Below are positions 1 through 64,000 of a DNA stretch of 64,000 nucleotides, in pieces (positions within the stretch are counted from its first letter, which is position 1; the number at the start of each line of letters is the position of its first letter). A program made the translations under genes and the position numbers. Source of the stretch: a virus; the UHGV virus genome UHGV-0010228. One strand, given 5' to 3'. The notes below the pieces were generated by a model. It was not told the DNA's origin, made no database searches, and saw only the letters and a program-made list of their open reading frames with translations.

Positions 1-1
1 T

Positions 2-502
2 CAATCTAATATAACTAGTGATGATTTTAATACTGTATATTATGCTAATGGTATATGGGTAGCTTGTAGTTATAGTAGTAATGTTATTTATTATTCTACA
101 GATGGTAAAGTATGGTATGAAGCTGATACTAGTGGGTTTGTAATATCTAAAAATCCTAATAGTATTTATAGATCATGCTTAATAGAATCTGATGCTGATG
201 TAGAAATCTATAAATATAACTCTGCAAATCGTGACCTTCTTGGAGAAGTAAAAAGAATATCGCTTCGTGAAAATGGGGATATTATCAATAACTATAAACC
301 AGAAAACACAATAACATATTCAGGTACAAAATTTGTACTAGATAGAACTGAATTATATGATGATGACTTATATGTAAATGGTTCTTATAAACTTATAGTT
401 TGGTATAAGCAAGCGATTGATGAGCCATCACAACCATCACCCGGTGATGATCCTAGTGATAAAGATAAAACCATATACAATTCAGCGTTTTATCATTTTT
501 AA
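2..502 (+). CDS. 5'-truncated CDS; C-terminus of a BNR/Asp-box repeat structural protein, paralog of the downstream giant protein
   Basis: Frame 2 is open from the window edge to TAA at 500-502. Translation contains YYSTDGKVWYE, the same Asp-box motif that recurs in the 797..7300 product. Confidence 0.55.
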   Translation, partial: QSNITSDDFNTVYYANGIWVACSYSSNVIYYSTDGKVWYEADTSGFVISKNPNSIYRSCLIESDADVEIYKYNSANRDLLGEVKRISLRENGDIINNYKPENTITYSGTKFVLDRTELYDDDLYVNGSYKLIVWYKQAIDEPSQPSPGDDPSDKDKTIYNSAFYHF

Positions 503-516
503 AAAAGAAAGATGAG

Positions 517-777
517 GTGAATAATGATATGGCACGTAAAGTTGGAAATATGATCATTAAAAATAATGAAGGTATAACTTTAACTAAAAATTTAACTGCA
601 GGTAGTACATCTTTAGTATTTGAAGATGGGTATATCGGAGTAAACTCAAAAATATCCATATATACAAATAAATATGGATATGGCCCTTCTAATGTAGTTA
701 GTGAAGCAGGTAAAATTACTATGACATTCAGTAAGCTCACAGAAGATCTTGGAGTTATGGTAGAAATTCGAAATTAA
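517..777 (+). CDS. hypothetical small protein (86 aa), likely structural-module gene
   Basis: GAGGTG Shine-Dalgarno 6-8 nt upstream of the ATG. Sits between two structural genes on the same strand. Confidence 0.5.
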   Translation: MNNDMARKVGNMIIKNNEGITLTKNLTAGSTSLVFEDGYIGVNSKISIYTNKYGYGPSNVVSEAGKITMTFSKLTEDLGVMVEIRN

Positions 778-796
778 CATGTGAGGTGAAAGATAT

Positions 797-3700
797 ATGA
801 GTGATGCTTTAAAAAACATTGCAATTCAAGCAGAAGGTTTAATCAGTAAAGTAACCAATAGTATATCTAAATATAAAACCGGGATTACCAATCTCGGATT
901 AAGTAAAGATAGTTCTAAAGATAATAAATTATCTACAGTAATTAATGACTTAGAATCAGGAACTATTGCCCATGCACTTCCATCACCTAATCCAGTATCT
1001 AATGATATGATGAGATATTCGATGGAATTTTATGACCAAAAAAATCCAAATGCATCTATTGCTATAGGTACAAATAATGCATTTAGATTGGGTATTGATT
1101 TTAGAGTATTTAAATATAATTTTTTAGAAAAAATAGAATCCGCAACTTGGGTTCTTAGTGAAAATGATGCAAAAAATGGATATATTTATTGTATATCTGA
1201 AGGTAAACTATATAAGATTACGATATTTAAAGATCGAGCTCCAGATGTAATGGAGCTCGTAATGGGTAAATATACCTTAAAAGGCAGAATTATTCAGTGG
1301 GCAGATGATAATCATCCTAGTAGTAAATTATACCTAGGATTAGTAACTGACAAAAACTTATTAATTGTATTCGATACAACAACTGGAGTGATTGAAGAGT
1401 TAGCAACTCAGCCATCCAGTGAATATATTAGTTATTTAGCTCAGCCATATCCAATAATATCAACACCGTTATCAGATACTGCAATGTTACATGTGTTTGT
1501 ATATAAAGATGCATCTGGCATTTTAAAACTTGGTAGAACTACTGAGACTTTTAGAAATATAACAACCGAAAACTACACTGCATCAAATATTGGATTATAT
1601 TCAATAAATAATATTATTTATTTCTCAATATTAAATAATAATACTACAGAGTTATATACATTTAATAGAACGAATATTGTTCAGCTTGGTAACTATGCAA
1701 ATTCTAATAAATCTATGTATTGGGTAAATAATATCGCATATGGTATAAATGGAACTTCATTGTTTTCATCTACATCCAATACATTTACAAATTTAGGTGG
1801 ATTAAGAGTTGCTAACGATAAATTCGATTTATTTACAATGGTAAATGACCAAATTATTATTGTTGATAAGAGCGGTATTTATTTATCAGGAGATACAAAT
1901 CATCTATCAAATAATCCAACATTATCATATTATGAGATATTAGGATCTAATATTCATATAAATTCAAATAAGAATTATATTGCAATAAATTCTGCAGTTA
2001 AACCATCAATTATAGACAATTATTTTGTAAGTATGATGTATTTAGTTCGTAAGGACGATCCTAATCAATATATATTATACTATAATCCGCTTGATTATGA
2101 AAATATGGGATTAGATGTTAATTTATATATTAGAATTAAAATTAACGGCGAATATAAATTATCTACATATAAAATAAATAATTATGATTATGAATCAACA
2201 TATAATGAAATAACCGAATTTAATCCTTTAGATTCATTGAATGTCATAATTCCGTTAGTTGATGTTAGTCCATATTTAGATTCATTTTCATCAACTGAAA
2301 AAATATATGATATGTGGTGCACATATTCTAATTATAATATAGATTCGTTATATTCAGATATTAATAAAATGGTTATTAATAAGAATTTGCCAGTAAAATC
2401 AAAAGGTGCAACGTCATTTGGTCTCGATGTTACCAGTGGTAACTATTATGAATGGTATAAGCAAATTCGGGGTAATAATGGCAGTATTGGCAGTGCCACA
2501 ATTGATGAATTAAATGGTGAAATTATTCGAATTCTATATGATACTTCTAGATCATTATACTATGCTGTTGGATATAAAAATGATGATGATGGACATTCAA
2601 ATCCATTATTAATTATATATAATGAAAGCGATGATGATAATGGGTGGCAGGAAGTAAAATGGGACGAAAATGATGATGAAATAACATTTTATTCAGCAAC
2701 CAATTTAGAAGGTGAATTATATGATGTATCATGGCAAAGTAATTCACTATTCTGTGTTGGAATATATTATCCAAATTCAAATTCACCAACAGGTTCGTTA
2801 TATATCAGATATGAATTTGACTCTTCAGGTAATTGTAGTAGAAAATACTATATGACTGATTTAATAGATCGAAATCCTGAAAATGTAGATGGAAAATCTA
2901 TAATTAAAACTGGTAATATATTTTTATCATCAATTGATAATATTGATAAAATATATAATAAAATCCCAGGTAAGTATATCAAATCATCAGTTTATGCTAA
3001 TGGTATGGGATTATATGATATATGTGCAAATGATAGTGTATATGTTGCAAGTATTGCAACATCTGCAGCAGCAAATAGTTATCCAGAAAGTTATTACAGT
3101 TATGGTGTAATTCCCCCAATCTCAAGAATATTAGGAATGGGATTACTGTATTCATCTAATGGAATAGATTGGTATCCTTCAAGCATTCAAGCCGGTTTGT
3201 ATCGATCAATCGCAACTGATGGTAAAAATTTTATTGCAGTACCATTCTACAATAAGGATACAACTAAATATAAATTGAAATTCTCAACTGATGGAAAGTA
3301 TTGGAGTGATTTATCAACCACCCCGGATGAAAAATGTACAACAATTTATTATCAAAACAATAGATGGGTTCTTAGAACTGATTCTGGTATATGGTATAAA
3401 ACGGGTTCTATAACCTCAGGTAGTTGGACTAAAGGGACAACTCGTGGTGGAGATTTATATTTCTTAAATAATCGATGGTATCTTATGAATGAATCTGATG
3501 GTGGATCATTATGTTATTCAGAAAATTTATCATCATGGACAGTAATTAAATCATCGAACGCTTATTATACAGACATGGCATATGGTAATGGCATATATGT
3601 TGCAACAACAAATTTATCAGGTTCATCTTCTCCATTTCTATATTCATCAGATGGCATATCATGGTCATATTCAAATTTAGCACAACCTTCGTCATATCAT

Positions 3701-6700
3701 AGTCTTGGAATGAGTGTTGGCTATGGAAATAATATGTTTGTTGCTGCTACAGATAGCTCAATGTATTATTCTACAAACGGAGCCGATTGGACAGCGTGTG
3801 ATGGTAATGGGATAGGACCTGCAACTCAAATCATATATTGTGATGGAGAATGGCTTGCTACTAATTTTAGTAATAGTGGAAGTTATCATTCACTTAGGAA
3901 TTCACATGATGGAAAATGGTGGAATGCGAACATGTATGATGAGGGAGACGATATAGATCAGCATGGTAGATGGATATCTGCTAAGATTTGTAATGGTAAA
4001 TTCTATGGTTTATATGGCAGTGATATGTTTTATAACTGTCATCCAGAATATGCAGTTCCTCCCGAAGGAAATTATCAGTATGCTCTTAAAATTCACAATA
4101 ACGAATTAGTGAAATGCTTTAAAGACTTTACTATAACATGTAATAATAAAGATTACAAATATCAAATTGCAATGACTAAATATAATTTATATTATGAATA
4201 TAATAATGGAATTTCATATTCATCATTTGCTAATGGGCTTGAATTTGAACAAATGGACATTGATTATGAATATAAAACATTAATAGCAGTTGGAGCTTCA
4301 TATAATTATGATAGTACCGAAAAACATGGTGGGGTTGTCGTATGTGTAGGAAATCAAAAGAATGATAATAATCCTCAAGGCCCATGGTATGAAACATCAC
4401 TCTGCAATGAAGATTATTATAAGAAATTTGATAAACCTTTATTATCTGTTAAATGCGTAAATCATCTTTGGGTATTTGGTAGTAATGGTAAAGGATTAGC
4501 ATATTTTGAAGAAATTGAGGAATTAACTGATCAGAAAAATCTCACATTAACGCAATCAAATATTACAGAGGGTGTATTTAAAACTATTGATTACCGTGAT
4601 GGATTATGGGTTGCTGGTAGAAATGATAGTCCTGGCGGGGTATATTATTCTACGGATGGTAAATCATGGACTGCACCATCTGTAACATCGATGTGTGTCA
4701 ACGACATAACTCATTCTGATAAATATTTCGTTGCAGCATGTGAGTTTGGTATTAATCCACCTTCTAAAGCTCCAATTGCATATTCACAAGATGGAAAATT
4801 ATGGAATTTTATTAACCGAAATGATATGTTAACAAAATTAGGCGATGGTAGTCTTAATCATATAGATTGTGATAAAGTATTTAGTTATGGTGATTACGTT
4901 ATTGCTTCTCCTGAATATACTGGAATGAATTATGTATCTGAAAATGGATATCAATGGTATTATACGAACGTATATATTGGGTTTTCTGATGTAATATCTA
5001 ATGGTACTGTAGTTATAGGAATTGGTGGGCAGAATTATCATGGAATTTATTTTTCATCATCCGACTATATAGCATCAAAAATTTCATCATCTAATTATTC
5101 TATAGGATGTTTTTATAGCTCAAAATTTTCATCTATAAATTTCTCTGCAGGTTGTTATGGTGGCAATCTATGGCTACTGGGTAGCGGCTCAAATATATAT
5201 TATTCAACAGAAGCACAGCCTGATAGTGAGAGTGATTGGACGACAAAAACTGCACATAGTGCTCTTACAAACATTTATAAATTATATTGGTATAATAATA
5301 TATATCTTGCATCAGATGAATCAAAGGGTATATTCTATTCTGTAGATGGTAAAACTTCGTGGACATGGAGTAATGTTACTCAAGGAAAATATAAATTCAT
5401 GTATTCTTTAATAGGTCAATATCATTATGCATATAATGACGATGTAAGAAATACTGGTTTATACTATTCGTCGGATGGTAAGTCATGGACAAAAAATCCT
5501 TCAATTGTAGATGTATATGCAATATCTAATGGAATAGCTAATGATGTAGTTGGTGCTTTCAGATATGGCACAAATGCATATTCCACATTAGGGATATATC
5601 ATTCAACTGATGGCAAAAATTGGTTTAAATATAATAATGGTAAAATTAAAAAAGATTCGAATAGAATATTGATTAAAAAACTCAATGATGTTATCGTTAA
5701 CATCGGTGATGGATATATACAATATATGACAAAAAGTAATACTGATTGGAAAGATGCAATTGTGAACTCTGGAGTAGGTGATTTATCAAATATGATATTC
5801 ACTGATATAGAAGCTCATAATGATGTATTTGTGTTAGTAGGTAAGGCTGACAAATCTAAAGATTCAAGTGGAAATCAGGTAATATTAGTATCTAGAGATG
5901 GTATCAATTGGTCTGATGATAAAATTTATTTCGTAGCAAATTCATCATTGGCTGGAGTAGAATATGTTGATGGAAAATTCATAGCAACCAGTGAAGGAGG
6001 ATCCACTTACACCAATAGTTATGGAATATACTACTCAATCAATGCTAGCGAATGGAAGTCGGCACTTTCTACATCGTATCTTGACTCAAATTATAGATTC
6101 AGTAAACCCGTTAAGATTAATGATTACTGGTATACTACAAAATATAATCCAGATACCTACAATCAATATTCAACAAACACTGTTTATTATAGCAAAGATT
6201 TAACAAAATTTAATACTACAGAAACAAATGCTGCACCTATATCAGTATATGATGATACTGAAAATAATCAGTATATTGTAGGATATTCAGATGGTACTAT
6301 ACGATATACCGAAGAGTCGGTAGAAGAGTATATCGATTCTGACTATATATTAATATCTGGATATTTTGAAGGTGGATTATCAACTGATGTATATAATAAA
6401 AAATATATTCCATTTACATATATAATTAATGGATCAAATCTTGAACTTGATGATATTACATTAGATGATGCTAAGAGAATTATTAATTATGATTTTGATA
6501 ATTATTCTTCTGGATATAATTTAGAAGTAATATCATTATCAGGTAGTAAAACTCCTTATAATTATACAGGATATGATTCATTACCAATGACCAAATATTC
6601 ATTCATGACTCTTCAATATCAATACTATGAATTAGATAATAAGATTGGATGGTTCCCTAAAATATTATTATATGATAATGAATTCAATTGTGAAGAAGTT

Positions 6701-7300
6701 GATTTATATAATTTTATTTTAACAGATTTATTAGGTAAAATCCATTTAGATATTAAAGCGATTATAGTTTATGCTGAATCAAACTCTCCAATCCCGATCG
6801 ATGCTGATGTTGTAGGTTCTTATATATCTGAAAATGGAAAATTTGCTATGAAATTTCATCAGATAATATCATCAGACTTAGTTACGCATTTATATGGTAG
6901 TAATACGTGGGTGGAATATCCAGCTAACGGTGGGCATCACAATACAATGTATTATGATATATTCTATGAACCAGCAGGAGGTACAACTTATCCTTGTATT
7001 GTTGATAATATTGATAAAATCGAAAAGATGTTTGGTGGTATTGAACCTAAGTATTTAAATAGGTATTATTTTGATTATGATGCTTCAGTACCTAGCAGTG
7101 GTAAATTGAGTTCTATTGAAATGAATTCTCAATTTGAAGGTGAATTTTACTTACCACCGGTATTGGTATATGAGGGATATAATTATAATGATTATATAAT
7201 ACCAGCTAGTGATAATATAGAAAAGAATAGATATTTTGTTAGAATTTATAATAACTATGAACGTGTTGATAGTGAAATTATGACTATTACACTAAAATAA
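797..7300 (+). CDS. giant (2167 aa) BNR/Asp-box repeat protein; putative tail fiber/receptor-binding or glycan-degrading virion protein
   Basis: GAGGTG RBS. At least 10 S-x-D-x-G-x-(T/S)-W motifs (YSTDGKSWT, YSSDGISWS, YSTNGADWT, FSTDGKYWS, YSQDGKLWN, YSSDGKSWT, HSTDGKNWF, VSRDGINWS and others), typical of sialidase-like beta-propellers. N/S/T/Y-rich beta-type composition. Terminator hairpin directly after the stop. Confidence 0.85.
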   Translation: MSDALKNIAIQAEGLISKVTNSISKYKTGITNLGLSKDSSKDNKLSTVINDLESGTIAHALPSPNPVSNDMMRYSMEFYDQKNPNASIAIGTNNAFRLGIDFRVFKYNFLEKIESATWVLSENDAKNGYIYCISEGKLYKITIFKDRAPDVMELVMGKYTLKGRIIQWADDNHPSSKLYLGLVTDKNLLIVFDTTTGVIEELATQPSSEYISYLAQPYPIISTPLSDTAMLHVFVYKDASGILKLGRTTETFRNITTENYTASNIGLYSINNIIYFSILNNNTTELYTFNRTNIVQLGNYANSNKSMYWVNNIAYGINGTSLFSSTSNTFTNLGGLRVANDKFDLFTMVNDQIIIVDKSGIYLSGDTNHLSNNPTLSYYEILGSNIHINSNKNYIAINSAVKPSIIDNYFVSMMYLVRKDDPNQYILYYNPLDYENMGLDVNLYIRIKINGEYKLSTYKINNYDYESTYNEITEFNPLDSLNVIIPLVDVSPYLDSFSSTEKIYDMWCTYSNYNIDSLYSDINKMVINKNLPVKSKGATSFGLDVTSGNYYEWYKQIRGNNGSIGSATIDELNGEIIRILYDTSRSLYYAVGYKNDDDGHSNPLLIIYNESDDDNGWQEVKWDENDDEITFYSATNLEGELYDVSWQSNSLFCVGIYYPNSNSPTGSLYIRYEFDSSGNCSRKYYMTDLIDRNPENVDGKSIIKTGNIFLSSIDNIDKIYNKIPGKYIKSSVYANGMGLYDICANDSVYVASIATSAAANSYPESYYSYGVIPPISRILGMGLLYSSNGIDWYPSSIQAGLYRSIATDGKNFIAVPFYNKDTTKYKLKFSTDGKYWSDLSTTPDEKCTTIYYQNNRWVLRTDSGIWYKTGSITSGSWTKGTTRGGDLYFLNNRWYLMNESDGGSLCYSENLSSWTVIKSSNAYYTDMAYGNGIYVATTNLSGSSSPFLYSSDGISWSYSNLAQPSSYHSLGMSVGYGNNMFVAATDSSMYYSTNGADWTACDGNGIGPATQIIYCDGEWLATNFSNSGSYHSLRNSHDGKWWNANMYDEGDDIDQHGRWISAKICNGKFYGLYGSDMFYNCHPEYAVPPEGNYQYALKIHNNELVKCFKDFTITCNNKDYKYQIAMTKYNLYYEYNNGISYSSFANGLEFEQMDIDYEYKTLIAVGASYNYDSTEKHGGVVVCVGNQKNDNNPQGPWYETSLCNEDYYKKFDKPLLSVKCVNHLWVFGSNGKGLAYFEEIEELTDQKNLTLTQSNITEGVFKTIDYRDGLWVAGRNDSPGGVYYSTDGKSWTAPSVTSMCVNDITHSDKYFVAACEFGINPPSKAPIAYSQDGKLWNFINRNDMLTKLGDGSLNHIDCDKVFSYGDYVIASPEYTGMNYVSENGYQWYYTNVYIGFSDVISNGTVVIGIGGQNYHGIYFSSSDYIASKISSSNYSIGCFYSSKFSSINFSAGCYGGNLWLLGSGSNIYYSTEAQPDSESDWTTKTAHSALTNIYKLYWYNNIYLASDESKGIFYSVDGKTSWTWSNVTQGKYKFMYSLIGQYHYAYNDDVRNTGLYYSSDGKSWTKNPSIVDVYAISNGIANDVVGAFRYGTNAYSTLGIYHSTDGKNWFKYNNGKIKKDSNRILIKKLNDVIVNIGDGYIQYMTKSNTDWKDAIVNSGVGDLSNMIFTDIEAHNDVFVLVGKADKSKDSSGNQVILVSRDGINWSDDKIYFVANSSLAGVEYVDGKFIATSEGGSTYTNSYGIYYSINASEWKSALSTSYLDSNYRFSKPVKINDYWYTTKYNPDTYNQYSTNTVYYSKDLTKFNTTETNAAPISVYDDTENNQYIVGYSDGTIRYTEESVEEYIDSDYILISGYFEGGLSTDVYNKKYIPFTYIINGSNLELDDITLDDAKRIINYDFDNYSSGYNLEVISLSGSKTPYNYTGYDSLPMTKYSFMTLQYQYYELDNKIGWFPKILLYDNEFNCEEVDLYNFILTDLLGKIHLDIKAIIVYAESNSPIPIDADVVGSYISENGKFAMKFHQIISSDLVTHLYGSNTWVEYPANGGHHNTMYYDIFYEPAGGTTYPCIVDNIDKIEKMFGGIEPKYLNRYYFDYDASVPSSGKLSSIEMNSQFEGEFYLPPVLVYEGYNYNDYIIPASDNIEKNRYFVRIYNNYERVDSEIMTITLK

Positions 7301-7310
7301 ATAAAAAATA

Positions 7311-7337
7311 AAAGAGTATGATAATATCATACTCTTT
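7311..7337. terminator. bidirectional intrinsic terminator between convergent genes
   Basis: aaagagtatgat-aat-atcatactcttt perfect stem flanked by A/T runs. Confidence 0.7.
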
Positions 7338-8374
7338 TATTTAATTTGTAAAATAGAATCTTTAATCCTATCTCTTGGTACGCCATAATCTTTTTCATTT
7401 GGATAGATATTTCTATGAATATATATATGATCAAACCAGATCTTATTATATTTACTTAATAAATATCTCTCATGCTCTTCATTGCTCTTATCATTATCTG
7501 AATATATATGAATATTCAGATTGGTATTAATACCTACGTTTAATAAATATCTCAATATTGTATTATACGAAAATCCACAACATGCATAATATAAATTATT
7601 ATCGTTATTACAATTACACACATTCTCATATATAGATATTATATCAAATGTACCTTCAGCTATATGTATATTCATATCTGAAGTATATAATAAATCAAAA
7701 CTATTAGGTATCATATAGAAGTTATTAGGCGATATATTATAGGGGTCTAAATTAAGTTTTATATAACGATTATAATCAGGATTATTCTTTACACATCTCC
7801 AGGTAATTTTACAATTATTATTAGATAAGAATCCAACATAATTTGAATTAATAAAACTTAAAAACTTTGACGATACATTTGGAATTTCATCTATAGAATT
7901 TGCTTTCATAAAATCATATATATCAAATACAACTTTTAAATCCCTCAATTCTTCATATGATAAATATAATCCTAATCTACTATTAATATATTCTTTTTTG
8001 AAATTTAATCTATTATCAGTTGCTAACGGAACTATATATTTCTTATTTCGAATATTCATAAATGGGTTATTTTGAGTTGAATTCTTATTTGATATATTTA
8101 AATTCTTAGCGAAATCACTATCAACTTTACAACCAATATCATCTAGAACATCTGGTGTTAATATTCCACTAGATGGACATTTAAAACATCTATAGAGCAT
8201 TGGTCCATCAGAATTAACGTCTATTTTTATAGAGAAATGCCCATGGTCTGGGTTTTTTGAATCTCCACAGTATGGGCACCTAACAGTCCATTGTGTTTCT
8301 TGAGAATTTGGTATGCATACAGGTAGTGTTTTTATATATCTAATTACTTCTCTCTTTACTTCTTGATTAGTCAT
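7337..8374 (-). CDS. DnaG-type DNA primase (zinc-ribbon + TOPRIM)
   Basis: CPYCGDSKNPDHGH...YRCFKCPSSG matches the DnaG zinc-binding domain (CPFH...yHCFGCG). IHIAEGTFDI and IYSDNDKSNEE match the TOPRIM E and DxD motifs. AGGAGG RBS. Confidence 0.8.
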   Translation of the reverse strand: MTNQEVKREVIRYIKTLPVCIPNSQETQWTVRCPYCGDSKNPDHGHFSIKIDVNSDGPMLYRCFKCPSSGILTPDVLDDIGCKVDSDFAKNLNISNKNSTQNNPFMNIRNKKYIVPLATDNRLNFKKEYINSRLGLYLSYEELRDLKVVFDIYDFMKANSIDEIPNVSSKFLSFINSNYVGFLSNNNCKITWRCVKNNPDYNRYIKLNLDPYNISPNNFYMIPNSFDLLYTSDMNIHIAEGTFDIISIYENVCNCNNDNNLYYACCGFSYNTILRYLLNVGINTNLNIHIYSDNDKSNEEHERYLLSKYNKIWFDHIYIHRNIYPNEKDYGVPRDRIKDSILQIK

Positions 8375-8395
8375 TTACTTTTCCTCCTATTCATA

Positions 8396-8450
8396 TTTAT
8401 AATATATTACTGATTTTTTCTTTGGTCTTAAATCAGTAATATATTATAAA
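8396..8450. promoter_or_regulatory. perfect 21-bp inverted repeat (13-nt spacer) in the divergent intergenic region between the primase and RNAP beta-prime-fragment genes
   Basis: tttataatatattactgattt (8396-8416) is the exact reverse complement of 8430-8450. Located between the two divergent start codons. Confidence 0.5.
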
Positions 8451-8499
8451 CATGTAGGTATAAAATATACTCAAGGTTTTATTTAAGGAGGTTAAATAG

Positions 8500-9990
8500 A
8501 TGAGTACAAAAAATTATAATCCAATTACCGATTCATTGTTAACTGGAGCAAGAATCACAAAGATCCCTTTAGATCTTGATTGCTGGAATGATTTTCAAAC
8601 TGGTAAGGGAATCAGATTAACTTCAGTTGAAAGTTTTGATAAAAAGAATGAAAAGATTGAAAATGGTCTTCAGTCAGAATTCTTTGGTACAGATTTCGCT
8701 GACGATGAAGCATTTAAAGAAAGATTTAGATGCAAATGTGGTAAATATATAGGATCATCATATCGAGGAATGATATGTGAAAAATGTCAGTCTGAAGTTG
8801 AATATGTTGATATTGATCTTGAAAAGTTTGGATGGATCGTGATGGATCATTTTGTTGTAATAGCTCCTGTATATTATGCTAAGCTTATTGATGCATTAGG
8901 CAAAGTTGATGGTGAACCTGTAATCAATCATATTCTTACAGTAAAATATGATGATACTGATAATGTTGAATATACTGATAAAGAATTGAAGATGTTAAAA
9001 AATCACCCTTACATTAAAAAAGGAATGATTTGGTTTCATGATCATTATAAAGAAGTACTTGAGTATTATATGCGTCAGAAATCAGATAAAAAGACGGCTT
9101 TATTTGAAGAATTAATCAATGAAGTAGATTGCGTATTTACTCATTGTATTCCAGTATTTTCATCAGTATTAAGAACTGAAATGCCTAATGGAGAAAAAGG
9201 ATCTAAATCTTATAAATTAAAGATCAATACTATATATAAATCAATCATTAAACTTTCTAATGCAATAAATAAAACTAATGTTACAGATATGGACGATCAT
9301 GTAATTAATTCTGTAAATATAAAATTAGCTGCAGTGCAGAAAGAGATTGGCGTATTATTTGAAGAAATAGTAAAGACTATGACTTCAAAGACTGGAATAA
9401 TTAATGGTAAAGTATTGGGCGGACGATATAATTTCTCTAGTAGACAGATAATAGTTCCAGCATCAGGTAGAATAAGATCAGATGAAATAGAAATGGGATA
9501 TTTACCATTTCTGGAATTATATAGATACGAAATCATTAACTATTATGCAAAGATCAATAATTGTACTATACAAGAAGCTAGTTATGTATGGAAAAAAGCA
9601 ACCAATCATTTTGATCCAACTATATTTAAAATAATGGAATACATGGTTTCATCTTCAAAGTATAATAAATTTATGTGGGTTATATTAAACAGAAATCCTA
9701 GCATTAATTATGGATCATTTATTTCAGTACGAGTTGCAAGGGTTAAACCTGGATTAAATGATAAAACATTAGGAGTATCTCCACAGGTTATTATACCTAT
9801 GAACGCAGACTTTGATGGTGATGTGTTAAATGTTTATAGAATAGTCGGTGCAGATATGGCTAAAGATATAAGTAAGAATCTTAGGCCTAGTACAAACTTA
9901 TTTGTATCAAGAATGACAGGTAAAGCTAATACTGAAACTCTTCCTAATAAAGAAGAGATAACCTCATTCTGGGCATTTAATAATATCTAA
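8500..9990 (+). CDS. multisubunit RNA polymerase beta-prime subunit, N-terminal fragment (phage-encoded split RNAP)
   Basis: NADFDGD catalytic Mg-binding motif (IIPMNADFDGDVLNVYRI). N-terminal Cys cluster CKCG...CEKC (beta-prime zinc-binding element). RQIIVPASG resembles beta-prime region C. AGGAGG RBS. Confidence 0.85.
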   Translation: MSTKNYNPITDSLLTGARITKIPLDLDCWNDFQTGKGIRLTSVESFDKKNEKIENGLQSEFFGTDFADDEAFKERFRCKCGKYIGSSYRGMICEKCQSEVEYVDIDLEKFGWIVMDHFVVIAPVYYAKLIDALGKVDGEPVINHILTVKYDDTDNVEYTDKELKMLKNHPYIKKGMIWFHDHYKEVLEYYMRQKSDKKTALFEELINEVDCVFTHCIPVFSSVLRTEMPNGEKGSKSYKLKINTIYKSIIKLSNAINKTNVTDMDDHVINSVNIKLAAVQKEIGVLFEEIVKTMTSKTGIINGKVLGGRYNFSSRQIIVPASGRIRSDEIEMGYLPFLELYRYEIINYYAKINNCTIQEASYVWKKATNHFDPTIFKIMEYMVSSSKYNKFMWVILNRNPSINYGSFISVRVARVKPGLNDKTLGVSPQVIIPMNADFDGDVLNVYRIVGADMAKDISKNLRPSTNLFVSRMTGKANTETLPNKEEITSFWAFNNI

Positions 9991-10011
9991 ATTATATGGG
10001 AGGATAAAAAT

Positions 10012-10680
10012 ATGAGTATTGATTGGAATTTTAGTCGCGAATTATCAGCGATTCATATTTATGGAGAAGCTAATTTAGAAAACATTTATGTTGGAGAAGA
10101 TAAGCGTAATTATTTCATATGTAATATTGATGACAGCAATATATCAATAGCAAGAGAAATATTTGATAGATTAGAACCATGTGAAGGATCTATACATAGC
10201 AGTATTGAGATTGAAGATCCAGATGAAAAGTTCAAGAAATGGGTTGAAATTGTGAATTCAAAATTAATTGGACCTCCAGATAGTGAATGTGCAGAAGCAC
10301 TATACGGAAATATGATGCTAGATTTTGTGAAATATACTGAATATGGTGGAGATTGTGTTCATAAGTATCATTTTATGTTACCTAATCATAATATTCCATT
10401 TAATTCTAATAATGTAATTGAGTTAACTTTTGATAAATTATATAAATTGATAACATCAGATTTACCACATAGTGCAATTATATCTATTTTAGTAAGTAGT
10501 GGCATTTGTGGTAAAGTGATGCATCGAGCAGGATTTTATAAAAATCTCACAACCGCAGAAATTGAAGATAAATATATTGAATTAGTTAGTCGATCATATA
10601 TAAAATGGATTAGAACTCATACATTATATGATGAGATTTATTGGAATCTGGCTAAAACTGTCAGGTTGGGATTTAGATAA
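10012..10680 (+). CDS. hypothetical protein
   Basis: GGGAGG RBS, 222-aa ORF, terminator downstream. Confidence 0.6.
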   Translation: MSIDWNFSRELSAIHIYGEANLENIYVGEDKRNYFICNIDDSNISIAREIFDRLEPCEGSIHSSIEIEDPDEKFKKWVEIVNSKLIGPPDSECAEALYGNMMLDFVKYTEYGGDCVHKYHFMLPNHNIPFNSNNVIELTFDKLYKLITSDLPHSAIISILVSSGICGKVMHRAGFYKNLTTAEIEDKYIELVSRSYIKWIRTHTLYDEIYWNLAKTVRLGFR

Positions 10681-10755
10681 ACATCATAGTAAGAGGGCAT
10701 TTAATGGTTCTCTTTAGGTTCATTTAATTTTCCTTTTCATGATTTAACCCGAAAT

Positions 10756-10795
10756 AATAGGAGTATTCTATTTAGAATACTCCTATTATTTTTTA
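10756..10795 (+). terminator. intrinsic terminator
   Basis: aataggagtattct-attt-agaatactcctatt stem followed by attttttat. Confidence 0.7.
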
Positions 10796-10858
10796 TATCG
10801 CTCAGATACCCAAAACATTTCTTTAAATAATTCATTGAAAGGAGATGAACTATGAGCC

Positions 10859-13800
10859 GTGCGAAAGGTTAAATATTATAAATGCCCAGTGTGTGGAATG
10901 AAGTATCAATCATTAACAACCTGGACAAATCATCTTAATAAACAGCACCCGAACCAATTACCAAAAGGTTTCACTCCTGCACAGTATTTTTACTATTTAC
11001 AAACTGGAAAAGATCATGGGACTTGTATAGTATGTAAAAATCCAACTAAGTGGAATGAAGCTACTGGTAAATATGATAGATTCTGTGATAACCCAAATTG
11101 TAAAAAAGAATATCGTGAGTTATTTAAAAAACGAATGATTGGTAAATATGGAAAATCAACACTATTAGATGATCCTGCTCAACAGCGTAAAATGCTAGCC
11201 GGTAAAAAGAATAGTGGAATGTATGAATTTGAAGATGGTGGTAAGGTTGAATTTGTATCTACATACGAAAAAGACTTTTTACAGATGTTAGATAAATTTC
11301 TTCATTTTTCATCTTCTGACATTATGGGTCCATCACCACATACATATTATTATGAATATAAAAATCCTGAAGATTTAGAAAATGAAGGAAAGAAATTCTA
11401 TATCCCAGATTATTATATTCCATCTATTAATCTTGAAATAGAGATAAAGCAAAATACATCTACGCATCCAAAGATTCTTAGAATAGATAAGGTAAAAGAA
11501 AAAGAAAAAGATGCGATGATGAAAACTATAAGAGGTGTTCGTTATATTAAGATAATGGATAAAGATTATAGCAATTTCTTTGATCTTTTACTTAAGTTAA
11601 AAGAAGAGGCTATAGGGGATTCATCTGCATTAGAATTTGTAGTAGAAGATGCAAGATCTAATGGAGAAATCTGTTTAGAAAGTAAACGATCTGAATTACC
11701 TGATAGTGCATTTGGAATATCATCTGAAAGAAAATTTCCATTGGATACTCCGGATCATGTATTATCTGCTATTAAATTTTTTAATTATGCCAAACCTAGT
11801 GAAGAAAAAGAATTAGCCGGTAAAATAATAAAAGCAATTAAAAAATTTAATATCGAAAATGATGTATCGTTTAGTGATAAGAATAGATTCTCCAAATATT
11901 ACAATATGCCAGCAAATGAAATGCTTGGAAATTTTAGTCCTAAGAAGATTATTAAAGGAATTGCTAATCTATTCAACTTAAGTAAACCTATTGAGACTGG
12001 AATTGTTAATACTAGTTACAGCGAAATTCTTGATCTCGGTAAAGGATATGGCTTATATGGTAAACCAGAAGTAAATAAGTATCTTACTTTATCAAAAGTT
12101 CATATTGATAACGTGAATGGTATAATCTCAATTCATAATATTAATTTCAATGAGTTAATATCTAGAATTAGAGATACCTATAAAGAAAGAAGACTTGATA
12201 AACTCTTTGATAGAACATATAAAGGTAGAGATATTAAAAGATTTAATGCTAAGAGGATAAGCAGATCTCAAATGAATATTACATCATTACAAGCACCAAT
12301 CTTTTTTGCATTAGAGTTGGCGGTTTTATTTAAAGAGCTTTATGATAAATATAAAACTCCTTTATACAGTCATATCGTTAAGCAACTTTATGAAAAAACC
12401 TGGTTGAAAGATAGTGATAATAGTGATCCAATTGACAGAACTCAGCCTCAATATGTCACTGATAGATTTAAAAAAGATTATACCTTAAAAGATTATCAGT
12501 TAGAATTTGTAATAAAATATCCTAAACTAAAGCATAAACTTAATTTAGACGGATATATATTAGCATTTGAGCAAGGATTAGGTAAAACTATAACTGCTGT
12601 AGCTTTAGCAGAAGCTATGTCTGATAAAATTAAGCATGTATATATTGTATGCCCTAATACATTAATGTATAATTGGAAGGAAGAAATCGCTAGCTATTTT
12701 GTAAATCCACCTGAATGTATAATATGTGGCAAAGATAAATCAAGTTCTAATACTAAATATTTCATTACTAATAATGAAGGTATTAAGAAAATGATGCCTG
12801 AAATTAAATCTTCAAGTGGTAATATGCTTATAGTTGATGAAATTCACAATTTTAGAAATTATGACGGTAAGAGAACTAAGGAATTATTGGATCTCAAAAA
12901 CAAATTAGGAACACATGATGTATTATTAATGAGTGGTACACCTATAAAAGCATTACCATCAGAAATAGCCCCTGCATTAAAATTAATAGATCCATTATTT
13001 ACAGATGATGCTGCTAAGGCATATACTAATTGCTTTAAATATGATTCATATTTAGCAATGGATATTGTAAATAATAGATTTGGACAGATAATGTATCGTA
13101 AGAAGAAAGATGAAGTTTTAAAATTACCAGAAAAACGAGAAGGCGAATTAAAGTTGGTAATTAAGAATTCTGATAAATATCTTCTTAAAAATGTAAGAGC
13201 AGTAGTAAAAGAGATATTCGAAGACGAATATGCCAAATTAGAAGAAGAAAATAAGAAGATCATACCTGAATTTAGATTTAATATCGAAAGGTATTCATTA
13301 GCTTCTAAGCAACAAACTAAATCTTATTTATCAAAGATATTATATATCAATGATGTAAATAATGATGAAGGATTTGGTGGTATGCATGAGTTAGATCAGA
13401 ACTTTATAGATACCTTTATTGATAATTATATTGCTAATAACACTACAATTCCTAAACCGCTTATAAAGACTCTTAAAGAATATGAAAAGAAATTAATATG
13501 GATGAAACGATCTGCTATGGGTAAAGCCATTGGTAGAGTTTATCCAAAATATAGAGCAGAGATGTTTAATGCTCTATTTGATGAAAATAAAGAGAGAATA
13601 TTTGAAATGATAAATAATAATATTAAAAAGACAGTAATATTCTCTCAGTCATTACCAGTTGTAAAGCACATTTATGAAACTCTTAATGCAAATGGTATAC
13701 CAACAGTTAAAATTGTTGGTGGGGTTAATCCAACTGATAGATCAGATATAATAAATAAATTCAAATACGATGAATCAGTTAGAGTTATCGTTGCAACTTC

Positions 13801-14059
13801 ACAGAGTATGTCAACTGGTGTTACGTTAACATGTGCATCATTAATGTTTTTCTTTGGACCTCCGTATCGAAGTGCAGATTATGATCAATGCTGTGATAGA
13901 ATTCATCGAATTGGACAAGATAGTGATGTTAATATTTATAATGTTACTCTTATGAGTAATGGTAAAAACTTATCTAATCGTATGGATGATATTCTAAAAT
14001 GGTCAAAAGATATGTTTGATGCTGCAATAGATTCAAATATTGATGGAGGTAATGTATAA
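10859..14059 (+). CDS. SNF2-family helicase with N-terminal C2H2 zinc finger and zinc ribbon
   Basis: CPVCGMKYQSLTTWTNHLNKQH is a perfect C-x2-C-x12-H-x4-H finger. Helicase motifs: I (GLGKT), II (LIVDEIHNF), III (LMSGTPI), VI (QCCDRIHRIGQ). Start assigned to GTG; a perfect RBS-ATG at 10852 lies in a different frame (see findings). Confidence 0.8.
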   Translation: MRKVKYYKCPVCGMKYQSLTTWTNHLNKQHPNQLPKGFTPAQYFYYLQTGKDHGTCIVCKNPTKWNEATGKYDRFCDNPNCKKEYRELFKKRMIGKYGKSTLLDDPAQQRKMLAGKKNSGMYEFEDGGKVEFVSTYEKDFLQMLDKFLHFSSSDIMGPSPHTYYYEYKNPEDLENEGKKFYIPDYYIPSINLEIEIKQNTSTHPKILRIDKVKEKEKDAMMKTIRGVRYIKIMDKDYSNFFDLLLKLKEEAIGDSSALEFVVEDARSNGEICLESKRSELPDSAFGISSERKFPLDTPDHVLSAIKFFNYAKPSEEKELAGKIIKAIKKFNIENDVSFSDKNRFSKYYNMPANEMLGNFSPKKIIKGIANLFNLSKPIETGIVNTSYSEILDLGKGYGLYGKPEVNKYLTLSKVHIDNVNGIISIHNINFNELISRIRDTYKERRLDKLFDRTYKGRDIKRFNAKRISRSQMNITSLQAPIFFALELAVLFKELYDKYKTPLYSHIVKQLYEKTWLKDSDNSDPIDRTQPQYVTDRFKKDYTLKDYQLEFVIKYPKLKHKLNLDGYILAFEQGLGKTITAVALAEAMSDKIKHVYIVCPNTLMYNWKEEIASYFVNPPECIICGKDKSSSNTKYFITNNEGIKKMMPEIKSSSGNMLIVDEIHNFRNYDGKRTKELLDLKNKLGTHDVLLMSGTPIKALPSEIAPALKLIDPLFTDDAAKAYTNCFKYDSYLAMDIVNNRFGQIMYRKKKDEVLKLPEKREGELKLVIKNSDKYLLKNVRAVVKEIFEDEYAKLEEENKKIIPEFRFNIERYSLASKQQTKSYLSKILYINDVNNDEGFGGMHELDQNFIDTFIDNYIANNTTIPKPLIKTLKEYEKKLIWMKRSAMGKAIGRVYPKYRAEMFNALFDENKERIFEMINNNIKKTVIFSQSLPVVKHIYETLNANGIPTVKIVGGVNPTDRSDIINKFKYDESVRVIVATSQSMSTGVTLTCASLMFFFGPPYRSADYDQCCDRIHRIGQDSDVNIYNVTLMSNGKNLSNRMDDILKWSKDMFDAAIDSNIDGGNV

Positions 14060-15177
14060 TGGGAAATTATTATACGATTAGACGATATGATACAAATTGT
14101 CATGTATATGAGTTTAATCCGGAAGTTGAACGGCTAGGTATTTCTATTGGAAATAAATTACGATTAACTAAATTATCATCTTTTGGTATAGACGAAGAAG
14201 AAGTTATTGATGAACATATAGTTGCTAAACTAAATGGGGGATTCTTTGATGCTTTAGTTGAAAATAAGTTCGATATCGAATCTTTCTTAGATGACGGATT
14301 ATTCTTTTCAAATTCATTTTCTGAATATCCTATATTATTATACTGGAAAGATTCTAAAAAATTAGAAGTTAAAACTAAGTTAACTAAAAAATTCTGCAAA
14401 GATCATGCTGATGAAATTGAATTTGCAGTTGGAGTTCCATATTCATTAGTAATTGATGGAGAAACTAATTTTTGCTTTTTAACAGATAAACTTAAAAAGA
14501 TATATAAAGAAGATCCATTTCAACGTGCACCAAGAACTATGATCGGCCAGAAACCAAATGGCACAATAGTTTTCGTTGCAGCTGAGGGTCGTTCATCCGA
14601 TTCAGTTGGGTTTACTATTAATCATAGTGCATATTTTATGCAAAATGATTTAGGTTGTACCACTGCTGTTATGGTAGAAGGTGGAGACAAAACTGAATTA
14701 ATGGTAAATAATAGTATAAAAAATAAACTTAGTGATGGTGAAGAAATTCCAATCTCTTCAGCATTTGTTGCTTATAGCACAACCGGCACTGAAAAGATTG
14801 AGTATTCTGGAGTTGGATATATAGTCAATCTTGCTAAAGGACAATTATTAGATTTACATAAATATCCATCTGATAATTCCAAAGTATTACATAAAATCCC
14901 CCTGGGCACACAGATAAATATCACTTCTATAGATATACAGGGACATTGGTATGAGATATCTGTATCAGAGGGGTGTGCAACATATCGCGGTTGGATTCCT
15001 CGGAGATATGTTGAAGATAAAGTTATAACAGTAAAAAATGATAATACACAATATATATCATTTAATAGAGGAATAAATGCAAATACAAACTTCAGGGTTT
15101 TATTTGAGGCTTATGGCTATTATAAGATCATGTATAATGGTGAAGAAGTTTGGATTACTGCTAAAGATGTCAAATAA
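14059..15177 (+). CDS. SH3b-domain protein, putative cell-wall binding/hydrolase-associated
   Basis: Two C-terminal bacterial SH3-like segments (GHWYEISVSEGCATYRGWIPRRYV; GYYKIMYNGEEVWI). ATG overlaps the upstream stop; GGAGG RBS. Confidence 0.65.
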   Translation: MGNYYTIRRYDTNCHVYEFNPEVERLGISIGNKLRLTKLSSFGIDEEEVIDEHIVAKLNGGFFDALVENKFDIESFLDDGLFFSNSFSEYPILLYWKDSKKLEVKTKLTKKFCKDHADEIEFAVGVPYSLVIDGETNFCFLTDKLKKIYKEDPFQRAPRTMIGQKPNGTIVFVAAEGRSSDSVGFTINHSAYFMQNDLGCTTAVMVEGGDKTELMVNNSIKNKLSDGEEIPISSAFVAYSTTGTEKIEYSGVGYIVNLAKGQLLDLHKYPSDNSKVLHKIPLGTQINITSIDIQGHWYEISVSEGCATYRGWIPRRYVEDKVITVKNDNTQYISFNRGINANTNFRVLFEAYGYYKIMYNGEEVWITAKDVK

Positions 15178-15182
15178 ATAAT

Positions 15183-15217
15183 AAAAGGTATGGTTAATAA
15201 TTAACCATACCTTTTAT
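15183..15217. terminator. bidirectional intrinsic terminator
   Basis: aaaaggtatggttaa / ttaaccatacctttt palindrome between convergent genes. Confidence 0.7.
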
Positions 15218-15223
15218 TATACT

Positions 15224-15871
15224 CTACTCTTCAACTCTATATGCACTAATTATAATTGATGAAGACTTCTTCTCATTCATAATAAGTGATATAACTTTTT
15301 TATTTTTATCTATCTCAGTTATTGGAAATATTGATTCTTTTCTAACTCTAGTATTTAATATATCTAAAGAATCTGAATCTTCCCATTCTAATACTGAGAA
15401 TATTTTATATTTATAACTACCAACTTTAGTAGTTAAATATATAGTATCATGCTCATTCAGATATTTTTCGTCGCGATAATGAATTAATCCTTTGAACATA
15501 GATCCATCTATTGGGGCTGATCCCCAAACTATTGAATATGTATCTTTAAAGTTGGAATTACATTTTGAATCTATATATATAGATCCTGTTCTTCCTACTG
15601 ACCCATCCCAGAGTCTTTGACAATACCAATCCTCATTATATGATTTCGTGATTGGATATGATATTCTGGTATTAGGTATATTTATATATCCTATTACATC
15701 ACTATTTACCTCCCTTAATTTAGATATTTTACCATAATTATCATCACCTATTTGAGCAAGTTCAGTTGCTTTGTCATATGTAACTCTGCAGTTGTGAAAA
15801 TCGCCAATTATACAACCAGTGATAACTACACATACTAGAATGATAACAGTTATTATTTTTTTAAATTTCAT
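15224..15871 (-). CDS. putative lipoprotein (signal peptide + lipobox ITGC)
   Basis: N-terminus MKFKKIITVIILVCVVITGC has a positively charged n-region, a hydrophobic core and an L-x-x-C-type lipobox. RBS GAGGT. Remote sortase-fold-like pattern but no TLxTC. Confidence 0.6.
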   Translation of the reverse strand: MKFKKIITVIILVCVVITGCIIGDFHNCRVTYDKATELAQIGDDNYGKISKLREVNSDVIGYINIPNTRISYPITKSYNEDWYCQRLWDGSVGRTGSIYIDSKCNSNFKDTYSIVWGSAPIDGSMFKGLIHYRDEKYLNEHDTIYLTTKVGSYKYKIFSVLEWEDSDSLDILNTRVRKESIFPITEIDKNKKVISLIMNEKKSSSIIISAYRVEE

Positions 15872-15872
15872 A

Positions 15873-17009
15873 TTATTTAACCTCTACATTGATTTCTGCG
15901 ATTCCTCTCCAGACTCTACGGTCAGTTTTATTAACATGATTTAGATGCCGATAATTATTTACTTTATTACACCAATCTAAATGATTAGTAACATTAATTT
16001 TACTTGGATCAATATAGCAACAAGCTGCGACTTTTTCAATATCAGACAACTTATTGAAGTTTCTTGAATCTTTCTTCAATTTCTTGTTAATCTTTCTAGT
16101 CATCTGATTTAGATTGTCATAAAAATCGTTACGTAATCGTCTAATATGCCAGTTCGGTATATTATATCTCTCTATAATTTCTGCAACTGATAAATCACGC
16201 CTGTAAATTCTAACAAGATCCTGAGTTGATAATAAATACTGTTCTATAATATCATTTATCGACTCGCATCTCTGGTGATACGATTTATTTTCGATATTAA
16301 CATTTTTATCATCATCAATATTGCTATTGTTATCATTTTTATCATCCTTTTCTACAACTTCATGATTAATATTTTTTACTTTAATATCTTCATCCTGAAT
16401 TGAATATGAATCGAGCAACTTTTCAGTTGCATTTTTCCTTGCATTATTAAATGCTTCTAATATTGCTGTACCAGTATTAGTATTAAACTGGCCATTTACA
16501 TCATTAGCGGGCTTATCCCCAATCTTAAGATTTGGATGGGTCTGACCAACTAATGTAGTCATGCAGTCCTTACTAATATTCTCACTATTGGCAATTTCAT
16601 ATGATGGTGTAAATAAATATTCCACCGATTTTAAATATGGTGGAACTTCATCCGTTAACCCCATATGAAATGCTAACGCTTTAGTCACAGCCTTCATTGT
16701 AATGGAGTCAAGCGCTCCATTTGTTTTTGTTATATATTTAGAGTTTATTGTAATAGGGCTCCAAGGCTCAATTACAGACTCTCTAAAAATATCCGTCTGC
16801 TCTCCTCTACTCATACCATTAATGCAGACCTTTATTCCAGGTCTCTTCCTTGTAGTTAATGGTACTACAGTTATTGAGTCAAATAACTGATTTGGTTCAG
16901 ATACCACTACGAGTGGTCTATTGTCAAGATACTCAAACTGAGAACCATGTAATCCAGGTTCATTTACATAAACGATTGTACCTTTTGCGAAGAAGTGATT
17001 TGTACTCAT
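15873..17009 (-). CDS. MazF/PemK-like N-terminal domain protein with long C-terminal extension (possible HTH)
   Basis: Start set at the internal ATG with AAGGAGG RBS (MSTNHFFAKGTIVYV...). N-terminus KGTIVYVNEPGLHGSQFEYLDNRPLVVVS...ITVVPLTTRKR follows the MazF/PemK consensus (GdIv.vdf.p..G.E....RP.vVlS....v.v.PlTs). C-terminal DLSVAEIIERYNIPNWHIRRL is HTH-like. Confidence 0.6.
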   Translation of the reverse strand: MSTNHFFAKGTIVYVNEPGLHGSQFEYLDNRPLVVVSEPNQLFDSITVVPLTTRKRPGIKVCINGMSRGEQTDIFRESVIEPWSPITINSKYITKTNGALDSITMKAVTKALAFHMGLTDEVPPYLKSVEYLFTPSYEIANSENISKDCMTTLVGQTHPNLKIGDKPANDVNGQFNTNTGTAILEAFNNARKNATEKLLDSYSIQDEDIKVKNINHEVVEKDDKNDNNSNIDDDKNVNIENKSYHQRCESINDIIEQYLLSTQDLVRIYRRDLSVAEIIERYNIPNWHIRRLRNDFYDNLNQMTRKINKKLKKDSRNFNKLSDIEKVAACCYIDPSKINVTNHLDWCNKVNNYRHLNHVNKTDRRVWRGIAEINVEVK

Positions 17010-17121
17010 AATAAATTCCTCCTTTTTATTATTAATCATATGAGTTGTAACTTCATTATAATAATATATACACTAAAAATCTTTTTTTTTTCGGTGTATG
17101 TTAGAACGGAGGTATTCGTAA

Positions 17122-18048
17122 ATGAAAGTTAATTATAATGCAATAATTCAATCATATGAAAATATTATTAAATGTATTACTAACGATTTCGCTGAATATT
17201 CTTATGCATATGAAGCAGCCGGAGATGAACAGCAAGATATTGATAATAATGAAGCAATGAACGCAAAAAAGAATCCAAATACTCAAATTGGAAAATTAGA
17301 AAAAACCTTTGGTACAACATTAAAAAATATAGTCGATAAAATAGTAACTACATTTAAAAGACTCATTACTAAATTATCAAATAGATTACAGTTGATATGG
17401 GAAAGCGATAAGAGATATAAGAAAGAATTACGAACTGATCAGATATCTATTAAACCGATTAAAGGAGTTCAGGTTATATCATATAGATATAACACAGCAT
17501 ACTTAAAATCTGTTAAGAGTGAACTTCATAATGCATATCAGAAAATAATGATTGGTATGACTAATATGGCACCAACTAACACAGTCGATGAGTTAAAAGA
17601 TCTAAAAAAGAGTAATCCACAAGCAATTATTAATATAATGATACAGAAAGCTACTAAGAATTCATCACTTTCATCAGCATCTGAATTTTATAATGAAATA
17701 AAAAATAAGTTTCGTGGTGAAAAAAAGAAGATGTCATGGACAGTTAATCAATTACAAACTTTAATTGCAGCATCTGAAGAATTAGGTACAGTTAGAGCAA
17801 CGTTAGAAAAATGTAAATCTGATGCTCAGAATTTCCAGAAAAATCTTGAAAGAGTAGTTAAGAATTATCAGCATCAAAATAAAGGGATTACTGATAATCA
17901 GGAAAAAGTAAAATTAATATCTCAAATCACTGAAAGAGGGTTAGTTTTATCAACATTTTACACTACTGCTATGGAATATATTGCAGAATTAGAAACTGAG
18001 AGAGTATTAGCATATAGATCAATAGTAAAAAGATTTTACAATAGATAA
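17122..18048 (+). CDS. hypothetical protein (coiled-coil rich)
   Basis: GGAGG RBS; 308-aa ORF on an otherwise minus-strand-dominated stretch. Confidence 0.65.
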   Translation: MKVNYNAIIQSYENIIKCITNDFAEYSYAYEAAGDEQQDIDNNEAMNAKKNPNTQIGKLEKTFGTTLKNIVDKIVTTFKRLITKLSNRLQLIWESDKRYKKELRTDQISIKPIKGVQVISYRYNTAYLKSVKSELHNAYQKIMIGMTNMAPTNTVDELKDLKKSNPQAIINIMIQKATKNSSLSSASEFYNEIKNKFRGEKKKMSWTVNQLQTLIAASEELGTVRATLEKCKSDAQNFQKNLERVVKNYQHQNKGITDNQEKVKLISQITERGLVLSTFYTTAMEYIAELETERVLAYRSIVKRFYNR

Positions 18049-18092
18049 TAAATCAGGATATATCCTTATGGGATATATCCTAATACTTTTAT

Positions 18093-20516
18093 TTATTTTT
18101 TAATAGTAGATAATTTATCTTTTATACCATTCTTCGTTAAATCTTTAAACATTGAAATGTCATTTTCAGTAAGATCAAGTTTCTTTAATATTTCCTTTAC
18201 AGAATCAGTTTCTTTAATCATATCCCAGCAATAATCTGATTTTTCTCCAGGAGATGATTCTATCATAGTAAATGATTCCATTGCAGAAATATATTCATCA
18301 AATAATTGATTATAATACTGAAGATTCTCATATTTATCGTATATAGTATAACCTCTAATTTGTAATGGCATTGCTATATTAGAATATACTTTATTTTCAA
18401 TATCAGAATCCTTTGCAGTTATGAATTCAATACGGAGACCTATTGCTTTCATATATGCATTTAAAGTATCGGCAGATGAATTTCTATATGCATCTTTAAG
18501 ATTTAACTTCTTTATCTCCAATGGATCACCTTTAGACGCAAGAATCTTTCCAAATTCTTTTCTTCCTATAGGCGAAGTTCTGCCGTACACACCATATGTA
18601 GCTATTATTCTACCCGATATGGCTGGTAATAAACCATGATTCTCAGTTAATCTAACAGGAGTTTTTGCATATGAACTCCTGTTAGTTTTCTTTGCAGAAT
18701 CTTTAGCTGGCTGATTAGTTCTGTTTAAGCTACCGGTTGATCTAGCAGAAAAGTTCTTACTAGAATTCTGTTTTAGAATCATCATATATTCATAACCAAC
18801 TACAGCTTTACGCATAACTTTACGATTTTTTGTGCCAAATAAATTTATATATAACTGTACTGGTTCTATCCATGGAAATTCATCATATAAGGCAGTTATA
18901 TCTTCATATCGTAATGGGGTATGAATCATTCTTACTAAATAAAATCCATCATCTTCAATACTCTTAATAAATTTCTCTTTAGCACCAGGATTTAACATTC
19001 TAAGTTTATAGCCACTAGTTGTTTCTACAGTTTGATCATAGCTATTATATAAATTATGATAGAATGTTGCATGTTCCATATTTACCATTGATAAGAATTT
19101 AAAGATTAAATCTTCTTTTTCTTTCATATCAGTCATTACTTGCAGACGATGTTGAATTCTTTCTGCTATGAAATTCAATTCAACTTCCATCAACTGTGCA
19201 GGATTTAGCCTACGTACACTTCCTGATTGTGATAATAAAATATCAACATTTATTCGTTCTCCAGTATCGGGGTCATAGTAAAATGGCATTCTTTCATCAT
19301 CGATGACTGTGGCTGTAATATTAGGATCTAATCCTATTGCGGGTTCATCCTCATTAAATGATGCGATAACACCTTTATTTCCATAACGTCCAGTGATTTT
19401 TGAACCATGCTCAAGAGGTACTGCAGATTTAACTTTAAATTTAACTATAATGTGTTTGAATGCTTTGTCTTTATTTCTCCACTTATACTCATCATTATTA
19501 TAATTTAAATATTTATCACGATATCTGAGTATATTCATAGTGTATTTAGATTTTGAGTTCTTAATCTTATTACACCATTTGAGTACTTCATATGCATACT
19601 TACAACCAGCTTCATAATACTTCTTAAGTTGTTTATGAAATAAATTATCTGGAAATTCTTCATCACCATTATAGAATACATCTATATCATATACTATAGA
19701 GTTTTTAGATACAAAATATTCCTTATCAGTATCATATGGATGCTTTAAATTATCTGACTGAAAATCATAAATGATATGAGAATTATTAATCCTTCTACTT
19801 GCACAGATTTCAGAATTTTTAACTTTCTCACCTATATCTGGAAATACTTTATAATCATCATTATCTCCATATAGATTTAATAAGATATCATTTGTGTTTA
19901 TAGAAACTTCTACATTATCAACTTCAGTTGATAATACTTTATTAGCCCACGATCTTCTTATAGCAATTGAATCTTCTAATGTATCTGTTGATATCGAATA
20001 TAATACTCTGGCATTCTTACCAAATCTATAATTCATATTATCATCATATGACGTTGATTTATATAAGATATCATCTCTTATAAAATCTCCAACTTTTAAT
20101 GAATCCATACATTCAGTATTATACTCATAACCAAATTTCTCAGTTAAATTTTCTGCTATAGGTCTTTCGATCATATCATACGTTTTAGTTTCTGTATTAT
20201 ATAATACCAGCATATATATTCCTTTATTTTCAAATTTAGGAATTATATCTTTAACTTCCCACTCGCCAGAAAGTTCTTTATATGATTTATTGTATTTACC
20301 TATAGCATTTTCAAACCCAGATGCTAATCTAGGCACATCAGGATTTAATAAAGTGAGGCACTGTTTAATATGCGCAGTAAACATGTAGGCACGGGAAGAG
20401 TCTATATCTCTCCCCCCTGCCAGTAATGAAGGACCGAACATTTTATACATATTATCCCCACTATATTTTTCATCCATTTCCTCAAGTTTCTGTTTTAAAT
20501 GTGTGTCTATTGGCAT
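18093..20516 (-). CDS. multisubunit RNA polymerase beta subunit, C-terminal fragment (phage-encoded split RNAP)
   Basis: TGRYGNKGVIASF matches the beta motif GRHGNKGVISK. The following DILLSQSGSVRRLNPAQLMEVELN parallels [26 protein letters not shown] RBS. Confidence 0.85.
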   Translation of the reverse strand: MPIDTHLKQKLEEMDEKYSGDNMYKMFGPSLLAGGRDIDSSRAYMFTAHIKQCLTLLNPDVPRLASGFENAIGKYNKSYKELSGEWEVKDIIPKFENKGIYMLVLYNTETKTYDMIERPIAENLTEKFGYEYNTECMDSLKVGDFIRDDILYKSTSYDDNMNYRFGKNARVLYSISTDTLEDSIAIRRSWANKVLSTEVDNVEVSINTNDILLNLYGDNDDYKVFPDIGEKVKNSEICASRRINNSHIIYDFQSDNLKHPYDTDKEYFVSKNSIVYDIDVFYNGDEEFPDNLFHKQLKKYYEAGCKYAYEVLKWCNKIKNSKSKYTMNILRYRDKYLNYNNDEYKWRNKDKAFKHIIVKFKVKSAVPLEHGSKITGRYGNKGVIASFNEDEPAIGLDPNITATVIDDERMPFYYDPDTGERINVDILLSQSGSVRRLNPAQLMEVELNFIAERIQHRLQVMTDMKEKEDLIFKFLSMVNMEHATFYHNLYNSYDQTVETTSGYKLRMLNPGAKEKFIKSIEDDGFYLVRMIHTPLRYEDITALYDEFPWIEPVQLYINLFGTKNRKVMRKAVVGYEYMMILKQNSSKNFSARSTGSLNRTNQPAKDSAKKTNRSSYAKTPVRLTENHGLLPAISGRIIATYGVYGRTSPIGRKEFGKILASKGDPLEIKKLNLKDAYRNSSADTLNAYMKAIGLRIEFITAKDSDIENKVYSNIAMPLQIRGYTIYDKYENLQYYNQLFDEYISAMESFTMIESSPGEKSDYCWDMIKETDSVKEILKKLDLTENDISMFKDLTKNGIKDKLSTIKK

Positions 20517-20576
20517 TTTTATTCTCCTATTAAATAAGTATAAACGGATATATTTTTTATAGAGCGAGTAATCTAA

Positions 20577-21401
20577 TTAAGATACGAGATGATCAATGAT
20601 GCTATTATATGATGGTGGAGTAAACGATAATATTGGTGTGTAATCAACAATATCACCATTATCATCAACGTTAAACTCTATCCTAGCATAACCAAATTTG
20701 AGTAGATCACCCACACTAAGTTTTCTAGAATCGAATTCCTCGATATATTCATCAGATATATTCATCAATTCTTTCATGCTATGAAAATATACAATTCCCT
20801 TCAACTCATTTCTATCATGAATTATAATCACTGACGATTTTGCATCTTCAATTACATTTTGTATGACATTTATATAGTTCGCTTCTGAATGATATTTATT
20901 TGAATCTATAGATACTCTATGTATAGTTAATATTCTAGGGGTCACAATATTCATACATACTACTCTGTTAAAGTTCATAGAATTATTACTGTGTGAACCA
21001 TCTGAACATCTATCTGGTAATGTAATCCACAATCTAACACCATTACTATTACTTCCATAATCGCAAGAATAGTATAATGTTGGATATTCGTCATCCATTG
21101 TAGATATACCGTCATACACCCCCTCATAATAAATTTTAGGAGTATATCTTGTCATTTTTTCTTCAATTTTAATTGCATCTGAATATGCAAAACTTAAAGA
21201 TCTCCAATCATCGGCGTATGATATAAGCTCTTTGATATACTCTAAGCTAACAGAATCACCGAGGCTTCCATATAATGGGTATAAATTCATCGTATCAAGA
21301 TCAATAAGCATCTCAATTGTATCATACTTAACTAGCAATAATGAAAATCTTAAGGCTTTGGGATTATTCTGCAATTCCTTTACTGCTTCTACAAATTTCA
21401 T
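20577..21401 (-). CDS. hypothetical protein
   Basis: GGGAGGAG RBS, 274-aa ORF. Confidence 0.65.
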   Translation of the reverse strand: MKFVEAVKELQNNPKALRFSLLLVKYDTIEMLIDLDTMNLYPLYGSLGDSVSLEYIKELISYADDWRSLSFAYSDAIKIEEKMTRYTPKIYYEGVYDGISTMDDEYPTLYYSCDYGSNSNGVRLWITLPDRCSDGSHSNNSMNFNRVVCMNIVTPRILTIHRVSIDSNKYHSEANYINVIQNVIEDAKSSVIIIHDRNELKGIVYFHSMKELMNISDEYIEEFDSRKLSVGDLLKFGYARIEFNVDDNGDIVDYTPILSFTPPSYNSIIDHLVS

Positions 21402-21419
21402 TTATATATCTCCTCCCAA

Positions 21420-22631
21420 TTAATAATTAAGTGAAATGTCTCCAAATCGAATTATATTAGATTTATCTTTAGCGGATAATATTTCTGGTTGATCACTTAA
21501 TAACCCTTCTAAATATGGGCGTAAAATTGATAAGACTGCTTCTCTGAATGGTTCTTCTTCAACAAATTTACGTCTAAAATCTTTTCTATTAAACTTAAAT
21601 GTGTCTAAACCTTCAAAGTATAGATAAGGGTTTCTACCAGATATTATTCCTATCTCCTGAGCAAATTCGTATAATGTATATACTGGATCATAACCGACAT
21701 CACTAATAAATGCTACAGGGAATTTAACACCAACAGTATTCTGTTTTGATTTTGCTAATTCAAATATACATTTATAACCTTTAAATCCATTATCATCTAA
21801 AGTATATGAATCAGATTTTTTAGAATTAATTCTAATCACCCATTGACTATAAAACTGAGCGACTGATCCTCTAGGAAGTGTTTCCTGAGGACCGAGCATC
21901 ATTAATCCTCTAGGTGGTGCAGCATATGGATTCGTATCTGCTTTAGGTCTAATATGGTTTACCACAATAAATGAAATATTATAATGCCAAGCTCTATCTA
22001 AGCAATTTGTATAGAAACGAGTAACATCCTTTGCTGCTCTCATTTGATCGATATTATTACCGAGATCTTCTACATTATAATCTTTACTATTAAATGCTGG
22101 CAATGAATCAATGATAAATACTGTAGGTACATAAACCTCCATTGGTTTACCGTTAAAACTTCTATCTTCTATTTTATATTTGTAAGCATTTCCACCAGCT
22201 TCTTTTGCATTACAGATATCATTAATTAAATTCAAAACATCTTCAATCGTTGTTGCAGTTTTGATAATTTTGATTCTAGGATCATCATAATCTGCACCAG
22301 TAATCTGTATTACTCTTTGTCTTAATGCAGTTTTCTCAGTATCAATATAATACATAACACCATCTTCAAATTTTCTTATAATGCTATACCCTAACTGCAT
22401 TGCGAATGTTGATTTACCAGATCCAGTTGTACCTATTACCTGTCCAAATGTACCTCCCATTATTCCTAATGATGGTACATTTCTAACATTACCTTCTGAA
22501 TCTGTAATTGTCTGCCAAAATCCATTAGCATAATCTAATGGAAGTATTCCCGTAGGATATGTAACATATTCATCATTACCTCGGAATACTCCTTTTTTGT
22601 CTTTCGCTTCAAGATCTGATATCAGTCCCAT
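21420..22631 (-). CDS. RecA/UvsX-like recombinase (RecA-fold ATPase)
   Basis: Collinear with RecA: LPLD, Walker A GTTGSGKST, YIDTE, Walker B VFIIDSLPAF, and a QMRAAKDVTRF...ISFIVVNHIR loop region. AGGAGG RBS. Confidence 0.8.
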   Translation of the reverse strand: MGLISDLEAKDKKGVFRGNDEYVTYPTGILPLDYANGFWQTITDSEGNVRNVPSLGIMGGTFGQVIGTTGSGKSTFAMQLGYSIIRKFEDGVMYYIDTEKTALRQRVIQITGADYDDPRIKIIKTATTIEDVLNLINDICNAKEAGGNAYKYKIEDRSFNGKPMEVYVPTVFIIDSLPAFNSKDYNVEDLGNNIDQMRAAKDVTRFYTNCLDRAWHYNISFIVVNHIRPKADTNPYAAPPRGLMMLGPQETLPRGSVAQFYSQWVIRINSKKSDSYTLDDNGFKGYKCIFELAKSKQNTVGVKFPVAFISDVGYDPVYTLYEFAQEIGIISGRNPYLYFEGLDTFKFNRKDFRRKFVEEEPFREAVLSILRPYLEGLLSDQPEILSAKDKSNIIRFGDISLNY

Positions 22632-22706
22632 TTGTTTTCCTCCTTTAAATATATATTACTGCAATTGTCATTGAAATAATATATATCTAAATATTATATG
22701 CAAAAA

Positions 22707-22736
22707 ATATAGAGAAACCATTCGGTTTCTCTATAT
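22707..22736 (-). terminator. intrinsic terminator
   Basis: atatagagaaacc-attc-ggtttctctatat stem. Confidence 0.65.
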
Positions 22737-22740
22737 TATA

Positions 22741-23050
22741 CTATATCAGAAGATCTATATCACCCTCAACAGCTCTTCTTTCTAATACATTTTTATATCT
22801 TTCAAGAATTTCTAACTGTTTCATCACGGCATCTTTGCTACAAGTAGGAAGTAAATCCTGATTACTATATGATATTTCATCCCATCTATATAGCATTTTC
22901 TTTATCTGAAAATATCTATACATCACTAAATAATATTCACCAATTAATGCTTCTTCTGGTGATGATGATACGATCATTTTCGCACCACGATTAAGCCATT
23001 CATCTGTAATACCTAATGCAGTATTAATCTTATCTATTACCATTTTAATA
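22741..23050 (-). CDS. hypothetical small protein (start chosen at the ATG overlapping the upstream stop, TAAAATG)
   Basis: The ORF track shows a 164-aa ORF whose 5' part overlaps the 23045..24031 gene in another frame. Truncated here to the non-overlapping part. Confidence 0.45.
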
Positions 23051-24031
23051 TTCCTCTTCATAATTATATTTATCAATTTTATGTTTTGAATTCCTAATAG
23101 GAATTTCCTGTCTAATACCATTCTTATTTGTAGTAATATAATAATCCCCTGATCGATATCCACCTGATGACTTCTTACCCCCACCACGCTTCTGCTTCTT
23201 ATGCTTAGATTTATCATTATAGTGAGTATCATCATTTTTCATTGAAAATGCTGGTGATTTAAAAGATGTATTTGTATATTTATCTTCTCTAGCGCTATTA
23301 CCATCATTTGAAGCTTCGTTATGTTCTTTCGCTTCACGATCTTCTTTTTTCTCAAACTTAAATGTCTGCCATATTGCTTTCTTATTATCCTGATCAGGAA
23401 TATACCAATCATCCGGCTGAGTTTTACAAGTTTCACCCGTAAATTCACTATATTGTACAGCGCCGTTTTCATCAAATCTAATAGTTGTAGTTGTGCGCGT
23501 ATATCCATATTTGGAATGATCATAAGTGTCAATGTCGATTTTAATTTCATCACAATGATACTTATGCTCAGGATTAAATAATTTGAGATTTGGTTCTACT
23601 ATTAAATAGAGACACTTGAAATATTTTGAGAAATTACAATTAAATCCGGATCTTGAAGTTATCATTAAACCTTTGTATATTCTATATTTTGGATCTAATT
23701 CAATTGGCTTGATAATTCCATTAAATGGAATAGCTAAGAGATATGTATTTGTATAATCCCTATCCGAATTCTTTAATGCTGTCATTGTAAATTTAGGAAT
23801 TCCCTTTTCATCATCATATAACTTAAACTTCGTAGGAAGATCATATGACGATTCTAATATAAAATCTCCAGCATCAGAAAATTTGAAATTCATTATATCT
23901 CTACGATATTTCTTAACTTCTTTAGTTTCAAGACGCTTTTCAATATCCATAGATTCGATATAGAATACCTTATCATTTCCCTGAATAACTTCCTTAATAT
24001 TAACTAAATCCGGATTAACAATTTTAAACAT
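23045..24031 (-). CDS. hypothetical protein with Gly/Lys-rich basic C-terminus
   Basis: AAAGGAAA RBS; 328-aa ORF; KKQKRGGGKKSSGGYRSG tail. Confidence 0.65.
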   Translation of the reverse strand: MFKIVNPDLVNIKEVIQGNDKVFYIESMDIEKRLETKEVKKYRRDIMNFKFSDAGDFILESSYDLPTKFKLYDDEKGIPKFTMTALKNSDRDYTNTYLLAIPFNGIIKPIELDPKYRIYKGLMITSRSGFNCNFSKYFKCLYLIVEPNLKLFNPEHKYHCDEIKIDIDTYDHSKYGYTRTTTTIRFDENGAVQYSEFTGETCKTQPDDWYIPDQDNKKAIWQTFKFEKKEDREAKEHNEASNDGNSAREDKYTNTSFKSPAFSMKNDDTHYNDKSKHKKQKRGGGKKSSGGYRSGDYYITTNKNGIRQEIPIRNSKHKIDKYNYEEEY

Positions 24032-24283
24032 TTAATTTTCCTTTCTGGCATTGTATACCATTGATCGAATTCGATCACTCAAATAAGCACCATCAACATT
24101 AGCAAGTGCTTCAAAATACTGAGACTTAAAGAAATTCTCTAAAACTGGAACAGTTTGACCATATTCTCTTGGATGTACGTCACGTTTTTCCATTTCTAAT
24201 GCTGTAATATAATCCTCAACTGCCTGTTCAACAATAGCGGCTGCTAACATTCTATATGGTTCATCCTTGATTGGTCTTATCAT
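24032..24283 (-). CDS. hypothetical small protein
   Basis: AAGGAGA RBS; 83-aa ORF; stop overlaps the next start. Confidence 0.6.
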   Translation of the reverse strand: MIRPIKDEPYRMLAAAIVEQAVEDYITALEMEKRDVHPREYGQTVPVLENFFKSQYFEALANVDGAYLSDRIRSMVYNARKEN

Positions 24284-24302
24284 AATAATCTCCTTTAAAA
24301 AA

Positions 24303-24324
24303 TAAGGGGCAAAATATTGCCCCC
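24303..24324 (-). terminator. intrinsic terminator
   Basis: ggggcaaaatattgcccc GC-rich stem with a T-run on the minus strand. Confidence 0.7.
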
Positions 24325-24343
24325 TCAGCTATAATTATATTTT

Positions 24344-25345
24344 TTATTTTATTTTTCTAATCTCTTTAATTTTATCAGTATATGAAGATACTGATTTAAT
24401 TAAATTATTAAATCTTGATGGTAACTTAAGAATATCGACTCTTAAATCGTAAGTGTTATTCTTAAACATCGCATCTAACTTCTTAACATAGAGATCAAGC
24501 ATATGTGTTCTAACATGCTCAGGTGCTCGATCTAACTGCTCTAATGCAAAATCCGTTAACGATGTCCAGAAGAAATGTACATTATCATATCCTGGAGCAT
24601 CCTTATATTTATCTATTCTATTTACACCTTCAAGTAATATTGCTGTTGCTGTATCAGCAATATTATTCTTTCCAAATATAAATGAGAAGAATAAATACCA
24701 CTTAACTTTGCCATATGATAATCTTGCTTCATTCTGTGAAGCTTTTTCATATATATCTGCAAGTACAGCATTCAGGTAGAACTGTACTTTATTATGTGGA
24801 ATTAAATCAGTATCTGGAACCATCAACATTGCTGAATAACAAATCTCTTTAGGAAGATTTGTACTCTTGGATAATGTCTTTGCATCTCCCTTAATAATCT
24901 TCTTAGCAGTCTTCATACATTTCTCTATAAGAGGAATATACTTTTCAAGATTTTCCTTAATCTTTCTCGCCTCACTAGAAGACATTTCACCACTCTTTAA
25001 CTGATCTCTCACATCATCAGCAGTTTTATTATTTCTATCAGTTGCATGTTCTGCAATTGAATTTAAGAATACTGCCGATGATCTTGTATATTCATCATAA
25101 CCTTCATCTTCTATTATAGTTATGATCATCTTTAACACATCTGGCATTGTCAATGCATTATAAAGATCAGTAACCATATCAGCAGTGATTACAGGAATAT
25201 TTTTATCTTTATTGCGGCCATAATCAAATAACCATACATAAAGATCTTCATTATAGAAAAGATTCTTAATGAACTTTTCCTGCTTTCTCTTTGGATACTC
25301 TGCGAATTTATTAAGTTTCTTCAGAGTTTTTTCGTAGTCAAACAT
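24344..25345 (-). CDS. hypothetical protein
   Basis: Start moved to the internal ATG (MFDYEK...) preceded by AGGAGG at 8-nt spacing. Confidence 0.65.
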   Translation of the reverse strand: MFDYEKTLKKLNKFAEYPKRKQEKFIKNLFYNEDLYVWLFDYGRNKDKNIPVITADMVTDLYNALTMPDVLKMIITIIEDEGYDEYTRSSAVFLNSIAEHATDRNNKTADDVRDQLKSGEMSSSEARKIKENLEKYIPLIEKCMKTAKKIIKGDAKTLSKSTNLPKEICYSAMLMVPDTDLIPHNKVQFYLNAVLADIYEKASQNEARLSYGKVKWYLFFSFIFGKNNIADTATAILLEGVNRIDKYKDAPGYDNVHFFWTSLTDFALEQLDRAPEHVRTHMLDLYVKKLDAMFKNNTYDLRVDILKLPSRFNNLIKSVSSYTDKIKEIRKIK

Positions 25346-25418
25346 TTTATTGTCCTCCTTTAAATACAACTACAATTATGTTATTTACATTTTAATAATA
25401 TATCCATGTAGATCAAAT

Positions 25419-26048
25419 CTATAAAGTTCCAGACACTTCATGACTACCATATCCGGTTCCTATTCTATCAGAATATATATCAAAATGAAGTTTTAATACT
25501 TTCTTAATTGGTTTTGGTTCATCATCGGCATCTTTAAACATATTTAAACTGATTGTAAATGGAGTATCAATACTAAAATATGCTTTTGGATACTTTGCTT
25601 TTACAGCACCCTTAATTGCTGCTATAAACCAATTATATGATGAATTATAATCTTCATTATCATAGTACTCAAATATAGTACTTGTATATGATATTAATTG
25701 CTTATGTGGATTAACTGAATATTTTACATTACCAAATACTGGATTACACATTTCGCGTATTTTAGAATATTGCTTTGTATGAATAAACTCTAAGATAATA
25801 CTTTCAGTGAAATCTTTAGCATTGATAAATTCGCTGGCATTATCATTTGCAATAGTTGAAACTGATTTTGTATATTCAGCAGCAGCCTGTTTAAGAGCTT
25901 CTTGTGCTTTAGCTCTCCGAGCTTTTTCCTCTTCTTCTTTAGCTCGTTTAGCTTCAGCCTTAGCCCTTCTTTCAGCTCTAGCTTCTTTACTAAAATATGC
26001 TTTAATTCGTTCAACTACCCAATTGATAGCTCTAAATATAATATTCAT
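25419..26048 (-). CDS. hypothetical protein with highly charged E/R/K/A-rich N-terminal helix
   Basis: GGAGGTGG RBS. N-terminus ERRAKAEAKRAKEEEEKARRAKAQEALKQAAAE. Locally GC-richer codons. Confidence 0.65.
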   Translation of the reverse strand: MNIIFRAINWVVERIKAYFSKEARAERRAKAEAKRAKEEEEKARRAKAQEALKQAAAEYTKSVSTIANDNASEFINAKDFTESIILEFIHTKQYSKIREMCNPVFGNVKYSVNPHKQLISYTSTIFEYYDNEDYNSSYNWFIAAIKGAVKAKYPKAYFSIDTPFTISLNMFKDADDEPKPIKKVLKLHFDIYSDRIGTGYGSHEVSGTL

Positions 26049-26160
26049 TATTCCACCTCCTTTCTATTTAATAGAAAGATATAACTTATATTTTTTCATA
26101 TAGCATTACTACATTCTCGTGCTCACCTGAATAATATATCGTTATATAATAAAAAGAAAT

Positions 26161-26198
26161 AAAATACAAGATTAGGTTAAACCTAATCTTGTATTTTA
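26161..26198. terminator. intrinsic terminator
   Basis: aaaatacaagattaggtt-aa-acctaatcttgtatttt perfect 18-bp stem. Confidence 0.7.
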
Positions 26199-26214
26199 TT
26201 GTTGAATAAAGACA

Positions 26215-27429
26215 TTATTTAAAGAAGGTGTCTAAGACATTCTGTTTTGCATCTAACGTATCTTCAGCATCACTCATTAATCTAGAATTTGTTGAAGTTT
26301 TCTTTATGAAATCAAATTCGTTTACATCATTTGCTAAATTGATTTCTTTCTGTCGTTTAATTCTTTCTTCAGCTTCCTTAATAACTTCTTTGCATTTTAA
26401 TAATCTTGCATATGGAAGATTCATTCCTGAAAGAATTAAAATAAACTGTCCTAATGTAGTGTTACTTATAGAATAGTTTTCAAATATAGCTAATGGGGTA
26501 CCGATATAATCGGTAAGTTCAGAATAGTTACCAGATTTGGTAGCTTCAGCCATTTCTTCTGGACAATTGACAATAACACCCATCTGCTTAACAATACTAT
26601 CACGATTCATATCTGCCGCTGGTGATCTTCTTATCTTATCGATCATATACTTCTGTATTGAAGCTTTATCAACCTGCTCCTGAGTGACTTTATCTATCAT
26701 ATATACTGCACCGTAACCAGGTTCGCCAACAATAACTCTCATATCATTCTCATCTATCATGCCATTTTTAGATGCATTAAGATATTTACCAGCGATAGTA
26801 TTGATTGATGTTATAATATTATCAGCAACACCTGCATACGCAATATCATTTGAATCTTCTTCATAATACGATAAATCTGCAAGCATATATGATACACCTT
26901 TAATTTCACTTATTTCATTAATACAGTCTAATGTATTATACTGTGCCTGAATACTATCTGAAAGTTTAGGGAGTATCCCATAATACTTTATTATCTTAGA
27001 TGGATACATCTGTGTTAATAAAGATACGACAACTGGCGATATTCCAGATCCTGTACCTCCAGCAGTACTAGACACTACAAATACAATATCTGCACTTTCT
27101 ATAATCTTTGAGAATTCTGCATTAGTAAATAATTCTTTGCCATTATAATTGAAGATCTTCTTAGCATATTCTCTATTCTTACCTGCACCTCTTGCCTCTT
27201 TACCAGCAATAAATGAAGGTATATGTTCATTAACTACAGTATCATTTAAATCTTTTAATGATGAATTAATTGCAAATACACTATATCCTTCTCTATATGC
27301 TCTTGCAACTATTTGATTACCAGCATTTCCAATACCTATAACTGCAATTGACAATTTAACTTTATTTTCAAGATTTTCTCTTACATCAAGTATTGGACTG
27401 GCAGTTTTTATGTTATCTTCATATTCCAT
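26215..27429 (-). CDS. tubulin/FtsZ-superfamily GTPase (PhuZ/TubZ-like phage tubulin)
   Basis: T1-like loop IGIGNAGNQI near the N-terminus and tubulin signature VVSSTAGGTGSGISP (GGGTGSG with one substitution). 404 aa. GGAGG RBS. Confidence 0.8.
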   Translation of the reverse strand: MEYEDNIKTASPILDVRENLENKVKLSIAVIGIGNAGNQIVARAYREGYSVFAINSSLKDLNDTVVNEHIPSFIAGKEARGAGKNREYAKKIFNYNGKELFTNAEFSKIIESADIVFVVSSTAGGTGSGISPVVVSLLTQMYPSKIIKYYGILPKLSDSIQAQYNTLDCINEISEIKGVSYMLADLSYYEEDSNDIAYAGVADNIITSINTIAGKYLNASKNGMIDENDMRVIVGEPGYGAVYMIDKVTQEQVDKASIQKYMIDKIRRSPAADMNRDSIVKQMGVIVNCPEEMAEATKSGNYSELTDYIGTPLAIFENYSISNTTLGQFILILSGMNLPYARLLKCKEVIKEAEERIKRQKEINLANDVNEFDFIKKTSTNSRLMSDAEDTLDAKQNVLDTFFK

Positions 27430-27456
27430 TATTTAATACCTCCAAAATAATAAATA

Positions 27457-27486
27457 AAGACAATAACTTGATTAGGTCATTGTCTT
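27457..27486 (-). terminator. weak hairpin / possible terminator
   Basis: aagacaat...attgtctt 8-bp stem with a long loop. Confidence 0.3.
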
Positions 27487-27496
27487 ATAAACTATA

Positions 27497-28237
27497 TTAT
27501 TTTACTTTATCATTACCTCTAGGACCATTAATTTCTCCAAGATCAGTAATGAGATTTGTAGAAATACCTTGCATTGCAAAATATACATCTAATGTATTAA
27601 GAGCGACCTTATTATATGGATCATTATCTAAATCCTGAAGGCTTACATAACCATCTTTAGATATACTCTTATACATTTCAGCTTTAGCCTTAGTATCATC
27701 TGCTCTAGGTCCCATAAATTCTTTTAATGCATTATCAGCACCTAATGCTATAAGTGAATAAGTTTCAGTATCAGTATTTCTAGCATTCTTATCATGTCCA
27801 GTTACCTGACCAGTTAATGAACTTCTAGATTCAATTTCAATAGAACCTGCAGATTTCTTTAATAATGTCTGAGGCATTCGTTTCTCATGAATATATCCAA
27901 CTGGAACTGGGGTTGGAGTAACTGTCACTACATTAGGATCTTCACTATTATATGGTAATGCAACTCGTTCATATAATGGAACTTTCATAAATTTAGCACA
28001 GTTTTCTAAATCCTTCATTGTAAATACTCTTTCAAATTCTATTATCTCTAAATAGAATTGGGCATTATCATCATTAAAGAATTCCCTTATATGTCTATCA
28101 AATTCTTGATCAGTCATTTTATCATATTTCTCATGATATATCTTCGAATTATCACCAGTTGGATCTAATAGGTCCATAACCGAGGTTAAATAATTCATAA
28201 ATTCTTTACGCTTTTGTGCGATTGACTTCACTACCAT
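27497..28237 (-). CDS. hypothetical protein
   Basis: Start moved to the ATG (MVVKSIAQ...) preceded by GGAGGTG. Confidence 0.65.
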   Translation of the reverse strand: MVVKSIAQKRKEFMNYLTSVMDLLDPTGDNSKIYHEKYDKMTDQEFDRHIREFFNDDNAQFYLEIIEFERVFTMKDLENCAKFMKVPLYERVALPYNSEDPNVVTVTPTPVPVGYIHEKRMPQTLLKKSAGSIEIESRSSLTGQVTGHDKNARNTDTETYSLIALGADNALKEFMGPRADDTKAKAEMYKSISKDGYVSLQDLDNDPYNKVALNTLDVYFAMQGISTNLITDLGEINGPRGNDKVK

Positions 28238-28697
28238 AATTTTTAATAACACCTCCTATATCAATATCACATGATATTGTGGCATATTTAGATATCTCAC
28301 AAAATAACTCATATGATTTTTCAAATACCGAATCATTTCTATACAAAAAACAAGCAATGATATCATAGAACCAATGATCGTTCTCATCATCAATTGTTTT
28401 AAGATATGGATATTTTAATATATTGTGCTCTGTATCATATTTTGGTACATTTCTTTTATATTCATCATGATATGTCAATTCTAAGCAATATTGATATATA
28501 GAATTAGTTGTTTCATATAATTGCTCGGCAATTATTCTAGCGTTTGGATAATTAGCAACTCTGGATAAAATAGTTTTTCTTATATAGAATACATTAGCAA
28601 GATATTTATCAATCCATGCATATTCCGATAAACCACTTCGTACAAGATTTGCTTCAAATTCTTGTATAAAAATTCCAATAAATGCCATATTTATCAC
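28206..28697 (-). CDS. hypothetical protein
   Basis: 163-aa ORF; 3' end overlaps the next gene start. Confidence 0.6.
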   Translation of the reverse strand: MINMAFIGIFIQEFEANLVRSGLSEYAWIDKYLANVFYIRKTILSRVANYPNARIIAEQLYETTNSIYQYCLELTYHDEYKRNVPKYDTEHNILKYPYLKTIDDENDHWFYDIIACFLYRNDSVFEKSYELFCEISKYATISCDIDIGGVIKNYGSEVNRTKA

Positions 28698-28738
28698 CTC
28701 AATAGATTGTTGTGATCTATTGAGGTGATGGTTTCTAC

Positions 28739-29407
28739 TTATTCAGGACGTACATATGCTACTAAGGTATATATATCTACAGATGAATATGATACTTTAA
28801 ATAGCATATAATCTTTCCATATATCATCAATATCTAAATGCATCCAATAAGCTGAATTAGCTTTAGAAAGATCTAATATTGCTCTACTAATATATACTTC
28901 ATTATTGATCATTATAGCTTCTTTATTCACTATAGTATTGAATTCGTCATTAGTAAATTTAGTAAATTGATCCATAAAATAATCTTCATTAAGGATTATT
29001 TTAAATAATCTAGGCAGTATTTCTATTAATTCAGGGTTATGATAAAATTCTATCATTAGATTATCTAATTGCTGATCATTTAATGTAGATAATTCAATAT
29101 TTATATCTTTCTTACTATCTTCTAATACTAATTTACCATTTGAAATTTTTCCCTCAGTATTAGTTTTGGTGTATTTAGTACAGAATGTTGTCATATTGAC
29201 AGCACTTATTAAATAGCAATGATACAACGATACATCACAATCATCATGGTTAATTTTACCTATCCTAATAATATTAGGATTATTAGCTCTCATTAATATA
29301 TAATTTTCTCTATCAATATAATATTCTGTACAGTTTAGCTTTAAGAATTTATTAAGATCTTTAAGATCTGAAAGTTGAGATACTAATGGTGAATATGATT
29401 TAGCCAT
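28739..29407 (-). CDS. hypothetical protein
   Basis: GAGGAGG RBS; start overlaps the upstream stop (TAATATG). Confidence 0.65.
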   Translation of the reverse strand: MAKSYSPLVSQLSDLKDLNKFLKLNCTEYYIDRENYILMRANNPNIIRIGKINHDDCDVSLYHCYLISAVNMTTFCTKYTKTNTEGKISNGKLVLEDSKKDINIELSTLNDQQLDNLMIEFYHNPELIEILPRLFKIILNEDYFMDQFTKFTNDEFNTIVNKEAIMINNEVYISRAILDLSKANSAYWMHLDIDDIWKDYMLFKVSYSSVDIYTLVAYVRPE

Positions 29408-29408
29408 A

Positions 29409-31289
29409 TTACTTTAAAACCTCCTCAATATGCTTGTCTAATTCTTCAAATACTTCAGAAGGTGATGGTAAATCTAAAAATATTCTACCAAATTCAAGAT
29501 ATTCTTTTTCAGCATATGAATCAATTAAGAAATTACTTTTATTTATTTTATATTTTGAATATTCATCACCCTTAAATTCAAAACTATCATAAATAGGTAT
29601 ATCAATATCATCTTCATTATCTAAGAATACCTTACCAACTAAAGTTTCATTACATATATTATCAATAGAAGTTGCAGTCGGATATTCTGATCCTATATCT
29701 TCATCTGCGACAAATTGGTGTACATATTTTGCATCTTTACCTAATATCTTAGTACCGGTTGGTTGCATATATAATGGATTCATTACATATGCACCTTGAT
29801 ATTTTTTCTTTTTCTTATCAGAATTATCTTCTTCCTCAGATTCATCATCTTCTAAATCGACAAGATCTTCAATATCAATCTCTCCGATATTAGGATCTAT
29901 TTTATCTAATAATGCTTCATAGTTACTAACTTTCTTGATATTCTTAAGCTTATTTTTATTAGTACCTAATACATATCCTCTTTGAAAAGCAAATAATGCG
30001 AATGAATATAATACAATAAGTGTCGTTGTAAATGATTGATGTGGTAAACACATATTCTTATATAATCTACTATATATAGTATTCATATCTTTAGTATGAG
30101 TTTCAATACCATACTGAAGTAAAACGTCTTTGAGGTTATATATAACAGCAGTTTCAAAATCCACATAATATAAATATCTTAATTCTGCAGATTCAGAATA
30201 ATCTAACTTAGTATCTCTAAGTTCTTTTTGAGCTATATAATTTAACTTTGTAGACTGCAATTTACCTCGACCTGACCTTATACCTGCATATTGAACCATA
30301 TCATCAACAAACGTACACATTGTATTAAGCTTTGCTAAATGTTTTCTTTTATGTACAACTGGATTTGTATCCTCATAAAATGATATAGGACTTCTCAATT
30401 CTATTCTATCATCAGGAATTATATCATTAGGATCGTATCCTAATTCTGATAATCTCAGGATTAAGTTCTGTAAATCATAAGGTTCGTTCCATATCTCAAC
30501 ATAATCGTTATCACATGCATGGATTACATCCCATAAAGTTCTTAATAGATCAATTTCAGTATCGAATAGTAAGAAGTTATATTCAAAATCAGACCCATAA
30601 GATTCATCAAACATTTCATGAACCTTTTTTTGCAATTCAGGGCCAGATTTCTTAAACTTATCGATCTGACTATACAATGCAGATCTTAAACCATCTTCAG
30701 TATATATTGGTTTTAATGAAGGTAATCTCTTTCCTTCAGGAATATCGTCTTTACATAATATAAACGTATACGCATTCTTAGTTGATCCATCTATATAAGT
30801 TACTAAGTTAATTGGATGCTTACCAGCTTCTGGAAATTTATCAGTTCGTATAATATCATTTTCTATATCGAGGTATCCTATACTTAATTCTATTGCTTTA
30901 TCAGTTGGATATTCATGAATAAAATTTAAGATATAATAATTCTCAATATTTAAGTCTGCATTAAATACATAAGGTGAAACTCTAGCTTCATCTTTACTAA
31001 TTCCCATTATCTTTCCAATTTCAGACCATCTAGATCTATAGTGTACTTTATGTTTAGTACAATCTTCGATCTTAAACCAATCTCTGAAGTGAGTATAATT
31101 TCTAAGTTCAGGCTTGCATATATAGACTTCTATTTCAGGTCTCTCTATTTGTAAAACACCCTTTTGTCCCGTATCAATATCCTTATATATAAATGTCAAT
31201 ACATCTGGTTTACTAAAATCATCCCCAGAATATATTACATTCAATGGAATTATGTTGTTATGATACTGATCTTCTGGTAAAAATTTCAT
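29409..31289 (-). CDS. hypothetical 626-aa protein with internal acidic patch (candidate major non-virion protein)
   Basis: AAAGGAGG RBS. DLVDLEDDESEEEDNSDKKKKK patch. Length is in the range of chimallin-type nucleus-shell proteins, but no sequence evidence supports that. Confidence 0.7.
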   Translation of the reverse strand: MKFLPEDQYHNNIIPLNVIYSGDDFSKPDVLTFIYKDIDTGQKGVLQIERPEIEVYICKPELRNYTHFRDWFKIEDCTKHKVHYRSRWSEIGKIMGISKDEARVSPYVFNADLNIENYYILNFIHEYPTDKAIELSIGYLDIENDIIRTDKFPEAGKHPINLVTYIDGSTKNAYTFILCKDDIPEGKRLPSLKPIYTEDGLRSALYSQIDKFKKSGPELQKKVHEMFDESYGSDFEYNFLLFDTEIDLLRTLWDVIHACDNDYVEIWNEPYDLQNLILRLSELGYDPNDIIPDDRIELRSPISFYEDTNPVVHKRKHLAKLNTMCTFVDDMVQYAGIRSGRGKLQSTKLNYIAQKELRDTKLDYSESAELRYLYYVDFETAVIYNLKDVLLQYGIETHTKDMNTIYSRLYKNMCLPHQSFTTTLIVLYSFALFAFQRGYVLGTNKNKLKNIKKVSNYEALLDKIDPNIGEIDIEDLVDLEDDESEEEDNSDKKKKKYQGAYVMNPLYMQPTGTKILGKDAKYVHQFVADEDIGSEYPTATSIDNICNETLVGKVFLDNEDDIDIPIYDSFEFKGDEYSKYKINKSNFLIDSYAEKEYLEFGRIFLDLPSPSEVFEELDKHIEEVLK

Positions 31290-31386
31290 TGTCTTTATCC
31301 TCCTTTATCAAATAAATAATATATCTATTTATAGATTTTATTTATATTTTAACAGATTATTAATCGTAAGAAATCATGAAAGGACG

Positions 31387-32430
31387 ATGAATATTATGGA
31401 CTTAAGTAAAAAACTTTCATTTCTAGTAAATGAAAAAACATCCCTTGATGTTACGTTTGATAATAATAATCCTGAGGATTCATCTATTGAAGACACAATA
31501 GTAGAGAAACCAAAAAAGAGAAAGAAAGATTCAGAATTTATAAATTCTCTTAAAGAGTCTGATATAGATGAAGATTCAAAATCTCTTTCAGCAGCAACTA
31601 AATTACTTGATCAATTTGAATCTGAAGATTTAGCAGCTGAATTTGATATGTTTTTAGATAACGATTTCGATGAAGAAGATATTGAATTAAAGAATTCATT
31701 AATCTCATTAGGACGTAAGTATGCAAGAGAAACTACAGTTACTGCTGAAACTTCAGAGATAATACAAGCATTCTCAGGATCAGAGAAATATTTAAGAAAT
31801 TTATATGATGAAATCGAAACTGATAAATCTAAAATTCAAAAAGATTTGGATCAAATGAGAATGAGCAGGAGTCGTAACTATAAAACTATTGCAGAATTAA
31901 ATGAACAAAAAAATTCATATATTAATTCTCAGATAAGCATTGTTAAAGAACTTAACTCTATTAAGAAATCACAATTTGATCTTAAATATAAAGATCAGAA
32001 AGCTAAAAATGGAACTGAAGATGGAAATAATGATATTTCATCATCAATGATAAAGAATCTTTTCAGCATTGGTAAAGGTGGAATGATTGATGCTTTAGGT
32101 GGTTATGAAGAAATATCTGGTGCTAGTGATGCTGGCATTCATAGCGAAATTTATGATGATGATAAAATTCATGACAAATATTTTAGTTCTGACGAGGAAG
32201 AATCTGAGGGTGATTTATATTTAAAATATGAAAATATGAACATTGAATTGATCATGCTTATAGATGAGGATGATAATATATTAAATATTATCGCTGAAGA
32301 TGATGATGGAAATGTGATACCTGATTATCCTGTACCTGAAATTAATGATGGGATGGGGTGCACATTCAATAAAACAGTTATGACTGCAGAAGATGGTTAT
32401 CATCGAAAATATAAATTACGGATTGTATAA
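31387..32430 (+). CDS. hypothetical acidic protein (D/E-rich)
   Basis: 347-aa ORF; followed by a strong terminator. Confidence 0.65.
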   Translation: MNIMDLSKKLSFLVNEKTSLDVTFDNNNPEDSSIEDTIVEKPKKRKKDSEFINSLKESDIDEDSKSLSAATKLLDQFESEDLAAEFDMFLDNDFDEEDIELKNSLISLGRKYARETTVTAETSEIIQAFSGSEKYLRNLYDEIETDKSKIQKDLDQMRMSRSRNYKTIAELNEQKNSYINSQISIVKELNSIKKSQFDLKYKDQKAKNGTEDGNNDISSSMIKNLFSIGKGGMIDALGGYEEISGASDAGIHSEIYDDDKIHDKYFSSDEEESEGDLYLKYENMNIELIMLIDEDDNILNIIAEDDDGNVIPDYPVPEINDGMGCTFNKTVMTAEDGYHRKYKLRIV

Positions 32431-32440
32431 AAAAAAAATA

Positions 32441-32466
32441 AAAGGGGATTCGTTTGAATCCCCTTT
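32441..32466. terminator. bidirectional intrinsic terminator
   Basis: aaaggggattc-gttt-gaatcccctttt. Confidence 0.8.
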
Positions 32467-32489
32467 TTAACTGTGTATACGAGCTGCAT

Positions 32490-33119
32490 CTATATAGTTG
32501 CAGCTTTTTTCTGAGTCTTATTATTGACCCCTTCTTTTATGGAGTCAATAACAGATCTCTCAGCGTTCTTGTTCTTATGAACACTCTTTGCGGCCTTCTT
32601 CATAGCCGCATTATATGCCGCGGCATTTCTAGCCGTAGCCTTAGATACGGCTTTGCGACCGTACTTTTCAGCAGCGCTGAGATATTTCATCTCAGCGTCA
32701 CATTTATCGGCTTTATCGCCATAATCTGACGACTCGACAGTATTTGTATTAACAACAAATCTGTCGTATGAATCCTCCCAAAGAGGATTCTCCATTATGC
32801 TCATATTGAGCATATGAATCAGCGAAAGCAACTGCTTTCTCTGAAATATATTATTCAGAGAAAGCAGTTGCTTGCCTATGACAATGCCATAGTCCCCGAT
32901 CATAAGATCGAGATTGTTAATTTCAAATATTCCGATTGGAATATCGATCGGAATATTTGAATTCTTTTCCTTCTTAGAGTTAAACGATGTTAACTCTAAG
33001 ATTTTATCCTCTGTAGTAAACAGAGGATAAAATCTTTTGCCATCAGCAACATATCCTTTTATTGACACAGGCTTAAGCTTGCCTGTGTTTTCTTTTTTAA
33101 AATTAAAAATCTTTAACAT
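32490..33119 (-). CDS. hypothetical protein with GC3-rich Ala/Lys-rich C-terminal region
   Basis: GGAGG RBS. The 3' roughly 270 nt (32490-32760) is markedly GC-richer than the genome. Contains a 20-bp perfect inverted repeat at 32826-32873. Confidence 0.6.
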   Translation of the reverse strand: MLKIFNFKKENTGKLKPVSIKGYVADGKRFYPLFTTEDKILELTSFNSKKEKNSNIPIDIPIGIFEINNLDLMIGDYGIVIGKQLLSLNNIFQRKQLLSLIHMLNMSIMENPLWEDSYDRFVVNTNTVESSDYGDKADKCDAEMKYLSAAEKYGRKAVSKATARNAAAYNAAMKKAAKSVHKNKNAERSVIDSIKEGVNNKTQKKAATI

Positions 33120-33207
33120 ATATTTACCTCCATGTTAAATAATACTAGAAGCATTATTGCTTCTAGTATTTTCTAATTATATTTTATTCACTTAAATAAT
33201 ATATTGG

Positions 33208-33516
33208 TTAAAAATCATACAATCTCGATAAATTATCAGTACTACGATATTCCATTCCAGTAATGCAATTCTTATAATATGTAAGAATATCATCAGCATT
33301 ATATCTACGTATTGTGTGCGATACTATCTTATCATTATCGCGTTTAATGCATAGTATTGGTCTATTCTGATCATCATATTCTCTTTCATATGCAATACCT
33401 GTAGAATTCCAATAGAATATTTCATTACCATTATCATCATATCGATATGATTCTGAAAATCCCTTACCATTTTCAAATTCAAGTATTCTTCCATGTTCAT
33501 CATATATTTTACCCAT
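33208..33516 (-). CDS. YD-repeat (RHS-repeat-like) small protein
   Basis: YDEHGRILEFENG, YRYDDNGNEIFYW, REYDDQNRPILCI and RLYDF fit the Y-x-YD-x-x-G/N-R-L/I repeat. AGGAGG RBS. Confidence 0.65.
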   Translation of the reverse strand: MGKIYDEHGRILEFENGKGFSESYRYDDNGNEIFYWNSTGIAYEREYDDQNRPILCIKRDNDKIVSHTIRRYNADDILTYYKNCITGMEYRSTDNLSRLYDF

Positions 33517-33541
33517 TTTTTTTTAACCTCCTACATAAAAA

Positions 33542-33576
33542 ATAAGTCTATACATTATAGAAATGTATAGACTTAT
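33542..33576 (-). terminator. intrinsic terminator
   Basis: ataagtctatacat-tatagaa-atgtatagacttat stem. Confidence 0.7.
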
Positions 33577-33595
33577 TTAATTTATTAAGACTTAT

Positions 33596-35005
33596 TTACT
33601 TAAAGAATAATTCTGAGAGTGAATCAGCTATATCATCCTGTAATGATCCTGTTGTAACATTATTCTTTAAAGCTGTACATATATTTTCAGCCGCTTTAAG
33701 AATATTATCATCTACTGTAACTGGACGAGCTGGACGCTTAGAGAATATTTCAACTCTACGTTCATTACCAATTGGTGGATACGTCTTGCGGATAGAGCTA
33801 TAATCACCAAAGTGATTAGTATTCGTTCTAACACCCGTAATATCACTTATTTCTTCACAATAAGATGTTGGCTTAAGATACTGCTTAATAGCATTCATAT
33901 CAACATCTTCTGATATAATTTCATCATAATGAGATATATCAATAATACCCTCATAGAACATATTAATCTTATTAGGAATCAATTCGTATTCCTCCTGATC
34001 AAATATTTCTTCAAGATATGCTTCAATTGACTCATCTGATATATTGCATGATAAATGAATTGTGAGATAATCAATCGTCATCTCTTTCTCAAATTTAATG
34101 AGCTTACCATTTCTGGTAGTATGCCAGATATAACCTCCATTATAATCTCTTCTACGAGTAATTATATTATCATCATCAGTAGTATCTGCCATATAAATGA
34201 GACTATGATTCTCGTCGTAAGCATTAATAAGGCATCTATGTGAATTAAATATGCCGTCGCTAGATACATTGCCATGATAAATATGCTCTAATTCATAGTC
34301 ATCTTTATCATAGAGATATTCATGAGTGTTAACAACTTTGCCATTTACGTAATATGTAATATTATACTTCTTGGCACCGTCATTAAGATATGATATTTCT
34401 TCTTCCTTTATGATATTATTATACTGCAGATATGCAGTATATATCAGACGATCATTATCGTCATATTTATATATTTCACTAGCACCTTTATTATTTTTAG
34501 TCATCAATAATCGATGCTTATTGTCATAATGATTTTCGATCAGTCTTACACTCGGAAAATCACCATCCTCTATACCATCATGGCAATCACTCCAATATCT
34601 TTCAATAATAGTTTCTTTAGTACCATTATGATTGATATATGTGTCACGCTGAAAAGTACTTTCATCAATAGCTGCATTATTCTCATCATTAGTTACTGAA
34701 ATCTTTCTATAGAATGAAGTACCGTAGTTATACGAGATAGTCTTCTCGTATGATTTTTCATTTTCTGAGTTAGTCTTATATGACTCAAATGAAAGATCGC
34801 CCTTCTCATTATAATTTCTTTTAAGGACTGATAATCCATCCGCATCATTTATAGTCCTAGAGAATAAACGAGGATTCATCTGATCTGGGTCAGATGCATC
34901 TTCAATATTAATGATCGTTTCTGTAATAGCATCATCCCCAGTAATTCTCATCAATTTCTCAACTGACTTTGCTTCTTCCATAAACTTTTCAAAATTAAAA
35001 CCCAT
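33596..35005 (-). CDS. YD-repeat (RHS-repeat-like) protein
   Basis: HYDNKHRLLMT, YKYDDNDRLIYTAY, YLYDKDDYELEHIY, AYDENHSLIYMAD and RRDYNGGYIWHT repeats. AAGGAGG RBS. Confidence 0.7.
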   Translation of the reverse strand: MGFNFEKFMEEAKSVEKLMRITGDDAITETIINIEDASDPDQMNPRLFSRTINDADGLSVLKRNYNEKGDLSFESYKTNSENEKSYEKTISYNYGTSFYRKISVTNDENNAAIDESTFQRDTYINHNGTKETIIERYWSDCHDGIEDGDFPSVRLIENHYDNKHRLLMTKNNKGASEIYKYDDNDRLIYTAYLQYNNIIKEEEISYLNDGAKKYNITYYVNGKVVNTHEYLYDKDDYELEHIYHGNVSSDGIFNSHRCLINAYDENHSLIYMADTTDDDNIITRRRDYNGGYIWHTTRNGKLIKFEKEMTIDYLTIHLSCNISDESIEAYLEEIFDQEEYELIPNKINMFYEGIIDISHYDEIISEDVDMNAIKQYLKPTSYCEEISDITGVRTNTNHFGDYSSIRKTYPPIGNERRVEIFSKRPARPVTVDDNILKAAENICTALKNNVTTGSLQDDIADSLSELFFK

Positions 35006-35077
35006 AGTAAAATGTCCTCCTTTTAAATAGGTGAGCTATAAATTATCATATAAATAATATATAGCTCTAAATAAAAC

Positions 35078-37735
35078 TTAATATAACCGATATATCGTTT
35101 GATTAGAATTCTTATCAATAACTTCTTCTGTTGTCATAATTATATTTACTGGATTTCCATCAAATGAATTATGATTATGAGTTATTAAGAATACTTGCTT
35201 AGCCTTAATATCATGTAATTGCTTATATAAAATATCAATAAAATGATCTTTATCTTTCTTATATAATGGACCATCCATTTCATCTAATAGCATTATATTA
35301 TAAGGTATTTCAACTTTCTGATTTAATTGGAATTGCCTTATCAATGCAAATGATAATGCGATACTAATAATAGCTTTTTGTCCCTGTGATGCAGATTCTA
35401 TATCATCTACTACTATATCATTAGATGCAAATGGAATCTTAAACTCATTTTCTGTGATTACAAAATCTAAAATTTCTAATCCATCATTAAATACATCAGA
35501 TATTAATTCATTAACAATTTCTCTGCAATTATCAAGAAATAATTTGATTAATACTAACGGAATTCCATCTTTAGCGGATGATGCTGCTAATATATCACGT
35601 AATAATTCTCGTTCTTCTAATGCTTCATCATACTCGTGTTGAGTATAATCAATATCCATTAAAAGATGAACTAACGATCTATGACGTTGCTCCTTTATAT
35701 CATATTCTAATTTAATATTATTAACTTCACGATATAAATCATTTACTTGGATAATATTATTCTTTGCAATTTCTAAATTTTTAGAAAGATTAACGATATT
35801 ATCAGATAATGTTTTATGCTGAACATCATATTCACGAATATCATTCTTAATAGAATCAATATTTAATGAGATCGTATATAATTCACTGGAACTTTCATAT
35901 TTTTTATTAATTTCAGTTCGTTCAGAATCTTTGACCTCTAACTGAGATATTAATGATCTATGTAAAGATTCACAATTTAAAATTTTCTCATCTATATTAC
36001 CTGAAGATTCCAATTGGCTCATTTCATATTTGATAGACTTTAATCTCTCAGAGAGATCATATAATGATTCTCTCATTTGACATAGCTCTAAAATATTGAT
36101 TAATTTAGAATGATCATACCAATTATAATTTGATCTATCAATAAGAATCATTTTTAGATTTTCTTGATTTAAAACTCCAAGGTCTTTTAGTGGAGTTTTA
36201 ATTGATTTCCACATTTCTTTTAATCCAATAATTCTCTTATATAAATATGGAAGATCTTGATATTTTGATATTTCAATATCAATAGAATCTATCTCATTTA
36301 AAATGCTATGTAATTCAGTATCATTCCTATTATTTTTATTTATATTAATTGGATGAGATATATAATATGGGCATGATTTAGTTGGACACAATGGTGCTCT
36401 ATACATTGGAATTGTGGGTGAATAAGTTTCTGAAAATTTTATATTATTTATTTGCTTCTGAAGATTTACCTTTCTACCAGTGAGCATAGATACTTTCTTA
36501 GATGCTACTGTAGATATTGTTGCATCTGAATTATATGCTGCAATTATCGATTCCTTAGAATACGACGTTATCTCATTAATTGAAGTTTTTATAATTTCAA
36601 GATCATCTATAAATTTAGCTAAATTTATATAACTATATGAGCATTTGAATCCTTTTAACTTGCGACTGTATTCATTATATTTAGTCTCAATATCTAAATA
36701 TTGTTGTTTTAATAAAGCTAAATGTGACTCTGATCCTGATATCTTTTTCATATCACGATATTTATTTAAATCAGCTTTATTATTCTTTATAGATTCTTCT
36801 AAATTCATTATTTCTTCATCAAGAGATTTTTTTCTATATAATAATACAGATATTTCATTACCTAGCTTTGTGCTATCTACACCATCGTATGCTTCTACTT
36901 TAGATCGGAGATTATCAATCTCTTTATTTAAATCTGATATCTGACCATTTAATATGCTCAATTGATCTTCAGTTTCTTCTATACTATGATTATTCAATAA
37001 GATATTATTAGCAGTTGATAGTTCTACGATCTTAGACTTAAGTGTAGAACTATCTTTCTCTAATTCAGATAATCGAGTTCCCAATTCATCTCGTTCCTGT
37101 ATCATTTCATCATATTTATCAGCAGATAATGACATAAGTTTATTTGTAAGCATTGTCATCTTAGCATTCATAGCTCTCATATCATCTGATACTTTCTTAT
37201 ATATATCAAGATATATATCTGCCTCCGGTAATTGCGCTGCTATATATGATTTCCTATCTGTAGATTTCATATTAATAAGATTTGTAACATTAGGTCCTAA
37301 TCTTAATAATCTTAAGAAATTTTGCTCTATACCCATCTCATCCTTTACGATCTCTTTAAAGGCTCCAGTATTACCATTAGGATTTAACTCAACACCATTT
37401 AATTTAATATATGATTTGGTATTATGAGTTTGACCATTTTTATTCCATGTATACTTATGCTGTATCGAATATACATCTTCGCCTCGGATGATATCAATCT
37501 CTTTAAGTCCATCCTTTTCTGGTAATATTTGCTTATCTTGATTTCTAGAATCCAATGAACCATACGTTGAGAATGGCTGTAAGTGTCCTAATATAGCCGT
37601 CTTACCAGATCCCATCTTTCCTATAAATATATTTATAGGATTATCATTATCAAAAATGATTTCTATCTCATTTTTATTCATTCCTGAATATATATGAGCA
37701 AAGTTCTTTAAATAAAGTCTATGTATTTTCCACAT
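35078..37735 (-). CDS. SbcC/Rad50-like SMC-family ATPase
   Basis: N-terminal Walker A GKMGSGKT. Long coiled-coil middle. C-terminal signature SQGQ, Walker B MLLDEMD and H-loop LITHN. Confidence 0.8.
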   Translation of the reverse strand: MWKIHRLYLKNFAHIYSGMNKNEIEIIFDNDNPINIFIGKMGSGKTAILGHLQPFSTYGSLDSRNQDKQILPEKDGLKEIDIIRGEDVYSIQHKYTWNKNGQTHNTKSYIKLNGVELNPNGNTGAFKEIVKDEMGIEQNFLRLLRLGPNVTNLINMKSTDRKSYIAAQLPEADIYLDIYKKVSDDMRAMNAKMTMLTNKLMSLSADKYDEMIQERDELGTRLSELEKDSSTLKSKIVELSTANNILLNNHSIEETEDQLSILNGQISDLNKEIDNLRSKVEAYDGVDSTKLGNEISVLLYRKKSLDEEIMNLEESIKNNKADLNKYRDMKKISGSESHLALLKQQYLDIETKYNEYSRKLKGFKCSYSYINLAKFIDDLEIIKTSINEITSYSKESIIAAYNSDATISTVASKKVSMLTGRKVNLQKQINNIKFSETYSPTIPMYRAPLCPTKSCPYYISHPININKNNRNDTELHSILNEIDSIDIEISKYQDLPYLYKRIIGLKEMWKSIKTPLKDLGVLNQENLKMILIDRSNYNWYDHSKLINILELCQMRESLYDLSERLKSIKYEMSQLESSGNIDEKILNCESLHRSLISQLEVKDSERTEINKKYESSSELYTISLNIDSIKNDIREYDVQHKTLSDNIVNLSKNLEIAKNNIIQVNDLYREVNNIKLEYDIKEQRHRSLVHLLMDIDYTQHEYDEALEERELLRDILAASSAKDGIPLVLIKLFLDNCREIVNELISDVFNDGLEILDFVITENEFKIPFASNDIVVDDIESASQGQKAIISIALSFALIRQFQLNQKVEIPYNIMLLDEMDGPLYKKDKDHFIDILYKQLHDIKAKQVFLITHNHNSFDGNPVNIIMTTEEVIDKNSNQTIYRLY

Positions 37736-37789
37736 TATTCTTTTCTCCTTTTCAAAAGAATAATATATAGTTTGATAAAAAATAAAGAA

Positions 37790-37818
37790 AAAAGAGAAGG
37801 TTAATAACCTTCTCTTTT
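37790..37818 (-). terminator. intrinsic terminator
   Basis: aaagagaaggtt-aat-aaccttctcttt. Confidence 0.7.
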
Positions 37819-37834
37819 TATTGATTTTATCTTT

Positions 37835-38275
37835 CTATTTATCTTTCTCTTTATCTGGATCGACAAAGTATTTTTTGGTAAGCTTTTCAATGAGCTTAGC
37901 CTGAATATCATTGCCAATATCACATAAAGCATCACTTGGTGGCACTGATGATGAGCATGATATTAATAATATTGGATTGTTATCATTTGGTTTTACTAGA
38001 GAGATATATACTTCACCAACTACAGCTTTTATACAATGCTCCTGAAATGAATATTTCAGATTATATTTCGCATCAATGATATATTTAATATCATCTATAT
38101 TAAAGCTTGTAGTTGTCCTTGATGGGAAATATATATCTGAATTAAACTTCCCAGTAGTATGCTTACTAATATTATCAGTAAGCATACGCTGCATTACAAT
38201 ATTAACCTCAGATGCAATCTTAATTATTTCTGAAGCATACAATATTATACCATTTTTTGCAATTTCTTTAGACAT
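37835..38275 (-). CDS. hypothetical protein
   Basis: AAGGAGA RBS; 146 aa. Confidence 0.65.
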   Translation of the reverse strand: MSKEIAKNGIILYASEIIKIASEVNIVMQRMLTDNISKHTTGKFNSDIYFPSRTTTSFNIDDIKYIIDAKYNLKYSFQEHCIKAVVGEVYISLVKPNDNNPILLISCSSSVPPSDALCDIGNDIQAKLIEKLTKKYFVDPDKEKDK

Positions 38276-38485
38276 AGTTATTCTCCTTTATATCCTATGT
38301 AACTATAATTTATTCGTTTAAATAATATATCTATATAAATTATTTTTTATATCTCGGTATAAACATAAAAGTAAAGGTGATTGATTACTAACCTTTTTGT
38401 CAAAATTCATTTTATGTATGTTATTTTAATAATAACATACACCTCCAATTAAATAAGGCTGAAAAATATTGTGATTAACGGCAAT

Positions 38486-38513
38486 AAAAGAGAGTGCATT
38501 TGCACTCTCTTTT
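38486..38513 (-). terminator. intrinsic terminator within the 372-bp non-coding gap
   Basis: aaaagagagtgca-tt-tgcactctctttt. Confidence 0.6.
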
Positions 38514-38533
38514 ATTGTATATATATATATATT

Positions 38534-38574
38534 AATTAATGCTATATATCCATTATGGATATATAGCATTAATT
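38534..38574. repeat. perfect 19-bp inverted repeat (3-nt spacer) in non-coding region
   Basis: aattaatgctatatatcca-tta-tggatatatagcattaatt. Confidence 0.5.
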
Positions 38575-38647
38575 GCAGGAATAGGCAATTCATTGAGTAA
38601 AACCATTAGCACATGATTTTACACTTATGTTTATTAGATATAAAAAA

Positions 38648-39388
38648 TTACCAATAATATATTGCATCAGTATCAAGATTATACCCTTCGTTATCCCAAG
38701 TTTCAAGAAGCTGCTTCTTTTCATCGTGAGCATTTTGCCATTCATCAATCTTTAATGATATTGTACCAACACCTACTTCTAACTGATCTTTTCTCTTTAA
38801 TTGATTATAAAGAAATTCTTCTAAGTCTAATACGGTCAATTGCCTTAAGTGAGTCATAGCTCTAGGTGGTATTGTTGATAATGATAAATCATGAGTTAAT
38901 GCTATTTCACATCTATAAATACCACCATTCCATCCATTAAATATTGCTAATTTATTAGGTGGAATAAATCTAAATGTTGGTGATTTCTGCATATTTCTAG
39001 ATAATGCTGATGCCATCTGAATATCCGCAACTGTTTCCATTATTACATCAGCACCACCTAATGCTAATGAAGGGAAGTATAAATCATCAGTTCCTCCGCC
39101 ATATGATCCAGCTTCAATATTAAGAACTCCTAATATTGTAGAATCTTGATATTCCTTATATGGAATTTCATAAGTAACTGATCTATCAAAATATCTCATA
39201 GAATCATCTACTATCATATTTGGAGTAATCTGTATCATCTTTATATATGGTGAACGTTGTGAAAATTCTTTTAATGCAGATTGCTGAAATCTCTGTATTA
39301 ATCTAGTATCATCTACCGGTAATGGGATATCTTTTATTCCCATGTCTTCCTTGCATAATGTTAAAAATTCCGAAAGGTTATAAAACAT
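38648..39388 (-). CDS. hypothetical protein
   Basis: AAAGGAGA RBS; 246 aa. Confidence 0.65.
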   Translation of the reverse strand: MFYNLSEFLTLCKEDMGIKDIPLPVDDTRLIQRFQQSALKEFSQRSPYIKMIQITPNMIVDDSMRYFDRSVTYEIPYKEYQDSTILGVLNIEAGSYGGGTDDLYFPSLALGGADVIMETVADIQMASALSRNMQKSPTFRFIPPNKLAIFNGWNGGIYRCEIALTHDLSLSTIPPRAMTHLRQLTVLDLEEFLYNQLKRKDQLEVGVGTISLKIDEWQNAHDEKKQLLETWDNEGYNLDTDAIYYW

Positions 39389-39437
39389 ATATATCCATCT
39401 CCTTTCACAAGATTAACGAGTTGTTAAAAAAATAAAT

Positions 39438-39464
39438 AACCCATATGATATAATCATATGGGTT
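39438..39464 (-). terminator. intrinsic terminator / attenuator hairpin
   Basis: aacccatatgat-ata-atcatatgggtt, T-run on the minus strand. Confidence 0.6.
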
Positions 39465-39477
39465 ATAGAAAAAGTGA

Positions 39478-40125
39478 TTATAAAGTATGCGTATCAGCTG
39501 ATGACGCAGTTATACCGGTTGTAAGGGGTAAACCAATAATGAGATTGTCGGGGTCGGCTTCCTCGACAATGATCGTGTACTTTAAATTAAATGCGTCCAT
39601 TCCACGATCAAATAATAACATTGATACTCTACCATCACCCTTAATCACTTGTTTAAAATTGAATAAAGCGTTCTTATCAACAAATCTAGATTTATATAAA
39701 TCTATATTTATCTGCTTCTGCTGCAATGCTTCTTTAATTAATCTCTTTAATATATCGTCATTATCTTTTATTTCTGGTATAGCCGATCCTTCTGTATCTG
39801 GGAAATTAACAATAACTACCTCTTTATTATTAATCATATTTACTATTTCATCAGGATTTAATGTGCCAACTTTATTTTCCCATTTATATTCATCATCATC
39901 AGGATCTGCTTCAACTAATATGTATTTCTCAATCCTAGTATCAAACCATATCCCTGGTTTTGTTGGATCAAGTGAAGTTTCGCCATTATATAGATAAAAC
40001 TGATCCCCTTTTAAATATGCAGTATCTTCACTAAAATATGTATCTTTATCATTATATAATTTAATAAAATATACACCCGTTTTAGTTACGATTCTAGACT
40101 CATTTGTGAAAACATTCTTTTCCAT
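39478..40125 (-). CDS. hypothetical protein
   Basis: Start placed at the second ATG (MEKNVF), giving 9-nt spacing from AAAGGAGA. Confidence 0.6.
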   Translation of the reverse strand: MEKNVFTNESRIVTKTGVYFIKLYNDKDTYFSEDTAYLKGDQFYLYNGETSLDPTKPGIWFDTRIEKYILVEADPDDDEYKWENKVGTLNPDEIVNMINNKEVVIVNFPDTEGSAIPEIKDNDDILKRLIKEALQQKQINIDLYKSRFVDKNALFNFKQVIKGDGRVSMLLFDRGMDAFNLKYTIIVEEADPDNLIIGLPLTTGITASSADTHTL

Positions 40126-40127
40126 CT

Positions 40128-40763
40128 TTACCATTCTCCTTTATTAAATCCTATACGTTTACGATATTCATCTTCATTCATGTATGAAGATGTATTAATT
40201 GAGTGCTTTAACACTTCTAAACATAATATCATTTCATTAGTGAAATTAAAATCTGATAATATATCATATAATCTCACTAATTCATTTACGGATAAGTCTA
40301 TCCTATTTTCTAATAAATTTATAAATAAATATACACCAGGTGTATATTTATTATTTGCTATCTCTAACACACATGGTGTTATCTTTAATAACTGATCTTC
40401 AAAATAAGATCTATCTGTAGTTGAATATAGCTGTTTATAATCAGCATTTAATAATAAAATACCATCATCAGTTTCAACATACATGTCTTTATATAACTCT
40501 CCACCGAACCATTTTATTGCTCTTTCAATGGTTCTTAATACATCTTTAAAATTAGCTGTAGTTATTTTAAATGAACGATACTTTAGCATTTCACTTGCAA
40601 TTCCAGTTTGATATGGTAACGCTAAATATAATATACCATTAGAATTTACATTGTATATTTTATTTAAATCATATGCTGAAACTGGAGGAAAATAAAATTG
40701 AAGATTATATTTCTTCGTTTTATATATCATTCTTTTTATTGGGTAATTATTTAGTATACTCAT
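40128..40763 (-). CDS. hypothetical protein
   Basis: Start moved to MSILNNYP, preceded by GGAGG. Confidence 0.6.
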   Translation of the reverse strand: MSILNNYPIKRMIYKTKKYNLQFYFPPVSAYDLNKIYNVNSNGILYLALPYQTGIASEMLKYRSFKITTANFKDVLRTIERAIKWFGGELYKDMYVETDDGILLLNADYKQLYSTTDRSYFEDQLLKITPCVLEIANNKYTPGVYLFINLLENRIDLSVNELVRLYDILSDFNFTNEMILCLEVLKHSINTSSYMNEDEYRKRIGFNKGEW

Positions 40764-40790
40764 TTTATCCTCCAAAATTTAAGAAAAAGT

Positions 40791-40822
40791 TTGATTCTGT
40801 GTAAAATTTTACACAGAATCAA
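40791..40822 (-). terminator. palindromic hairpin overlapping the helicase gene stop
   Basis: ttgattctgtgtaaaa / ttttacacagaatcaa perfect palindrome. Confidence 0.5.
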
Positions 40823-42290
40823 AATCAACTACAAAGCAATCTTTAATTTTGGTTTTATTAAGATATTTCAAACGCTGCTTTAATTTTTTCTTACAATACG
40901 GAAATCCATTATCAGTTACAATAAAGTATATTGCATCTTTACCATCTTTTAATGGTCTGGATCTACCTGCAGCCTGATTATCTTCTACTTTATTACTTTG
41001 ATTTAATCCTACTACATAGCGTATATCATCAACATCAATACCTGTGCTAAATGATTTATATGTAGAGACAATAACATTTGCTTCATTCTTTGCAAATTCT
41101 TTTTCTTCTGCAGGTACTTTACTATGATATCTTCCAAATGTAAATTTATCTTTCCATACACCTTTAAGATACATTGTGATTTCATCTACATGCGCTATCT
41201 GGGTTACAAGTATTAATGCTCTGTGATCATCTTGAATAGCACTCATTATAAAATCTAGCACTTTAAATATAATACCTTTTCGAATTTGATATCGCATATA
41301 ATTATCAGCACTATATCCATATCTATTATATATTGCCATAGATTCTGCTGTTGATGGGTGACTATCATATGTAATATTGATGATCTTTGTATATTTCATT
41401 GTCTTACTAATATCTTCAGATGGAGTAATTATTTTACACTTATTAAAGATCTGATAATATAATTTTTCTTTCTTTCTATCTCCTTGAGCATAGTCTGCTG
41501 ACATATATATCGTTTTATCTACATTTGATAATGCATTTATCTTTACTATATTAGACATGTTACGATGACTCTCATCAAATATTAATAACCCTATACCAAA
41601 ACCATTCATGATTCTCTCTAATCTAGAATAATCTGTACGTTTAAGATATGATGTTATAATACCTGGTGTTGATAGATAAATATCGTAATCATTATATGCT
41701 TCTGGCTCTTCATATACTTTATCTAATATTTCTGATGATGAGATTATCATTATTTTATTAGAATCTTTATTAGTCTTATTAATAAATGTAGATTTCCATT
41801 GATTAAGAATTTCAGTTGAAAAGCATAGTATCATAGTTTTACACTGTAATACTGATGTTATATATACTCCTAATACAGTTTTACCAGATCCTGTTTGAGC
41901 ATTAACAAAGAATTCTTTATAATAATCGTCAAGTAATATTGATTCAGATATTTCACCCTGCATATCTCTTAATACAATATCGTTATTTAATTTAAAGAAT
42001 TGAGATTGCTTTTTAGATCTTGTAGATCGCATATTTCTTACAAGATAATCGCCAAAATTAAATGTTAGCATTTCCGATGATTGATTGTGGGTAATAAAAG
42101 CCGGTAATCCATTATAGTTATCAACATAGAATCCTGTAACTTCATTTCGTTTATGATATACTTTATCATATATTGAAGTTACATTTTCAAGAGTTCGACA
42201 CTGATGTTTTTTATATGGTGATATTATAGTGCCATTTTTTGATTTAATTATTTCTCCCATAATATTTATTTTCCTTTCATAATAATCCAT
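40809..42290 (-). CDS. SF2 DNA helicase (DEAD/DExH-box; UvsW/RAD25-like)
   Basis: Walker A AQTGSGKT, DExH LLIFDESHRN, motif VI QAAGRSRP. The first ATG lacks an RBS; an in-frame ATG 30 nt downstream has AAAGGAAA. Confidence 0.75.
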   Translation of the reverse strand: MDYYERKINIMGEIIKSKNGTIISPYKKHQCRTLENVTSIYDKVYHKRNEVTGFYVDNYNGLPAFITHNQSSEMLTFNFGDYLVRNMRSTRSKKQSQFFKLNNDIVLRDMQGEISESILLDDYYKEFFVNAQTGSGKTVLGVYITSVLQCKTMILCFSTEILNQWKSTFINKTNKDSNKIMIISSSEILDKVYEEPEAYNDYDIYLSTPGIITSYLKRTDYSRLERIMNGFGIGLLIFDESHRNMSNIVKINALSNVDKTIYMSADYAQGDRKKEKLYYQIFNKCKIITPSEDISKTMKYTKIINITYDSHPSTAESMAIYNRYGYSADNYMRYQIRKGIIFKVLDFIMSAIQDDHRALILVTQIAHVDEITMYLKGVWKDKFTFGRYHSKVPAEEKEFAKNEANVIVSTYKSFSTGIDVDDIRYVVGLNQSNKVEDNQAAGRSRPLKDGKDAIYFIVTDNGFPYCKKKLKQRLKYLNKTKIKDCFVVDFDSV

Positions 42291-42359
42291 CTAAATAATA
42301 TATCTTCTAATATAGATCAATCAAAAAACACAAACTTAAATGAGGGGAGGCGAATTTAA

Positions 42360-44510
42360 TTGTCAATTTATTCTAAGATTTTAGACTTATTGAAATATTA
42401 TCGAGATCGGCATTTTCGATTAAATACTATTGCTAAAGATAATCATATTATTAATGAAAATAAAACGATCAGTGAAATAGGTGAGACCTTTAGTACAATA
42501 ACTAAATTAACTCCTTCTAGATCTCCAGAATCAGTCTCACCAGAATTTCCATTAGGACATCAAACTATACATGATGATGGTACAAGAGTTAATGGTATTG
42601 GATTAGGATACGAATTCTGTATAACAACAGCTGATACTCCTCCTAATATAAGTAAAATATCATCTGACTGTATCTTTAGATACAGTCCTAACAAATCATA
42701 TTCTAACCGTAATGGTCAAGGAGGTTATATAACTCTTAGAAATAATTCGATAAAGTATAATAGTTTAGAAATTATAAGTAATTCTAATGGTATTGATAAA
42801 AACGCATATTATTCTTTATCACAACCCGGGCCTGAAAAATACCAGTTTAATCGCATATCTCGCGATCCAATTACATCATATAAAGTGGTGAATACTGTAG
42901 CCTGTAAAAACTACATGTGTTGGTCTAATGGGGACAATGCTGATCTGACAAATATCAACATCATGAGCTTAGATGGTGCGATAATACTCAGTAATTACCG
43001 TCCAACAAGCTCGGCTAACACCTATAATGAAATATTAGATATGAGTCCAGGAAACGATAATGAAGTTTATGTATTATATAGAATCAATAAAAATACTACA
43101 GGATCAAACTCATATTCAATAATGAAGATCAACACTGCTCCAACAACACCAAACAATATAATTATTTCTGAAACTATAATTGATAAATGTAGTTATTGCA
43201 ATTCAGAAATAAAATATACTGAAGTTAAAAATATTAGTGGATCGTCTGATGGGTGCTATGCGGGTGTTTATATAAAGAATTCCGCTTCAGGTTTTATTTA
43301 TATAAAGAATGATTCACATAAAGTTTATAAAAATGAAAGAGCTCCAGTTTCAACTGGGAATTTTAAAGTTTCATATTCAGTTTCATATAAACGATTTAAT
43401 ATATATTCAAATACGCTATCATTATTAGGGTTTACGTATTTTAATTATGAAATAATTGACTATTATGGAAATACTGATACTTTTTATATTCTATATACAA
43501 ATAACGATAAATATTTTATTAGAAAATATAGAATAAATTCTCCAGTAAGTACAACAGCTGAGTTTGTATTGGAATGGACAACATGTATTGATTTGCCATT
43601 TTACAATATTCATACTGCAAATAAAACTAATAATTGTTTTGTATCATTCGATAATGATAATATGTATATTGCTTATGATGGTATAACAACATTTATTGAT
43701 ATAACATCTGGACGCATAGTGTCTAAATGTTCTGGTCATGTTATATGCATCAATAAATCTAAATATACTGATATATTAGACGAAAATAACAGTATTTCAA
43801 CCTATAGCTTAGGAACTGTAACTTCATTTATATATGAGATCAATAGAAGTTTAGGTGGTTATCTTATTAGTAATGATGAAAACATTTATGTTTCACAAAA
43901 TTTAACTAATTGGAGCTATATTATAGATACAAAGTATAAAGTAAGCTCTAGGCGATTAATATTTATGGATAATAACGGTATTATATATATCGCAAATAAT
44001 ATTGGTTCTACATCTAATAATATTATATATTTAGATTTATATTCAATTGATGGGATATTCTTAACGAGTTTTAAATTACCATCACAATCAACATTTTCAT
44101 CTGACAACACATTCTTCATATGCACTAACAAAGAAAAGAGTTCAAATATTGATGTATATTTTATAAATTACACATCTGCATTTCATATAACGAATGCAAA
44201 TGAATATAAAGTTAATCAAACTACTAGTATTGAAGTGCCTAAACTGATTAGAGGGACTAGCGTGATCTCATCTAATAGGATTCAATTATTAAATTTGGAT
44301 TTTATCCCTGAAAAAGTAATTATATCAATAAACGATTCTGTTACTATTGAAAGTACATATAATGGAACCATTAAATCATCAGATTCAGATTTTGCATCAC
44401 TAAATGCAGATGGAATTAATAATAATAATGTAGATATAATTGTCCCAGAAAAATATAATGGATTTAATTATACGTATGCTATATTTGGTAGATATTGTAA
44501 ATCCGTATAA
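42360..44510 (+). CDS. hypothetical N/S/T/Y-rich protein, probably virion structural (TTG start)
   Basis: GAGGGGAGG RBS 7 nt upstream of TTG. Beta-rich composition and Ig-like C-terminal segment. Confidence 0.6.
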   Translation: MSIYSKILDLLKYYRDRHFRLNTIAKDNHIINENKTISEIGETFSTITKLTPSRSPESVSPEFPLGHQTIHDDGTRVNGIGLGYEFCITTADTPPNISKISSDCIFRYSPNKSYSNRNGQGGYITLRNNSIKYNSLEIISNSNGIDKNAYYSLSQPGPEKYQFNRISRDPITSYKVVNTVACKNYMCWSNGDNADLTNINIMSLDGAIILSNYRPTSSANTYNEILDMSPGNDNEVYVLYRINKNTTGSNSYSIMKINTAPTTPNNIIISETIIDKCSYCNSEIKYTEVKNISGSSDGCYAGVYIKNSASGFIYIKNDSHKVYKNERAPVSTGNFKVSYSVSYKRFNIYSNTLSLLGFTYFNYEIIDYYGNTDTFYILYTNNDKYFIRKYRINSPVSTTAEFVLEWTTCIDLPFYNIHTANKTNNCFVSFDNDNMYIAYDGITTFIDITSGRIVSKCSGHVICINKSKYTDILDENNSISTYSLGTVTSFIYEINRSLGGYLISNDENIYVSQNLTNWSYIIDTKYKVSSRRLIFMDNNGIIYIANNIGSTSNNIIYLDLYSIDGIFLTSFKLPSQSTFSSDNTFFICTNKEKSSNIDVYFINYTSAFHITNANEYKVNQTTSIEVPKLIRGTSVISSNRIQLLNLDFIPEKVIISINDSVTIESTYNGTIKSSDSDFASLNADGINNNNVDIIVPEKYNGFNYTYAIFGRYCKSV

Positions 44511-44555
44511 ATGTATTAACAGATCTTTATATTAAGAGGAGGACGATAGTCGTTT

Positions 44556-45080
44556 ATGAATTATTCGGTTATAAAAAAACATGATGTAGCAAATGGTCCT
44601 GGAGTTAGAGTTTCACTTTATGTGTCTGGATGTTCGCATCATTGTAAAAATTGTTTTAATCCTGAGACTTGGGATAAAAATTATGGTTCAATATTTACTT
44701 TAAAAGAAAGAATTGAAATAATTGATGCATTAAGACCTGATTATATTGAAGGTCTAACAATATTAGGCGGAGATCCAATTGAACCTTATAATATTTCTGA
44801 AGTTATTAAACTTATAAAGAGTGTAAAGGTTGTGTATCCAGATAAATCTATTTGGTTATATACTGGATATAAATTTGAAGATCTATTATCTGAGAAATTA
44901 ATCCCCGATCGTAGTATTAGAGATGATATTACAAGATATATTGATGTTATTGTAGATGGAGAGTTCGAAGAAGAAAATAAAGTTATTGATTTAAGATTTA
45001 GGGGATCTACAAATCAAAGAATCATCGATGTTAAAAAGAGTGTTAAAGAAGATTCCATTATATTATGGACAGATAAATAA
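44556..45080 (+). CDS. nrdG: anaerobic ribonucleotide reductase activating protein (radical SAM)
   Basis: GPGVRVSLYVSGCSHHCKNCFNPETW matches the NrdG G-x-G-x-R...GC-x3-C-x2-C-x-N signature. GAGGAGG RBS. Confidence 0.85.
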   Translation: MNYSVIKKHDVANGPGVRVSLYVSGCSHHCKNCFNPETWDKNYGSIFTLKERIEIIDALRPDYIEGLTILGGDPIEPYNISEVIKLIKSVKVVYPDKSIWLYTGYKFEDLLSEKLIPDRSIRDDITRYIDVIVDGEFEEENKVIDLRFRGSTNQRIIDVKKSVKEDSIILWTDK

Positions 45081-45104
45081 GGATAATGCATATGCATTAT
45101 CCTT
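45079..45104. terminator. bidirectional intrinsic terminator
   Basis: aaggataatgca-tatg-cattatcctt palindrome between convergent genes. Confidence 0.7.
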
Positions 45105-45111
45105 ATTAATT

Positions 45112-45654
45112 TTACATAATCCGCTTATATACAAAATTGTGATATAAGTGACCATTAGCATCAACTTTCTGAGGATCATCTGGATTTTCACACTCCCATC
45201 TTGGATCTTTATTAGTAATAAGATTCATAAATAGATTTACAAATGTATCACAAGCACCATTTACATTTGTAAATTTTGTTAAATAAACTTTTTCAGCATC
45301 ATTTGCGAATGCATCATATAATGTAGCCCCTCCAATAATCCAAACATCACCATATTCAAGATATGTGTCGATAAGATCTCTAAGAGCAGATTCATTGTTA
45401 ACAAATATTGACATAGTTTTCTCATCTTCAATTTGATTACAAGGCCTATATTTAGTAGATATAACAACATTCGTTCTATTCTTTAATGGTTTAGAACCTA
45501 TAGATTCCCAGGTTTTTCTACCCATAACTACTACTGATCCTGTAGTCATCATTTTAAAATATTTTAAATCTTCAGGTGATTTACAAAAGAGCTCACCTTT
45601 ATTACCAATACCGCCTATAACATTAGACGCTGCTATCATTTTAATTGTTCCCAT
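45112..45654 (-). CDS. frd: dihydrofolate reductase
   Basis: MIAASNVIGGIGNKGELFCKSPEDLKYFKMMTTG...VVMGRKTWESIG matches the DHFR N-terminal and GRKT motifs. Confidence 0.85.
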   Translation of the reverse strand: MGTIKMIAASNVIGGIGNKGELFCKSPEDLKYFKMMTTGSVVVMGRKTWESIGSKPLKNRTNVVISTKYRPCNQIEDEKTMSIFVNNESALRDLIDTYLEYGDVWIIGGATLYDAFANDAEKVYLTKFTNVNGACDTFVNLFMNLITNKDPRWECENPDDPQKVDANGHLYHNFVYKRIM

Positions 45655-45665
45655 TTTATTCTCCT

Positions 45666-46496
45666 TTATTCTGCCACTGGAATATTTTTTATCTGAGGGT
45701 TTGCCTCATAATTTGGAATATGAATATCATCTATAGTAAAATCATAAAAATCCTTTATATCAGGATTAATTAGTACTTGTGGCGCTGGATAAGTTTTTCT
45801 AGATATCATTTCTTTTACGATTGGTATGTGTCTATCATAAATATGTGCATCCGCAATACAATGAATTAGTGTACCAGCTTCATAACCAGTAACCTGTGCT
45901 AATAATTTTAATAATAACGAATACTGAAATACATTAAATGCATTTGCAACTAATACATCTTGTGATCTTTGATTTAATATAGCATTTAATTTATTTCCAG
46001 TAACATTAAATGTCATACTATAAGCGCATGGTGCTAAATTCATTTCATGTAGATCTTCAAAATTATATATATTAGTTATCATACGTCTACTCTGTGGAGT
46101 ATTCTTTAATTGCCATATGATATTATCAACCTGATCCATTTCTCCCTGTGGGAATAAATATTTCTTACCTAATTGATACCCATAGGCTTTACCTATAGTA
46201 CCATCTTCGCCTTCCCACTGATCCCATATATGATTTCCTAATTCCGAAACCTTATTGGATTTCTTCTGCCATATCCATAATAATTCTTGTGTTGCAGTTT
46301 TCCATGCGGTTGGTCTTAGTGTGCATAATGGCATTTCTTTACCAACATCATAGACATTTACTGCACCAAATATTTTTATAGTATGGGCTGGTGTTCCATC
46401 TTCCCATTTAGCTCTAACAACTGACCCTTCAGTTGAATATCCGTAATCAATAATATGATTACATAACGTAATTAAGCTATCATCATATTTACTCAT
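45666..46496 (-). CDS. thymidylate synthase (ThyA) family enzyme (thymidylate synthase or dUMP/dCMP hydroxymethylase)
   Basis: Start at the internal ATG with AGGAGG. Catalytic-Cys region NLAPCAYSMTFNV resembles LPPCHxxxQFYV. IFGAVNVYD resembles the ThyA N-terminal block. Confidence 0.75.
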   Translation of the reverse strand: MSKYDDSLITLCNHIIDYGYSTEGSVVRAKWEDGTPAHTIKIFGAVNVYDVGKEMPLCTLRPTAWKTATQELLWIWQKKSNKVSELGNHIWDQWEGEDGTIGKAYGYQLGKKYLFPQGEMDQVDNIIWQLKNTPQSRRMITNIYNFEDLHEMNLAPCAYSMTFNVTGNKLNAILNQRSQDVLVANAFNVFQYSLLLKLLAQVTGYEAGTLIHCIADAHIYDRHIPIVKEMISRKTYPAPQVLINPDIKDFYDFTIDDIHIPNYEANPQIKNIPVAE

Positions 46497-46601
46497 TTTA
46501 TTAACCTCCTTAAAATAAGTATCCATATAACTTTATAGATAAGTTAGATAAGGAATACTAAAAAACAAAATCGTAATTTTATAGAAAGGGTGGGTAAAGA
46601 C

Positions 46602-47810
46602 ATGGATACTATCCCTGAAAATTTAAAAAAAGAACTATTAGCACTAGATGCTAAAACTATAACAGTTTCTCAGATATCATCTTTATTTGGTTATACAATG
46701 GATAAAGAATCTGGAGATCCTTTTAAAGTTAAACCTCCGAAATTTGATACTACATGGAAAATGCATTTAAATGCCGGAGAATATATCAACAAAGAAGCTG
46801 TAGATACTCATGTTGGAATATTTTTATTTAATAAACTTCTTATTGAGGGAAATGTTGAAGATGCAATTCCAAATGGTTACTATAATGAAGTAATGACCGC
46901 AAAGAAAATGAAAAAGTTACTTTCAATGATTGCAAATGCCTTATTAAATAATATTGTAACAATAAAGCCTCAAGTATATCATTTTCTAAGAAATTATGAA
47001 TTTTGGTCTCTTAAATTAGTATCTATATTCTCTGCATCATATACGCCTAAGTTATTAGATATGAACACTAAAATTGAGGCTGAAAAGAAGAGAGTTCTGA
47101 ATGATCTCGATTCAATGACTATGGTTGATATGGTAAATGCTGAAGATAAGTTAGTTGATATGGCTAACCAGGTAGTTGGAAACGATCCAGGTAAGGCAAT
47201 ATTTAATTCTGGAGCAAGAGGTTCATTTGAAAACGACTATAAGAACATGATGTTATCTGTAGGACCTACAATGAATCCAACTACAGGGGAATACGATTTT
47301 ATCAAATCTTCTTATTTAGGTGGTATTAGCAAAGAGGATTTAGCTGCCGCAGGAAATATAATTATTAATGCAGAATATCCTAAAGCAATTGGTACTGCTA
47401 AAGGTGGATACTTGGTAAAGCAGTTCTATGCAGTATTTCAGAATGTAGTCTTCGGAGAACCAGGCTCTGATTGTAAAACTAAAGAAGGACTTATAGTAAA
47501 GATTGATAATGATAATGTAAATGAGTATATCGATCAATATGCATTTGGTAAAAGTGGGCCAGTTTTAATTACTGAAGAAAATGCAAAGAATTGGATTGGT
47601 AGAACTATAAAAATTAGATCACCGATGTTTTGTACTGCAGAGCATATTTGTAATAAGTGTGCTGGAGAGAGATTTTATAAATTAGGAATTAGAAATGCAG
47701 GATTAACTGCAATAAATATTGGTTCTAAAATCTTAAATGCCGGAATGAAAAACCGTCACTCTCTTAAAATTAAACTCGATACGGTTGATATTAATAAGGT
47801 GCTAAAATAG
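46602..47810 (+). CDS. multisubunit RNA polymerase beta-prime subunit, C-terminal (trigger-loop region) fragment, copy 1
   Basis: IRSPMFCTAEHICNKCAGERF...GLTAINIGSKILNAGMKNRH parallels the beta-prime VRSVVSC...GVCAHCYGRDL...[23 protein letters not shown] region. Confidence 0.8.
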   Translation: MDTIPENLKKELLALDAKTITVSQISSLFGYTMDKESGDPFKVKPPKFDTTWKMHLNAGEYINKEAVDTHVGIFLFNKLLIEGNVEDAIPNGYYNEVMTAKKMKKLLSMIANALLNNIVTIKPQVYHFLRNYEFWSLKLVSIFSASYTPKLLDMNTKIEAEKKRVLNDLDSMTMVDMVNAEDKLVDMANQVVGNDPGKAIFNSGARGSFENDYKNMMLSVGPTMNPTTGEYDFIKSSYLGGISKEDLAAAGNIIINAEYPKAIGTAKGGYLVKQFYAVFQNVVFGEPGSDCKTKEGLIVKIDNDNVNEYIDQYAFGKSGPVLITEENAKNWIGRTIKIRSPMFCTAEHICNKCAGERFYKLGIRNAGLTAINIGSKILNAGMKNRHSLKIKLDTVDINKVLK

Positions 47811-47821
47811 GAGGTTTAATT

Positions 47822-48007
47822 ATGATAAAAAATGATTCATTAAAGGATATGATGTTTCAAACATCAGCATTCGCACAACTATGTGAAAGATCACGAAATA
47901 AGCAGAATCGGCCATTATCAAATGGATCTACCAGAGTACAAGAATCAACAGAGGCTATTAATAATTTAATAGGTCATTGCATTAAGTATTCAAAAAAATA
48001 TATTTAA
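47822..48007 (+). CDS. hypothetical small protein (61 aa)
   Basis: Strong TAGGAGG RBS 7 nt upstream; followed by a terminator. Confidence 0.4.
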   Translation: MIKNDSLKDMMFQTSAFAQLCERSRNKQNRPLSNGSTRVQESTEAINNLIGHCIKYSKKYI

Positions 48008-48012
48008 TAAAT

Positions 48013-48040
48013 AGGATATGAACTTTAAAGTTCATATCCT
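48013..48040. terminator. bidirectional intrinsic terminator between the two convergent beta-prime C-fragment genes
   Basis: aggatatgaacttt / aaagttcatatcct perfect palindrome. Confidence 0.7.
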
Positions 48041-48049
48041 ATAATATTT

Positions 48050-50065
48050 TTATACATATTTAGCTAATACAGGGGCATACATTGTATCGAGATGTGATGG
48101 GGCACTCTTCTTATATAATTCAGTAGATAAGATTTGTCTCTTTAAGAATCCGTATGGCATACTAACTAATGCACTTGGATGATACTGTAAAGCAGTATCA
48201 AGTCTTAATATTTGATAATCATTAGGATCTCCATTAGCACTAAAATCTGGAAATTCTAATATATTAGATTTCTTTCTTAAAAGTCCTCTAATGATTAATT
48301 CACCATGAACTAAATCATATTTCTGACCCATACTTATTAATGATTCTGCAAATTTCTGACACATCTCGCTAACAGTTCTTACTCCCATATGCTCGTTGGT
48401 ATTTAAGAGTTTCTTAAATATTTCAATAGGTTCTGTCAGCTCTTTATTCTTAACCTCAACTAAGAATAAAGACATTGTTTCATCAAAATTCTCTAATGAT
48501 ATAGGAGTAGATTTATCACGAAGCTTTTTATATTGATCAATAATCTGATCGTTGAGATATAACTTAGCTTCACTTTCTTCATATATATGATATATCTCAT
48601 TATTAGCTGCATCTTGTATTTTAAATCCATATGTATAATAGAAAATTTTATCGTCTAATTCTTCTTCTATTACATCATCTAATACAATATACAAATCAGC
48701 ATCAAGATCTGAATCTTCTTTAAGACTCATTTCAGATGATTCTAATTCAAATAATTCATCAAATCCTTTACTGAATTTAATCTGATTAGAATGTGTAGTC
48801 TGAGAATGCTTTGTTGATAATACACCTTGCTGTGCTGGCTCTGATTCTTTAAGTGCAGCAATTGCACCTACACTAAACAAACTTGAATTAATATCAAATA
48901 ATTTACCATAGCAGTATTTACAAATGCCATCTTTACCACAGCATGTTGCCGGTGATTTAAACCTAACAATCTTACCAATAAGATCTTTATCTTTCTTATA
49001 ATCAACGCATTTTAAATGACCATGACTATCATAATAGAATCGACCATTTAATAATGATAAGAAATTGTCATCTAATATATGATAATCAACCGTTGCAACA
49101 CTATTACACATCTCACCTGACTGTGATAATATACCTGATGAAGTTGAAACCTGACATAATTTCTTAGCGAATGCACCCGGAATTCCCATTCCCTGCTTAA
49201 CAGCAATTAATGCTTTTCTACCTGACAGTGCATTAATATAGAATAATGATGGCTTATATAATCCGTCTAATAAGAATGATCCATTTATCATTACCGGAAT
49301 TACGTTGCCTGATAAGTCAGCTTTAAGTCCTATCTTAATCATAAACTCTTTTAACTGTGCAGGTTTTATTCCAGCACCAGATGCGTATGAAGATCTAAAA
49401 TCATTATCTTTACCAGGTTCTGCAGGTAAATCATTCTTCATTATATCAATTAATCTTGAAGTACGTCTACTTAACTCATCTTCAATCTCATTAGGCTCAA
49501 GAGTTTCATCAACATCTTTATACATTATATCATGAACTTCAGGTATACGCTTTTCTAAATCATATATGTTATGAATTGACACACCGTTACCAATCAATAA
49601 ACAAAAAGCATGAGCTATAGCAATGATTGAATAATATATATCATCAATCATTGTATTCTTTGATGCAAAGTCATCATCATTTATTGGTAGTAACTTTTCA
49701 TTTATATATTCTAATAAAGTTATTGAACTGAATTTAGTAAAATCAAATATATATGATTCATCTAATAATTCTACTTTATCCATATATATAAATGGTTTCC
49801 ACAATATTAAGTTAGATAGTAAATGACGAAGTTCCATAGTTTTAAATTCTTTATCTTCAGAATGGAATTTATAATGAACTAATCTACTTCTAATTTCCTT
49901 GTACTCAAACCCATATTTGAGTATATCTAATAGATCCTGAAAGATTACATTGTAAGTTTTATTGGATTCCAATATTTCTTCAATAATCAGAAAATGCTCA
50001 TCGTTATAAATTGCATCTAATTCTTCTGGAGTTTTCTTTGGATGCCCATTAAAGTCAATTTTCAT
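48050..50065 (-). CDS. multisubunit RNA polymerase beta-prime subunit, C-terminal (trigger-loop region) fragment, copy 2 (paralog)
   Basis: FKSPATCCGKDGICKYCYGKLF...VGAIAALKESEPAQQGVLSTKHS is collinear with the beta-prime region around CxxCYG and [21 protein letters not shown]. Start placed at the ATG after GGGAGG. Confidence 0.8.
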   Translation of the reverse strand: MKIDFNGHPKKTPEELDAIYNDEHFLIIEEILESNKTYNVIFQDLLDILKYGFEYKEIRSRLVHYKFHSEDKEFKTMELRHLLSNLILWKPFIYMDKVELLDESYIFDFTKFSSITLLEYINEKLLPINDDDFASKNTMIDDIYYSIIAIAHAFCLLIGNGVSIHNIYDLEKRIPEVHDIMYKDVDETLEPNEIEDELSRRTSRLIDIMKNDLPAEPGKDNDFRSSYASGAGIKPAQLKEFMIKIGLKADLSGNVIPVMINGSFLLDGLYKPSLFYINALSGRKALIAVKQGMGIPGAFAKKLCQVSTSSGILSQSGEMCNSVATVDYHILDDNFLSLLNGRFYYDSHGHLKCVDYKKDKDLIGKIVRFKSPATCCGKDGICKYCYGKLFDINSSLFSVGAIAALKESEPAQQGVLSTKHSQTTHSNQIKFSKGFDELFELESSEMSLKEDSDLDADLYIVLDDVIEEELDDKIFYYTYGFKIQDAANNEIYHIYEESEAKLYLNDQIIDQYKKLRDKSTPISLENFDETMSLFLVEVKNKELTEPIEIFKKLLNTNEHMGVRTVSEMCQKFAESLISMGQKYDLVHGELIIRGLLRKKSNILEFPDFSANGDPNDYQILRLDTALQYHPSALVSMPYGFLKRQILSTELYKKSAPSHLDTMYAPVLAKYV

Positions 50066-50337
50066 TTTTCTTTTTCCTCCCAGCAAATAATAACATCATC
50101 ACTTCTATCATCAGTATTATTAGTATACAATACAACATTATATTTACATTTATCTTTTAATGATAAATCCTCTATGGGATATACATTAACACAATCATAA
50201 AAAGCACCATTACCGGGAATATTTGGCTGATTATTATAATATTCCATTTCAACAGTATAAGTTAATTGTGAATACGATAAACTCGTAAACAGTGTAAATA
50301 ATAATAAAGTTTTCATATTATTGTCCTCAATTGTCAT
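50062..50337 (-). CDS. small secreted protein (signal peptide)
   Basis: MKTLLLFTLFTSLSYSQ N-terminus; GAGGA RBS; stop overlaps the next start (ATGA). Confidence 0.55.
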   Translation of the reverse strand: MTIEDNNMKTLLLFTLFTSLSYSQLTYTVEMEYYNNQPNIPGNGAFYDCVNVYPIEDLSLKDKCKYNVVLYTNNTDDRSDDVIICWEEKEK

Positions 50338-50341
50338 GATA

Positions 50342-50377
50342 AAAGCGATATACTATCAATTGATAGTATATCGCTTT
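50342..50377. terminator. intrinsic terminator
   Basis: aaagcgatatactatcaa / ttgatagtatatcgcttt 18-bp palindrome followed by a T-run. Confidence 0.7.
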
Positions 50378-50402
50378 GTTTTTGTTATTTTAAGATTCTA
50401 GG

Positions 50403-51302
50403 TTATTCAATTACAACTTTACCATCTTTCCAATCAACTTTCTTACCAAGAGCTTCGGCAATCTGTCTGATTGAGCAATAATTGGTACCATTTCCTTTGA
50501 AGCCTTTAATCTTCATATCTTTGCCATTAACACGAACATTAACTTCTCCGACATCGATAATCGGTGTACTGCCGGATGATGTGACACTTAAGCCAAGACC
50601 TTCACCGATTGGTCTGACCGCAAGATAGTTGGATCCCTCCTTCATAATACCCTTGACTGTAACTTCTTTACCAAGTAATATTATTTTACGATCTTCTACC
50701 ACTTCGTCATCCACCTCCTTTGTTGGTGTTGCTGATGTCTTTCCATTATATGCATCTGCAAGTTTCTTTTTGAACGCTTTCCAATTTGCTTCGCCTGCTG
50801 CAGTGTAGCACATTGGCTCCGGACATCTCTTTGCAGTTACATCATAATGTCTATAAACGTTTTCTAATGGAATATTATATTTTTTCATTAAATATACTCC
50901 CAACTCAATCGCATTTGCTTGAGTTTCTTCAGGAATATAATAATGCCCTTTACCTACGACTGGATTTGGAGTTGTTGATCTAGATACCATTTCAATAGAT
51001 ATTGAATTAGTATTGGTAATTTTACCTTTCATCTTACCGATACCCTTATCACCAACTGAATATCCAACATTCGTATCAGGTACACAATTGTATACAGTCT
51101 TACTATTATCAACACAGTAATGTGCAGAAGCTGCTCTAGGACTATTCTTAAAGTAATTTGCATTACCTTTAGCTGTTGCATTCTTTCCAGAAGCAGTGGT
51201 TCCATTAGCAGTATAATGATAAATCAGATACTTTGGCGTTCCTCTTTGTCCGCCATAATATTTAGCTCTTATTGAGGAGTCTATCTTTAGTGTGAGTGCC
51301 AT
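50403..51302 (-). CDS. endolysin: N-acetylmuramoyl-L-alanine amidase (Amidase_2/PGRP) with C-terminal Cu-amine-oxidase-N-like cell-wall-binding repeats
   Basis: YHYTA...SAHYCVD and ENVYRHYDVTAKRCP match the Amidase_2 zinc-ligand pattern. C-terminal repeated GSNYLAVRPIGEGLG / GTNYCSIRQIAEALG modules. AAAGGAGG RBS. Confidence 0.8.
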   Translation of the reverse strand: MALTLKIDSSIRAKYYGGQRGTPKYLIYHYTANGTTASGKNATAKGNANYFKNSPRAASAHYCVDNSKTVYNCVPDTNVGYSVGDKGIGKMKGKITNTNSISIEMVSRSTTPNPVVGKGHYYIPEETQANAIELGVYLMKKYNIPLENVYRHYDVTAKRCPEPMCYTAAGEANWKAFKKKLADAYNGKTSATPTKEVDDEVVEDRKIILLGKEVTVKGIMKEGSNYLAVRPIGEGLGLSVTSSGSTPIIDVGEVNVRVNGKDMKIKGFKGNGTNYCSIRQIAEALGKKVDWKDGKVVIE

Positions 51303-51326
51303 GTCAATCCTCCTTTCATAAAATAT

Positions 51327-51356
51327 AGGTTAATGTAGTATATACTACATTAACCT
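51327..51356. terminator. intrinsic terminator
   Basis: aggttaatgtagta-ta-tactacattaacct. Confidence 0.7.
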
Positions 51357-51368
51357 AATTGTTAGTTA

Positions 51369-52274
51369 TTATTCATCTTCATCTCTCACATACCATAATA
51401 AAGCTTTCATTAATGTATCAACATTTCTATCTACAACTTCATCCATTTTCTCAGGATCATCACAGAATTCCATATCGATTACATCTATCATATATCCAGC
51501 TTTATCGGCATAATGCAATAATAAAGCAAAATCATCTTCAGCATATCGCATCTCATCAAGCTTTGCATATTCCGGAGAATTTTCTATTGTATATTCCCCA
51601 AATGGAAGATACTTCCACATATTAGATACTATATTCATATACGAATCATTTGATTCATGCAGATCTTTATTCTCTTTAGTATCTAAGGTGTTTTTATCAT
51701 CTGGAAATCTTAAATAGAAATTCATCTGATATCCTGGAATATCTTTTAGCATACTTGGTTCAATAAGAATTTGGCTCCTTAAATATTCTATGAGATACAT
51801 ATAGATATTTTCAAGTTCATCCGGATTCTTTTGCTGCTCTATATAGAAGGAATTTACAATCTTAGCACCCTGATATAAGAAATTAGATAAAAATGATCTA
51901 TCATTAACCATATAGTGTGCAATTTTATAATCAGAAGATTCAACTCTAAGACGTCTATCTAAGACATATAATAATGAAGAAGTTATATAATCAAGTTCTG
52001 TTGGATCAGTATTATTTAATTCCCCATTAAGATATTGCTTAATCATTTTACCCATAGAAGATTCATAGTCAGGATAATGTTGATATATAGCAACATCTTC
52101 AATTCCTTTTTCTAAAATTGCATTTCTTATTTCATCAGGAAGTCTATCTATAATAGTTCTATTAGCAGCATTTAATCTTTCAACTATTCTCTTAGCAATA
52201 GTTGATTTACCAACACCATCTGCACCTTCGATATTAATTACAATATGTAATAATTCTTTTGATTCATTTTCCAT
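51369..52274 (-). CDS. thymidylate (dNMP) kinase-like protein
   Basis: NIEGADGVGKSTIAKRI matches the Tmk P-loop (IEGxxGxGKST). 301 aa with a C-terminal extension. Confidence 0.7.
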   Translation of the reverse strand: MENESKELLHIVINIEGADGVGKSTIAKRIVERLNAANRTIIDRLPDEIRNAILEKGIEDVAIYQHYPDYESSMGKMIKQYLNGELNNTDPTELDYITSSLLYVLDRRLRVESSDYKIAHYMVNDRSFLSNFLYQGAKIVNSFYIEQQKNPDELENIYMYLIEYLRSQILIEPSMLKDIPGYQMNFYLRFPDDKNTLDTKENKDLHESNDSYMNIVSNMWKYLPFGEYTIENSPEYAKLDEMRYAEDDFALLLHYADKAGYMIDVIDMEFCDDPEKMDEVVDRNVDTLMKALLWYVRDEDE

Positions 52275-52279
52275 ATCAT

Positions 52280-53986
52280 CTATTCCTCTCCGCTCATTGA
52301 AGTTAATATATTTGTATCTTCTTTTTCAACAATCTCAATTTTTTCATATTTAAGATATTCCTTAAAAGGATCGTCTTTATATTTAGATTCGATCCAAGAA
52401 TCAAATGATTTCTTCTTGGTTTTCTTAGTTTCAACTTCAAATAAATACTGATTATGACACGGTTCACGATCTGGAGTAAAGTAGAATCTATCATATAATT
52501 TAGCAAATGGAACTAAACTTCCAGACATACCAACATCTGAATTTGATGATACATTTAAATCTAATATTCCAACCATAGATGGATGAAGATATCTATATTT
52601 AACAGATATTTTCTTATTGTTAGAATCACCAATAGACTGGAAGCCTTTTCCTGAATATGCGATATCCATTAAGAAATTCATATCATTTACAATATCATCA
52701 GTCTTAACTAAGTCATTTAAATTTCTCATACCACTAATAATAATATCGGAAGGGAAATTAAATAACTCCATTAAGGTATCCATTGTATTCATACGTGATT
52801 TACCACGTTTTTCAATGAATTTATTAATGTTTTCATTAATCTTCTTACCTAATGAAGATAATACGATATATTCATTACGTCTAATACGTTTATTGCACAT
52901 ATCAATATTTGAATGAGCTCTTAACTCTTCAAAATTAGTCATTATCCAATACATCAAATAATAGATATTCTGTTTATAATATAATGGTAATCTTAGATTA
53001 TTAATTGTAACTTGATCCAATAATCTTTCAATCATCAATAATGTGGTATAACCTTTTTCTCTGAAAGAAAGAATATTTTTATTTTTTGCAGTACCAACCA
53101 TTCCAATTCTGCAGATCCAATATTCTTTATCTTCAATATTATGAGAGCTTACTGGAAAATCTTTATTTCTAGTACTACAAAGCATAGTTACAAATGCTCT
53201 GACCATGTTATATTTTTCAAACATATCAGATTTTACTTTTACATATAATTCATCAAGCTGGAAAATCTCATATTTATCTAATTCAGATTCTTTATAATCT
53301 GAATCAATGAATACAATACCTTCCATATCAAAGAATTTTAGTGTGTTTGCTAATCCCATTTTAGAGCTATAAATTAATATTGGATTTATAAATCTTGGTT
53401 TACTTTTAGCGCCAGGTTTTCTAGTTTTAGTATTAAGTGCATATGAATAAGAAGGTGTAACGTGTGTAGTACCAGTTACATCTTCTATCATACGATTTTT
53501 ATTCTGATATATAACAATTGGCATCCTAGATTTGATAGTAGTTTTACCTCTTTGAGAATAGGTTGAAGCATCTAGTAACTGCCATATTGCTTTCATTTTC
53601 TTACCATTATTATAATAAAAACCATCAATCTCTATTGGGTATAATATATGCTTCTTAATAATTTTCTTATTAAGATTAGTCTCTACTTTTATTGTAAAGA
53701 TTATCTCTCCATAAAAATTATCATTCATATATTTAAATTTAGGAAATTCAAGATTTGATAGATCTTTCTTCTTATAATTGATATTTATTGTATGCATATT
53801 AATATCAACTTCATCAGGTCTATCAACCACTTCTATATTAAGAATTTCGATATTTTCTATAGCCTCTAATTCTTTCATTGAGGTGATTATGAAGTCTTCT
53901 AATGAATCATCCTGATTACCCACAATAATATCATCATTAAATTCTTCGGTGTATTTATTTGGATATAATCCTACATAGTCTATCAT
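52280..53986 (-). CDS. hypothetical protein; possible RNA polymerase beta-subunit N-terminal/middle fragment
   Basis: Start moved to the ATG after AAGGAGG (MIDYVGLYPN...). RYLHPSMVGILDLNVSSNSDVGMSGSLVPFAKL loosely parallels the beta [29 protein letters not shown]. Functional call is tentative. Confidence 0.5.
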   Translation of the reverse strand: MIDYVGLYPNKYTEEFNDDIIVGNQDDSLEDFIITSMKELEAIENIEILNIEVVDRPDEVDINMHTININYKKKDLSNLEFPKFKYMNDNFYGEIIFTIKVETNLNKKIIKKHILYPIEIDGFYYNNGKKMKAIWQLLDASTYSQRGKTTIKSRMPIVIYQNKNRMIEDVTGTTHVTPSYSYALNTKTRKPGAKSKPRFINPILIYSSKMGLANTLKFFDMEGIVFIDSDYKESELDKYEIFQLDELYVKVKSDMFEKYNMVRAFVTMLCSTRNKDFPVSSHNIEDKEYWICRIGMVGTAKNKNILSFREKGYTTLLMIERLLDQVTINNLRLPLYYKQNIYYLMYWIMTNFEELRAHSNIDMCNKRIRRNEYIVLSSLGKKINENINKFIEKRGKSRMNTMDTLMELFNFPSDIIISGMRNLNDLVKTDDIVNDMNFLMDIAYSGKGFQSIGDSNNKKISVKYRYLHPSMVGILDLNVSSNSDVGMSGSLVPFAKLYDRFYFTPDREPCHNQYLFEVETKKTKKKSFDSWIESKYKDDPFKEYLKYEKIEIVEKEDTNILTSMSGEE

Positions 53987-54024
53987 TTTTGTGTGTACCT
54001 CCTTAAAATAATTATATAATTTTT

Positions 54025-54059
54025 GAGAGAGCCATAGCATAATACACTATGGCTCTCTC
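54025..54059 (-). terminator. intrinsic terminator
   Basis: gagagagccatag-(9 nt)-ctatggctctctc, T-run on the minus strand. Confidence 0.7.
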
Positions 54060-54068
54060 TTAATATAA

Positions 54069-54542
54069 TTAATAATTCATTTCAGTAATTGTTAAATACT
54101 GCTTATCATTATCAACGTCACACTTAATATCATGATTTACTATGTTTACAATGTCAAAATCAAATGTAATATTATCTAATGATATCTTAAACGAATATCT
54201 TCCACTAGGATATTCATTTATTTCTGCACTATCTAACTGATTTAGAAGTTCATGCTTTCCAATATTCAGTTTAAGTAGAGCAAATTTATATCCTAATAAG
54301 ATATCGAGCAATGATCCATTCGCAGTTTCATTAAATATATCAGTCTTAGCTAATTCATTTAAGACAACTTCAACTGCAGATAATTCATCTAATGTAAATA
54401 TATCAAAATGTAGATCTAATTTTAATTCTTCATTCGGATCTACCTTTGAGACTTCGTATGCCTTATACAAGCATACGAAGTCTAATTTCTTATTTTCTTT
54501 ACGAATTCTATCTTCAATAACTTCTCTTAATTCTTTACTCAT
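54069..54542 (-). CDS. hypothetical protein
   Basis: 157-aa ORF; start overlaps the upstream stop (TAATGA). Confidence 0.6.
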   Translation of the reverse strand: MSKELREVIEDRIRKENKKLDFVCLYKAYEVSKVDPNEELKLDLHFDIFTLDELSAVEVVLNELAKTDIFNETANGSLLDILLGYKFALLKLNIGKHELLNQLDSAEINEYPSGRYSFKISLDNITFDFDIVNIVNHDIKCDVDNDKQYLTITEMNY

Positions 54543-55288
54543 TAGTATTCATCATCTCCCTCATATACAGCATCAAATTTAATTGTTAATTTAGCAACTA
54601 AACCTGGATTCATATTAATCACGATCTCACCCTGATCATTATATCTAGCATGAATTTCAATAACATCATTGAAATTGACTGTCTGCATAGTACCGTCAGG
54701 ATCATTCTTAAGGTCTATTACTAATTTCTTAAATAAATTCTCAAAGAATACATATGTTATTCCCAATACTGCATATTTATCCTTATCAGCTAACACGATT
54801 GAGAAATTCTGCGATAACGCATATCTTGCAAATGTATCTACATTCTCATAGAATTTATCAATATCTGGAAGTCCTGTAAGAAAATACTCACTTGCTGGCA
54901 TTAACTCATATTCTTTTTCATTTTCTGGGATATCAATATCATCAATTATCTTCTGAGCTCCACTTCCAGCTCCAAATACAATATTGATATTTCCTTCCTT
55001 TTCAGCTTTAGGAGTTTTTCTATACGAAACACTAAGACTGAATAAATTGAAGAAGTTAATTGCTTTAATATTATTATTAGCACTAGAATTAAATCCAAGT
55101 GCCGTAATAATACTTTCAATTACCTGATTAGCAATTGTATTACAACGCCAATCCATATTGGTCATAAGACCAAATCTAGCTTCTACATCACCTTTGGTCT
55201 TACGATCAACTGCTAACAGAAAATCTCTGTCTCTAGGCTCCTGTGGAACTACTAACACCTGCTGATTTGAAAAATCGAATGAATTCAT
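54542..55288 (-). CDS. hypothetical protein
   Basis: AAAGGAGG RBS; 248 aa. Confidence 0.65.
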   Translation of the reverse strand: MNSFDFSNQQVLVVPQEPRDRDFLLAVDRKTKGDVEARFGLMTNMDWRCNTIANQVIESIITALGFNSSANNNIKAINFFNLFSLSVSYRKTPKAEKEGNINIVFGAGSGAQKIIDDIDIPENEKEYELMPASEYFLTGLPDIDKFYENVDTFARYALSQNFSIVLADKDKYAVLGITYVFFENLFKKLVIDLKNDPDGTMQTVNFNDVIEIHARYNDQGEIVINMNPGLVAKLTIKFDAVYEGDDEY

Positions 55289-55323
55289 TTTATTTCCTCC
55301 TTTATCATGTGAATAATATATGA

Positions 55324-57327
55324 TTATAATTTAGATAGTTCATTATAAAGCTTTTCAATATCATGAATATCAATAATTGAAACACCTTTACGAATTGCTG
55401 CTTTACATTTAGTTGAAGTTGTACTACCAGATGTAATAACTGCGAATGTACTACTTGTAACTGACTGACCAACATCTATTCCTATAGATTTAAACTTAGC
55501 CTCCCATTCAGGATTTCTAAATCCAGTAAATACAACACTTCCTTTATATGATGCATCATCTACGATATTCATATTATTAAGAAGAAACTCTATAAGATCT
55601 CTATTTTCATCTACAAAATCTGCAAAGACCATTGCAGTATTTGTTCCAATACCATCTGCCTGAACAGCTTTCTTTACAATCTTTTTATTACTCATATCCA
55701 TTAATTTATCTAATGATATAACTTCAAATATCTTTCTACATTTCTTCTCTTTTATTAATGTTATTCCTAAAGCTCCAAATAATTTTGAAGATGAAATCGG
55801 CTTATTCTTTATAGATTCTATCTGTGATAATATCTTACTTTCAGATTTATCACTAAATCCATCTAACCTAGCAATACTACCGGGTTCTATAAAGAATAGT
55901 GATTTAATATCATGAATTACTCCAGCTTTATATAATGTTTCTATTGATGTATCTGAGAAATCTACTATACCCATCTGATCGAGGAAGTTTGCAATTCTTC
56001 CTGTATTAACTCTAATGCAATCTGGATTTTTACATTTATATTCAGTTCCATATCGAGTTAATTTTTCTCCACAATAAGGACATATTTTAGGAATCTTTAG
56101 TTCATCTCTTCGATACATTTCATTTCTACTAGGAATTACCTTTGCCTGCGGAATTACATCGCCTGCAGAATATGCTATGATTTCTTCACCTTCATATAAA
56201 TTCATTGAAAGAAACTTATCATACGAACCTAATGAAATATCTGTAACTATAGTTTCATTAACCTCACATGGTTTAACTTTTAACATTGGAATTGCATTTC
56301 CTAATCTACCAACTGACATATATCCATATTCAATAGTTGTGATTGCTTCATTAGTATTGATCTTATATGCAACTGCTTCATCCATAAAATCATATTTATT
56401 AACCGGCATACCTTTTATTACTGGATAAATAACAATTCCATCTACACGATATTGAAATTGATGATCTTTATATTTAGTCATCATTTTTTCAATATCGTTC
56501 ATCATATCTCTCGGATGATAATAATCTCCGATTTTAGCATGTAATGGAATATATTTAATTCTATCATTATTGTAGTATAATAATGGAATCAATGTTAAAT
56601 ATCTTCCATAACTTACATTCTTAGGAGTTCCTATTATACCAGAGGTTGCAGATCTTCTATTAGCATAATTCTTATGTTTTATTAGTTTATTGAAATCATC
56701 AGTTGATACGACTATTTCACATTTATAGTATCCATCTAATAGTCCCTTATCAGTCATAAATTTTGATGCAATTTCTGGATCAAAAGATATTCTAGCTCTT
56801 CTAATTAATTCAGTTATATCCTGTCCTTTGATACCATCATACCTTGTTAATGCAAGATCGATCATTCCATCTTCAACTTTCATTCCACAAGATATTCCAT
56901 CGTATTTTGGTGCTAAGATATATTTTGTAATTGGTTTATTCTTATTAAAGAAATCTTTCAATTCATCATATTCATATATCTTAGATATAGAGCCGACTAA
57001 TCCTGGTTCTTCATGATCAACAAAATCCCACTGAGTTATGTCTAAGATATTATCCGGAAATATTATCATATCATTATTTCCATATGACATATACGATCTC
57101 ATGCACTCATCATAATTTCTATCGGGAATTAATACCTGACCAGTTTTACTAAACGCATAATAATCGAGGCAGAGAATTATGAAATCTTCTAATTCCATAA
57201 CTTTAAACTTTCTATTATTCATTATTCGTAATGAATAATTCAGAAAATCATCTTTATATTCATAAAGATCTTCTACGGTTATTTTTTTCTCAATTAAATT
57301 ATTTCTTAAACTTGAAAAATCTATCAT
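55324..57327 (-). CDS. ligA: NAD-dependent DNA ligase
   Basis: Adenylation Lys motif EPKYDGISCGM (KxDG). RVDGIVIY. CPYCGEKL...C zinc finger. HhH and C-terminal BRCT-like region. 667 aa. GGAGG RBS. Confidence 0.85.
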   Translation of the reverse strand: MIDFSSLRNNLIEKKITVEDLYEYKDDFLNYSLRIMNNRKFKVMELEDFIILCLDYYAFSKTGQVLIPDRNYDECMRSYMSYGNNDMIIFPDNILDITQWDFVDHEEPGLVGSISKIYEYDELKDFFNKNKPITKYILAPKYDGISCGMKVEDGMIDLALTRYDGIKGQDITELIRRARISFDPEIASKFMTDKGLLDGYYKCEIVVSTDDFNKLIKHKNYANRRSATSGIIGTPKNVSYGRYLTLIPLLYYNNDRIKYIPLHAKIGDYYHPRDMMNDIEKMMTKYKDHQFQYRVDGIVIYPVIKGMPVNKYDFMDEAVAYKINTNEAITTIEYGYMSVGRLGNAIPMLKVKPCEVNETIVTDISLGSYDKFLSMNLYEGEEIIAYSAGDVIPQAKVIPSRNEMYRRDELKIPKICPYCGEKLTRYGTEYKCKNPDCIRVNTGRIANFLDQMGIVDFSDTSIETLYKAGVIHDIKSLFFIEPGSIARLDGFSDKSESKILSQIESIKNKPISSSKLFGALGITLIKEKKCRKIFEVISLDKLMDMSNKKIVKKAVQADGIGTNTAMVFADFVDENRDLIEFLLNNMNIVDDASYKGSVVFTGFRNPEWEAKFKSIGIDVGQSVTSSTFAVITSGSTTSTKCKAAIRKGVSIIDIHDIEKLYNELSKL

Positions 57328-57862
57328 ATATTTTCCTCCATATCGGTTTTCTCTTAAATGAATCTATCATACTATCCTTATTAGTTCCTATATCATATCT
57401 TCGCATATTTTCATAAAATATGCCCTGTTTATTTGGGTGATATGCTGGTTGTCTATACCATAATACTGGTATTTTATCACATAATTCTAACATTATCTTA
57501 TTATCTAATTCTACGAATAAATAATCATACTCTTTTGACAAGCTAAGGGCTTTAAGAAATGCATATCCATAACCCTGATTACGATATTCCTTACATATCT
57601 CGAAATCACATAGCATCTTATAATTCCCATGATATGTAAATGCACACGTTCCAATAACATTTTCAAGATCATCAATCAATACTCCTTCATAATGCATTAT
57701 GAAATCATTTAATACATATGAATATACTGCATATTTATATATGCATATTTTAGCAGCTAAATTTGGAATATTTGTCGTATAGTTATCAAGTTTAATTCCA
57801 TTTATTGGATTTGCATTCTCATAATTCAAACCAATCTTTTTGCAGTATTCATTTAATTTCAT
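57299..57862 (-). CDS. GNAT-family N-acetyltransferase
   Basis: YRNQGYGYAFLKAL matches GNAT motif A (Q/R-x-x-G-x-G/A). Start moved to the ATG after GAGGAGG. Confidence 0.65.
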   Translation of the reverse strand: MKLNEYCKKIGLNYENANPINGIKLDNYTTNIPNLAAKICIYKYAVYSYVLNDFIMHYEGVLIDDLENVIGTCAFTYHGNYKMLCDFEICKEYRNQGYGYAFLKALSLSKEYDYLFVELDNKIMLELCDKIPVLWYRQPAYHPNKQGIFYENMRRYDIGTNKDSMIDSFKRKPIWRKIYDRFFKFKK

Positions 57863-57963
57863 ATTATGCCTCCTCATAACAACTTTAAAATAATAATAGA
57901 GAAGAATTCATCATTATTGAATTCTTCTCTTTAATAATATATCAACTTGGATTAAATCATTTT

Positions 57964-58410
57964 TTACTTATATCCAGTTGACCCAAAACCGCCTCTATTA
58001 TTATTGCTGAGTTTTTCAACGATCTTAAACTTTGTGCGTGGCATCTTTTCAAGAATTTCGCACTGACAAATTCTTTCATCAAATGGGATTACTGTGTCCC
58101 TGAGGGCAAGAACTCCAAATTTTATAATATCACCATCACCACAATACGATTCGTCAATAACCCCACTACTAACCATAATAATTCCATATTTTTTATAAGT
58201 ACTACTTCTAGGATATAATTGCATTCTACATCCATTAGGAAGTCTTACCGATATTCCAAGTGATATTTCATAATAATCGCCCTTCTTAAGCACTAGATCA
58301 TGCTCAGCACAACGTAAGTCTATCATATCACCACGTCTAGTCTGCTCGATCGGTGTAATTCCTTCATGATACTTAATATCAACATAATATGTCTTATTGA
58401 TTGAACTCAT
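57964..58410 (-). CDS. dut: dUTP diphosphatase
   Basis: YPRSST (motif 2), SGVIDESYCGD (motif 3, G-x-ID-x-D/E-Y-R/C-G). 148 aa. AAGGAGG RBS. Confidence 0.85.
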   Translation of the reverse strand: MSSINKTYYVDIKYHEGITPIEQTRRGDMIDLRCAEHDLVLKKGDYYEISLGISVRLPNGCRMQLYPRSSTYKKYGIIMVSSGVIDESYCGDGDIIKFGVLALRDTVIPFDERICQCEILEKMPRTKFKIVEKLSNNNRGGFGSTGYK

Positions 58411-58471
58411 TTTGTCCTCCTTATAACAAATAAAGTCTGTATTTAATTTATAAAAAAGTTAAATAAAATAT

Positions 58472-58502
58472 AAAAAAGAAAACCATAATGGTTTTCTTTT
58501 TT
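58472..58502 (-). terminator. intrinsic terminator
   Basis: aaaaagaaaacc-ataat-ggttttcttttt. Confidence 0.65.
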
Positions 58503-58503
58503 T

Positions 58504-58542
58504 GTCTGTAATCGTAATTAATCAACAATTACGATTACAGAC
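58504..58542. repeat. perfect 16-bp inverted repeat (7-nt spacer) embedded in an SD-preceded 18-codon micro-ORF (58518..58574, minus strand)
   Basis: gtctgtaatcgtaatt-aatcaac-aattacgattacagac. Minus strand reads AGGAGGTGG-6nt-ATG AAA AAA AGA... (MKKRDTSRDGMSVIVIVD*). Confidence 0.45.
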
Positions 58543-58614
58543 ATTCCGTCTCTTGACGTATCTCTTTTTTTCATGTTATCCACCTCCTGTTCACTTAAAT
58601 AATATATCAATGTA

Positions 58615-59091
58615 TTATTTAAGTTTGACAGTCAGCATTGTGTTGTCAGGTACTTTACGTCCATAATTCGCATATTGATCTGCAAGCATATTTCCGGGTA
58701 TATTGGAATGACCTTTTACCCACTGAAAGGAAACATTCATTCCTGATGATTTATATTGATTAACTAATGCTTTATAACTTGCAGTAGCAGGTTTATTAGT
58801 CTTCCATTTTCCATTTACCCAAAATCCTAAACCATTATAATCATGATATATGATTATATTATTGAAGCTATTTTCTGCGCAATATTTAAGAGCAACTTCA
58901 ACAGCTTTAATTTCACCGCCAACATTCCACATGTCAACAAGCTCTTTATCAGTGACCTTACCATATATTACCCTTTCAGACCTTATTCCTTCTTTATCAG
59001 GAATATTACATTTTATAACTGCAGCATAACCACAGGTCTTATCTCTTCTAAGATAAGACCCATCAGTATATATTTCATAATCATAAGTCAT
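58615..59091 (-). CDS. rnh: ribonuclease H
   Basis: MTYDYEIYTDGS (RNase H DGS motif) and C-terminal VKGHSNIPGNMLADQYA (VKGHxGxxxNExxDxLA). Start moved to the ATG after AAGGAGA. Confidence 0.85.
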   Translation of the reverse strand: MTYDYEIYTDGSYLRRDKTCGYAAVIKCNIPDKEGIRSERVIYGKVTDKELVDMWNVGGEIKAVEVALKYCAENSFNNIIIYHDYNGLGFWVNGKWKTNKPATASYKALVNQYKSSGMNVSFQWVKGHSNIPGNMLADQYANYGRKVPDNTMLTVKLK

Positions 59092-59111
59092 TTTTTTAAT
59101 AATCTCCTTAT

Positions 59112-60308
59112 TTAATAATACCAATATGATCTAGTTGGTTTATTGTATTGAATACATATGGATTTTTTAGCTCTGGTGATTCCAGTATACCTTAACCGTC
59201 TCATAAAATCTTCATCGCCAAAATATTCATCTATTAATAAAACTCTTGGATATTCGCTACCTTGTGATAAATGCACCGTTATTGCATATCCATATTCAAA
59301 TTTTTCATATTTACTCATTCCCCAATTCTTACGTGCTTCATGATTCGCCATAATATACTTTATATCCATTTTAACATCAGAAAAACATTCATCCATAAAA
59401 TCTGGTTCAAAGCAAATATTATAATATCCTCTACTAGCAGTGGATCTACTAATGTCAACAATATCTCCAATTAATCCATTGGTTAGATATATACCATTAA
59501 CAGAAGTGTCCCAATTATTCTGCCGGCAAATTATTTTATCACCCAATGATGGAGAATCAGATCTTCTACCAAGTATATCCTTTCTAATTGTATTATTTAT
59601 CTCGTCTCTAGTTTTATTTTTACCGCATATTATTTGATCAAAATCAGTTAATATTTTATCAGTAATTTCATACGATTCAACTACAGATGATAATCCATAA
59701 TCACCATATTCTATTGGTTCATCATGAAGCACCATCTGAGATAATCTAACTATCGGATCATCTTCTGCTTGACGCATTATTTTAGTTAAAGTAAAATCAG
59801 GATATTTCATTACTGATGAAATCCCAAATACTGGAGGAAGCTGATTCATATCTCCGATAAATACTATAGGAATATGGAATGACAATAGTTCTCTTACCAT
59901 TTCATCATTAACCATAGTTGCTTCATCAACAATTATTAATTTATAAGGATGCTCTAAAGCATCTTTTAATACGAATTCCATTTTATACTTCTTCTTTTCA
60001 TTACCATATTCATCAATAAGTATATCCTTAACCCTAGTTGGATAGTAAATTAATGAATGTATAGTCTTAGCTACAATTCCATGCTGTAGTAAATTTAATA
60101 CCGCCTTACCAACATAAGCACATGCAATATAATCATTGTTGATACTAGATAAACCTAATTGGTTTATAACTTCCTGTATTACTGATGTTTTCCCAGATCC
60201 CGCAGGACCGGAATAACTAAAATATGGTTTTTGTGATGTATCATACATAAACCAATGTTTTATTTTATCTATGAGCATTTCTTGCTCATCTGTATATACT
60301 AGATTCAT
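59112..60308 (-). CDS. Dda/RecD-like SF1 DNA helicase
   Basis: GPAGSGKTS (motif I), IIVDEATMV (motif II), AITVHLSQGSEY (motif V/VI-like TVHKSQGSE). AAGGAGG RBS. Confidence 0.85.
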   Translation of the reverse strand: MNLVYTDEQEMLIDKIKHWFMYDTSQKPYFSYSGPAGSGKTSVIQEVINQLGLSSINNDYIACAYVGKAVLNLLQHGIVAKTIHSLIYYPTRVKDILIDEYGNEKKKYKMEFVLKDALEHPYKLIIVDEATMVNDEMVRELLSFHIPIVFIGDMNQLPPVFGISSVMKYPDFTLTKIMRQAEDDPIVRLSQMVLHDEPIEYGDYGLSSVVESYEITDKILTDFDQIICGKNKTRDEINNTIRKDILGRRSDSPSLGDKIICRQNNWDTSVNGIYLTNGLIGDIVDISRSTASRGYYNICFEPDFMDECFSDVKMDIKYIMANHEARKNWGMSKYEKFEYGYAITVHLSQGSEYPRVLLIDEYFGDEDFMRRLRYTGITRAKKSICIQYNKPTRSYWYY

Positions 60309-60348
60309 AAAACCTCCTTACAATTATTTAAATTAGTCTAAAGAGAGG

Positions 60349-60759
60349 ATGATATATATGTCAGTTAATATTGAAAATACAAATTTAACAAAATGGGAAT
60401 TAAATGATACTGAAATAGCATATTATGTTAATTCTCCATATGGATCATCAAGTGGATCTCTCCCATTATATATACCAAAACTTATGCCAAACATATCAAT
60501 GGGTAAAGCTAGATCTACGAGAGTCAATTTAAATAAATCATGTTATTGCAATGATTCTGGATGTAAGCCACCAGTTTCTTCACAGTTATCATCCCAAAAC
60601 TACTTAACTATTAGTCCTCAGCAGAATAGATCATTCAGAGAACCACATTTTAGATATGGTGCTAAAATACAAATTGAAGTTCACAATCAAAACGATGATG
60701 AAATGTATATCACTACTAAAATTGATAATTCAACTACAGTTAAGAAGAAGAAAGGGTGA
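60349..60759 (+). CDS. hypothetical protein
   Basis: GAGAGGA RBS; 136 aa. Confidence 0.6.
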   Translation: MIYMSVNIENTNLTKWELNDTEIAYYVNSPYGSSSGSLPLYIPKLMPNISMGKARSTRVNLNKSCYCNDSGCKPPVSSQLSSQNYLTISPQQNRSFREPHFRYGAKIQIEVHNQNDDEMYITTKIDNSTTVKKKKG

Positions 60760-60765
60760 TTTTAA

Positions 60766-61224
60766 ATGGCACAAAGCATAATGAATGCTGGTAAAGATAG
60801 TACAATTCAGATTTTTATCAATAGTTACTCCATAGATACTATGACTTTTAAGAAAATGTATATGCAAGAAGTTATGGAATTTAATTCTGGTAGAAAAATT
60901 ATTGTTAATTCAGAATCTTTAATTGATAGATATGTTAATGAACTTGCTGATTATAAAATGAAACTATCAATGACTGATGAAGAGAAACGAAAATATCGAT
61001 TCAACCCGAAATCACTATCATTTGATCTATATGGCACAACTGAATTGTGGAATTTATTATTACATGCAAATGAAATGTTTTCAGTCGCTGAATTTGAGAC
61101 TATGGATGATGACGTGTATGTATATTCGGGTAGTGTGCTTCAGTTTATAAATAAAGTTATAGATCTGGAAAAGAATTATGTTGACTACAATGAATCACTA
61201 AATCAGAAAATATTAGATAAATAA
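60766..61224 (+). CDS. hypothetical protein
   Basis: AAAGGGTG RBS; 152 aa. Confidence 0.6.
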   Translation: MAQSIMNAGKDSTIQIFINSYSIDTMTFKKMYMQEVMEFNSGRKIIVNSESLIDRYVNELADYKMKLSMTDEEKRKYRFNPKSLSFDLYGTTELWNLLLHANEMFSVAEFETMDDDVYVYSGSVLQFINKVIDLEKNYVDYNESLNQKILDK

Positions 61225-61231
61225 ATAAAGA

Positions 61232-61266
61232 AAGAAGATATATAGTTACATACTATATATCTTCTT
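61232..61266. terminator. bidirectional intrinsic terminator
   Basis: aagaagatatatagt-tacat-actatatatcttctt. Confidence 0.7.
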
Positions 61267-61276
61267 TAATCTATAT

Positions 61277-62971
61277 TTAAACTCCCTTAGGAAGCATTGA
61301 ATTTAATGGTATAGAATTTATAACCTGACTTATCTGTTGTGCTTTTAAGTCTTTCGGTGTTATTCTATGATGCTTGTTTTCACCATCTAATTCATTGTTC
61401 TTTTCCTCAATACTTTCTAAATCAGATGCAATTGAAATTATTGATACTGGCTTTTCTTTATCAATATCAACTTCTAATCTTATGTTCTTTTCATTTGTAA
61501 AAGGATGATTAAAATAATCAACTGCAGTTCTGTCTGATTTACCTCTTATCTTTAAGCGCTTAAATGTAAGATAAGTCTGCCCACTAGACTTTTGCTTTTC
61601 TAAGTTAATTAGGCATATCCAGTCAGCATCTTCTGCAATTTCCCATGAATTGCCTATTGATGAAGTACCTACGAATCTCGCAACATCTTCTTTACCATCT
61701 CTAGATGCGGCATCGATAATTCCATTACCATCACGATTTAACTGCATTGCTGATATAACTGGAATTTGTAGATCCTGTGCAATATTCTTCAATTCTTTAC
61801 TTACATAACCAATTCTAACTCTTTCATCACCATTTGAAGGATGAATTGAATCTATTCGCTTAATATAGTCAAGTACTATTGCTATGGGTTCTTTCCCTTT
61901 ATCATTTAAAGATCTTACAATATTGTATATTTCAGAAGTATTAATTTCCAAGTTACCATAATATCTCATTTCTATATCTATACCATTATCAGCATCAAAT
62001 TCAAACTTTCCTGACTCTTTTAATGTATTATATACATCTTTAATAGTCTTATCTCGCATCTCATCTTCAACATCAGAATACATATCATACAAACGTTCAA
62101 CTGTTTCTTCAATTGAGTTTTCCATAGTTATGAATAAGATACATTTGCGTCTTCCATTTTCATATGGAATTATTTGTGGATTATATCTACGAATCTGATC
62201 TGTTATATTAAGTAAAGTGCCCGATTTAAATTTTCCTGTTCCACCCAATATTACATAGAATCTGCCAGATTTAAATCCTGGAGATAGTATGGCATTTAAT
62301 TGTCTTATGCCAGTCTGTAATATTGACGATGGCTTCTTAGCTTTATTAACTACTGTACCTAATAGATTAGCATAGTCATCATCTGAAAAGCTAAATTGCC
62401 TTAATAAACCCTGTGATGCATTACTATTATGAAGATCCATCAGTAAAGATGACATTACGTCTTTTAATTCATTTATTAGAGATGTATATGAAGTTTCGTA
62501 TGATGTACCATCAATATTCTCTAATAAACGTATTAAATTATCCTTTGTTTTATATATCGCGATAGTTTGAAGACGCTCGTTGATCATTTTAGTCATAACA
62601 TCACATTCGGACTGAGATAATTTATTTTTTCCTATTTCTAAATTTGATGATAATTCTATAATATTAGAATCTCCTGATTCGTTTATTTTCATCTGAATTA
62701 TATCAGATGAAACTACATTATTAGTTACTATAGTATCCAGCATTAATTCTAATAATTTTAATCTATTATATATATCAGGATTGACTTTATTAGTCTCAAT
62801 ATCGAGATATTGCAATAATTTATTTAAATTTGATTTGTAATTTAGAGATACATATTCGCATTGAACATATTTGATCATTGCGTTCAATGTTGGTACATCT
62901 AAAGCCATATTTATTTTATCGTTAGATTTAGATTTACGCTTTGGGATATTAGCCAACGTATTCACCCCCAT
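61277..62971 (-). CDS. DnaB-like replicative DNA helicase
   Basis: Walker A ILGGTGKFKSGT, Walker B IAIVLDYIKRI, VISAMQLNRDGN (DnaB motif H4 QLNR). 564 aa. Confidence 0.8.
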   Translation of the reverse strand: MGVNTLANIPKRKSKSNDKINMALDVPTLNAMIKYVQCEYVSLNYKSNLNKLLQYLDIETNKVNPDIYNRLKLLELMLDTIVTNNVVSSDIIQMKINESGDSNIIELSSNLEIGKNKLSQSECDVMTKMINERLQTIAIYKTKDNLIRLLENIDGTSYETSYTSLINELKDVMSSLLMDLHNSNASQGLLRQFSFSDDDYANLLGTVVNKAKKPSSILQTGIRQLNAILSPGFKSGRFYVILGGTGKFKSGTLLNITDQIRRYNPQIIPYENGRRKCILFITMENSIEETVERLYDMYSDVEDEMRDKTIKDVYNTLKESGKFEFDADNGIDIEMRYYGNLEINTSEIYNIVRSLNDKGKEPIAIVLDYIKRIDSIHPSNGDERVRIGYVSKELKNIAQDLQIPVISAMQLNRDGNGIIDAASRDGKEDVARFVGTSSIGNSWEIAEDADWICLINLEKQKSSGQTYLTFKRLKIRGKSDRTAVDYFNHPFTNEKNIRLEVDIDKEKPVSIISIASDLESIEEKNNELDGENKHHRITPKDLKAQQISQVINSIPLNSMLPKGV

Positions 62972-63554
62972 TTAAATCATTATCAGTCAATCCTAATAAT
63001 CCAGCGATTTCTGGATATTTAGTTGCCATTATTGATAATATTCTAGGGGTAAAATTTTCTACATATACAATAGTATTTGGATCTAAATCTAATGCATAAC
63101 ATATTAAATCTTCATCAGGATCTTTAATATATTGGATATTTGCAGGATTCTCATCTATTTTAGATATTAAATAATCTTTATCTATATTTGCATAATTGAT
63201 CATTAATGATGGGTCAATATCAAATGCGTCTTTATATATTTCTTTTGTCTTAATATTATCTGGTAAATTCAATAGTGATTCTGGATTTGATTTTATAGCT
63301 TTCAAAGCCATATCTTTTGTAATTCTTATTCCCTTATCATTTAAATAATTCACATTATTTCCATCTAAATCTAACACAAACTCACAGAGCTCATCAGATG
63401 GGTCATTTAAATATTGAAATAATGCGGGTTCTTTTGCTAAGCATACTTTCCACATCTCATCTGTACGATATTTATTTTTTAATAATAATATCAGTGATGG
63501 ATATATCGAAAGTATCTCCAATAATTTTTCATTTCTTACATTTTCTGTAATCAT
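62949..63554 (-). CDS. hypothetical protein with two internal tandem ~60-aa repeats
   Basis: DPSDELCEFVLDLDGNNVNYLNDKGIRI...A repeated as DPDEDLICYALDLDPNTIVYVENFTPRI. AGGAGA RBS. Confidence 0.65.
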   Translation of the reverse strand: MITENVRNEKLLEILSIYPSLILLLKNKYRTDEMWKVCLAKEPALFQYLNDPSDELCEFVLDLDGNNVNYLNDKGIRITKDMALKAIKSNPESLLNLPDNIKTKEIYKDAFDIDPSLMINYANIDKDYLISKIDENPANIQYIKDPDEDLICYALDLDPNTIVYVENFTPRILSIMATKYPEIAGLLGLTDNDLNGGEYVG

Positions 63555-63559
63555 ATTAC

Positions 63560-64000
63560 TTATTCTCCTATATATTTTGATAATATCTTATTAATATTAT
63601 CGATTGGAATTGATTTGTTTTTATTTTCATATATCCATTGCTGATACTTTTCTGCAATAGATATATTTGGATCGAATATAAATCCATATTTATTAGTTAA
63701 ATCAACTAATTGATTTTTCTTTTTTGTCTTTTCCTTCTTCTTTTCTAAGTCTTTAACTTCAATTTTAACATTTTTATTATTTATAAAATATTTCTTGAAT
63801 GTATTAATTAAATCATCATCAGTTTCGGTTGATGTTGATTTAAGTATTTTTACTCTAAGTCTATTATTTTCAAGATCATATTTTTCTTCTATATTACTTA
63901 TTAATTCTGCATAATCTGCTGTTGTTGTAATATTACTAGTGTCAACGATAATAGTATCATATCTTTTAGCTTTTGTATTTTCAATTTGTATATATGAATA
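63560..64000 (-). CDS. 3'-end of a hypothetical CDS (5' end lies beyond the window)
   Basis: Minus-strand frame is open for 146 codons from the window edge to a TAA at 63560-63562 that overlaps the RBS of the next gene. Confidence 0.5.
   Translation of the reverse strand, partial: YSYIQIENTKAKRYDTIIVDTSNITTTADYAELISNIEEKYDLENNRLRVKILKSTSTETDDDLINTFKKYFINNKNVKIEVKDLEKKKEKTKKKNQLVDLTNKYGFIFDPNISIAEKYQQWIYENKNKSIPIDNINKILSKYIGE

Follow-up and report, generated by a model that had tools for sequence, protein, structure and literature searches.

We analyzed a 64,000-nucleotide stretch of virus genome UHGV-0010228 (the window), from a double-stranded DNA jumbo phage that carries a PhuZ-like tubulin gene. 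At its center lies a minus-strand gene for a 209-aa protein whose mRNA is predicted to fold into local hairpins throughout (Table 1). About 22 consecutive hairpins tile positions 33170 to 32440, taking in the 5′ leader, the ribosome-binding site (RBS) and AUG, the entire coding sequence, and the terminator. The initial annotation had proposed an embedded structured element here. That proposal holds in essence, but the scale differs, as the whole transcription unit is predicted to be made of hairpins. A 20-bp perfect inverted repeat around an 8-nt loop was confirmed with arms at 32826-32845 and 32854-32873; such a repeat has a chance expectation of about 2e-5 in 64 kb at the base frequencies of the window. 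A second palindrome is present as described, with its position corrected from 32793-32809 to 32797-32813, and three more perfect hairpins in the same open reading frame (ORF) had been overlooked (B, C, and D). The peptide duplicated by the 20-bp repeat is KQLLSL (GKQLLSLNNIFQRKQLLSL) in the minus-strand ORF, not QRKQLLSL as had been reported; the doubled QRKQLL (QRKQLLSL, then QRKQLLAY) is the reading of a spurious plus-strand ORF.

Table 1. Features of the transcription unit, with hairpins listed in the 5′-to-3′ direction of the minus-strand transcript
Feature	Position	Strand	Details
Protein-coding gene, 209 aa, clade-restricted ORFan	32490..33119	-	mRNA predicted as local hairpins throughout
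5′ leader hairpin	33141..33170	-	13 bp, loop 4, dG -16
RBS/start-codon hairpin	33112..33139	-	UUUAACAUG / UAUGUUAAA; GGAGG in loop, AUG in 3′ arm
Coding hairpin, NTGKLKPVS	33065..33088	-	8 bp; helix 4
Coding hairpin B	32998..33036	-	Perfect 17-bp arms, loop 5; KRFYPLFTTEDKIL
Coding hairpin C, ILELTSFNSKK	32972..33001	-	Perfect 12-bp arms, loop 6; helix 6; 4-nt overlap with hairpin B
Coding hairpin D	32922..32961	-	Perfect 15-bp arms; helix 7; NSNIPIDIPIGIFE
Two coding hairpins, LDLMIG and DYGIVIG	32876..32912	-	7 bp each; include helix 8
Coding hairpin A, 20-bp perfect inverted repeat	32822..32875	-	22 bp in predicted fold, dG -33
Coding hairpin with ATGCTCATATTGAGCAT palindrome	32791-32818	-	12 bp; first of three in 32735..32818
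Coding hairpin, ENPLWEDS	32770-32790	-	9 bp
Coding hairpin	32735-32766	-	12 bp
Eight hairpins, Ala/Lys-rich GC-richer 3′ half	32513..32730	-	Include 32676-32696 (9 bp) and 32513-32559 (18 bp)
Stop-codon-enclosing hairpin	32482..32505	-	AGCUGCA...UGCAGCU
Bidirectional intrinsic terminator	32440..32467	.	12-bp stem flanked by A-run and T-run; common to convergent gene 31387..32430

Judged by dN/dS and ORF retention, this is a genuine protein gene: dN/dS is 0.05 to 0.15 among the four lineages compared, the length stays at 206 to 209 codons, and all indels are in-frame. Relatives of the protein were found only within one jumbo-phage clade, as four metagenomic lineages (the window lineage, L001, L002, and L005), with protein identities of 90%, 82%, and 66% and the same synteny. 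Near-identical variants (L007 and L008 of the window lineage, L003 and L004 of L002, and L006 of L005) differ by 0 to 1 substitutions, plus a 3-nt difference in T-run length in L007 and L008, and are uninformative. L009, a distant relative with an SbcC-like protein of 44% identity, lacks any structured gene within ±8 kb, and a scan with the 102-aa neighbor returned only generic YD/RHS-repeat proteins.

No homolog beyond the phage clade was found in sets of 5.8 billion and 1.84 billion proteins, no further relatives of the ORF in IMG/VR, JGI metagenomes, or GTDB genomes and contigs, and megablast found zero matches among 50,697 phage records. Profile searches with the protein against Pfam, PHROGs, NCBIfam, and PDB returned nothing significant (E ≤ 0.1 to 1), the PDB sequence profile yielding noise alone (E > 0.5). 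A match between the homolog P0004 and NCBIfam blaACI (E 0.003; 17 bits against a 640-bit cutoff) was confined to P0004 and taken as chance. An exhaustive HMM search recovered the family members plus P0005 only, an Ig-like repeat protein that was rejected as a relative (hhalign probability, 18%). The AlphaFold2 model, built from the four-sequence alignment, was unusable (pLDDT 35.5).

The 630-nt mRNA has a predicted minimum free energy (MFE) of −255.9 kcal/mol, against −156.7 ± 9.1 kcal/mol for synonymous-codon shuffles (z −10.9; z about −11 to −13). Eight genes of the same size gave z values of −0.8 to −4.5 with synonymous shuffles, and 22 other genes, taken over their first 630 nt, gave −92 to −152 kcal/mol. 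The transcript is predicted to be about twice as tightly folded as that of any nearby gene. The 771-nt unit has a z of −20.9 against dinucleotide shuffles, and a comparison of each strand with shuffles gave z −21 (minus) and −30 (plus). The ORF is the top folding outlier on both strands of the window (residual z −6.6 and −6.4; next, −3.7), and a complete 180-kb related phage reaches a minimum of −93.8 kcal/mol per 300 nt, compared with −137 kcal/mol at this ORF. All four lineages share the property (z −13.1, −13.5, −9.7, and −8.1 with synonymous shuffles), and their neighboring genes range from −0.7 to −3.4.

The gene also stands apart in composition, with a GC content of 0.373 and a GC3 of 0.40 versus a window GC of 0.29 and a mean GC3 of 0.19 for the 50 listed ORFs. 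The same protein under background codon usage would have a GC3 of 0.196, against the 0.397 observed. The overuse of GC-ending codons in the initial annotation was borne out (GCC plus GCG, 0.33 versus 0.10 in the background; GGC, 0.50 versus 0.08; CTG, 0.25 versus 0.02). Its GC value of about 40% also held, at 0.417 for 32490-32760 with a peak of 0.48 in 150-nt windows, but the mean of the whole window is 0.291, not about 0.27. The GC3 bias had been placed in the 3′ ~270 nt, which is incorrect: it is 0.38 in codons 1 to 105 and 0.41 in codons 106 to 209. The halves differ in total GC through GC1 and GC2 alone, the C-terminal half being rich in Ala, Gly, and Arg. High-expression codon bias was rejected as the cause, as enrichment falls on four-fold codons ending in G or C (GCC, GGC, CTG, and TCG) and TTC is used at 0 of 8 positions; antisense ORFs over the gene, another candidate for the odd codons, are broken in L002 and L005.

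In each of the four lineages, GC3 is higher in stems (0.47, 0.44, 0.35, and 0.43) than outside them (0.30, 0.28, 0.22, and 0.32). The 90%, 82%, and 66% identical relatives have GC3 values of 0.37, 0.29, and 0.37, against 0.155 to 0.18 for neighboring genes. Since the raised GC3 extends over both halves, recurs in all relatives, and is concentrated in stems, the gene does not look like a foreign insert. That the gene or its 3′ part was recently gained from a higher-GC source, as the initial annotation had suggested, is extremely improbable, even though its composition and a drop in L001 identity at the start of the ORF fit such a gain. There is no internal compositional boundary, no homolog appeared elsewhere in the databases listed above, and the relatives keep the same composition and synteny although their synonymous sites are saturated (dS 1 to 2), so that amelioration should have wiped out a foreign signature. 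Anomalous GC3 in a phage gene is not necessarily a sign of horizontal transfer.

Comparison of the four lineages shows that the predicted fold is maintained during divergence by double (compensatory) changes and stem replacement. Double changes occur at 29 pairs versus 5 to 11 in slid controls (4 sequences, few independent events); shuffles gave 14.6 ± 2.8 such pairs, and 0 of 500 reached the observed number. RNAalifold, run on the 4 sequences, reported double changes at 30 of 193 pairs, and 84% of cells are paired, versus about 41% in slid controls. The noncoding leader and RBS hairpins also carry double changes. The leader hairpin is kept in 4/4 lineages with one change from U-A to C-G in L005, and the RBS hairpin retains a stem of 9 to 11 bp in 4/4, one pair having switched from U-A to A-U in L005. 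Within the coding sequence, double changes among homologs affect three pairs of helix 4 and two pairs of helix 8, and helices 17, 20, and 21 (in 32513..32730) are 89 to 100% paired over the homologs, with double changes in 20 and 21. Hairpin C is perfect in L001 via two double changes, and in L005 it has one that replaces both amino acids (E by A and S by A). Hairpin D, in which an internal 12-nt direct repeat allows an alternative pairing, retains its perfect 15-bp stem in L002 through three double changes. Hairpin B has 10 bp in L001 and is degenerate or re-registered in L002 and L005, so its extension is lineage specific. Individual stems thus turn over between lineages, and extreme folding is retained in all four. 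Paired third codon positions are not significantly more conserved than unpaired ones (18/63 versus 13/55).

Beside helices made only of Watson-Crick pairs, there are 50 G·U and 21 A·C combinations (p 0.0008), where composition predicts near-equal numbers, and the energy gained from G·U is larger on the sense than on the antisense strand in 3/4 lineages. L001 has 10 G·U versus 10 A·C, and its antisense strand folds equally well. The changes that relatives show at the window's own pairs comprise 49 to 59 G·U versus 44 to 52 A·C. The longest stems are purely Watson-Crick, without G·U, as would also be expected if the hairpins acted at the DNA level or had arisen by mutation alone.

The flagged 20-bp stem shows how one hairpin grew. 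The core of hairpin A (CUUUCUCUGAA/UUCAGAGAAAG, 10 to 13 bp) is conserved in 4/4 lineages, and its outer 9 bp occur in the window lineage only. The initial annotation had called for comparison with related phages; they share the composition, the hairpin at this site, and the gene-wide tiling, but their stem has just 10 to 13 bp. In alignment A2, columns 332 to 341, 8 of 10 adjacent bases distinguish the window from L001. The ancestral state, GRS, is found in both L001 and L002, and the derived AAGCAACUG matches the complement of the invariant right arm CAGUUGCUU exactly. The aligned sequences show the 20-bp stem to be an extension in the window lineage by one template-switch-like event that changed the peptide from GRS to GKQ. 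A second case is found in L005 at columns 249 to 258, where the left arm of hairpin D was swapped for the reverse complement of an adjacent segment (CGATTGGAA / TTCCAATCG). An automated search for such clusters was too noisy, owing to mis-registered windows, and we claim the two manually verified cases. The other stems may have had similar single-step origins.

Ripley's work on T4 reportedly concerned this kind of template-switch (quasi-palindrome) mutation. The mechanism has been described by Monttinen and Löytynoja (2022; PMC8794818), and hairpin A resembles their cases in that clustered neighboring substitutions turn one arm into the exact reverse complement of its partner, so that multi-base "compensatory" changes arise in one step. 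Those cases concern rRNA and other RNA genes and mutation spectra; here the event lies inside a protein-coding sequence and alters the peptide. Hairpin A therefore provides a clear case in which a template-switch mutation both remodels a protein sequence and builds RNA or DNA structure. The mechanism explains how stems arise, not why they are retained.

In both dS and dN, the ORF reaches 2 to 4 times the values of the 102-aa and SbcC-like neighbors; a comparison of synonymous divergence with two neighboring genes gave a factor of 1.4 to 3, and this excess could reflect a local peculiarity of mutation or recombination. We nevertheless think it unlikely that the tiling is a neutral by-product of a mutational hotspot, in which frequent template switching (quasi-palindrome correction) during replication keeps generating and perfecting functionless inverted repeats, with high or convergent transcription as a possible trigger. 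Such a hotspot would agree with this divergence, with the signatures at hairpins A and D, with the pure Watson-Crick pairing of the long stems, with the lack of a G·U over A·C bias in relatives' changes at the window's pairs, and with the reported stimulation of quasi-palindrome mutation by transcription in yeast (PMC3820800). However, template switching leaves base composition unchanged and so cannot account for the doubling of GC3, its concentration in stems, or its retention in all lineages. The G·U excess beside helices may point to selection on the sense RNA, and purifying selection at the dN/dS found here would purge most multi-base events. The hairpin tiling also begins and ends exactly at the borders of the transcription unit, the effect is confined to this one among about 50 genes, and an equally divergent 469-aa neighbor is unstructured (z −1.3 in L002 and −3.3 in L005).

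Selection could instead act on the DNA, with cruciforms or single-stranded hairpins that overlap the gene serving as sites for replication or priming, packaging, recombination, or protein binding. Phage origins can sit inside genes, as does the lambda origin in gene O, and both strands here fold far beyond shuffles (equally so in L001), with long stems of perfect Watson-Crick pairs. We rate this reading as quite unlikely, because all hairpins differ in sequence, with no shared loop or stem motif, iterons, or copies elsewhere in the window; because the tiling coincides with the transcription unit, RBS and stop-codon hairpins included; because the G·U excess tends toward the sense strand; and because individual stems give way to others from lineage to lineage, which would not be expected of specific binding sites. 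Features of a lambda-type origin were sought in the gene; there were no repeated units beyond two short 2-copy repeats, and no skew extremum lies at the locus. A comparison of 32430-33200 with the window matched only its own inverted arms, with 13- to 18-nt chance matches elsewhere, and dispersed palindromic repeats (REP-, MITE-, or RPE-like) were rejected. A match to the AR9-type late promoter (AACA-N6-TA) in the RBS hairpin is not conserved in relatives.

A stem with a U-tract on the sense strand, as in an intrinsic terminator, was found at 32467-32440 (minus strand) alone. This hairpin and the one at 33141-33170 resemble intrinsic terminators and 5′ stabilizer hairpins; the 19 to 20 internal hairpins do not, as they lie within the ORF and none has a sense-strand U-tract. 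The plus strand does carry five terminator-like sites (hairpin plus T-tract), within the gene or a short way upstream of it, and 9 occur on both strands over 31200-33700, versus 0.6 expected. The hairpins could accordingly be serial terminators against antisense read-through from the convergent gene 31387..32430, which is very unlikely given that the two genes already have a strong bidirectional terminator between them, that the T-tracts follow from an A-rich coding strand, that most hairpins have no T-tract, and that the G·U excess tends toward the sense rather than the antisense strand.

The hairpin array might itself be a product, for example a decoy or sponge for a host factor that binds double strands or hairpins (RNase III or an RNA-sensing defense) or a small-RNA precursor. 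At 20 to 22 bp, the perfect duplex of the window lineage is long enough for RNase III to cut, and with some 22 stable stems in 730 nt, it is the property rather than the sequence that is conserved. Still, the odds of such a dual function seem slim: the longest duplexes are not conserved, the hairpins have no common loop motif for a binding protein, and nothing ties the RNA to any partner. Rfam 15 covariance models gave 0 matches over the whole window, which also has no tRNA, and a CsrA-type sponge was rejected, as the hairpins lack GGA loops.

Our preferred reading, held with about even confidence, is that the whole transcript, from leader to terminator, is under selection for its fold of ~22 hairpins and forms a compact, hairpin-armored mRNA. 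The fold is reached mostly via synonymous codon choice, as GC3 is doubled and the extra G and C lie mainly in stems. Under selection for this fold, synonymous codons would be chosen so that the transcript pairs with itself, and template switching during replication, in which the complement of one arm serves as template for recopying the other, would let long stems arise or be repaired in single steps. We infer the function of the hairpin-tiled mRNA from its sequence. The selected property may be compactness, with few accessible single-stranded stretches, which would resist single-strand-specific endoribonucleases and pairing by antisense or guide RNAs. With its start codon held in a stem, the transcript might be long-lived and slowly translated. 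Among jumbo phages that build a nucleus, the mRNA stage is the one reported to be exposed. We suggest, tentatively and with considerable doubt, that this is a naturally "structure-optimized" jumbo-phage mRNA, nearly all double-stranded, that survives RNA-directed attack or shutoff or acts as a hairpin decoy. Conceivable attackers are host or phage endoribonucleases, abortive-infection RNases, and guide pairing by Cas13 or type III systems. If so, it would represent an RNA-level counter-defense or persistence strategy undescribed for DNA phages; our literature search found no description of gene-wide hairpin tiling in them.

Rickettsia palindromic elements and REP- or MITE-type repeats are in-frame palindromic repeats in genes and, like the hairpins here, are hairpin-forming DNA translated within a protein. 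Those elements are dispersed copies of one sequence family (for REP-type repeats, see the REPIN paper, PMC3116915), unlike the hairpins of this ORF, each of which is different and occurs once in the window. Conserved RNA structures that overlap viral coding sequences are known from the RNA phages MS2 and Qbeta and from influenza HA (reviewed in PMC6563262). The phage gene likewise has base-paired elements in an ORF that appear to be kept by covariation and synonymous-site choice. It differs from those examples, which belong to RNA genomes or are discrete elements with specific roles, in that hairpins cover a whole mRNA of a double-stranded DNA jumbo phage and the stems turn over. Structure-optimized synthetic mRNAs offer another parallel, and LinearDesign and Mauger 2019 are said to be examples. 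In these, codon choice maximizes base pairing and half-life (reviewed in PMC12319323); as in the phage gene, synonymous codons self-pair, GC3 rises, and MFE falls far lower with the protein unchanged. Those mRNAs are engineered, whereas the hairpin-tiled gene is their putative natural counterpart in a bacterial virus. It would then be a natural precedent for them and make gene-wide self-pairing a selectable trait of bacterial-virus transcripts, and its 630 nt and four natural variants would offer a small system linking coding-sequence structure to mRNA lifetime, translation, and RNA-targeting immunity.

The 209-aa gene (ORF 32490..33119, minus strand) folds more strongly than chance or the demands of its protein sequence would produce. 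The minus-strand sequence of 32430-33200 has a fold of -310.9 kcal/mol (z = -20.9 versus dinucleotide shuffles), predicted as a succession of ~22 short-range hairpins in which 88% of the pairs span <60 nt. The 630-nt ORF alone has a minimum free energy (MFE) of -255.9 kcal/mol (-0.41 per nt), versus -156.7±9.1 for controls encoding the same protein with its own codons permuted (z, -10.9; repeat run, -13.1). Eight other genes of equal length gave z values of -0.8 to -4.5 and ~-0.20 per nt, and the first 630 nt of 22 other genes gave MFEs of -92 to -152. In a G+C-corrected scan of both strands with sliding 300-nt windows, the gene is the top folding outlier of the 64 kb, with a residual z of ~-6 across five to six adjacent windows; the next-best regions reach -3.7. 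No 300-nt window of JD-Fnp1, a complete 180-kb AT-rich jumbo phage, falls below -93.8 kcal/mol, compared with -137 for the 209-aa gene. The hairpin tiling is thus gene-wide and highly non-random.

The perfect 20-nt inverted repeat reported in the initial annotation (hairpin A) was located correctly, and the gene contains three further perfect hairpins of 15, 12, and 17 bp. A smaller palindrome had been placed four bases away from its actual position. The reported duplicated peptide is real as a duplication, with two KQLLSL copies, while the sequence given for it needed correction: the minus-strand ORF reads GKQLLSLNNIFQRKQLLSL over the repeat. The near-palindromic nature of AAGCA-NN-UGCUU accounts for the two copies and makes the region an inverted repeat as well as a direct repeat (26 nt, 81%). 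Nearly all other perfect hairpins of ≥15 bp in the window lie between genes and resemble terminators. Copies of a repeat element were ruled out as the source of the tiling, since the hairpins all differ from one another and are unique in the window.

Coordinates of the 209-aa gene, its hairpins, and other features of the window
Feature	Position	Strand	Details
Leader hairpin		minus	First element of predicted fold; 13 bp
RBS/start hairpin			Second element of predicted fold; GGAGG in loop, AUG in stem
Coding-sequence hairpins			Third element of predicted fold; 18-19 hairpins, one around stop codon
Terminator			Last element of predicted fold
Hairpin A	32826-32845, 32854-32873		Arms; spacer 8
Hairpin B	32998-33036		
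Hairpin C	32972-33001		
Hairpin D	32922-32961		
Smaller palindrome	32797-32813		
102-aa gene	33208-33516	minus	RHS/YD-repeat-like motifs (Pfam RHS_repeat, E 2e-4, at threshold)
469-aa gene	33596-35005	minus	RHS/YD-repeat-like motifs (as for 102-aa gene)
2167-aa ORF	797-7300	plus	No PHROG match at E ≤ 0.001
Tubulin/PhuZ-like gene	26215-27429	minus	PHROG 4733; Pfam Tubulin on identical product of close variant L007
Hairpin cluster	38300-38700		Intergenic; 3 hairpins; residual z ~-3.5
Hairpin cluster	58350-58750		Intergenic; 3 hairpins; residual z ~-3.5
Coding-region palindrome	40324-40352		Within ORF 40128..40775 (minus); perfect, 14 bp, 1-nt loop
Intergenic palindromes	7306-7342, 8396-8450, 10752-10791, 15178-15220, 26158-26200, 38482-38517, 38534-38574, 40790-40823, 45076-45107, 48011-48042, 50342-50377, 51326-51357, 61231-61267		Arms of 16-21 bp

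The tiling is largely the product of choice among synonymous codons, with G/C enriched in stems. The GC3 of the gene is 0.40, versus 0.19 for the window's 50 listed ORFs (209-aa gene included), and the highest value among the remaining listed ORFs is 0.26; background codon usage predicts 0.196 for this protein (observed, 0.397). GCC, GCG, GGC, CTG, CTC, TCG, GTC, AAG, and GAG are over-used. Expression-linked codon bias was rejected, as these are not the codons expected and TTC is used 0/8 times. The GC-rich segment first noticed in the sequence is real (0.417 for 32490-32760, up to 0.48 in 150-nt windows; window G+C, 29.1%), whereas the GC3 anomaly, thought to be limited to the 3′ part, spans the whole gene (N-terminal half, 0.38; C-terminal half, 0.41). 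The greater total G+C of the 3′ half is due solely to its Ala/Gly/Arg richness (GC1, 0.45; GC2, 0.39). Within each of the four lineages, GC3 in stems exceeds that of the rest of the gene (0.47/0.30, 0.44/0.28, 0.35/0.22, and 0.43/0.32).

Only four homologue clusters (100, 90, 82, and 66% identity) were found in 5.8 billion proteins, and an exhaustive profile search of 1.84 billion representatives yielded no others; the protein has no recognizable family or confident fold. All relatives share the gene order SbcC-like gene, 432-492-aa gene, 102-aa gene, 209-aa gene. Retention of the ORF with in-frame indels only and a dN/dS of 0.05-0.15 establishes it as a real protein gene; its antisense ORFs are not kept. 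GC3 in the relatives is 0.37, 0.29, and 0.37, versus 0.155-0.18 in the SbcC-like and 102-aa neighbors, and synonymous sites are near saturation (dS, 1.0-2.2). The recent foreign acquisition proposed in the initial annotation is therefore excluded, and with GC3 excess and gene order shared at such dS, a foreign origin is exceedingly improbable. Synonymous differences are 1.4-3 times those of the 102-aa and SbcC-like genes, so synonymous sites are not conserved. Compared in 100-nt bins with its closest distinct relative, the metagenomic contig L001, the window falls from a nucleotide identity of 0.93-0.98 over the 102-aa gene and spacer to ~0.82 near the start of the 209-aa gene (33119/33120) and then stays steady, which could reflect faster gene evolution or a recombination boundary. 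The 469-aa gene is strongly divergent among lineages (49-75% amino acid identity). The relatives' six short-read contigs (L001 to L006) all have 3′ ends within or just past the terminator palindrome (approximately window 32430-32470); because this palindrome is perfect over 26-30 nt in those lineages, the stops are most likely an assembly break, not a genome end.

The tiling is maintained across lineages by covariation and stem replacement. Structure z values in the relatives are -13.5, -9.7, and -8.1, with neighboring genes at -0.7 to -3.4. Across the four lineages, 84% of cells are paired under the window-derived structure, versus ~41% with partners slid 1-3 columns, and 29 pairs carry double changes, versus 5-11 in slid controls and 14.6±2.8 in shuffles (0/500 reach 29). 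Hairpin C is perfect in L001 via two double changes and has one in L005 that alters both amino acids; in hairpin D, L002 retains a perfect 15-bp stem via three. The non-coding leader and RBS hairpins have one double change each, in L005. Hairpin B has 17 bp in the window, 10 bp in L001, and another register in L002, and a 27-bp helix in L005 replaces two smaller helices of the other lineages. Pairing does not raise the conservation of third codon positions. What is conserved is foldedness as a property, not one given structure.

A template-switch-like event produced at least one of the long stems. The hairpin A core CUUUCUCUGAA-N8-UUCAGAGAAAG (10-13 bp) is common to all four lineages, and the older left flank encodes GRS in L001 and L002 and GDS in L005. 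In the window lineage, 8/10 adjacent left-flank bases are changed relative to L001, each complementing the invariant right arm CAGUUGCUU, and hence GKQ and the duplicated KQLLSL. Judged from the alignment, this extension is the signature of a replication template switch rather than of independent substitutions; such a switch creates and repairs stems in a single event (PMC8794818). A putative second event is seen in L005, where the reverse complement of the adjoining segment has replaced the left arm of hairpin D. A neutral template-switch hotspot would account for the perfect stems and fast divergence, but it is unlikely, as it fails to account for the GC3 excess concentrated in stems, the G·U bias, and the sharp gene borders.

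That bias was counted in helices set by Watson-Crick pairs only, a strand-symmetric definition: G·U outnumbers A·C by 50 to 21 in or abutting helices (p 0.0008), where composition predicts approximate equality. Allowing G·U gains more energy for the sense than the antisense strand in 3/4 lineages, and the tiling matches the transcription unit, RBS and stop-codon hairpins included. Other observations are neutral or speak against an RNA-level role: L001 is symmetric, changes in relatives at the window's own pairs produce as many G·U as A·C, the longest stems lack G·U, and both strands fold far better than shuffles. Action at the RNA level, on the sense strand, is favored but not proven. A DNA-level signal is quite improbable, as the hairpins fit the transcript, lack repeated motifs or a skew feature, and turn over between lineages. 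We likewise doubt that the transcript is a dual-function RNA (decoy or small-RNA precursor), for which there is no specific support. A role as antisense terminators is very unlikely: the plus strand carries five terminator-like sites at the gene (region-wide, both strands, 9 versus 0.6 expected), but these can be by-products of hairpins after A-rich coding sequence. We favor selection on the sense mRNA for compactness, which would limit access of single-strand-specific endoribonucleases, antisense RNAs, and guide RNAs, might prolong mRNA life, and may slow initiation and elongation.

Coding-region RNA structure, template-switch stem creation, and terminator and leader hairpins are each known, and codon-driven mRNA compaction is known from engineered mRNAs. 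Full-text literature searches gave no description of a DNA-phage protein gene hairpin-tiled end to end and selectively maintained; the main interest here is a testable natural case of whole-mRNA structure optimization.

The window belongs to a jumbo phage genome. Encoded in it are multisubunit RNA polymerase beta-subunit fragments, a PhuZ-type tubulin, an NAD-dependent ligase, a helicase, a dUTPase, an endolysin, and an SbcC-like protein, and its family-B DNA polymerase shares ~25% identity with the enzymes of Bacillus phages AR9/PBS1 and of jumbo phages of Staphylococcus and Fusobacterium. No DNA-level match was found among 50,697 phage records, and the window contains no tRNA or Rfam family. 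The PhuZ-like gene suggests a replication compartment of the spindle or nucleus type, and the 2167-aa ORF may encode one of the large proteins typical of jumbo phages, virion or polymerase-like. The two hairpin clusters, the next-strongest folding outliers, may be regulatory or terminator/promoter blocks. ORF 40128..40775 has a structure z of -4.5, the second-lowest among same-size genes tested. Most intergenic gaps of the window hold a long perfect palindrome, mostly near loop-less (loop, 0-2) and in many cases between an A-run and a T-run. Together they resemble a set of bidirectional, terminator-like hairpins spread over the whole genome, and they exceed usual intrinsic terminators in length and perfection.

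What the first reader, a model, noticed from the sequence alone, without database searches (positions are those of the whole stretch)
46602..50065. Two paralogous beta-prime C-terminal (trigger-loop region) fragment genes arranged tail-to-tail
Both 46602..47810 (+) and 48050..50065 (-) contain the beta-prime segment RSPxxC...C..C(Y/A)G followed by a trigger-loop-base motif (G..A....SEP / IGS). They are clearly diverged from each other and converge on a shared palindromic terminator at 48013-48040. Two copies of the same RNAP piece is what is expected if the phage encodes two distinct RNAPs (virion-packaged and non-virion), as in phiKZ and AR9. The adjacent convergent arrangement of the two paralogs is unusual and suggests an old tandem or inverted duplication.
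Basis: partly seen in the sequence, partly recalled or inferred. Interest (0 to 1): 0.7.

Follow-up and report, generated by a model that had tools for sequence, protein, structure and literature searches.

The report
Two phage RNA polymerase beta-prime genes
Two neighbouring genes in a giant gut-phage genome encode matching pieces of the phage's two separate RNA polymerases (one packaged in the virus particle, one made after infection); this two-polymerase design is already known from phages phiKZ and AR9, and the side-by-side placement is a recent local gene-order change, not a trace of the original duplication.

Summary
ORF1 (46602-47810, +, 402 aa) and ORF2 (48050-50065, -, 671 aa) are intact, diverged paralogs of the same RNAP beta-prime segment: bridge helix, Cys4 zinc site and first trigger-loop helix (hhalign 95.9%, E 6.5e-9). 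ORF1 is the ortholog of AR9 gp264 and phiKZ gp80, the virion-RNAP "Mid-beta-prime" piece, which by family design stops just after the trigger-loop His. ORF2 is the full-length ortholog of AR9 gp154 and phiKZ gp74, the non-virion RNAP C-beta-prime.

The v|nv split has 100/100 bootstrap support, so it predates the divergence of phiKZ, AR9 and this gut-metagenome phage. The window also carries three more nvRNAP genes and one more vRNAP gene.

Two corrections. A 61-aa ORF lies between ORF1 and the hairpin. The hairpin (48011-48042) is one of about 11 similar ones in the window.

The "old tandem/inverted duplication" inference is not supported. Close linkage occurs only in the window's nearest relatives (60-70% identity). 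It is absent within 10 kb in 16 more distant clade loci, and no cultured phage compared has the genes closer than 4.4 kb (up to ~95 kb). The vRNAP gene sits in a variable insert between nv beta-prime-C and a helicase.

Verdict: an ordinary new member of a known system.

The parts
46602..47810 (+). ORF1, 402 aa: virion-RNAP 'Mid-beta-prime' subunit, ortholog of AR9 gp264 and phiKZ gp80. It runs from about the cyanobacterial-type beta-prime split site to just past the trigger-loop His.
   Evidence: phrog_2962 E 1e-58. tblastn to AR9 g264: 31% identity, E 9e-57, full length. Family HMM: gp264 356 bits, gp80 90 bits. AF2 model pLDDT 85.7; Foldseek top hits are all RNAP beta-prime, E down to 3.8e-13. 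The family profile maps to B. subtilis beta-prime 603-944 and E. coli beta-prime 713-822.
47331..47438 (+). ORF1 bridge-helix segment (aa 244-279).
   Evidence: The AF2 model has a long helix at 244-279. The segment aligns to the bridge helix of cyanobacterial beta-prime and to the equivalent ORF2 segment.
47616..47666 (+). ORF1 zinc-site motif R339-S-P-x-x-C344...C350..C353-A-G355. The fourth ligand is C291, at nt 47472-47474.
   Evidence: These columns are invariant in 42 homologs. They align to the ORF2 motif.
47700..47759 (+). ORF1 first trigger-loop helix (G367...H386). The protein ends 16 residues later.
   Evidence: G367 is invariant and H386 nearly invariant. The segment aligns to ORF2 G400...H420. 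The three-piece vRNAP beta-prime is described in PMC7598289 and PMC5105663.
46564..46575 (+). AACAAAATCGTA: match to the AR9-type late (nvRNAP) promoter motif AACA-N6-T[A/G], 27 nt upstream of the ORF1 ATG.
   Evidence: 16 of 68 window matches lie in the 7.5% of sequence that is intergenic, and eight of them sit 22-53 nt upstream of a start codon. The AR9 consensus is from PMC5312081. This is a low-information motif and only suggestive.
47822..48007 (+). 61-aa ORF between ORF1 and the hairpin, with a GGAGG ribosome-binding site 7 nt upstream. Function unknown.
   Evidence: called by metagenome gene callers. No PHROG hit. The small ORFs at the same position in L017 (58 aa) and L011 (55 aa) are barely similar in sequence.
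48011..48042 (.). Perfect 14-bp/4-nt-loop hairpin with T-rich tails on both strands: a likely bidirectional intrinsic terminator for the two converging transcription units.
   Evidence: dG -18.5/-18.8 kcal/mol, z -6.2/-6.5. Flagged by the terminator scan. It is one of about 11 such intergenic hairpins in the window, including those at the other convergent junctions checked (7306, 15178, 45073). Hairpins of different sequence follow the ORF2 homolog in L017 and L011.
48050..50065 (-). ORF2, 671 aa: non-virion-RNAP C-beta-prime subunit, ortholog of AR9 gp154 and phiKZ gp74. It contains the Mid-equivalent segment plus about 240 further C-terminal residues.
   Evidence: phrog_3015 E 2.5e-47. PDB 7S00_D (AR9 nvRNAP) E 3.3e-48, residues 78-660 against 67-628 of 631; phiKZ gp74 (7OGP_D) E 1.5e-8. 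The family profile maps to E. coli beta-prime 880-943 and B. subtilis beta-prime 724-950.
48905..48958 (-). ORF2 zinc-site motif K370-S-P-x-T-C375...C382..C385-Y-G387. The fourth ligand is C320, at nt 49106-49108.
   Evidence: These columns are invariant in 42 homologs. They align to the AR9 gp154 and phiKZ gp74 motifs.
48806..48868 (-). ORF2 first trigger-loop helix (G400-AIAALKESEP...K419-H420).
   Evidence: G400, K419 and H420 are invariant. The segment aligns to E. coli beta-prime up to about residue 943.
50062..50316 (-). 84-aa ORF (91 aa if started at 50337) with a signal-peptide-like N-terminus. Its stop overlaps the ORF2 start (ATGA), so the two are probably co-transcribed and translationally coupled.
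   Evidence: No Pfam or PHROG hit.
50342..50377 (.). 16-bp perfect hairpin between the amidase gene and the small-ORF/ORF2 unit. An AACA-N6-TA motif (50369-50380, - strand) overlaps its arm.
8500..9990 (+). nvRNAP N-beta-prime (AR9 gp270 homolog), the partner of ORF2.
   Evidence: tblastn to AR9 g270 E 5e-34. phrog_2987. Pfam RNA_pol_Rpb1_2 E 3.5e-8. An exact early-promoter motif lies at 8439-8454.
18093..20516 (-). nvRNAP C-beta (AR9 gp089 homolog).
   Evidence: tblastn E 7e-79. phrog_3295. Pfam Rpb2_6.
52280..54040 (-). nvRNAP N-beta (AR9 gp105 homolog). It lies upstream of ORF2 in a gene order conserved across the clade.
   Evidence: tblastn E 1.5e-34. phrog_2943. Synteny in L011-L029.
27497..28252 (-). 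vRNAP C-beta piece (homolog of the RNAP domain of AR9 gp078), a partner of ORF1.
   Evidence: tblastn to the three exons of AR9 g078. phrog_3233 E 2.7e-39.

Best explanation
The window comes from a jumbo phage of about 250 kb found in human-gut metagenomes. Like AR9 and phiKZ, it encodes two multisubunit RNA polymerases built from split beta and beta-prime pieces.

ORF1 is the middle piece of the virion RNAP beta-prime. It carries the funnel region, bridge helix, Cys4 zinc site and first trigger-loop helix. By orthology, it assembles with the other vRNAP pieces, is packaged in the capsid, is injected with the DNA, and transcribes early genes. Those early genes here carry an AR9-like ATATATTAT-N6-G promoter.

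ORF2 is the C-terminal beta-prime piece of the non-virion RNAP. It joins the N-beta-prime, N-beta and C-beta pieces also encoded in the window, and the enzyme transcribes late genes.

The two genes are ancient paralogs: the v/nv split predates the common ancestor of phiKZ, AR9 and this phage. They became neighbours only recently. In this sub-lineage the vRNAP gene lies in a variable insert, together with nucleotide-metabolism genes (thyA, DHFR, nrdG). The insert sits in the normally short gap between the nvRNAP C-beta-prime gene and a conserved helicase gene.

The two converging units end at an ordinary bidirectional terminator-type hairpin.

Shown here: homology, orthology, equivalence of the beta-prime segments, gene order in relatives, and the hairpin. 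Inferred: virion packaging, temporal class, and terminator function.
For: Identity and orthology:
- PHROG families 2962 and 3015.
- AR9 g264 and g154 by tblastn, with the AR9 annotation 'virion RNAP subunit' and 'non-virion RNAP subunit'.
- PDB hit to 7S00_D, E 3e-48.
- HMM cross-scores.
- NJ tree with the v|nv split in 100/100 bootstraps.

Same beta-prime segment:
- hhalign 95.9%, E 6.5e-9.
- Both family profiles map to one reference chain, 8i23_D: 575-941 for the ORF1 family and 712-949 for the ORF2 family.
- The AF2 model of ORF1 matches beta-prime chains.

Three-piece vRNAP beta-prime: PMC7598289, PMC5312081, PMC5105663.

Companion subunits in the window.

Adjacency is derived:
- L017 has the same layout. 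L011 has the genes 2 kb apart.
- L012, L013 and 15 distinct IMG/VR loci (one the same contig as L013) have no ORF1 homolog within 10 kb.
- On one 254-kb contig the genes are 54 kb apart.
- In cultured phages: about 91 kb in AR9/PBS1, 74 kb in BpSp, 24-27 kb in Staphylococcus phages, 44 kb in Listeria LPJP1, 49-52 kb in Fusobacterium phages, 6.4 kb in phiKZ and 4.4 kb in Vibrio phages.
- The core order nv-N-beta, nv-C-beta-prime, helicase is conserved, including phiKZ gp71-75.

Promoters and terminator:
- Early-promoter motif: 16 exact matches against 2.9 expected, 0 of 100 shuffles reaching that count.
- Late-type motif 27 nt upstream of ORF1.
- Hairpin.
Against: - Single-sequence Pfam scans do not reach threshold for either protein, so the beta-prime assignment rests on family profiles, PHROGs, PDB hits and a predicted fold.
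- Virion packaging of ORF1 and the temporal classes are inferred from orthology and from low-information motifs.
- No exact early promoter lies directly upstream of ORF2. The nearest is at 55306-55321, with two hairpins in between, so how an nvRNAP gene is expressed early here is unresolved.
- The remaining vRNAP genes (N-beta-prime, C-beta-prime, N-beta) and a gp226/gp68-like nvRNAP subunit were not found in the window.
- Loose linkage (4-15 kb) of the two genes in several phiKZ-like phages means some ancestral proximity cannot be formally excluded.
Confidence: 0.88

Rival explanations
1. One reading: the convergent neighbours are a relic of the ancient tandem or inverted duplication that created the two RNAPs, retained in this lineage and lost elsewhere.
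For: The genes are 240 bp apart in opposite orientation. In several distant lineages they lie within 4-15 kb of each other: phiKZ 6.4 kb; Vibrio phages 4.4 kb, RP12 12 kb, Simmy50 15 kb. The literature says it is unresolved whether the v and nv enzymes arose by duplication or by two separate acquisitions (PMC7598289).
Against: Close linkage occurs only in the terminal sub-clade (window, L017, L011). It is absent in 16 other clade loci at 21-57% identity. It is also absent in all AR9-like, Staphylococcus, Listeria and Fusobacterium phages, where the genes are 24-95 kb apart. The vRNAP gene lies inside a lineage-variable insert that interrupts the otherwise conserved nv-C-beta-prime/helicase junction. 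In a relative the vRNAP gene sits next to nrdG, 54 kb away. No repeat or sequence trace of a duplication remains; the proteins share 22% identity over 79 aa.
Confidence: 0.06
2. The juxtaposition is functional. Convergent transcription of a late vRNAP gene and an early nvRNAP gene across one hairpin provides antisense or interference control of the switch between the two polymerases, and this favoured fixing the arrangement.
For: The convergent layout with an intervening hairpin is kept in three relatives even though the hairpin sequence differs. A late-type promoter motif lies upstream of ORF1.
Against: The strong hairpin should block read-through rather than promote it. Identical hairpins sit at the other convergent junctions checked in the window. 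In L011, 2 kb and three genes separate the pair. Most relatives do without the arrangement. There are no expression data.
Confidence: 0.05
3. One of the two is a decaying or non-functional copy. For example, ORF1 could be a truncated remnant, since it ends inside the trigger loop.
For: ORF1 stops 16 residues after the trigger-loop His and lacks all C-terminal beta-prime regions.
Against: The same end point is shared by AR9 gp264 (401 aa), phiKZ gp80 and more than 100 metagenomic homologs of about 400 aa with full-length coverage. The zinc ligands, bridge helix and trigger-loop His are conserved. The missing part is known to be a separate virion protein (SPN3US gp244 / AR9 gp125).
Confidence: 0.01

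Closest known systems
Bacillus phage AR9 / PBS1: vRNAP gp264 (Mid-beta-prime) and nvRNAP gp154 (C-beta-prime)
   Same: Both are closest cultured orthologs at about 30-31% identity (ORF1 over its full length; ORF2 over 75% by tblastn and near full length by phmmer to the gp154 chain). The lengths match (401 vs 402 aa; 631 vs 671 aa), as do the split points, zinc site and trigger-loop residues. The early-promoter consensus is the same, ATATATTAT-N6-G, and there is a similar AACA-N6-TA late-type motif.
   Different: In AR9 the two genes are about 91 kb apart and on the same strand. Several AR9 RNAP genes carry introns or homing endonucleases, whereas the window genes are uninterrupted. AR9 has uracil DNA, according to PMC5312081. 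This phage encodes ThyA, DHFR and a thymidylate-kinase-like protein, which suggests thymine DNA. It is known only from metagenomes.
Pseudomonas phage phiKZ: gp80 (vRNAP) and gp74 (nvRNAP, PDB 7OGP chain D)
   Same: Same two-polymerase design. ORF1-family HMM against gp80: E 1e-29. ORF2-family HMM against gp74: E 6e-25. The local order nv-N-beta (gp71-73), nv-C-beta-prime (gp74), helicase (gp75) is shared.
   Different: Much more distant in sequence. gp74 and gp80 are 6.4 kb apart, on the same strand, with the helicase between them.
Salmonella phage SPN3US vRNAP beta-prime pieces (gp42 Mid, gp244 C-terminal piece)
   Same: This explains why ORF1-type proteins end in the trigger loop: the C-terminal conserved region is a separate virion protein of about 240 aa (PMC5105663).
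   Different: No gp244/gp125 homolog could be detected in this window. The 61-aa ORF next to ORF1 is too short and shows no similarity.
Cyanobacterial / plastid split beta-prime (RpoC1 | RpoC2)
   Same: The ORF1 family profile aligns from residue about 11 of cyanobacterial RpoC2 (8syi_Z). This fits the shared split site after the DPBB domain noted in PMC7598289.
   Different: Cellular RpoC2 continues to the C-terminus and carries large insertions. The phage enzymes lack alpha and omega subunits (PMC7598289).

Membership tests
Jumbo-phage virion RNAP Mid-beta-prime subunit (AR9 gp264 / phiKZ gp80 / PHROG 2962) | Sequence orthology to gp264/gp80 rather than to the nvRNAP paralogs | tested here: met
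   phrog_2962 E 1e-58. HMM scores 356 and 90 bits against 42 and 25 bits. Nested in the v clade, 100/100 bootstraps.
Jumbo-phage virion RNAP Mid-beta-prime subunit (AR9 gp264 / phiKZ gp80 / PHROG 2962) | Beta-prime fold covering the split site through the bridge helix, Cys4 zinc site and first trigger-loop helix, ending there | tested here: met
   AF2 pLDDT 85.7; Foldseek hits to beta-prime chains with E 1e-13 to 1e-10. The profile maps to B. subtilis beta-prime 603-944. Conserved residues are listed.
Jumbo-phage virion RNAP Mid-beta-prime subunit (AR9 gp264 / phiKZ gp80 / PHROG 2962) | The other vRNAP pieces (N-beta-prime, C-beta-prime, N-beta, C-beta) are encoded in the same genome | tested here: inconclusive
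   Only C-beta was found (27497-28252). The others are not in this 64-kb window. The rest of the genome was not examined.
Jumbo-phage virion RNAP Mid-beta-prime subunit (AR9 gp264 / phiKZ gp80 / PHROG 2962) | The protein is present in purified virions | not testable with these tools
   Needs virion mass spectrometry. The phage is uncultured.
Jumbo-phage non-virion RNAP C-beta-prime subunit (AR9 gp154 / phiKZ gp74 / PHROG 3015) | Near-full-length homology to a structurally solved nvRNAP C-beta-prime | tested here: met
   7S00_D E 3.3e-48, residues 78-660 against 67-628 of 631; 7OGP_D E 1.5e-8. The family profile gives E 1.4e-78.
Jumbo-phage non-virion RNAP C-beta-prime subunit (AR9 gp154 / phiKZ gp74 / PHROG 3015) | Partner nvRNAP core subunits are encoded in the same genome | tested here: met
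   N-beta-prime at 8500-9990, C-beta at 18093-20516 and N-beta at 52280-54040.
Jumbo-phage non-virion RNAP C-beta-prime subunit (AR9 gp154 / phiKZ gp74 / PHROG 3015) | A fifth, promoter-specificity subunit (AR9 gp226 / phiKZ gp68) | tested here: inconclusive
   No tblastn hit to AR9 g226 in the window. The 469-aa orphan ORF at 33596-35005 has no PDB, Pfam or PHROG match. The subunit may lie outside the window or be too diverged to detect.
Recent or relic tandem/inverted gene duplication | The neighbours are each other's closest relatives, or adjacency is shared by the whole clade | tested here: not met
   Each gene is closer to its orthologs in AR9 and phiKZ. Adjacency is absent in 16 clade loci, and no cultured phage compared has the genes closer than 4.4 kb.
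Bidirectional intrinsic terminator | A stable hairpin followed by a U-rich tract on both strands, placed between convergent genes | tested here: met
   14-bp stem, dG about -18.5 kcal/mol, z about -6. The tails are AATATTTTTA on the + strand and TTTATTAAATAT on the - strand. Termination activity with the phage RNAPs was not tested.

The most novel reading that the evidence does not exclude
The recently acquired convergent pairing of a presumably late vRNAP gene and the nvRNAP C-beta-prime gene across a single hairpin may act as a timing device. Late transcription that leaks through the hairpin would produce antisense RNA against the nvRNAP gene, or the reverse. Synthesis of one polymerase would then be coupled to shut-off of the other. 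The 61-aa ORF could be a lineage-specific accessory factor of the vRNAP.
Probability: 0.05. Interest if true: 0.5.

Novelty: new member of a known kind. Interest (0 to 1): 0.22.

Why it matters
The finding adds an uncultured human-gut jumbo-phage clade, most likely infecting Firmicutes, to the phages that carry the phiKZ/AR9-type dual multisubunit RNAP system. Within 64 kb it gives clean orthology assignments for six RNAP pieces.

The unusual gene order carries no information about how the two polymerases originated. That question remains open in the literature (PMC7598289).

The more useful by-product concerns promoters. AR9's early consensus and a similar late-type motif appear conserved in a phage whose RNAP subunits are only about 30% identical. 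The same phage appears to make thymine DNA rather than uracil DNA. This offers a natural comparison for studying template-strand promoter recognition by nvRNAP.

Tried and rejected
- **Pfam on single sequences.** Only a sub-threshold Rpb1_4 hit for ORF1 and nothing for ORF2. Family profiles, PHROGs, PDB searches and a predicted fold replaced it.
- **Megablast against cultured phages.** No match, so there is no close cultured relative.
- **Direct tblastn of ORF1 against phiKZ gp80.** Nothing at E<1e-4. A family HMM was needed.
- **The missing vRNAP C-beta-prime piece (AR9 gp125 / SPN3US gp244).** phmmer and HMM searches over all six-frame ORFs of the window found nothing significant. The 61-aa ORF was rejected as that piece because of its size and lack of similarity.
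- **The orphan 469-aa ORF (33596-35005) as a gp226-like nvRNAP subunit.** No support.
- **Conservation of the small ORF downstream of ORF1 in relatives.** The position is kept but there is essentially no sequence similarity.
- **An early promoter directly upstream of ORF1 or ORF2.** None found. With one mismatch allowed, the motif count falls to chance level: 56 observed against 57 expected.
- **Assembly artefact.** Rejected, because the same layout appears in independent samples.

Full report
**What is there**

The region holds two long ORFs facing each other. ORF1 is 46602-47810 (+), 402 aa. ORF2 is 48050-50065 (-), 671 aa.
- ORF1 has a plausible ribosome-binding site.
- The ORF2 ATG overlaps the stop codon of an upstream 84/91-aa ORF in an ATGA overlap.
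- Independent metagenome gene callers give the same two proteins. The identical layout occurs in assemblies from different samples, one of them a 100-kb Hadza gut contig. It is therefore not an assembly artefact.
- The window is about 29% GC and has no close cultured relative.

**The reported motifs are real and conserved**

- ORF1 carries R339-SP-xx-C344...C350..C353-AG355, then G367...H386.
- ORF2 carries K370-SP-xT-C375...C382..C385-YG387, then G400...SEP...H420.
- In alignments of 42 homologs each, these residues and a fourth upstream Cys (C291 in ORF1, C320 in ORF2) are invariant or nearly so.
- Pairwise BLASTP finds only this segment: 22% identity over 79 aa, E 3e-4.
- A profile-profile comparison of the two families aligns 234 colinear columns at 95.9% probability, E 6.5e-9. 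ORF1 152-395 matches ORF2 171-429.

**Are they beta-prime, and the same part of it?**

Single-sequence Pfam scans fail: Rpb1_4 scores E 0.22 for ORF1, and ORF2 has no hit. More sensitive evidence is unambiguous.
- ORF2 matches the crystal-structure chain of AR9 nvRNAP gp154 (7S00_D) over nearly its full length, E 3.3e-48. It also matches phiKZ gp74 (7OGP_D), E 1.5e-8.
- The ORF1 family profile hits 77 PDB beta-prime sequences, with E down to 6.6e-16.
- An AlphaFold model of ORF1 (pLDDT 85.7) retrieves only RNAP beta-prime chains, with E 1e-13 to 1e-10. Among them is AR9 gp154 at TM 0.54-0.60.
- On one common reference chain, 8i23_D, the ORF1 family covers residues 575-941 and the ORF2 family covers 712-949.
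- On E. coli beta-prime, the ORF1 family covers 713-822 and the ORF2 family covers 880-943. These segments contain the bridge helix, zinc site and first trigger-loop helix.

**Which polymerase does each belong to?**

- tblastn against AR9 pairs ORF1 with g264, annotated 'virion RNAP subunit': 31% identity, E 9e-57.
- It pairs ORF2 with g154, annotated 'non-virion RNAP subunit, beta-prime C-terminus': 30% identity, E 3e-44.
- The ORF1-family HMM scores AR9 gp264 at 356 bits and phiKZ gp80 at 90 bits. It scores the nv proteins at only 42 and 25 bits.
- The ORF2-family HMM scores gp154 at 268 bits and gp74 at 73 bits, against 31 and 7 bits for the v proteins.
- An NJ tree of the shared region separates v from nv in 100 of 100 bootstraps, with each window gene nested in its own clade.
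- The split is therefore older than the common ancestor of phiKZ, AR9 and this phage.

**A refinement from the literature**

The vRNAP beta-prime comes in three pieces: N, Mid and C. In AR9 these are gp145, gp264 and gp125. The C piece was identified as SPN3US gp244, a 240-aa virion protein (PMC7598289; PMC5312081; PMC5105663).
- ORF1 is thus the Mid piece. Its ending 16 residues after the trigger-loop His is a family property, not a truncation.
- ORF2 contains the Mid-equivalent segment plus the C-terminal regions.
- No gp125/gp244 homolog is detectable in the window.

**Context**

The window also encodes:
- nvRNAP N-beta-prime at 8500-9990;
- nvRNAP C-beta at 18093-20516;
- nvRNAP N-beta at 52280-54040;
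- a vRNAP C-beta piece at 27497-28252.

**Is the adjacency a relic of the duplication?**

No.
- *Nearest relatives.* L017 (63% and 60% identity) has the same layout, including a small intervening ORF. L011 (69% and 70% identity) has the genes convergent but 2 kb apart, with three small genes between them.
- *More distant clade members.* L012, L013 and 15 distinct IMG/VR loci at 21-57% identity (one of them the same contig as L013, so 16 distinct loci in all) have no ORF1 homolog within 10 kb of the ORF2 homolog. On one 254-kb contig the two genes are 54 kb apart, and the ORF1 homolog sits next to an nrdG homolog.
- *Cultured phages.* Separations are about 91 kb in AR9/PBS1, 74 kb in BpSp, 24-27 kb in Staphylococcus jumbo phages, 44 kb in Listeria LPJP1, 49-52 kb in Fusobacterium phages, 95 kb in phiR1-37, 6.4 kb in phiKZ and 4.4 kb in some Vibrio phages.
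- *Conserved backbone.* The shared order is nv-N-beta, (tmk), nv-C-beta-prime, helicase. It is also seen as phiKZ gp71-75.
- *The insert.* In the window's sub-lineage a block of about 5.8 kb interrupts the nv-C-beta-prime/helicase junction. It holds the 61-aa ORF, ORF1, thyA, DHFR, nrdG and a 716-aa ORF.

The most parsimonious reading is a recent relocation of the vRNAP gene into a variable spot. Direct adjacency is rare, but it is derived.

**The 'shared terminator'**

- The palindrome spans 48011-48042. It has a 14-bp perfect stem and a 4-nt loop, with dG -18.5/-18.8 kcal/mol and z -6.2/-6.5, and T-rich tails on both sides.
- It lies after the 61-aa ORF (47822-48007, GGAGG site), not directly after ORF1.
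- About 11 equally perfect intergenic hairpins occur in the window, including at the other convergent junctions checked: 7306, 15178 and 45073.
- Hairpins of unrelated sequence follow the ORF2 homolog in L017 and L011.
- It is an ordinary terminator-type element for this genome. Its activity with the phage RNAPs is inferred.

**Expression (inferred)**

- The AR9 early-promoter consensus AAATATATATTAT-N6-G (PMC5312081; AR9 sites) recurs here as ATATATTAT-N6-G. There are 16 exact matches against 2.9 expected, and none of 100 shuffles reached that count. Of the 16, 15 are intergenic and point at the next gene.
- None lies directly upstream of ORF1 or ORF2. The nearest one upstream of ORF2 is at 55306-55321.
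- The AR9 late motif AACA-N6-T[A/G] is enriched about 3-fold in intergenic DNA. It occurs 27 nt before the ORF1 ATG and 53 nt before the small ORF that is coupled to ORF2.
- This fits late expression of a packaged enzyme, but the motif carries little information.

**Verdict**

This is a correctly spotted pair of ancient paralogs, one belonging to each of the two known jumbo-phage RNAPs. The phage is an uncultured gut phage. The gene order is a local curiosity with no bearing on the origin of the two enzymes.

Noticed in passing
window, 16 sites (e.g. 8392-8407 -, 8439-8454 +, 31309-31324 -, 42288-42303 -, 55306-55321 -): The AR9 early (virion-RNAP) promoter core ATATATTAT-N6-G occurs 16 times exactly, against 2.9 expected. 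Fifteen of the sites are intergenic and point at the downstream gene (primase, nv N-beta-prime, DNA polymerase, SbcC, helicase and others). The promoter consensus is therefore conserved between AR9 and a phage whose RNAP subunits are only about 30% identical.
   Followed up: partly
window 8449, 10814, 31351, 39414(-), 42327, 44518, 46564, 50369(-): The AR9-type late motif AACA-N6-T[A/G] is about 3-fold enriched in intergenic DNA (16 of 68 matches in 7.5% of the sequence). It sits 22-53 nt upstream of eight start codons. It is a low-information motif and has not been validated.
   Followed up: partly
window 44556-46526 and 51369-52274: The phage encodes nrdG, DHFR, ThyA and a thymidylate-kinase-like protein, which suggests thymine-containing DNA. 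Its closest cultured relatives, AR9/PBS1, use uracil DNA, and the AR9 nvRNAP reads template-strand dU in late promoters. If the AACA motif really is the late promoter here, recognition would have to work on T.
   Followed up: no
window 47822-48007 (+): A 61-aa ORF with a strong GGAGG site lies immediately after ORF1. Small ORFs occupy the same position in L017 (58 aa) and L011 (55 aa) but share almost no sequence. It is unclear whether this is a real gene.
   Followed up: partly
window 27497-28697 (-): The vRNAP C-beta homolog (251 aa, phrog_3233) is uninterrupted here, whereas its AR9 counterpart g078 has three exons and an N-terminal HD domain. An overlapping upstream ORF (28206-28697) and the next ORF (28739-29407) have no family matches, so no HD domain was detected.
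   Followed up: partly
L030 10001-13983; L022/L023 7682-9847; L025 504-2511: In some relatives the nv C-beta-prime homolog is split by about 2 kb (L030). The nv N-beta homolog is split by about 330-350 bp (L022, L023, L025). These look like intron, intein or homing-element insertions, as in the AR9 RNAP genes.
   Followed up: no
window 7306-7342, 15178-15220, 26158-26200, 37789-37819, 38534-38574, 40790-40823, 45073-45110, 50342-50377, 51319-51364, 58472-58502: A genome-wide style of long, perfect (14-21 bp) AT-rich hairpins in intergenic regions, including at the convergent gene junctions checked. Each has a unique sequence.
   Followed up: partly
window 33596-35005 (-): A 469-aa ORF with an exact early promoter at 35047-35062 has no Pfam, PHROG, PDB or AR9 match. 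Its size is similar to AR9 gp226, the nvRNAP promoter-specificity subunit, but there is no evidence of any relationship.
   Followed up: partly
window 52280-40809 (- strand order); L018 (phiKZ gp71-75): The gene order nv-N-beta, nv-C-beta-prime, SF2 helicase is conserved from this gut clade to phiKZ, despite only about 25% protein identity.
   Followed up: partly
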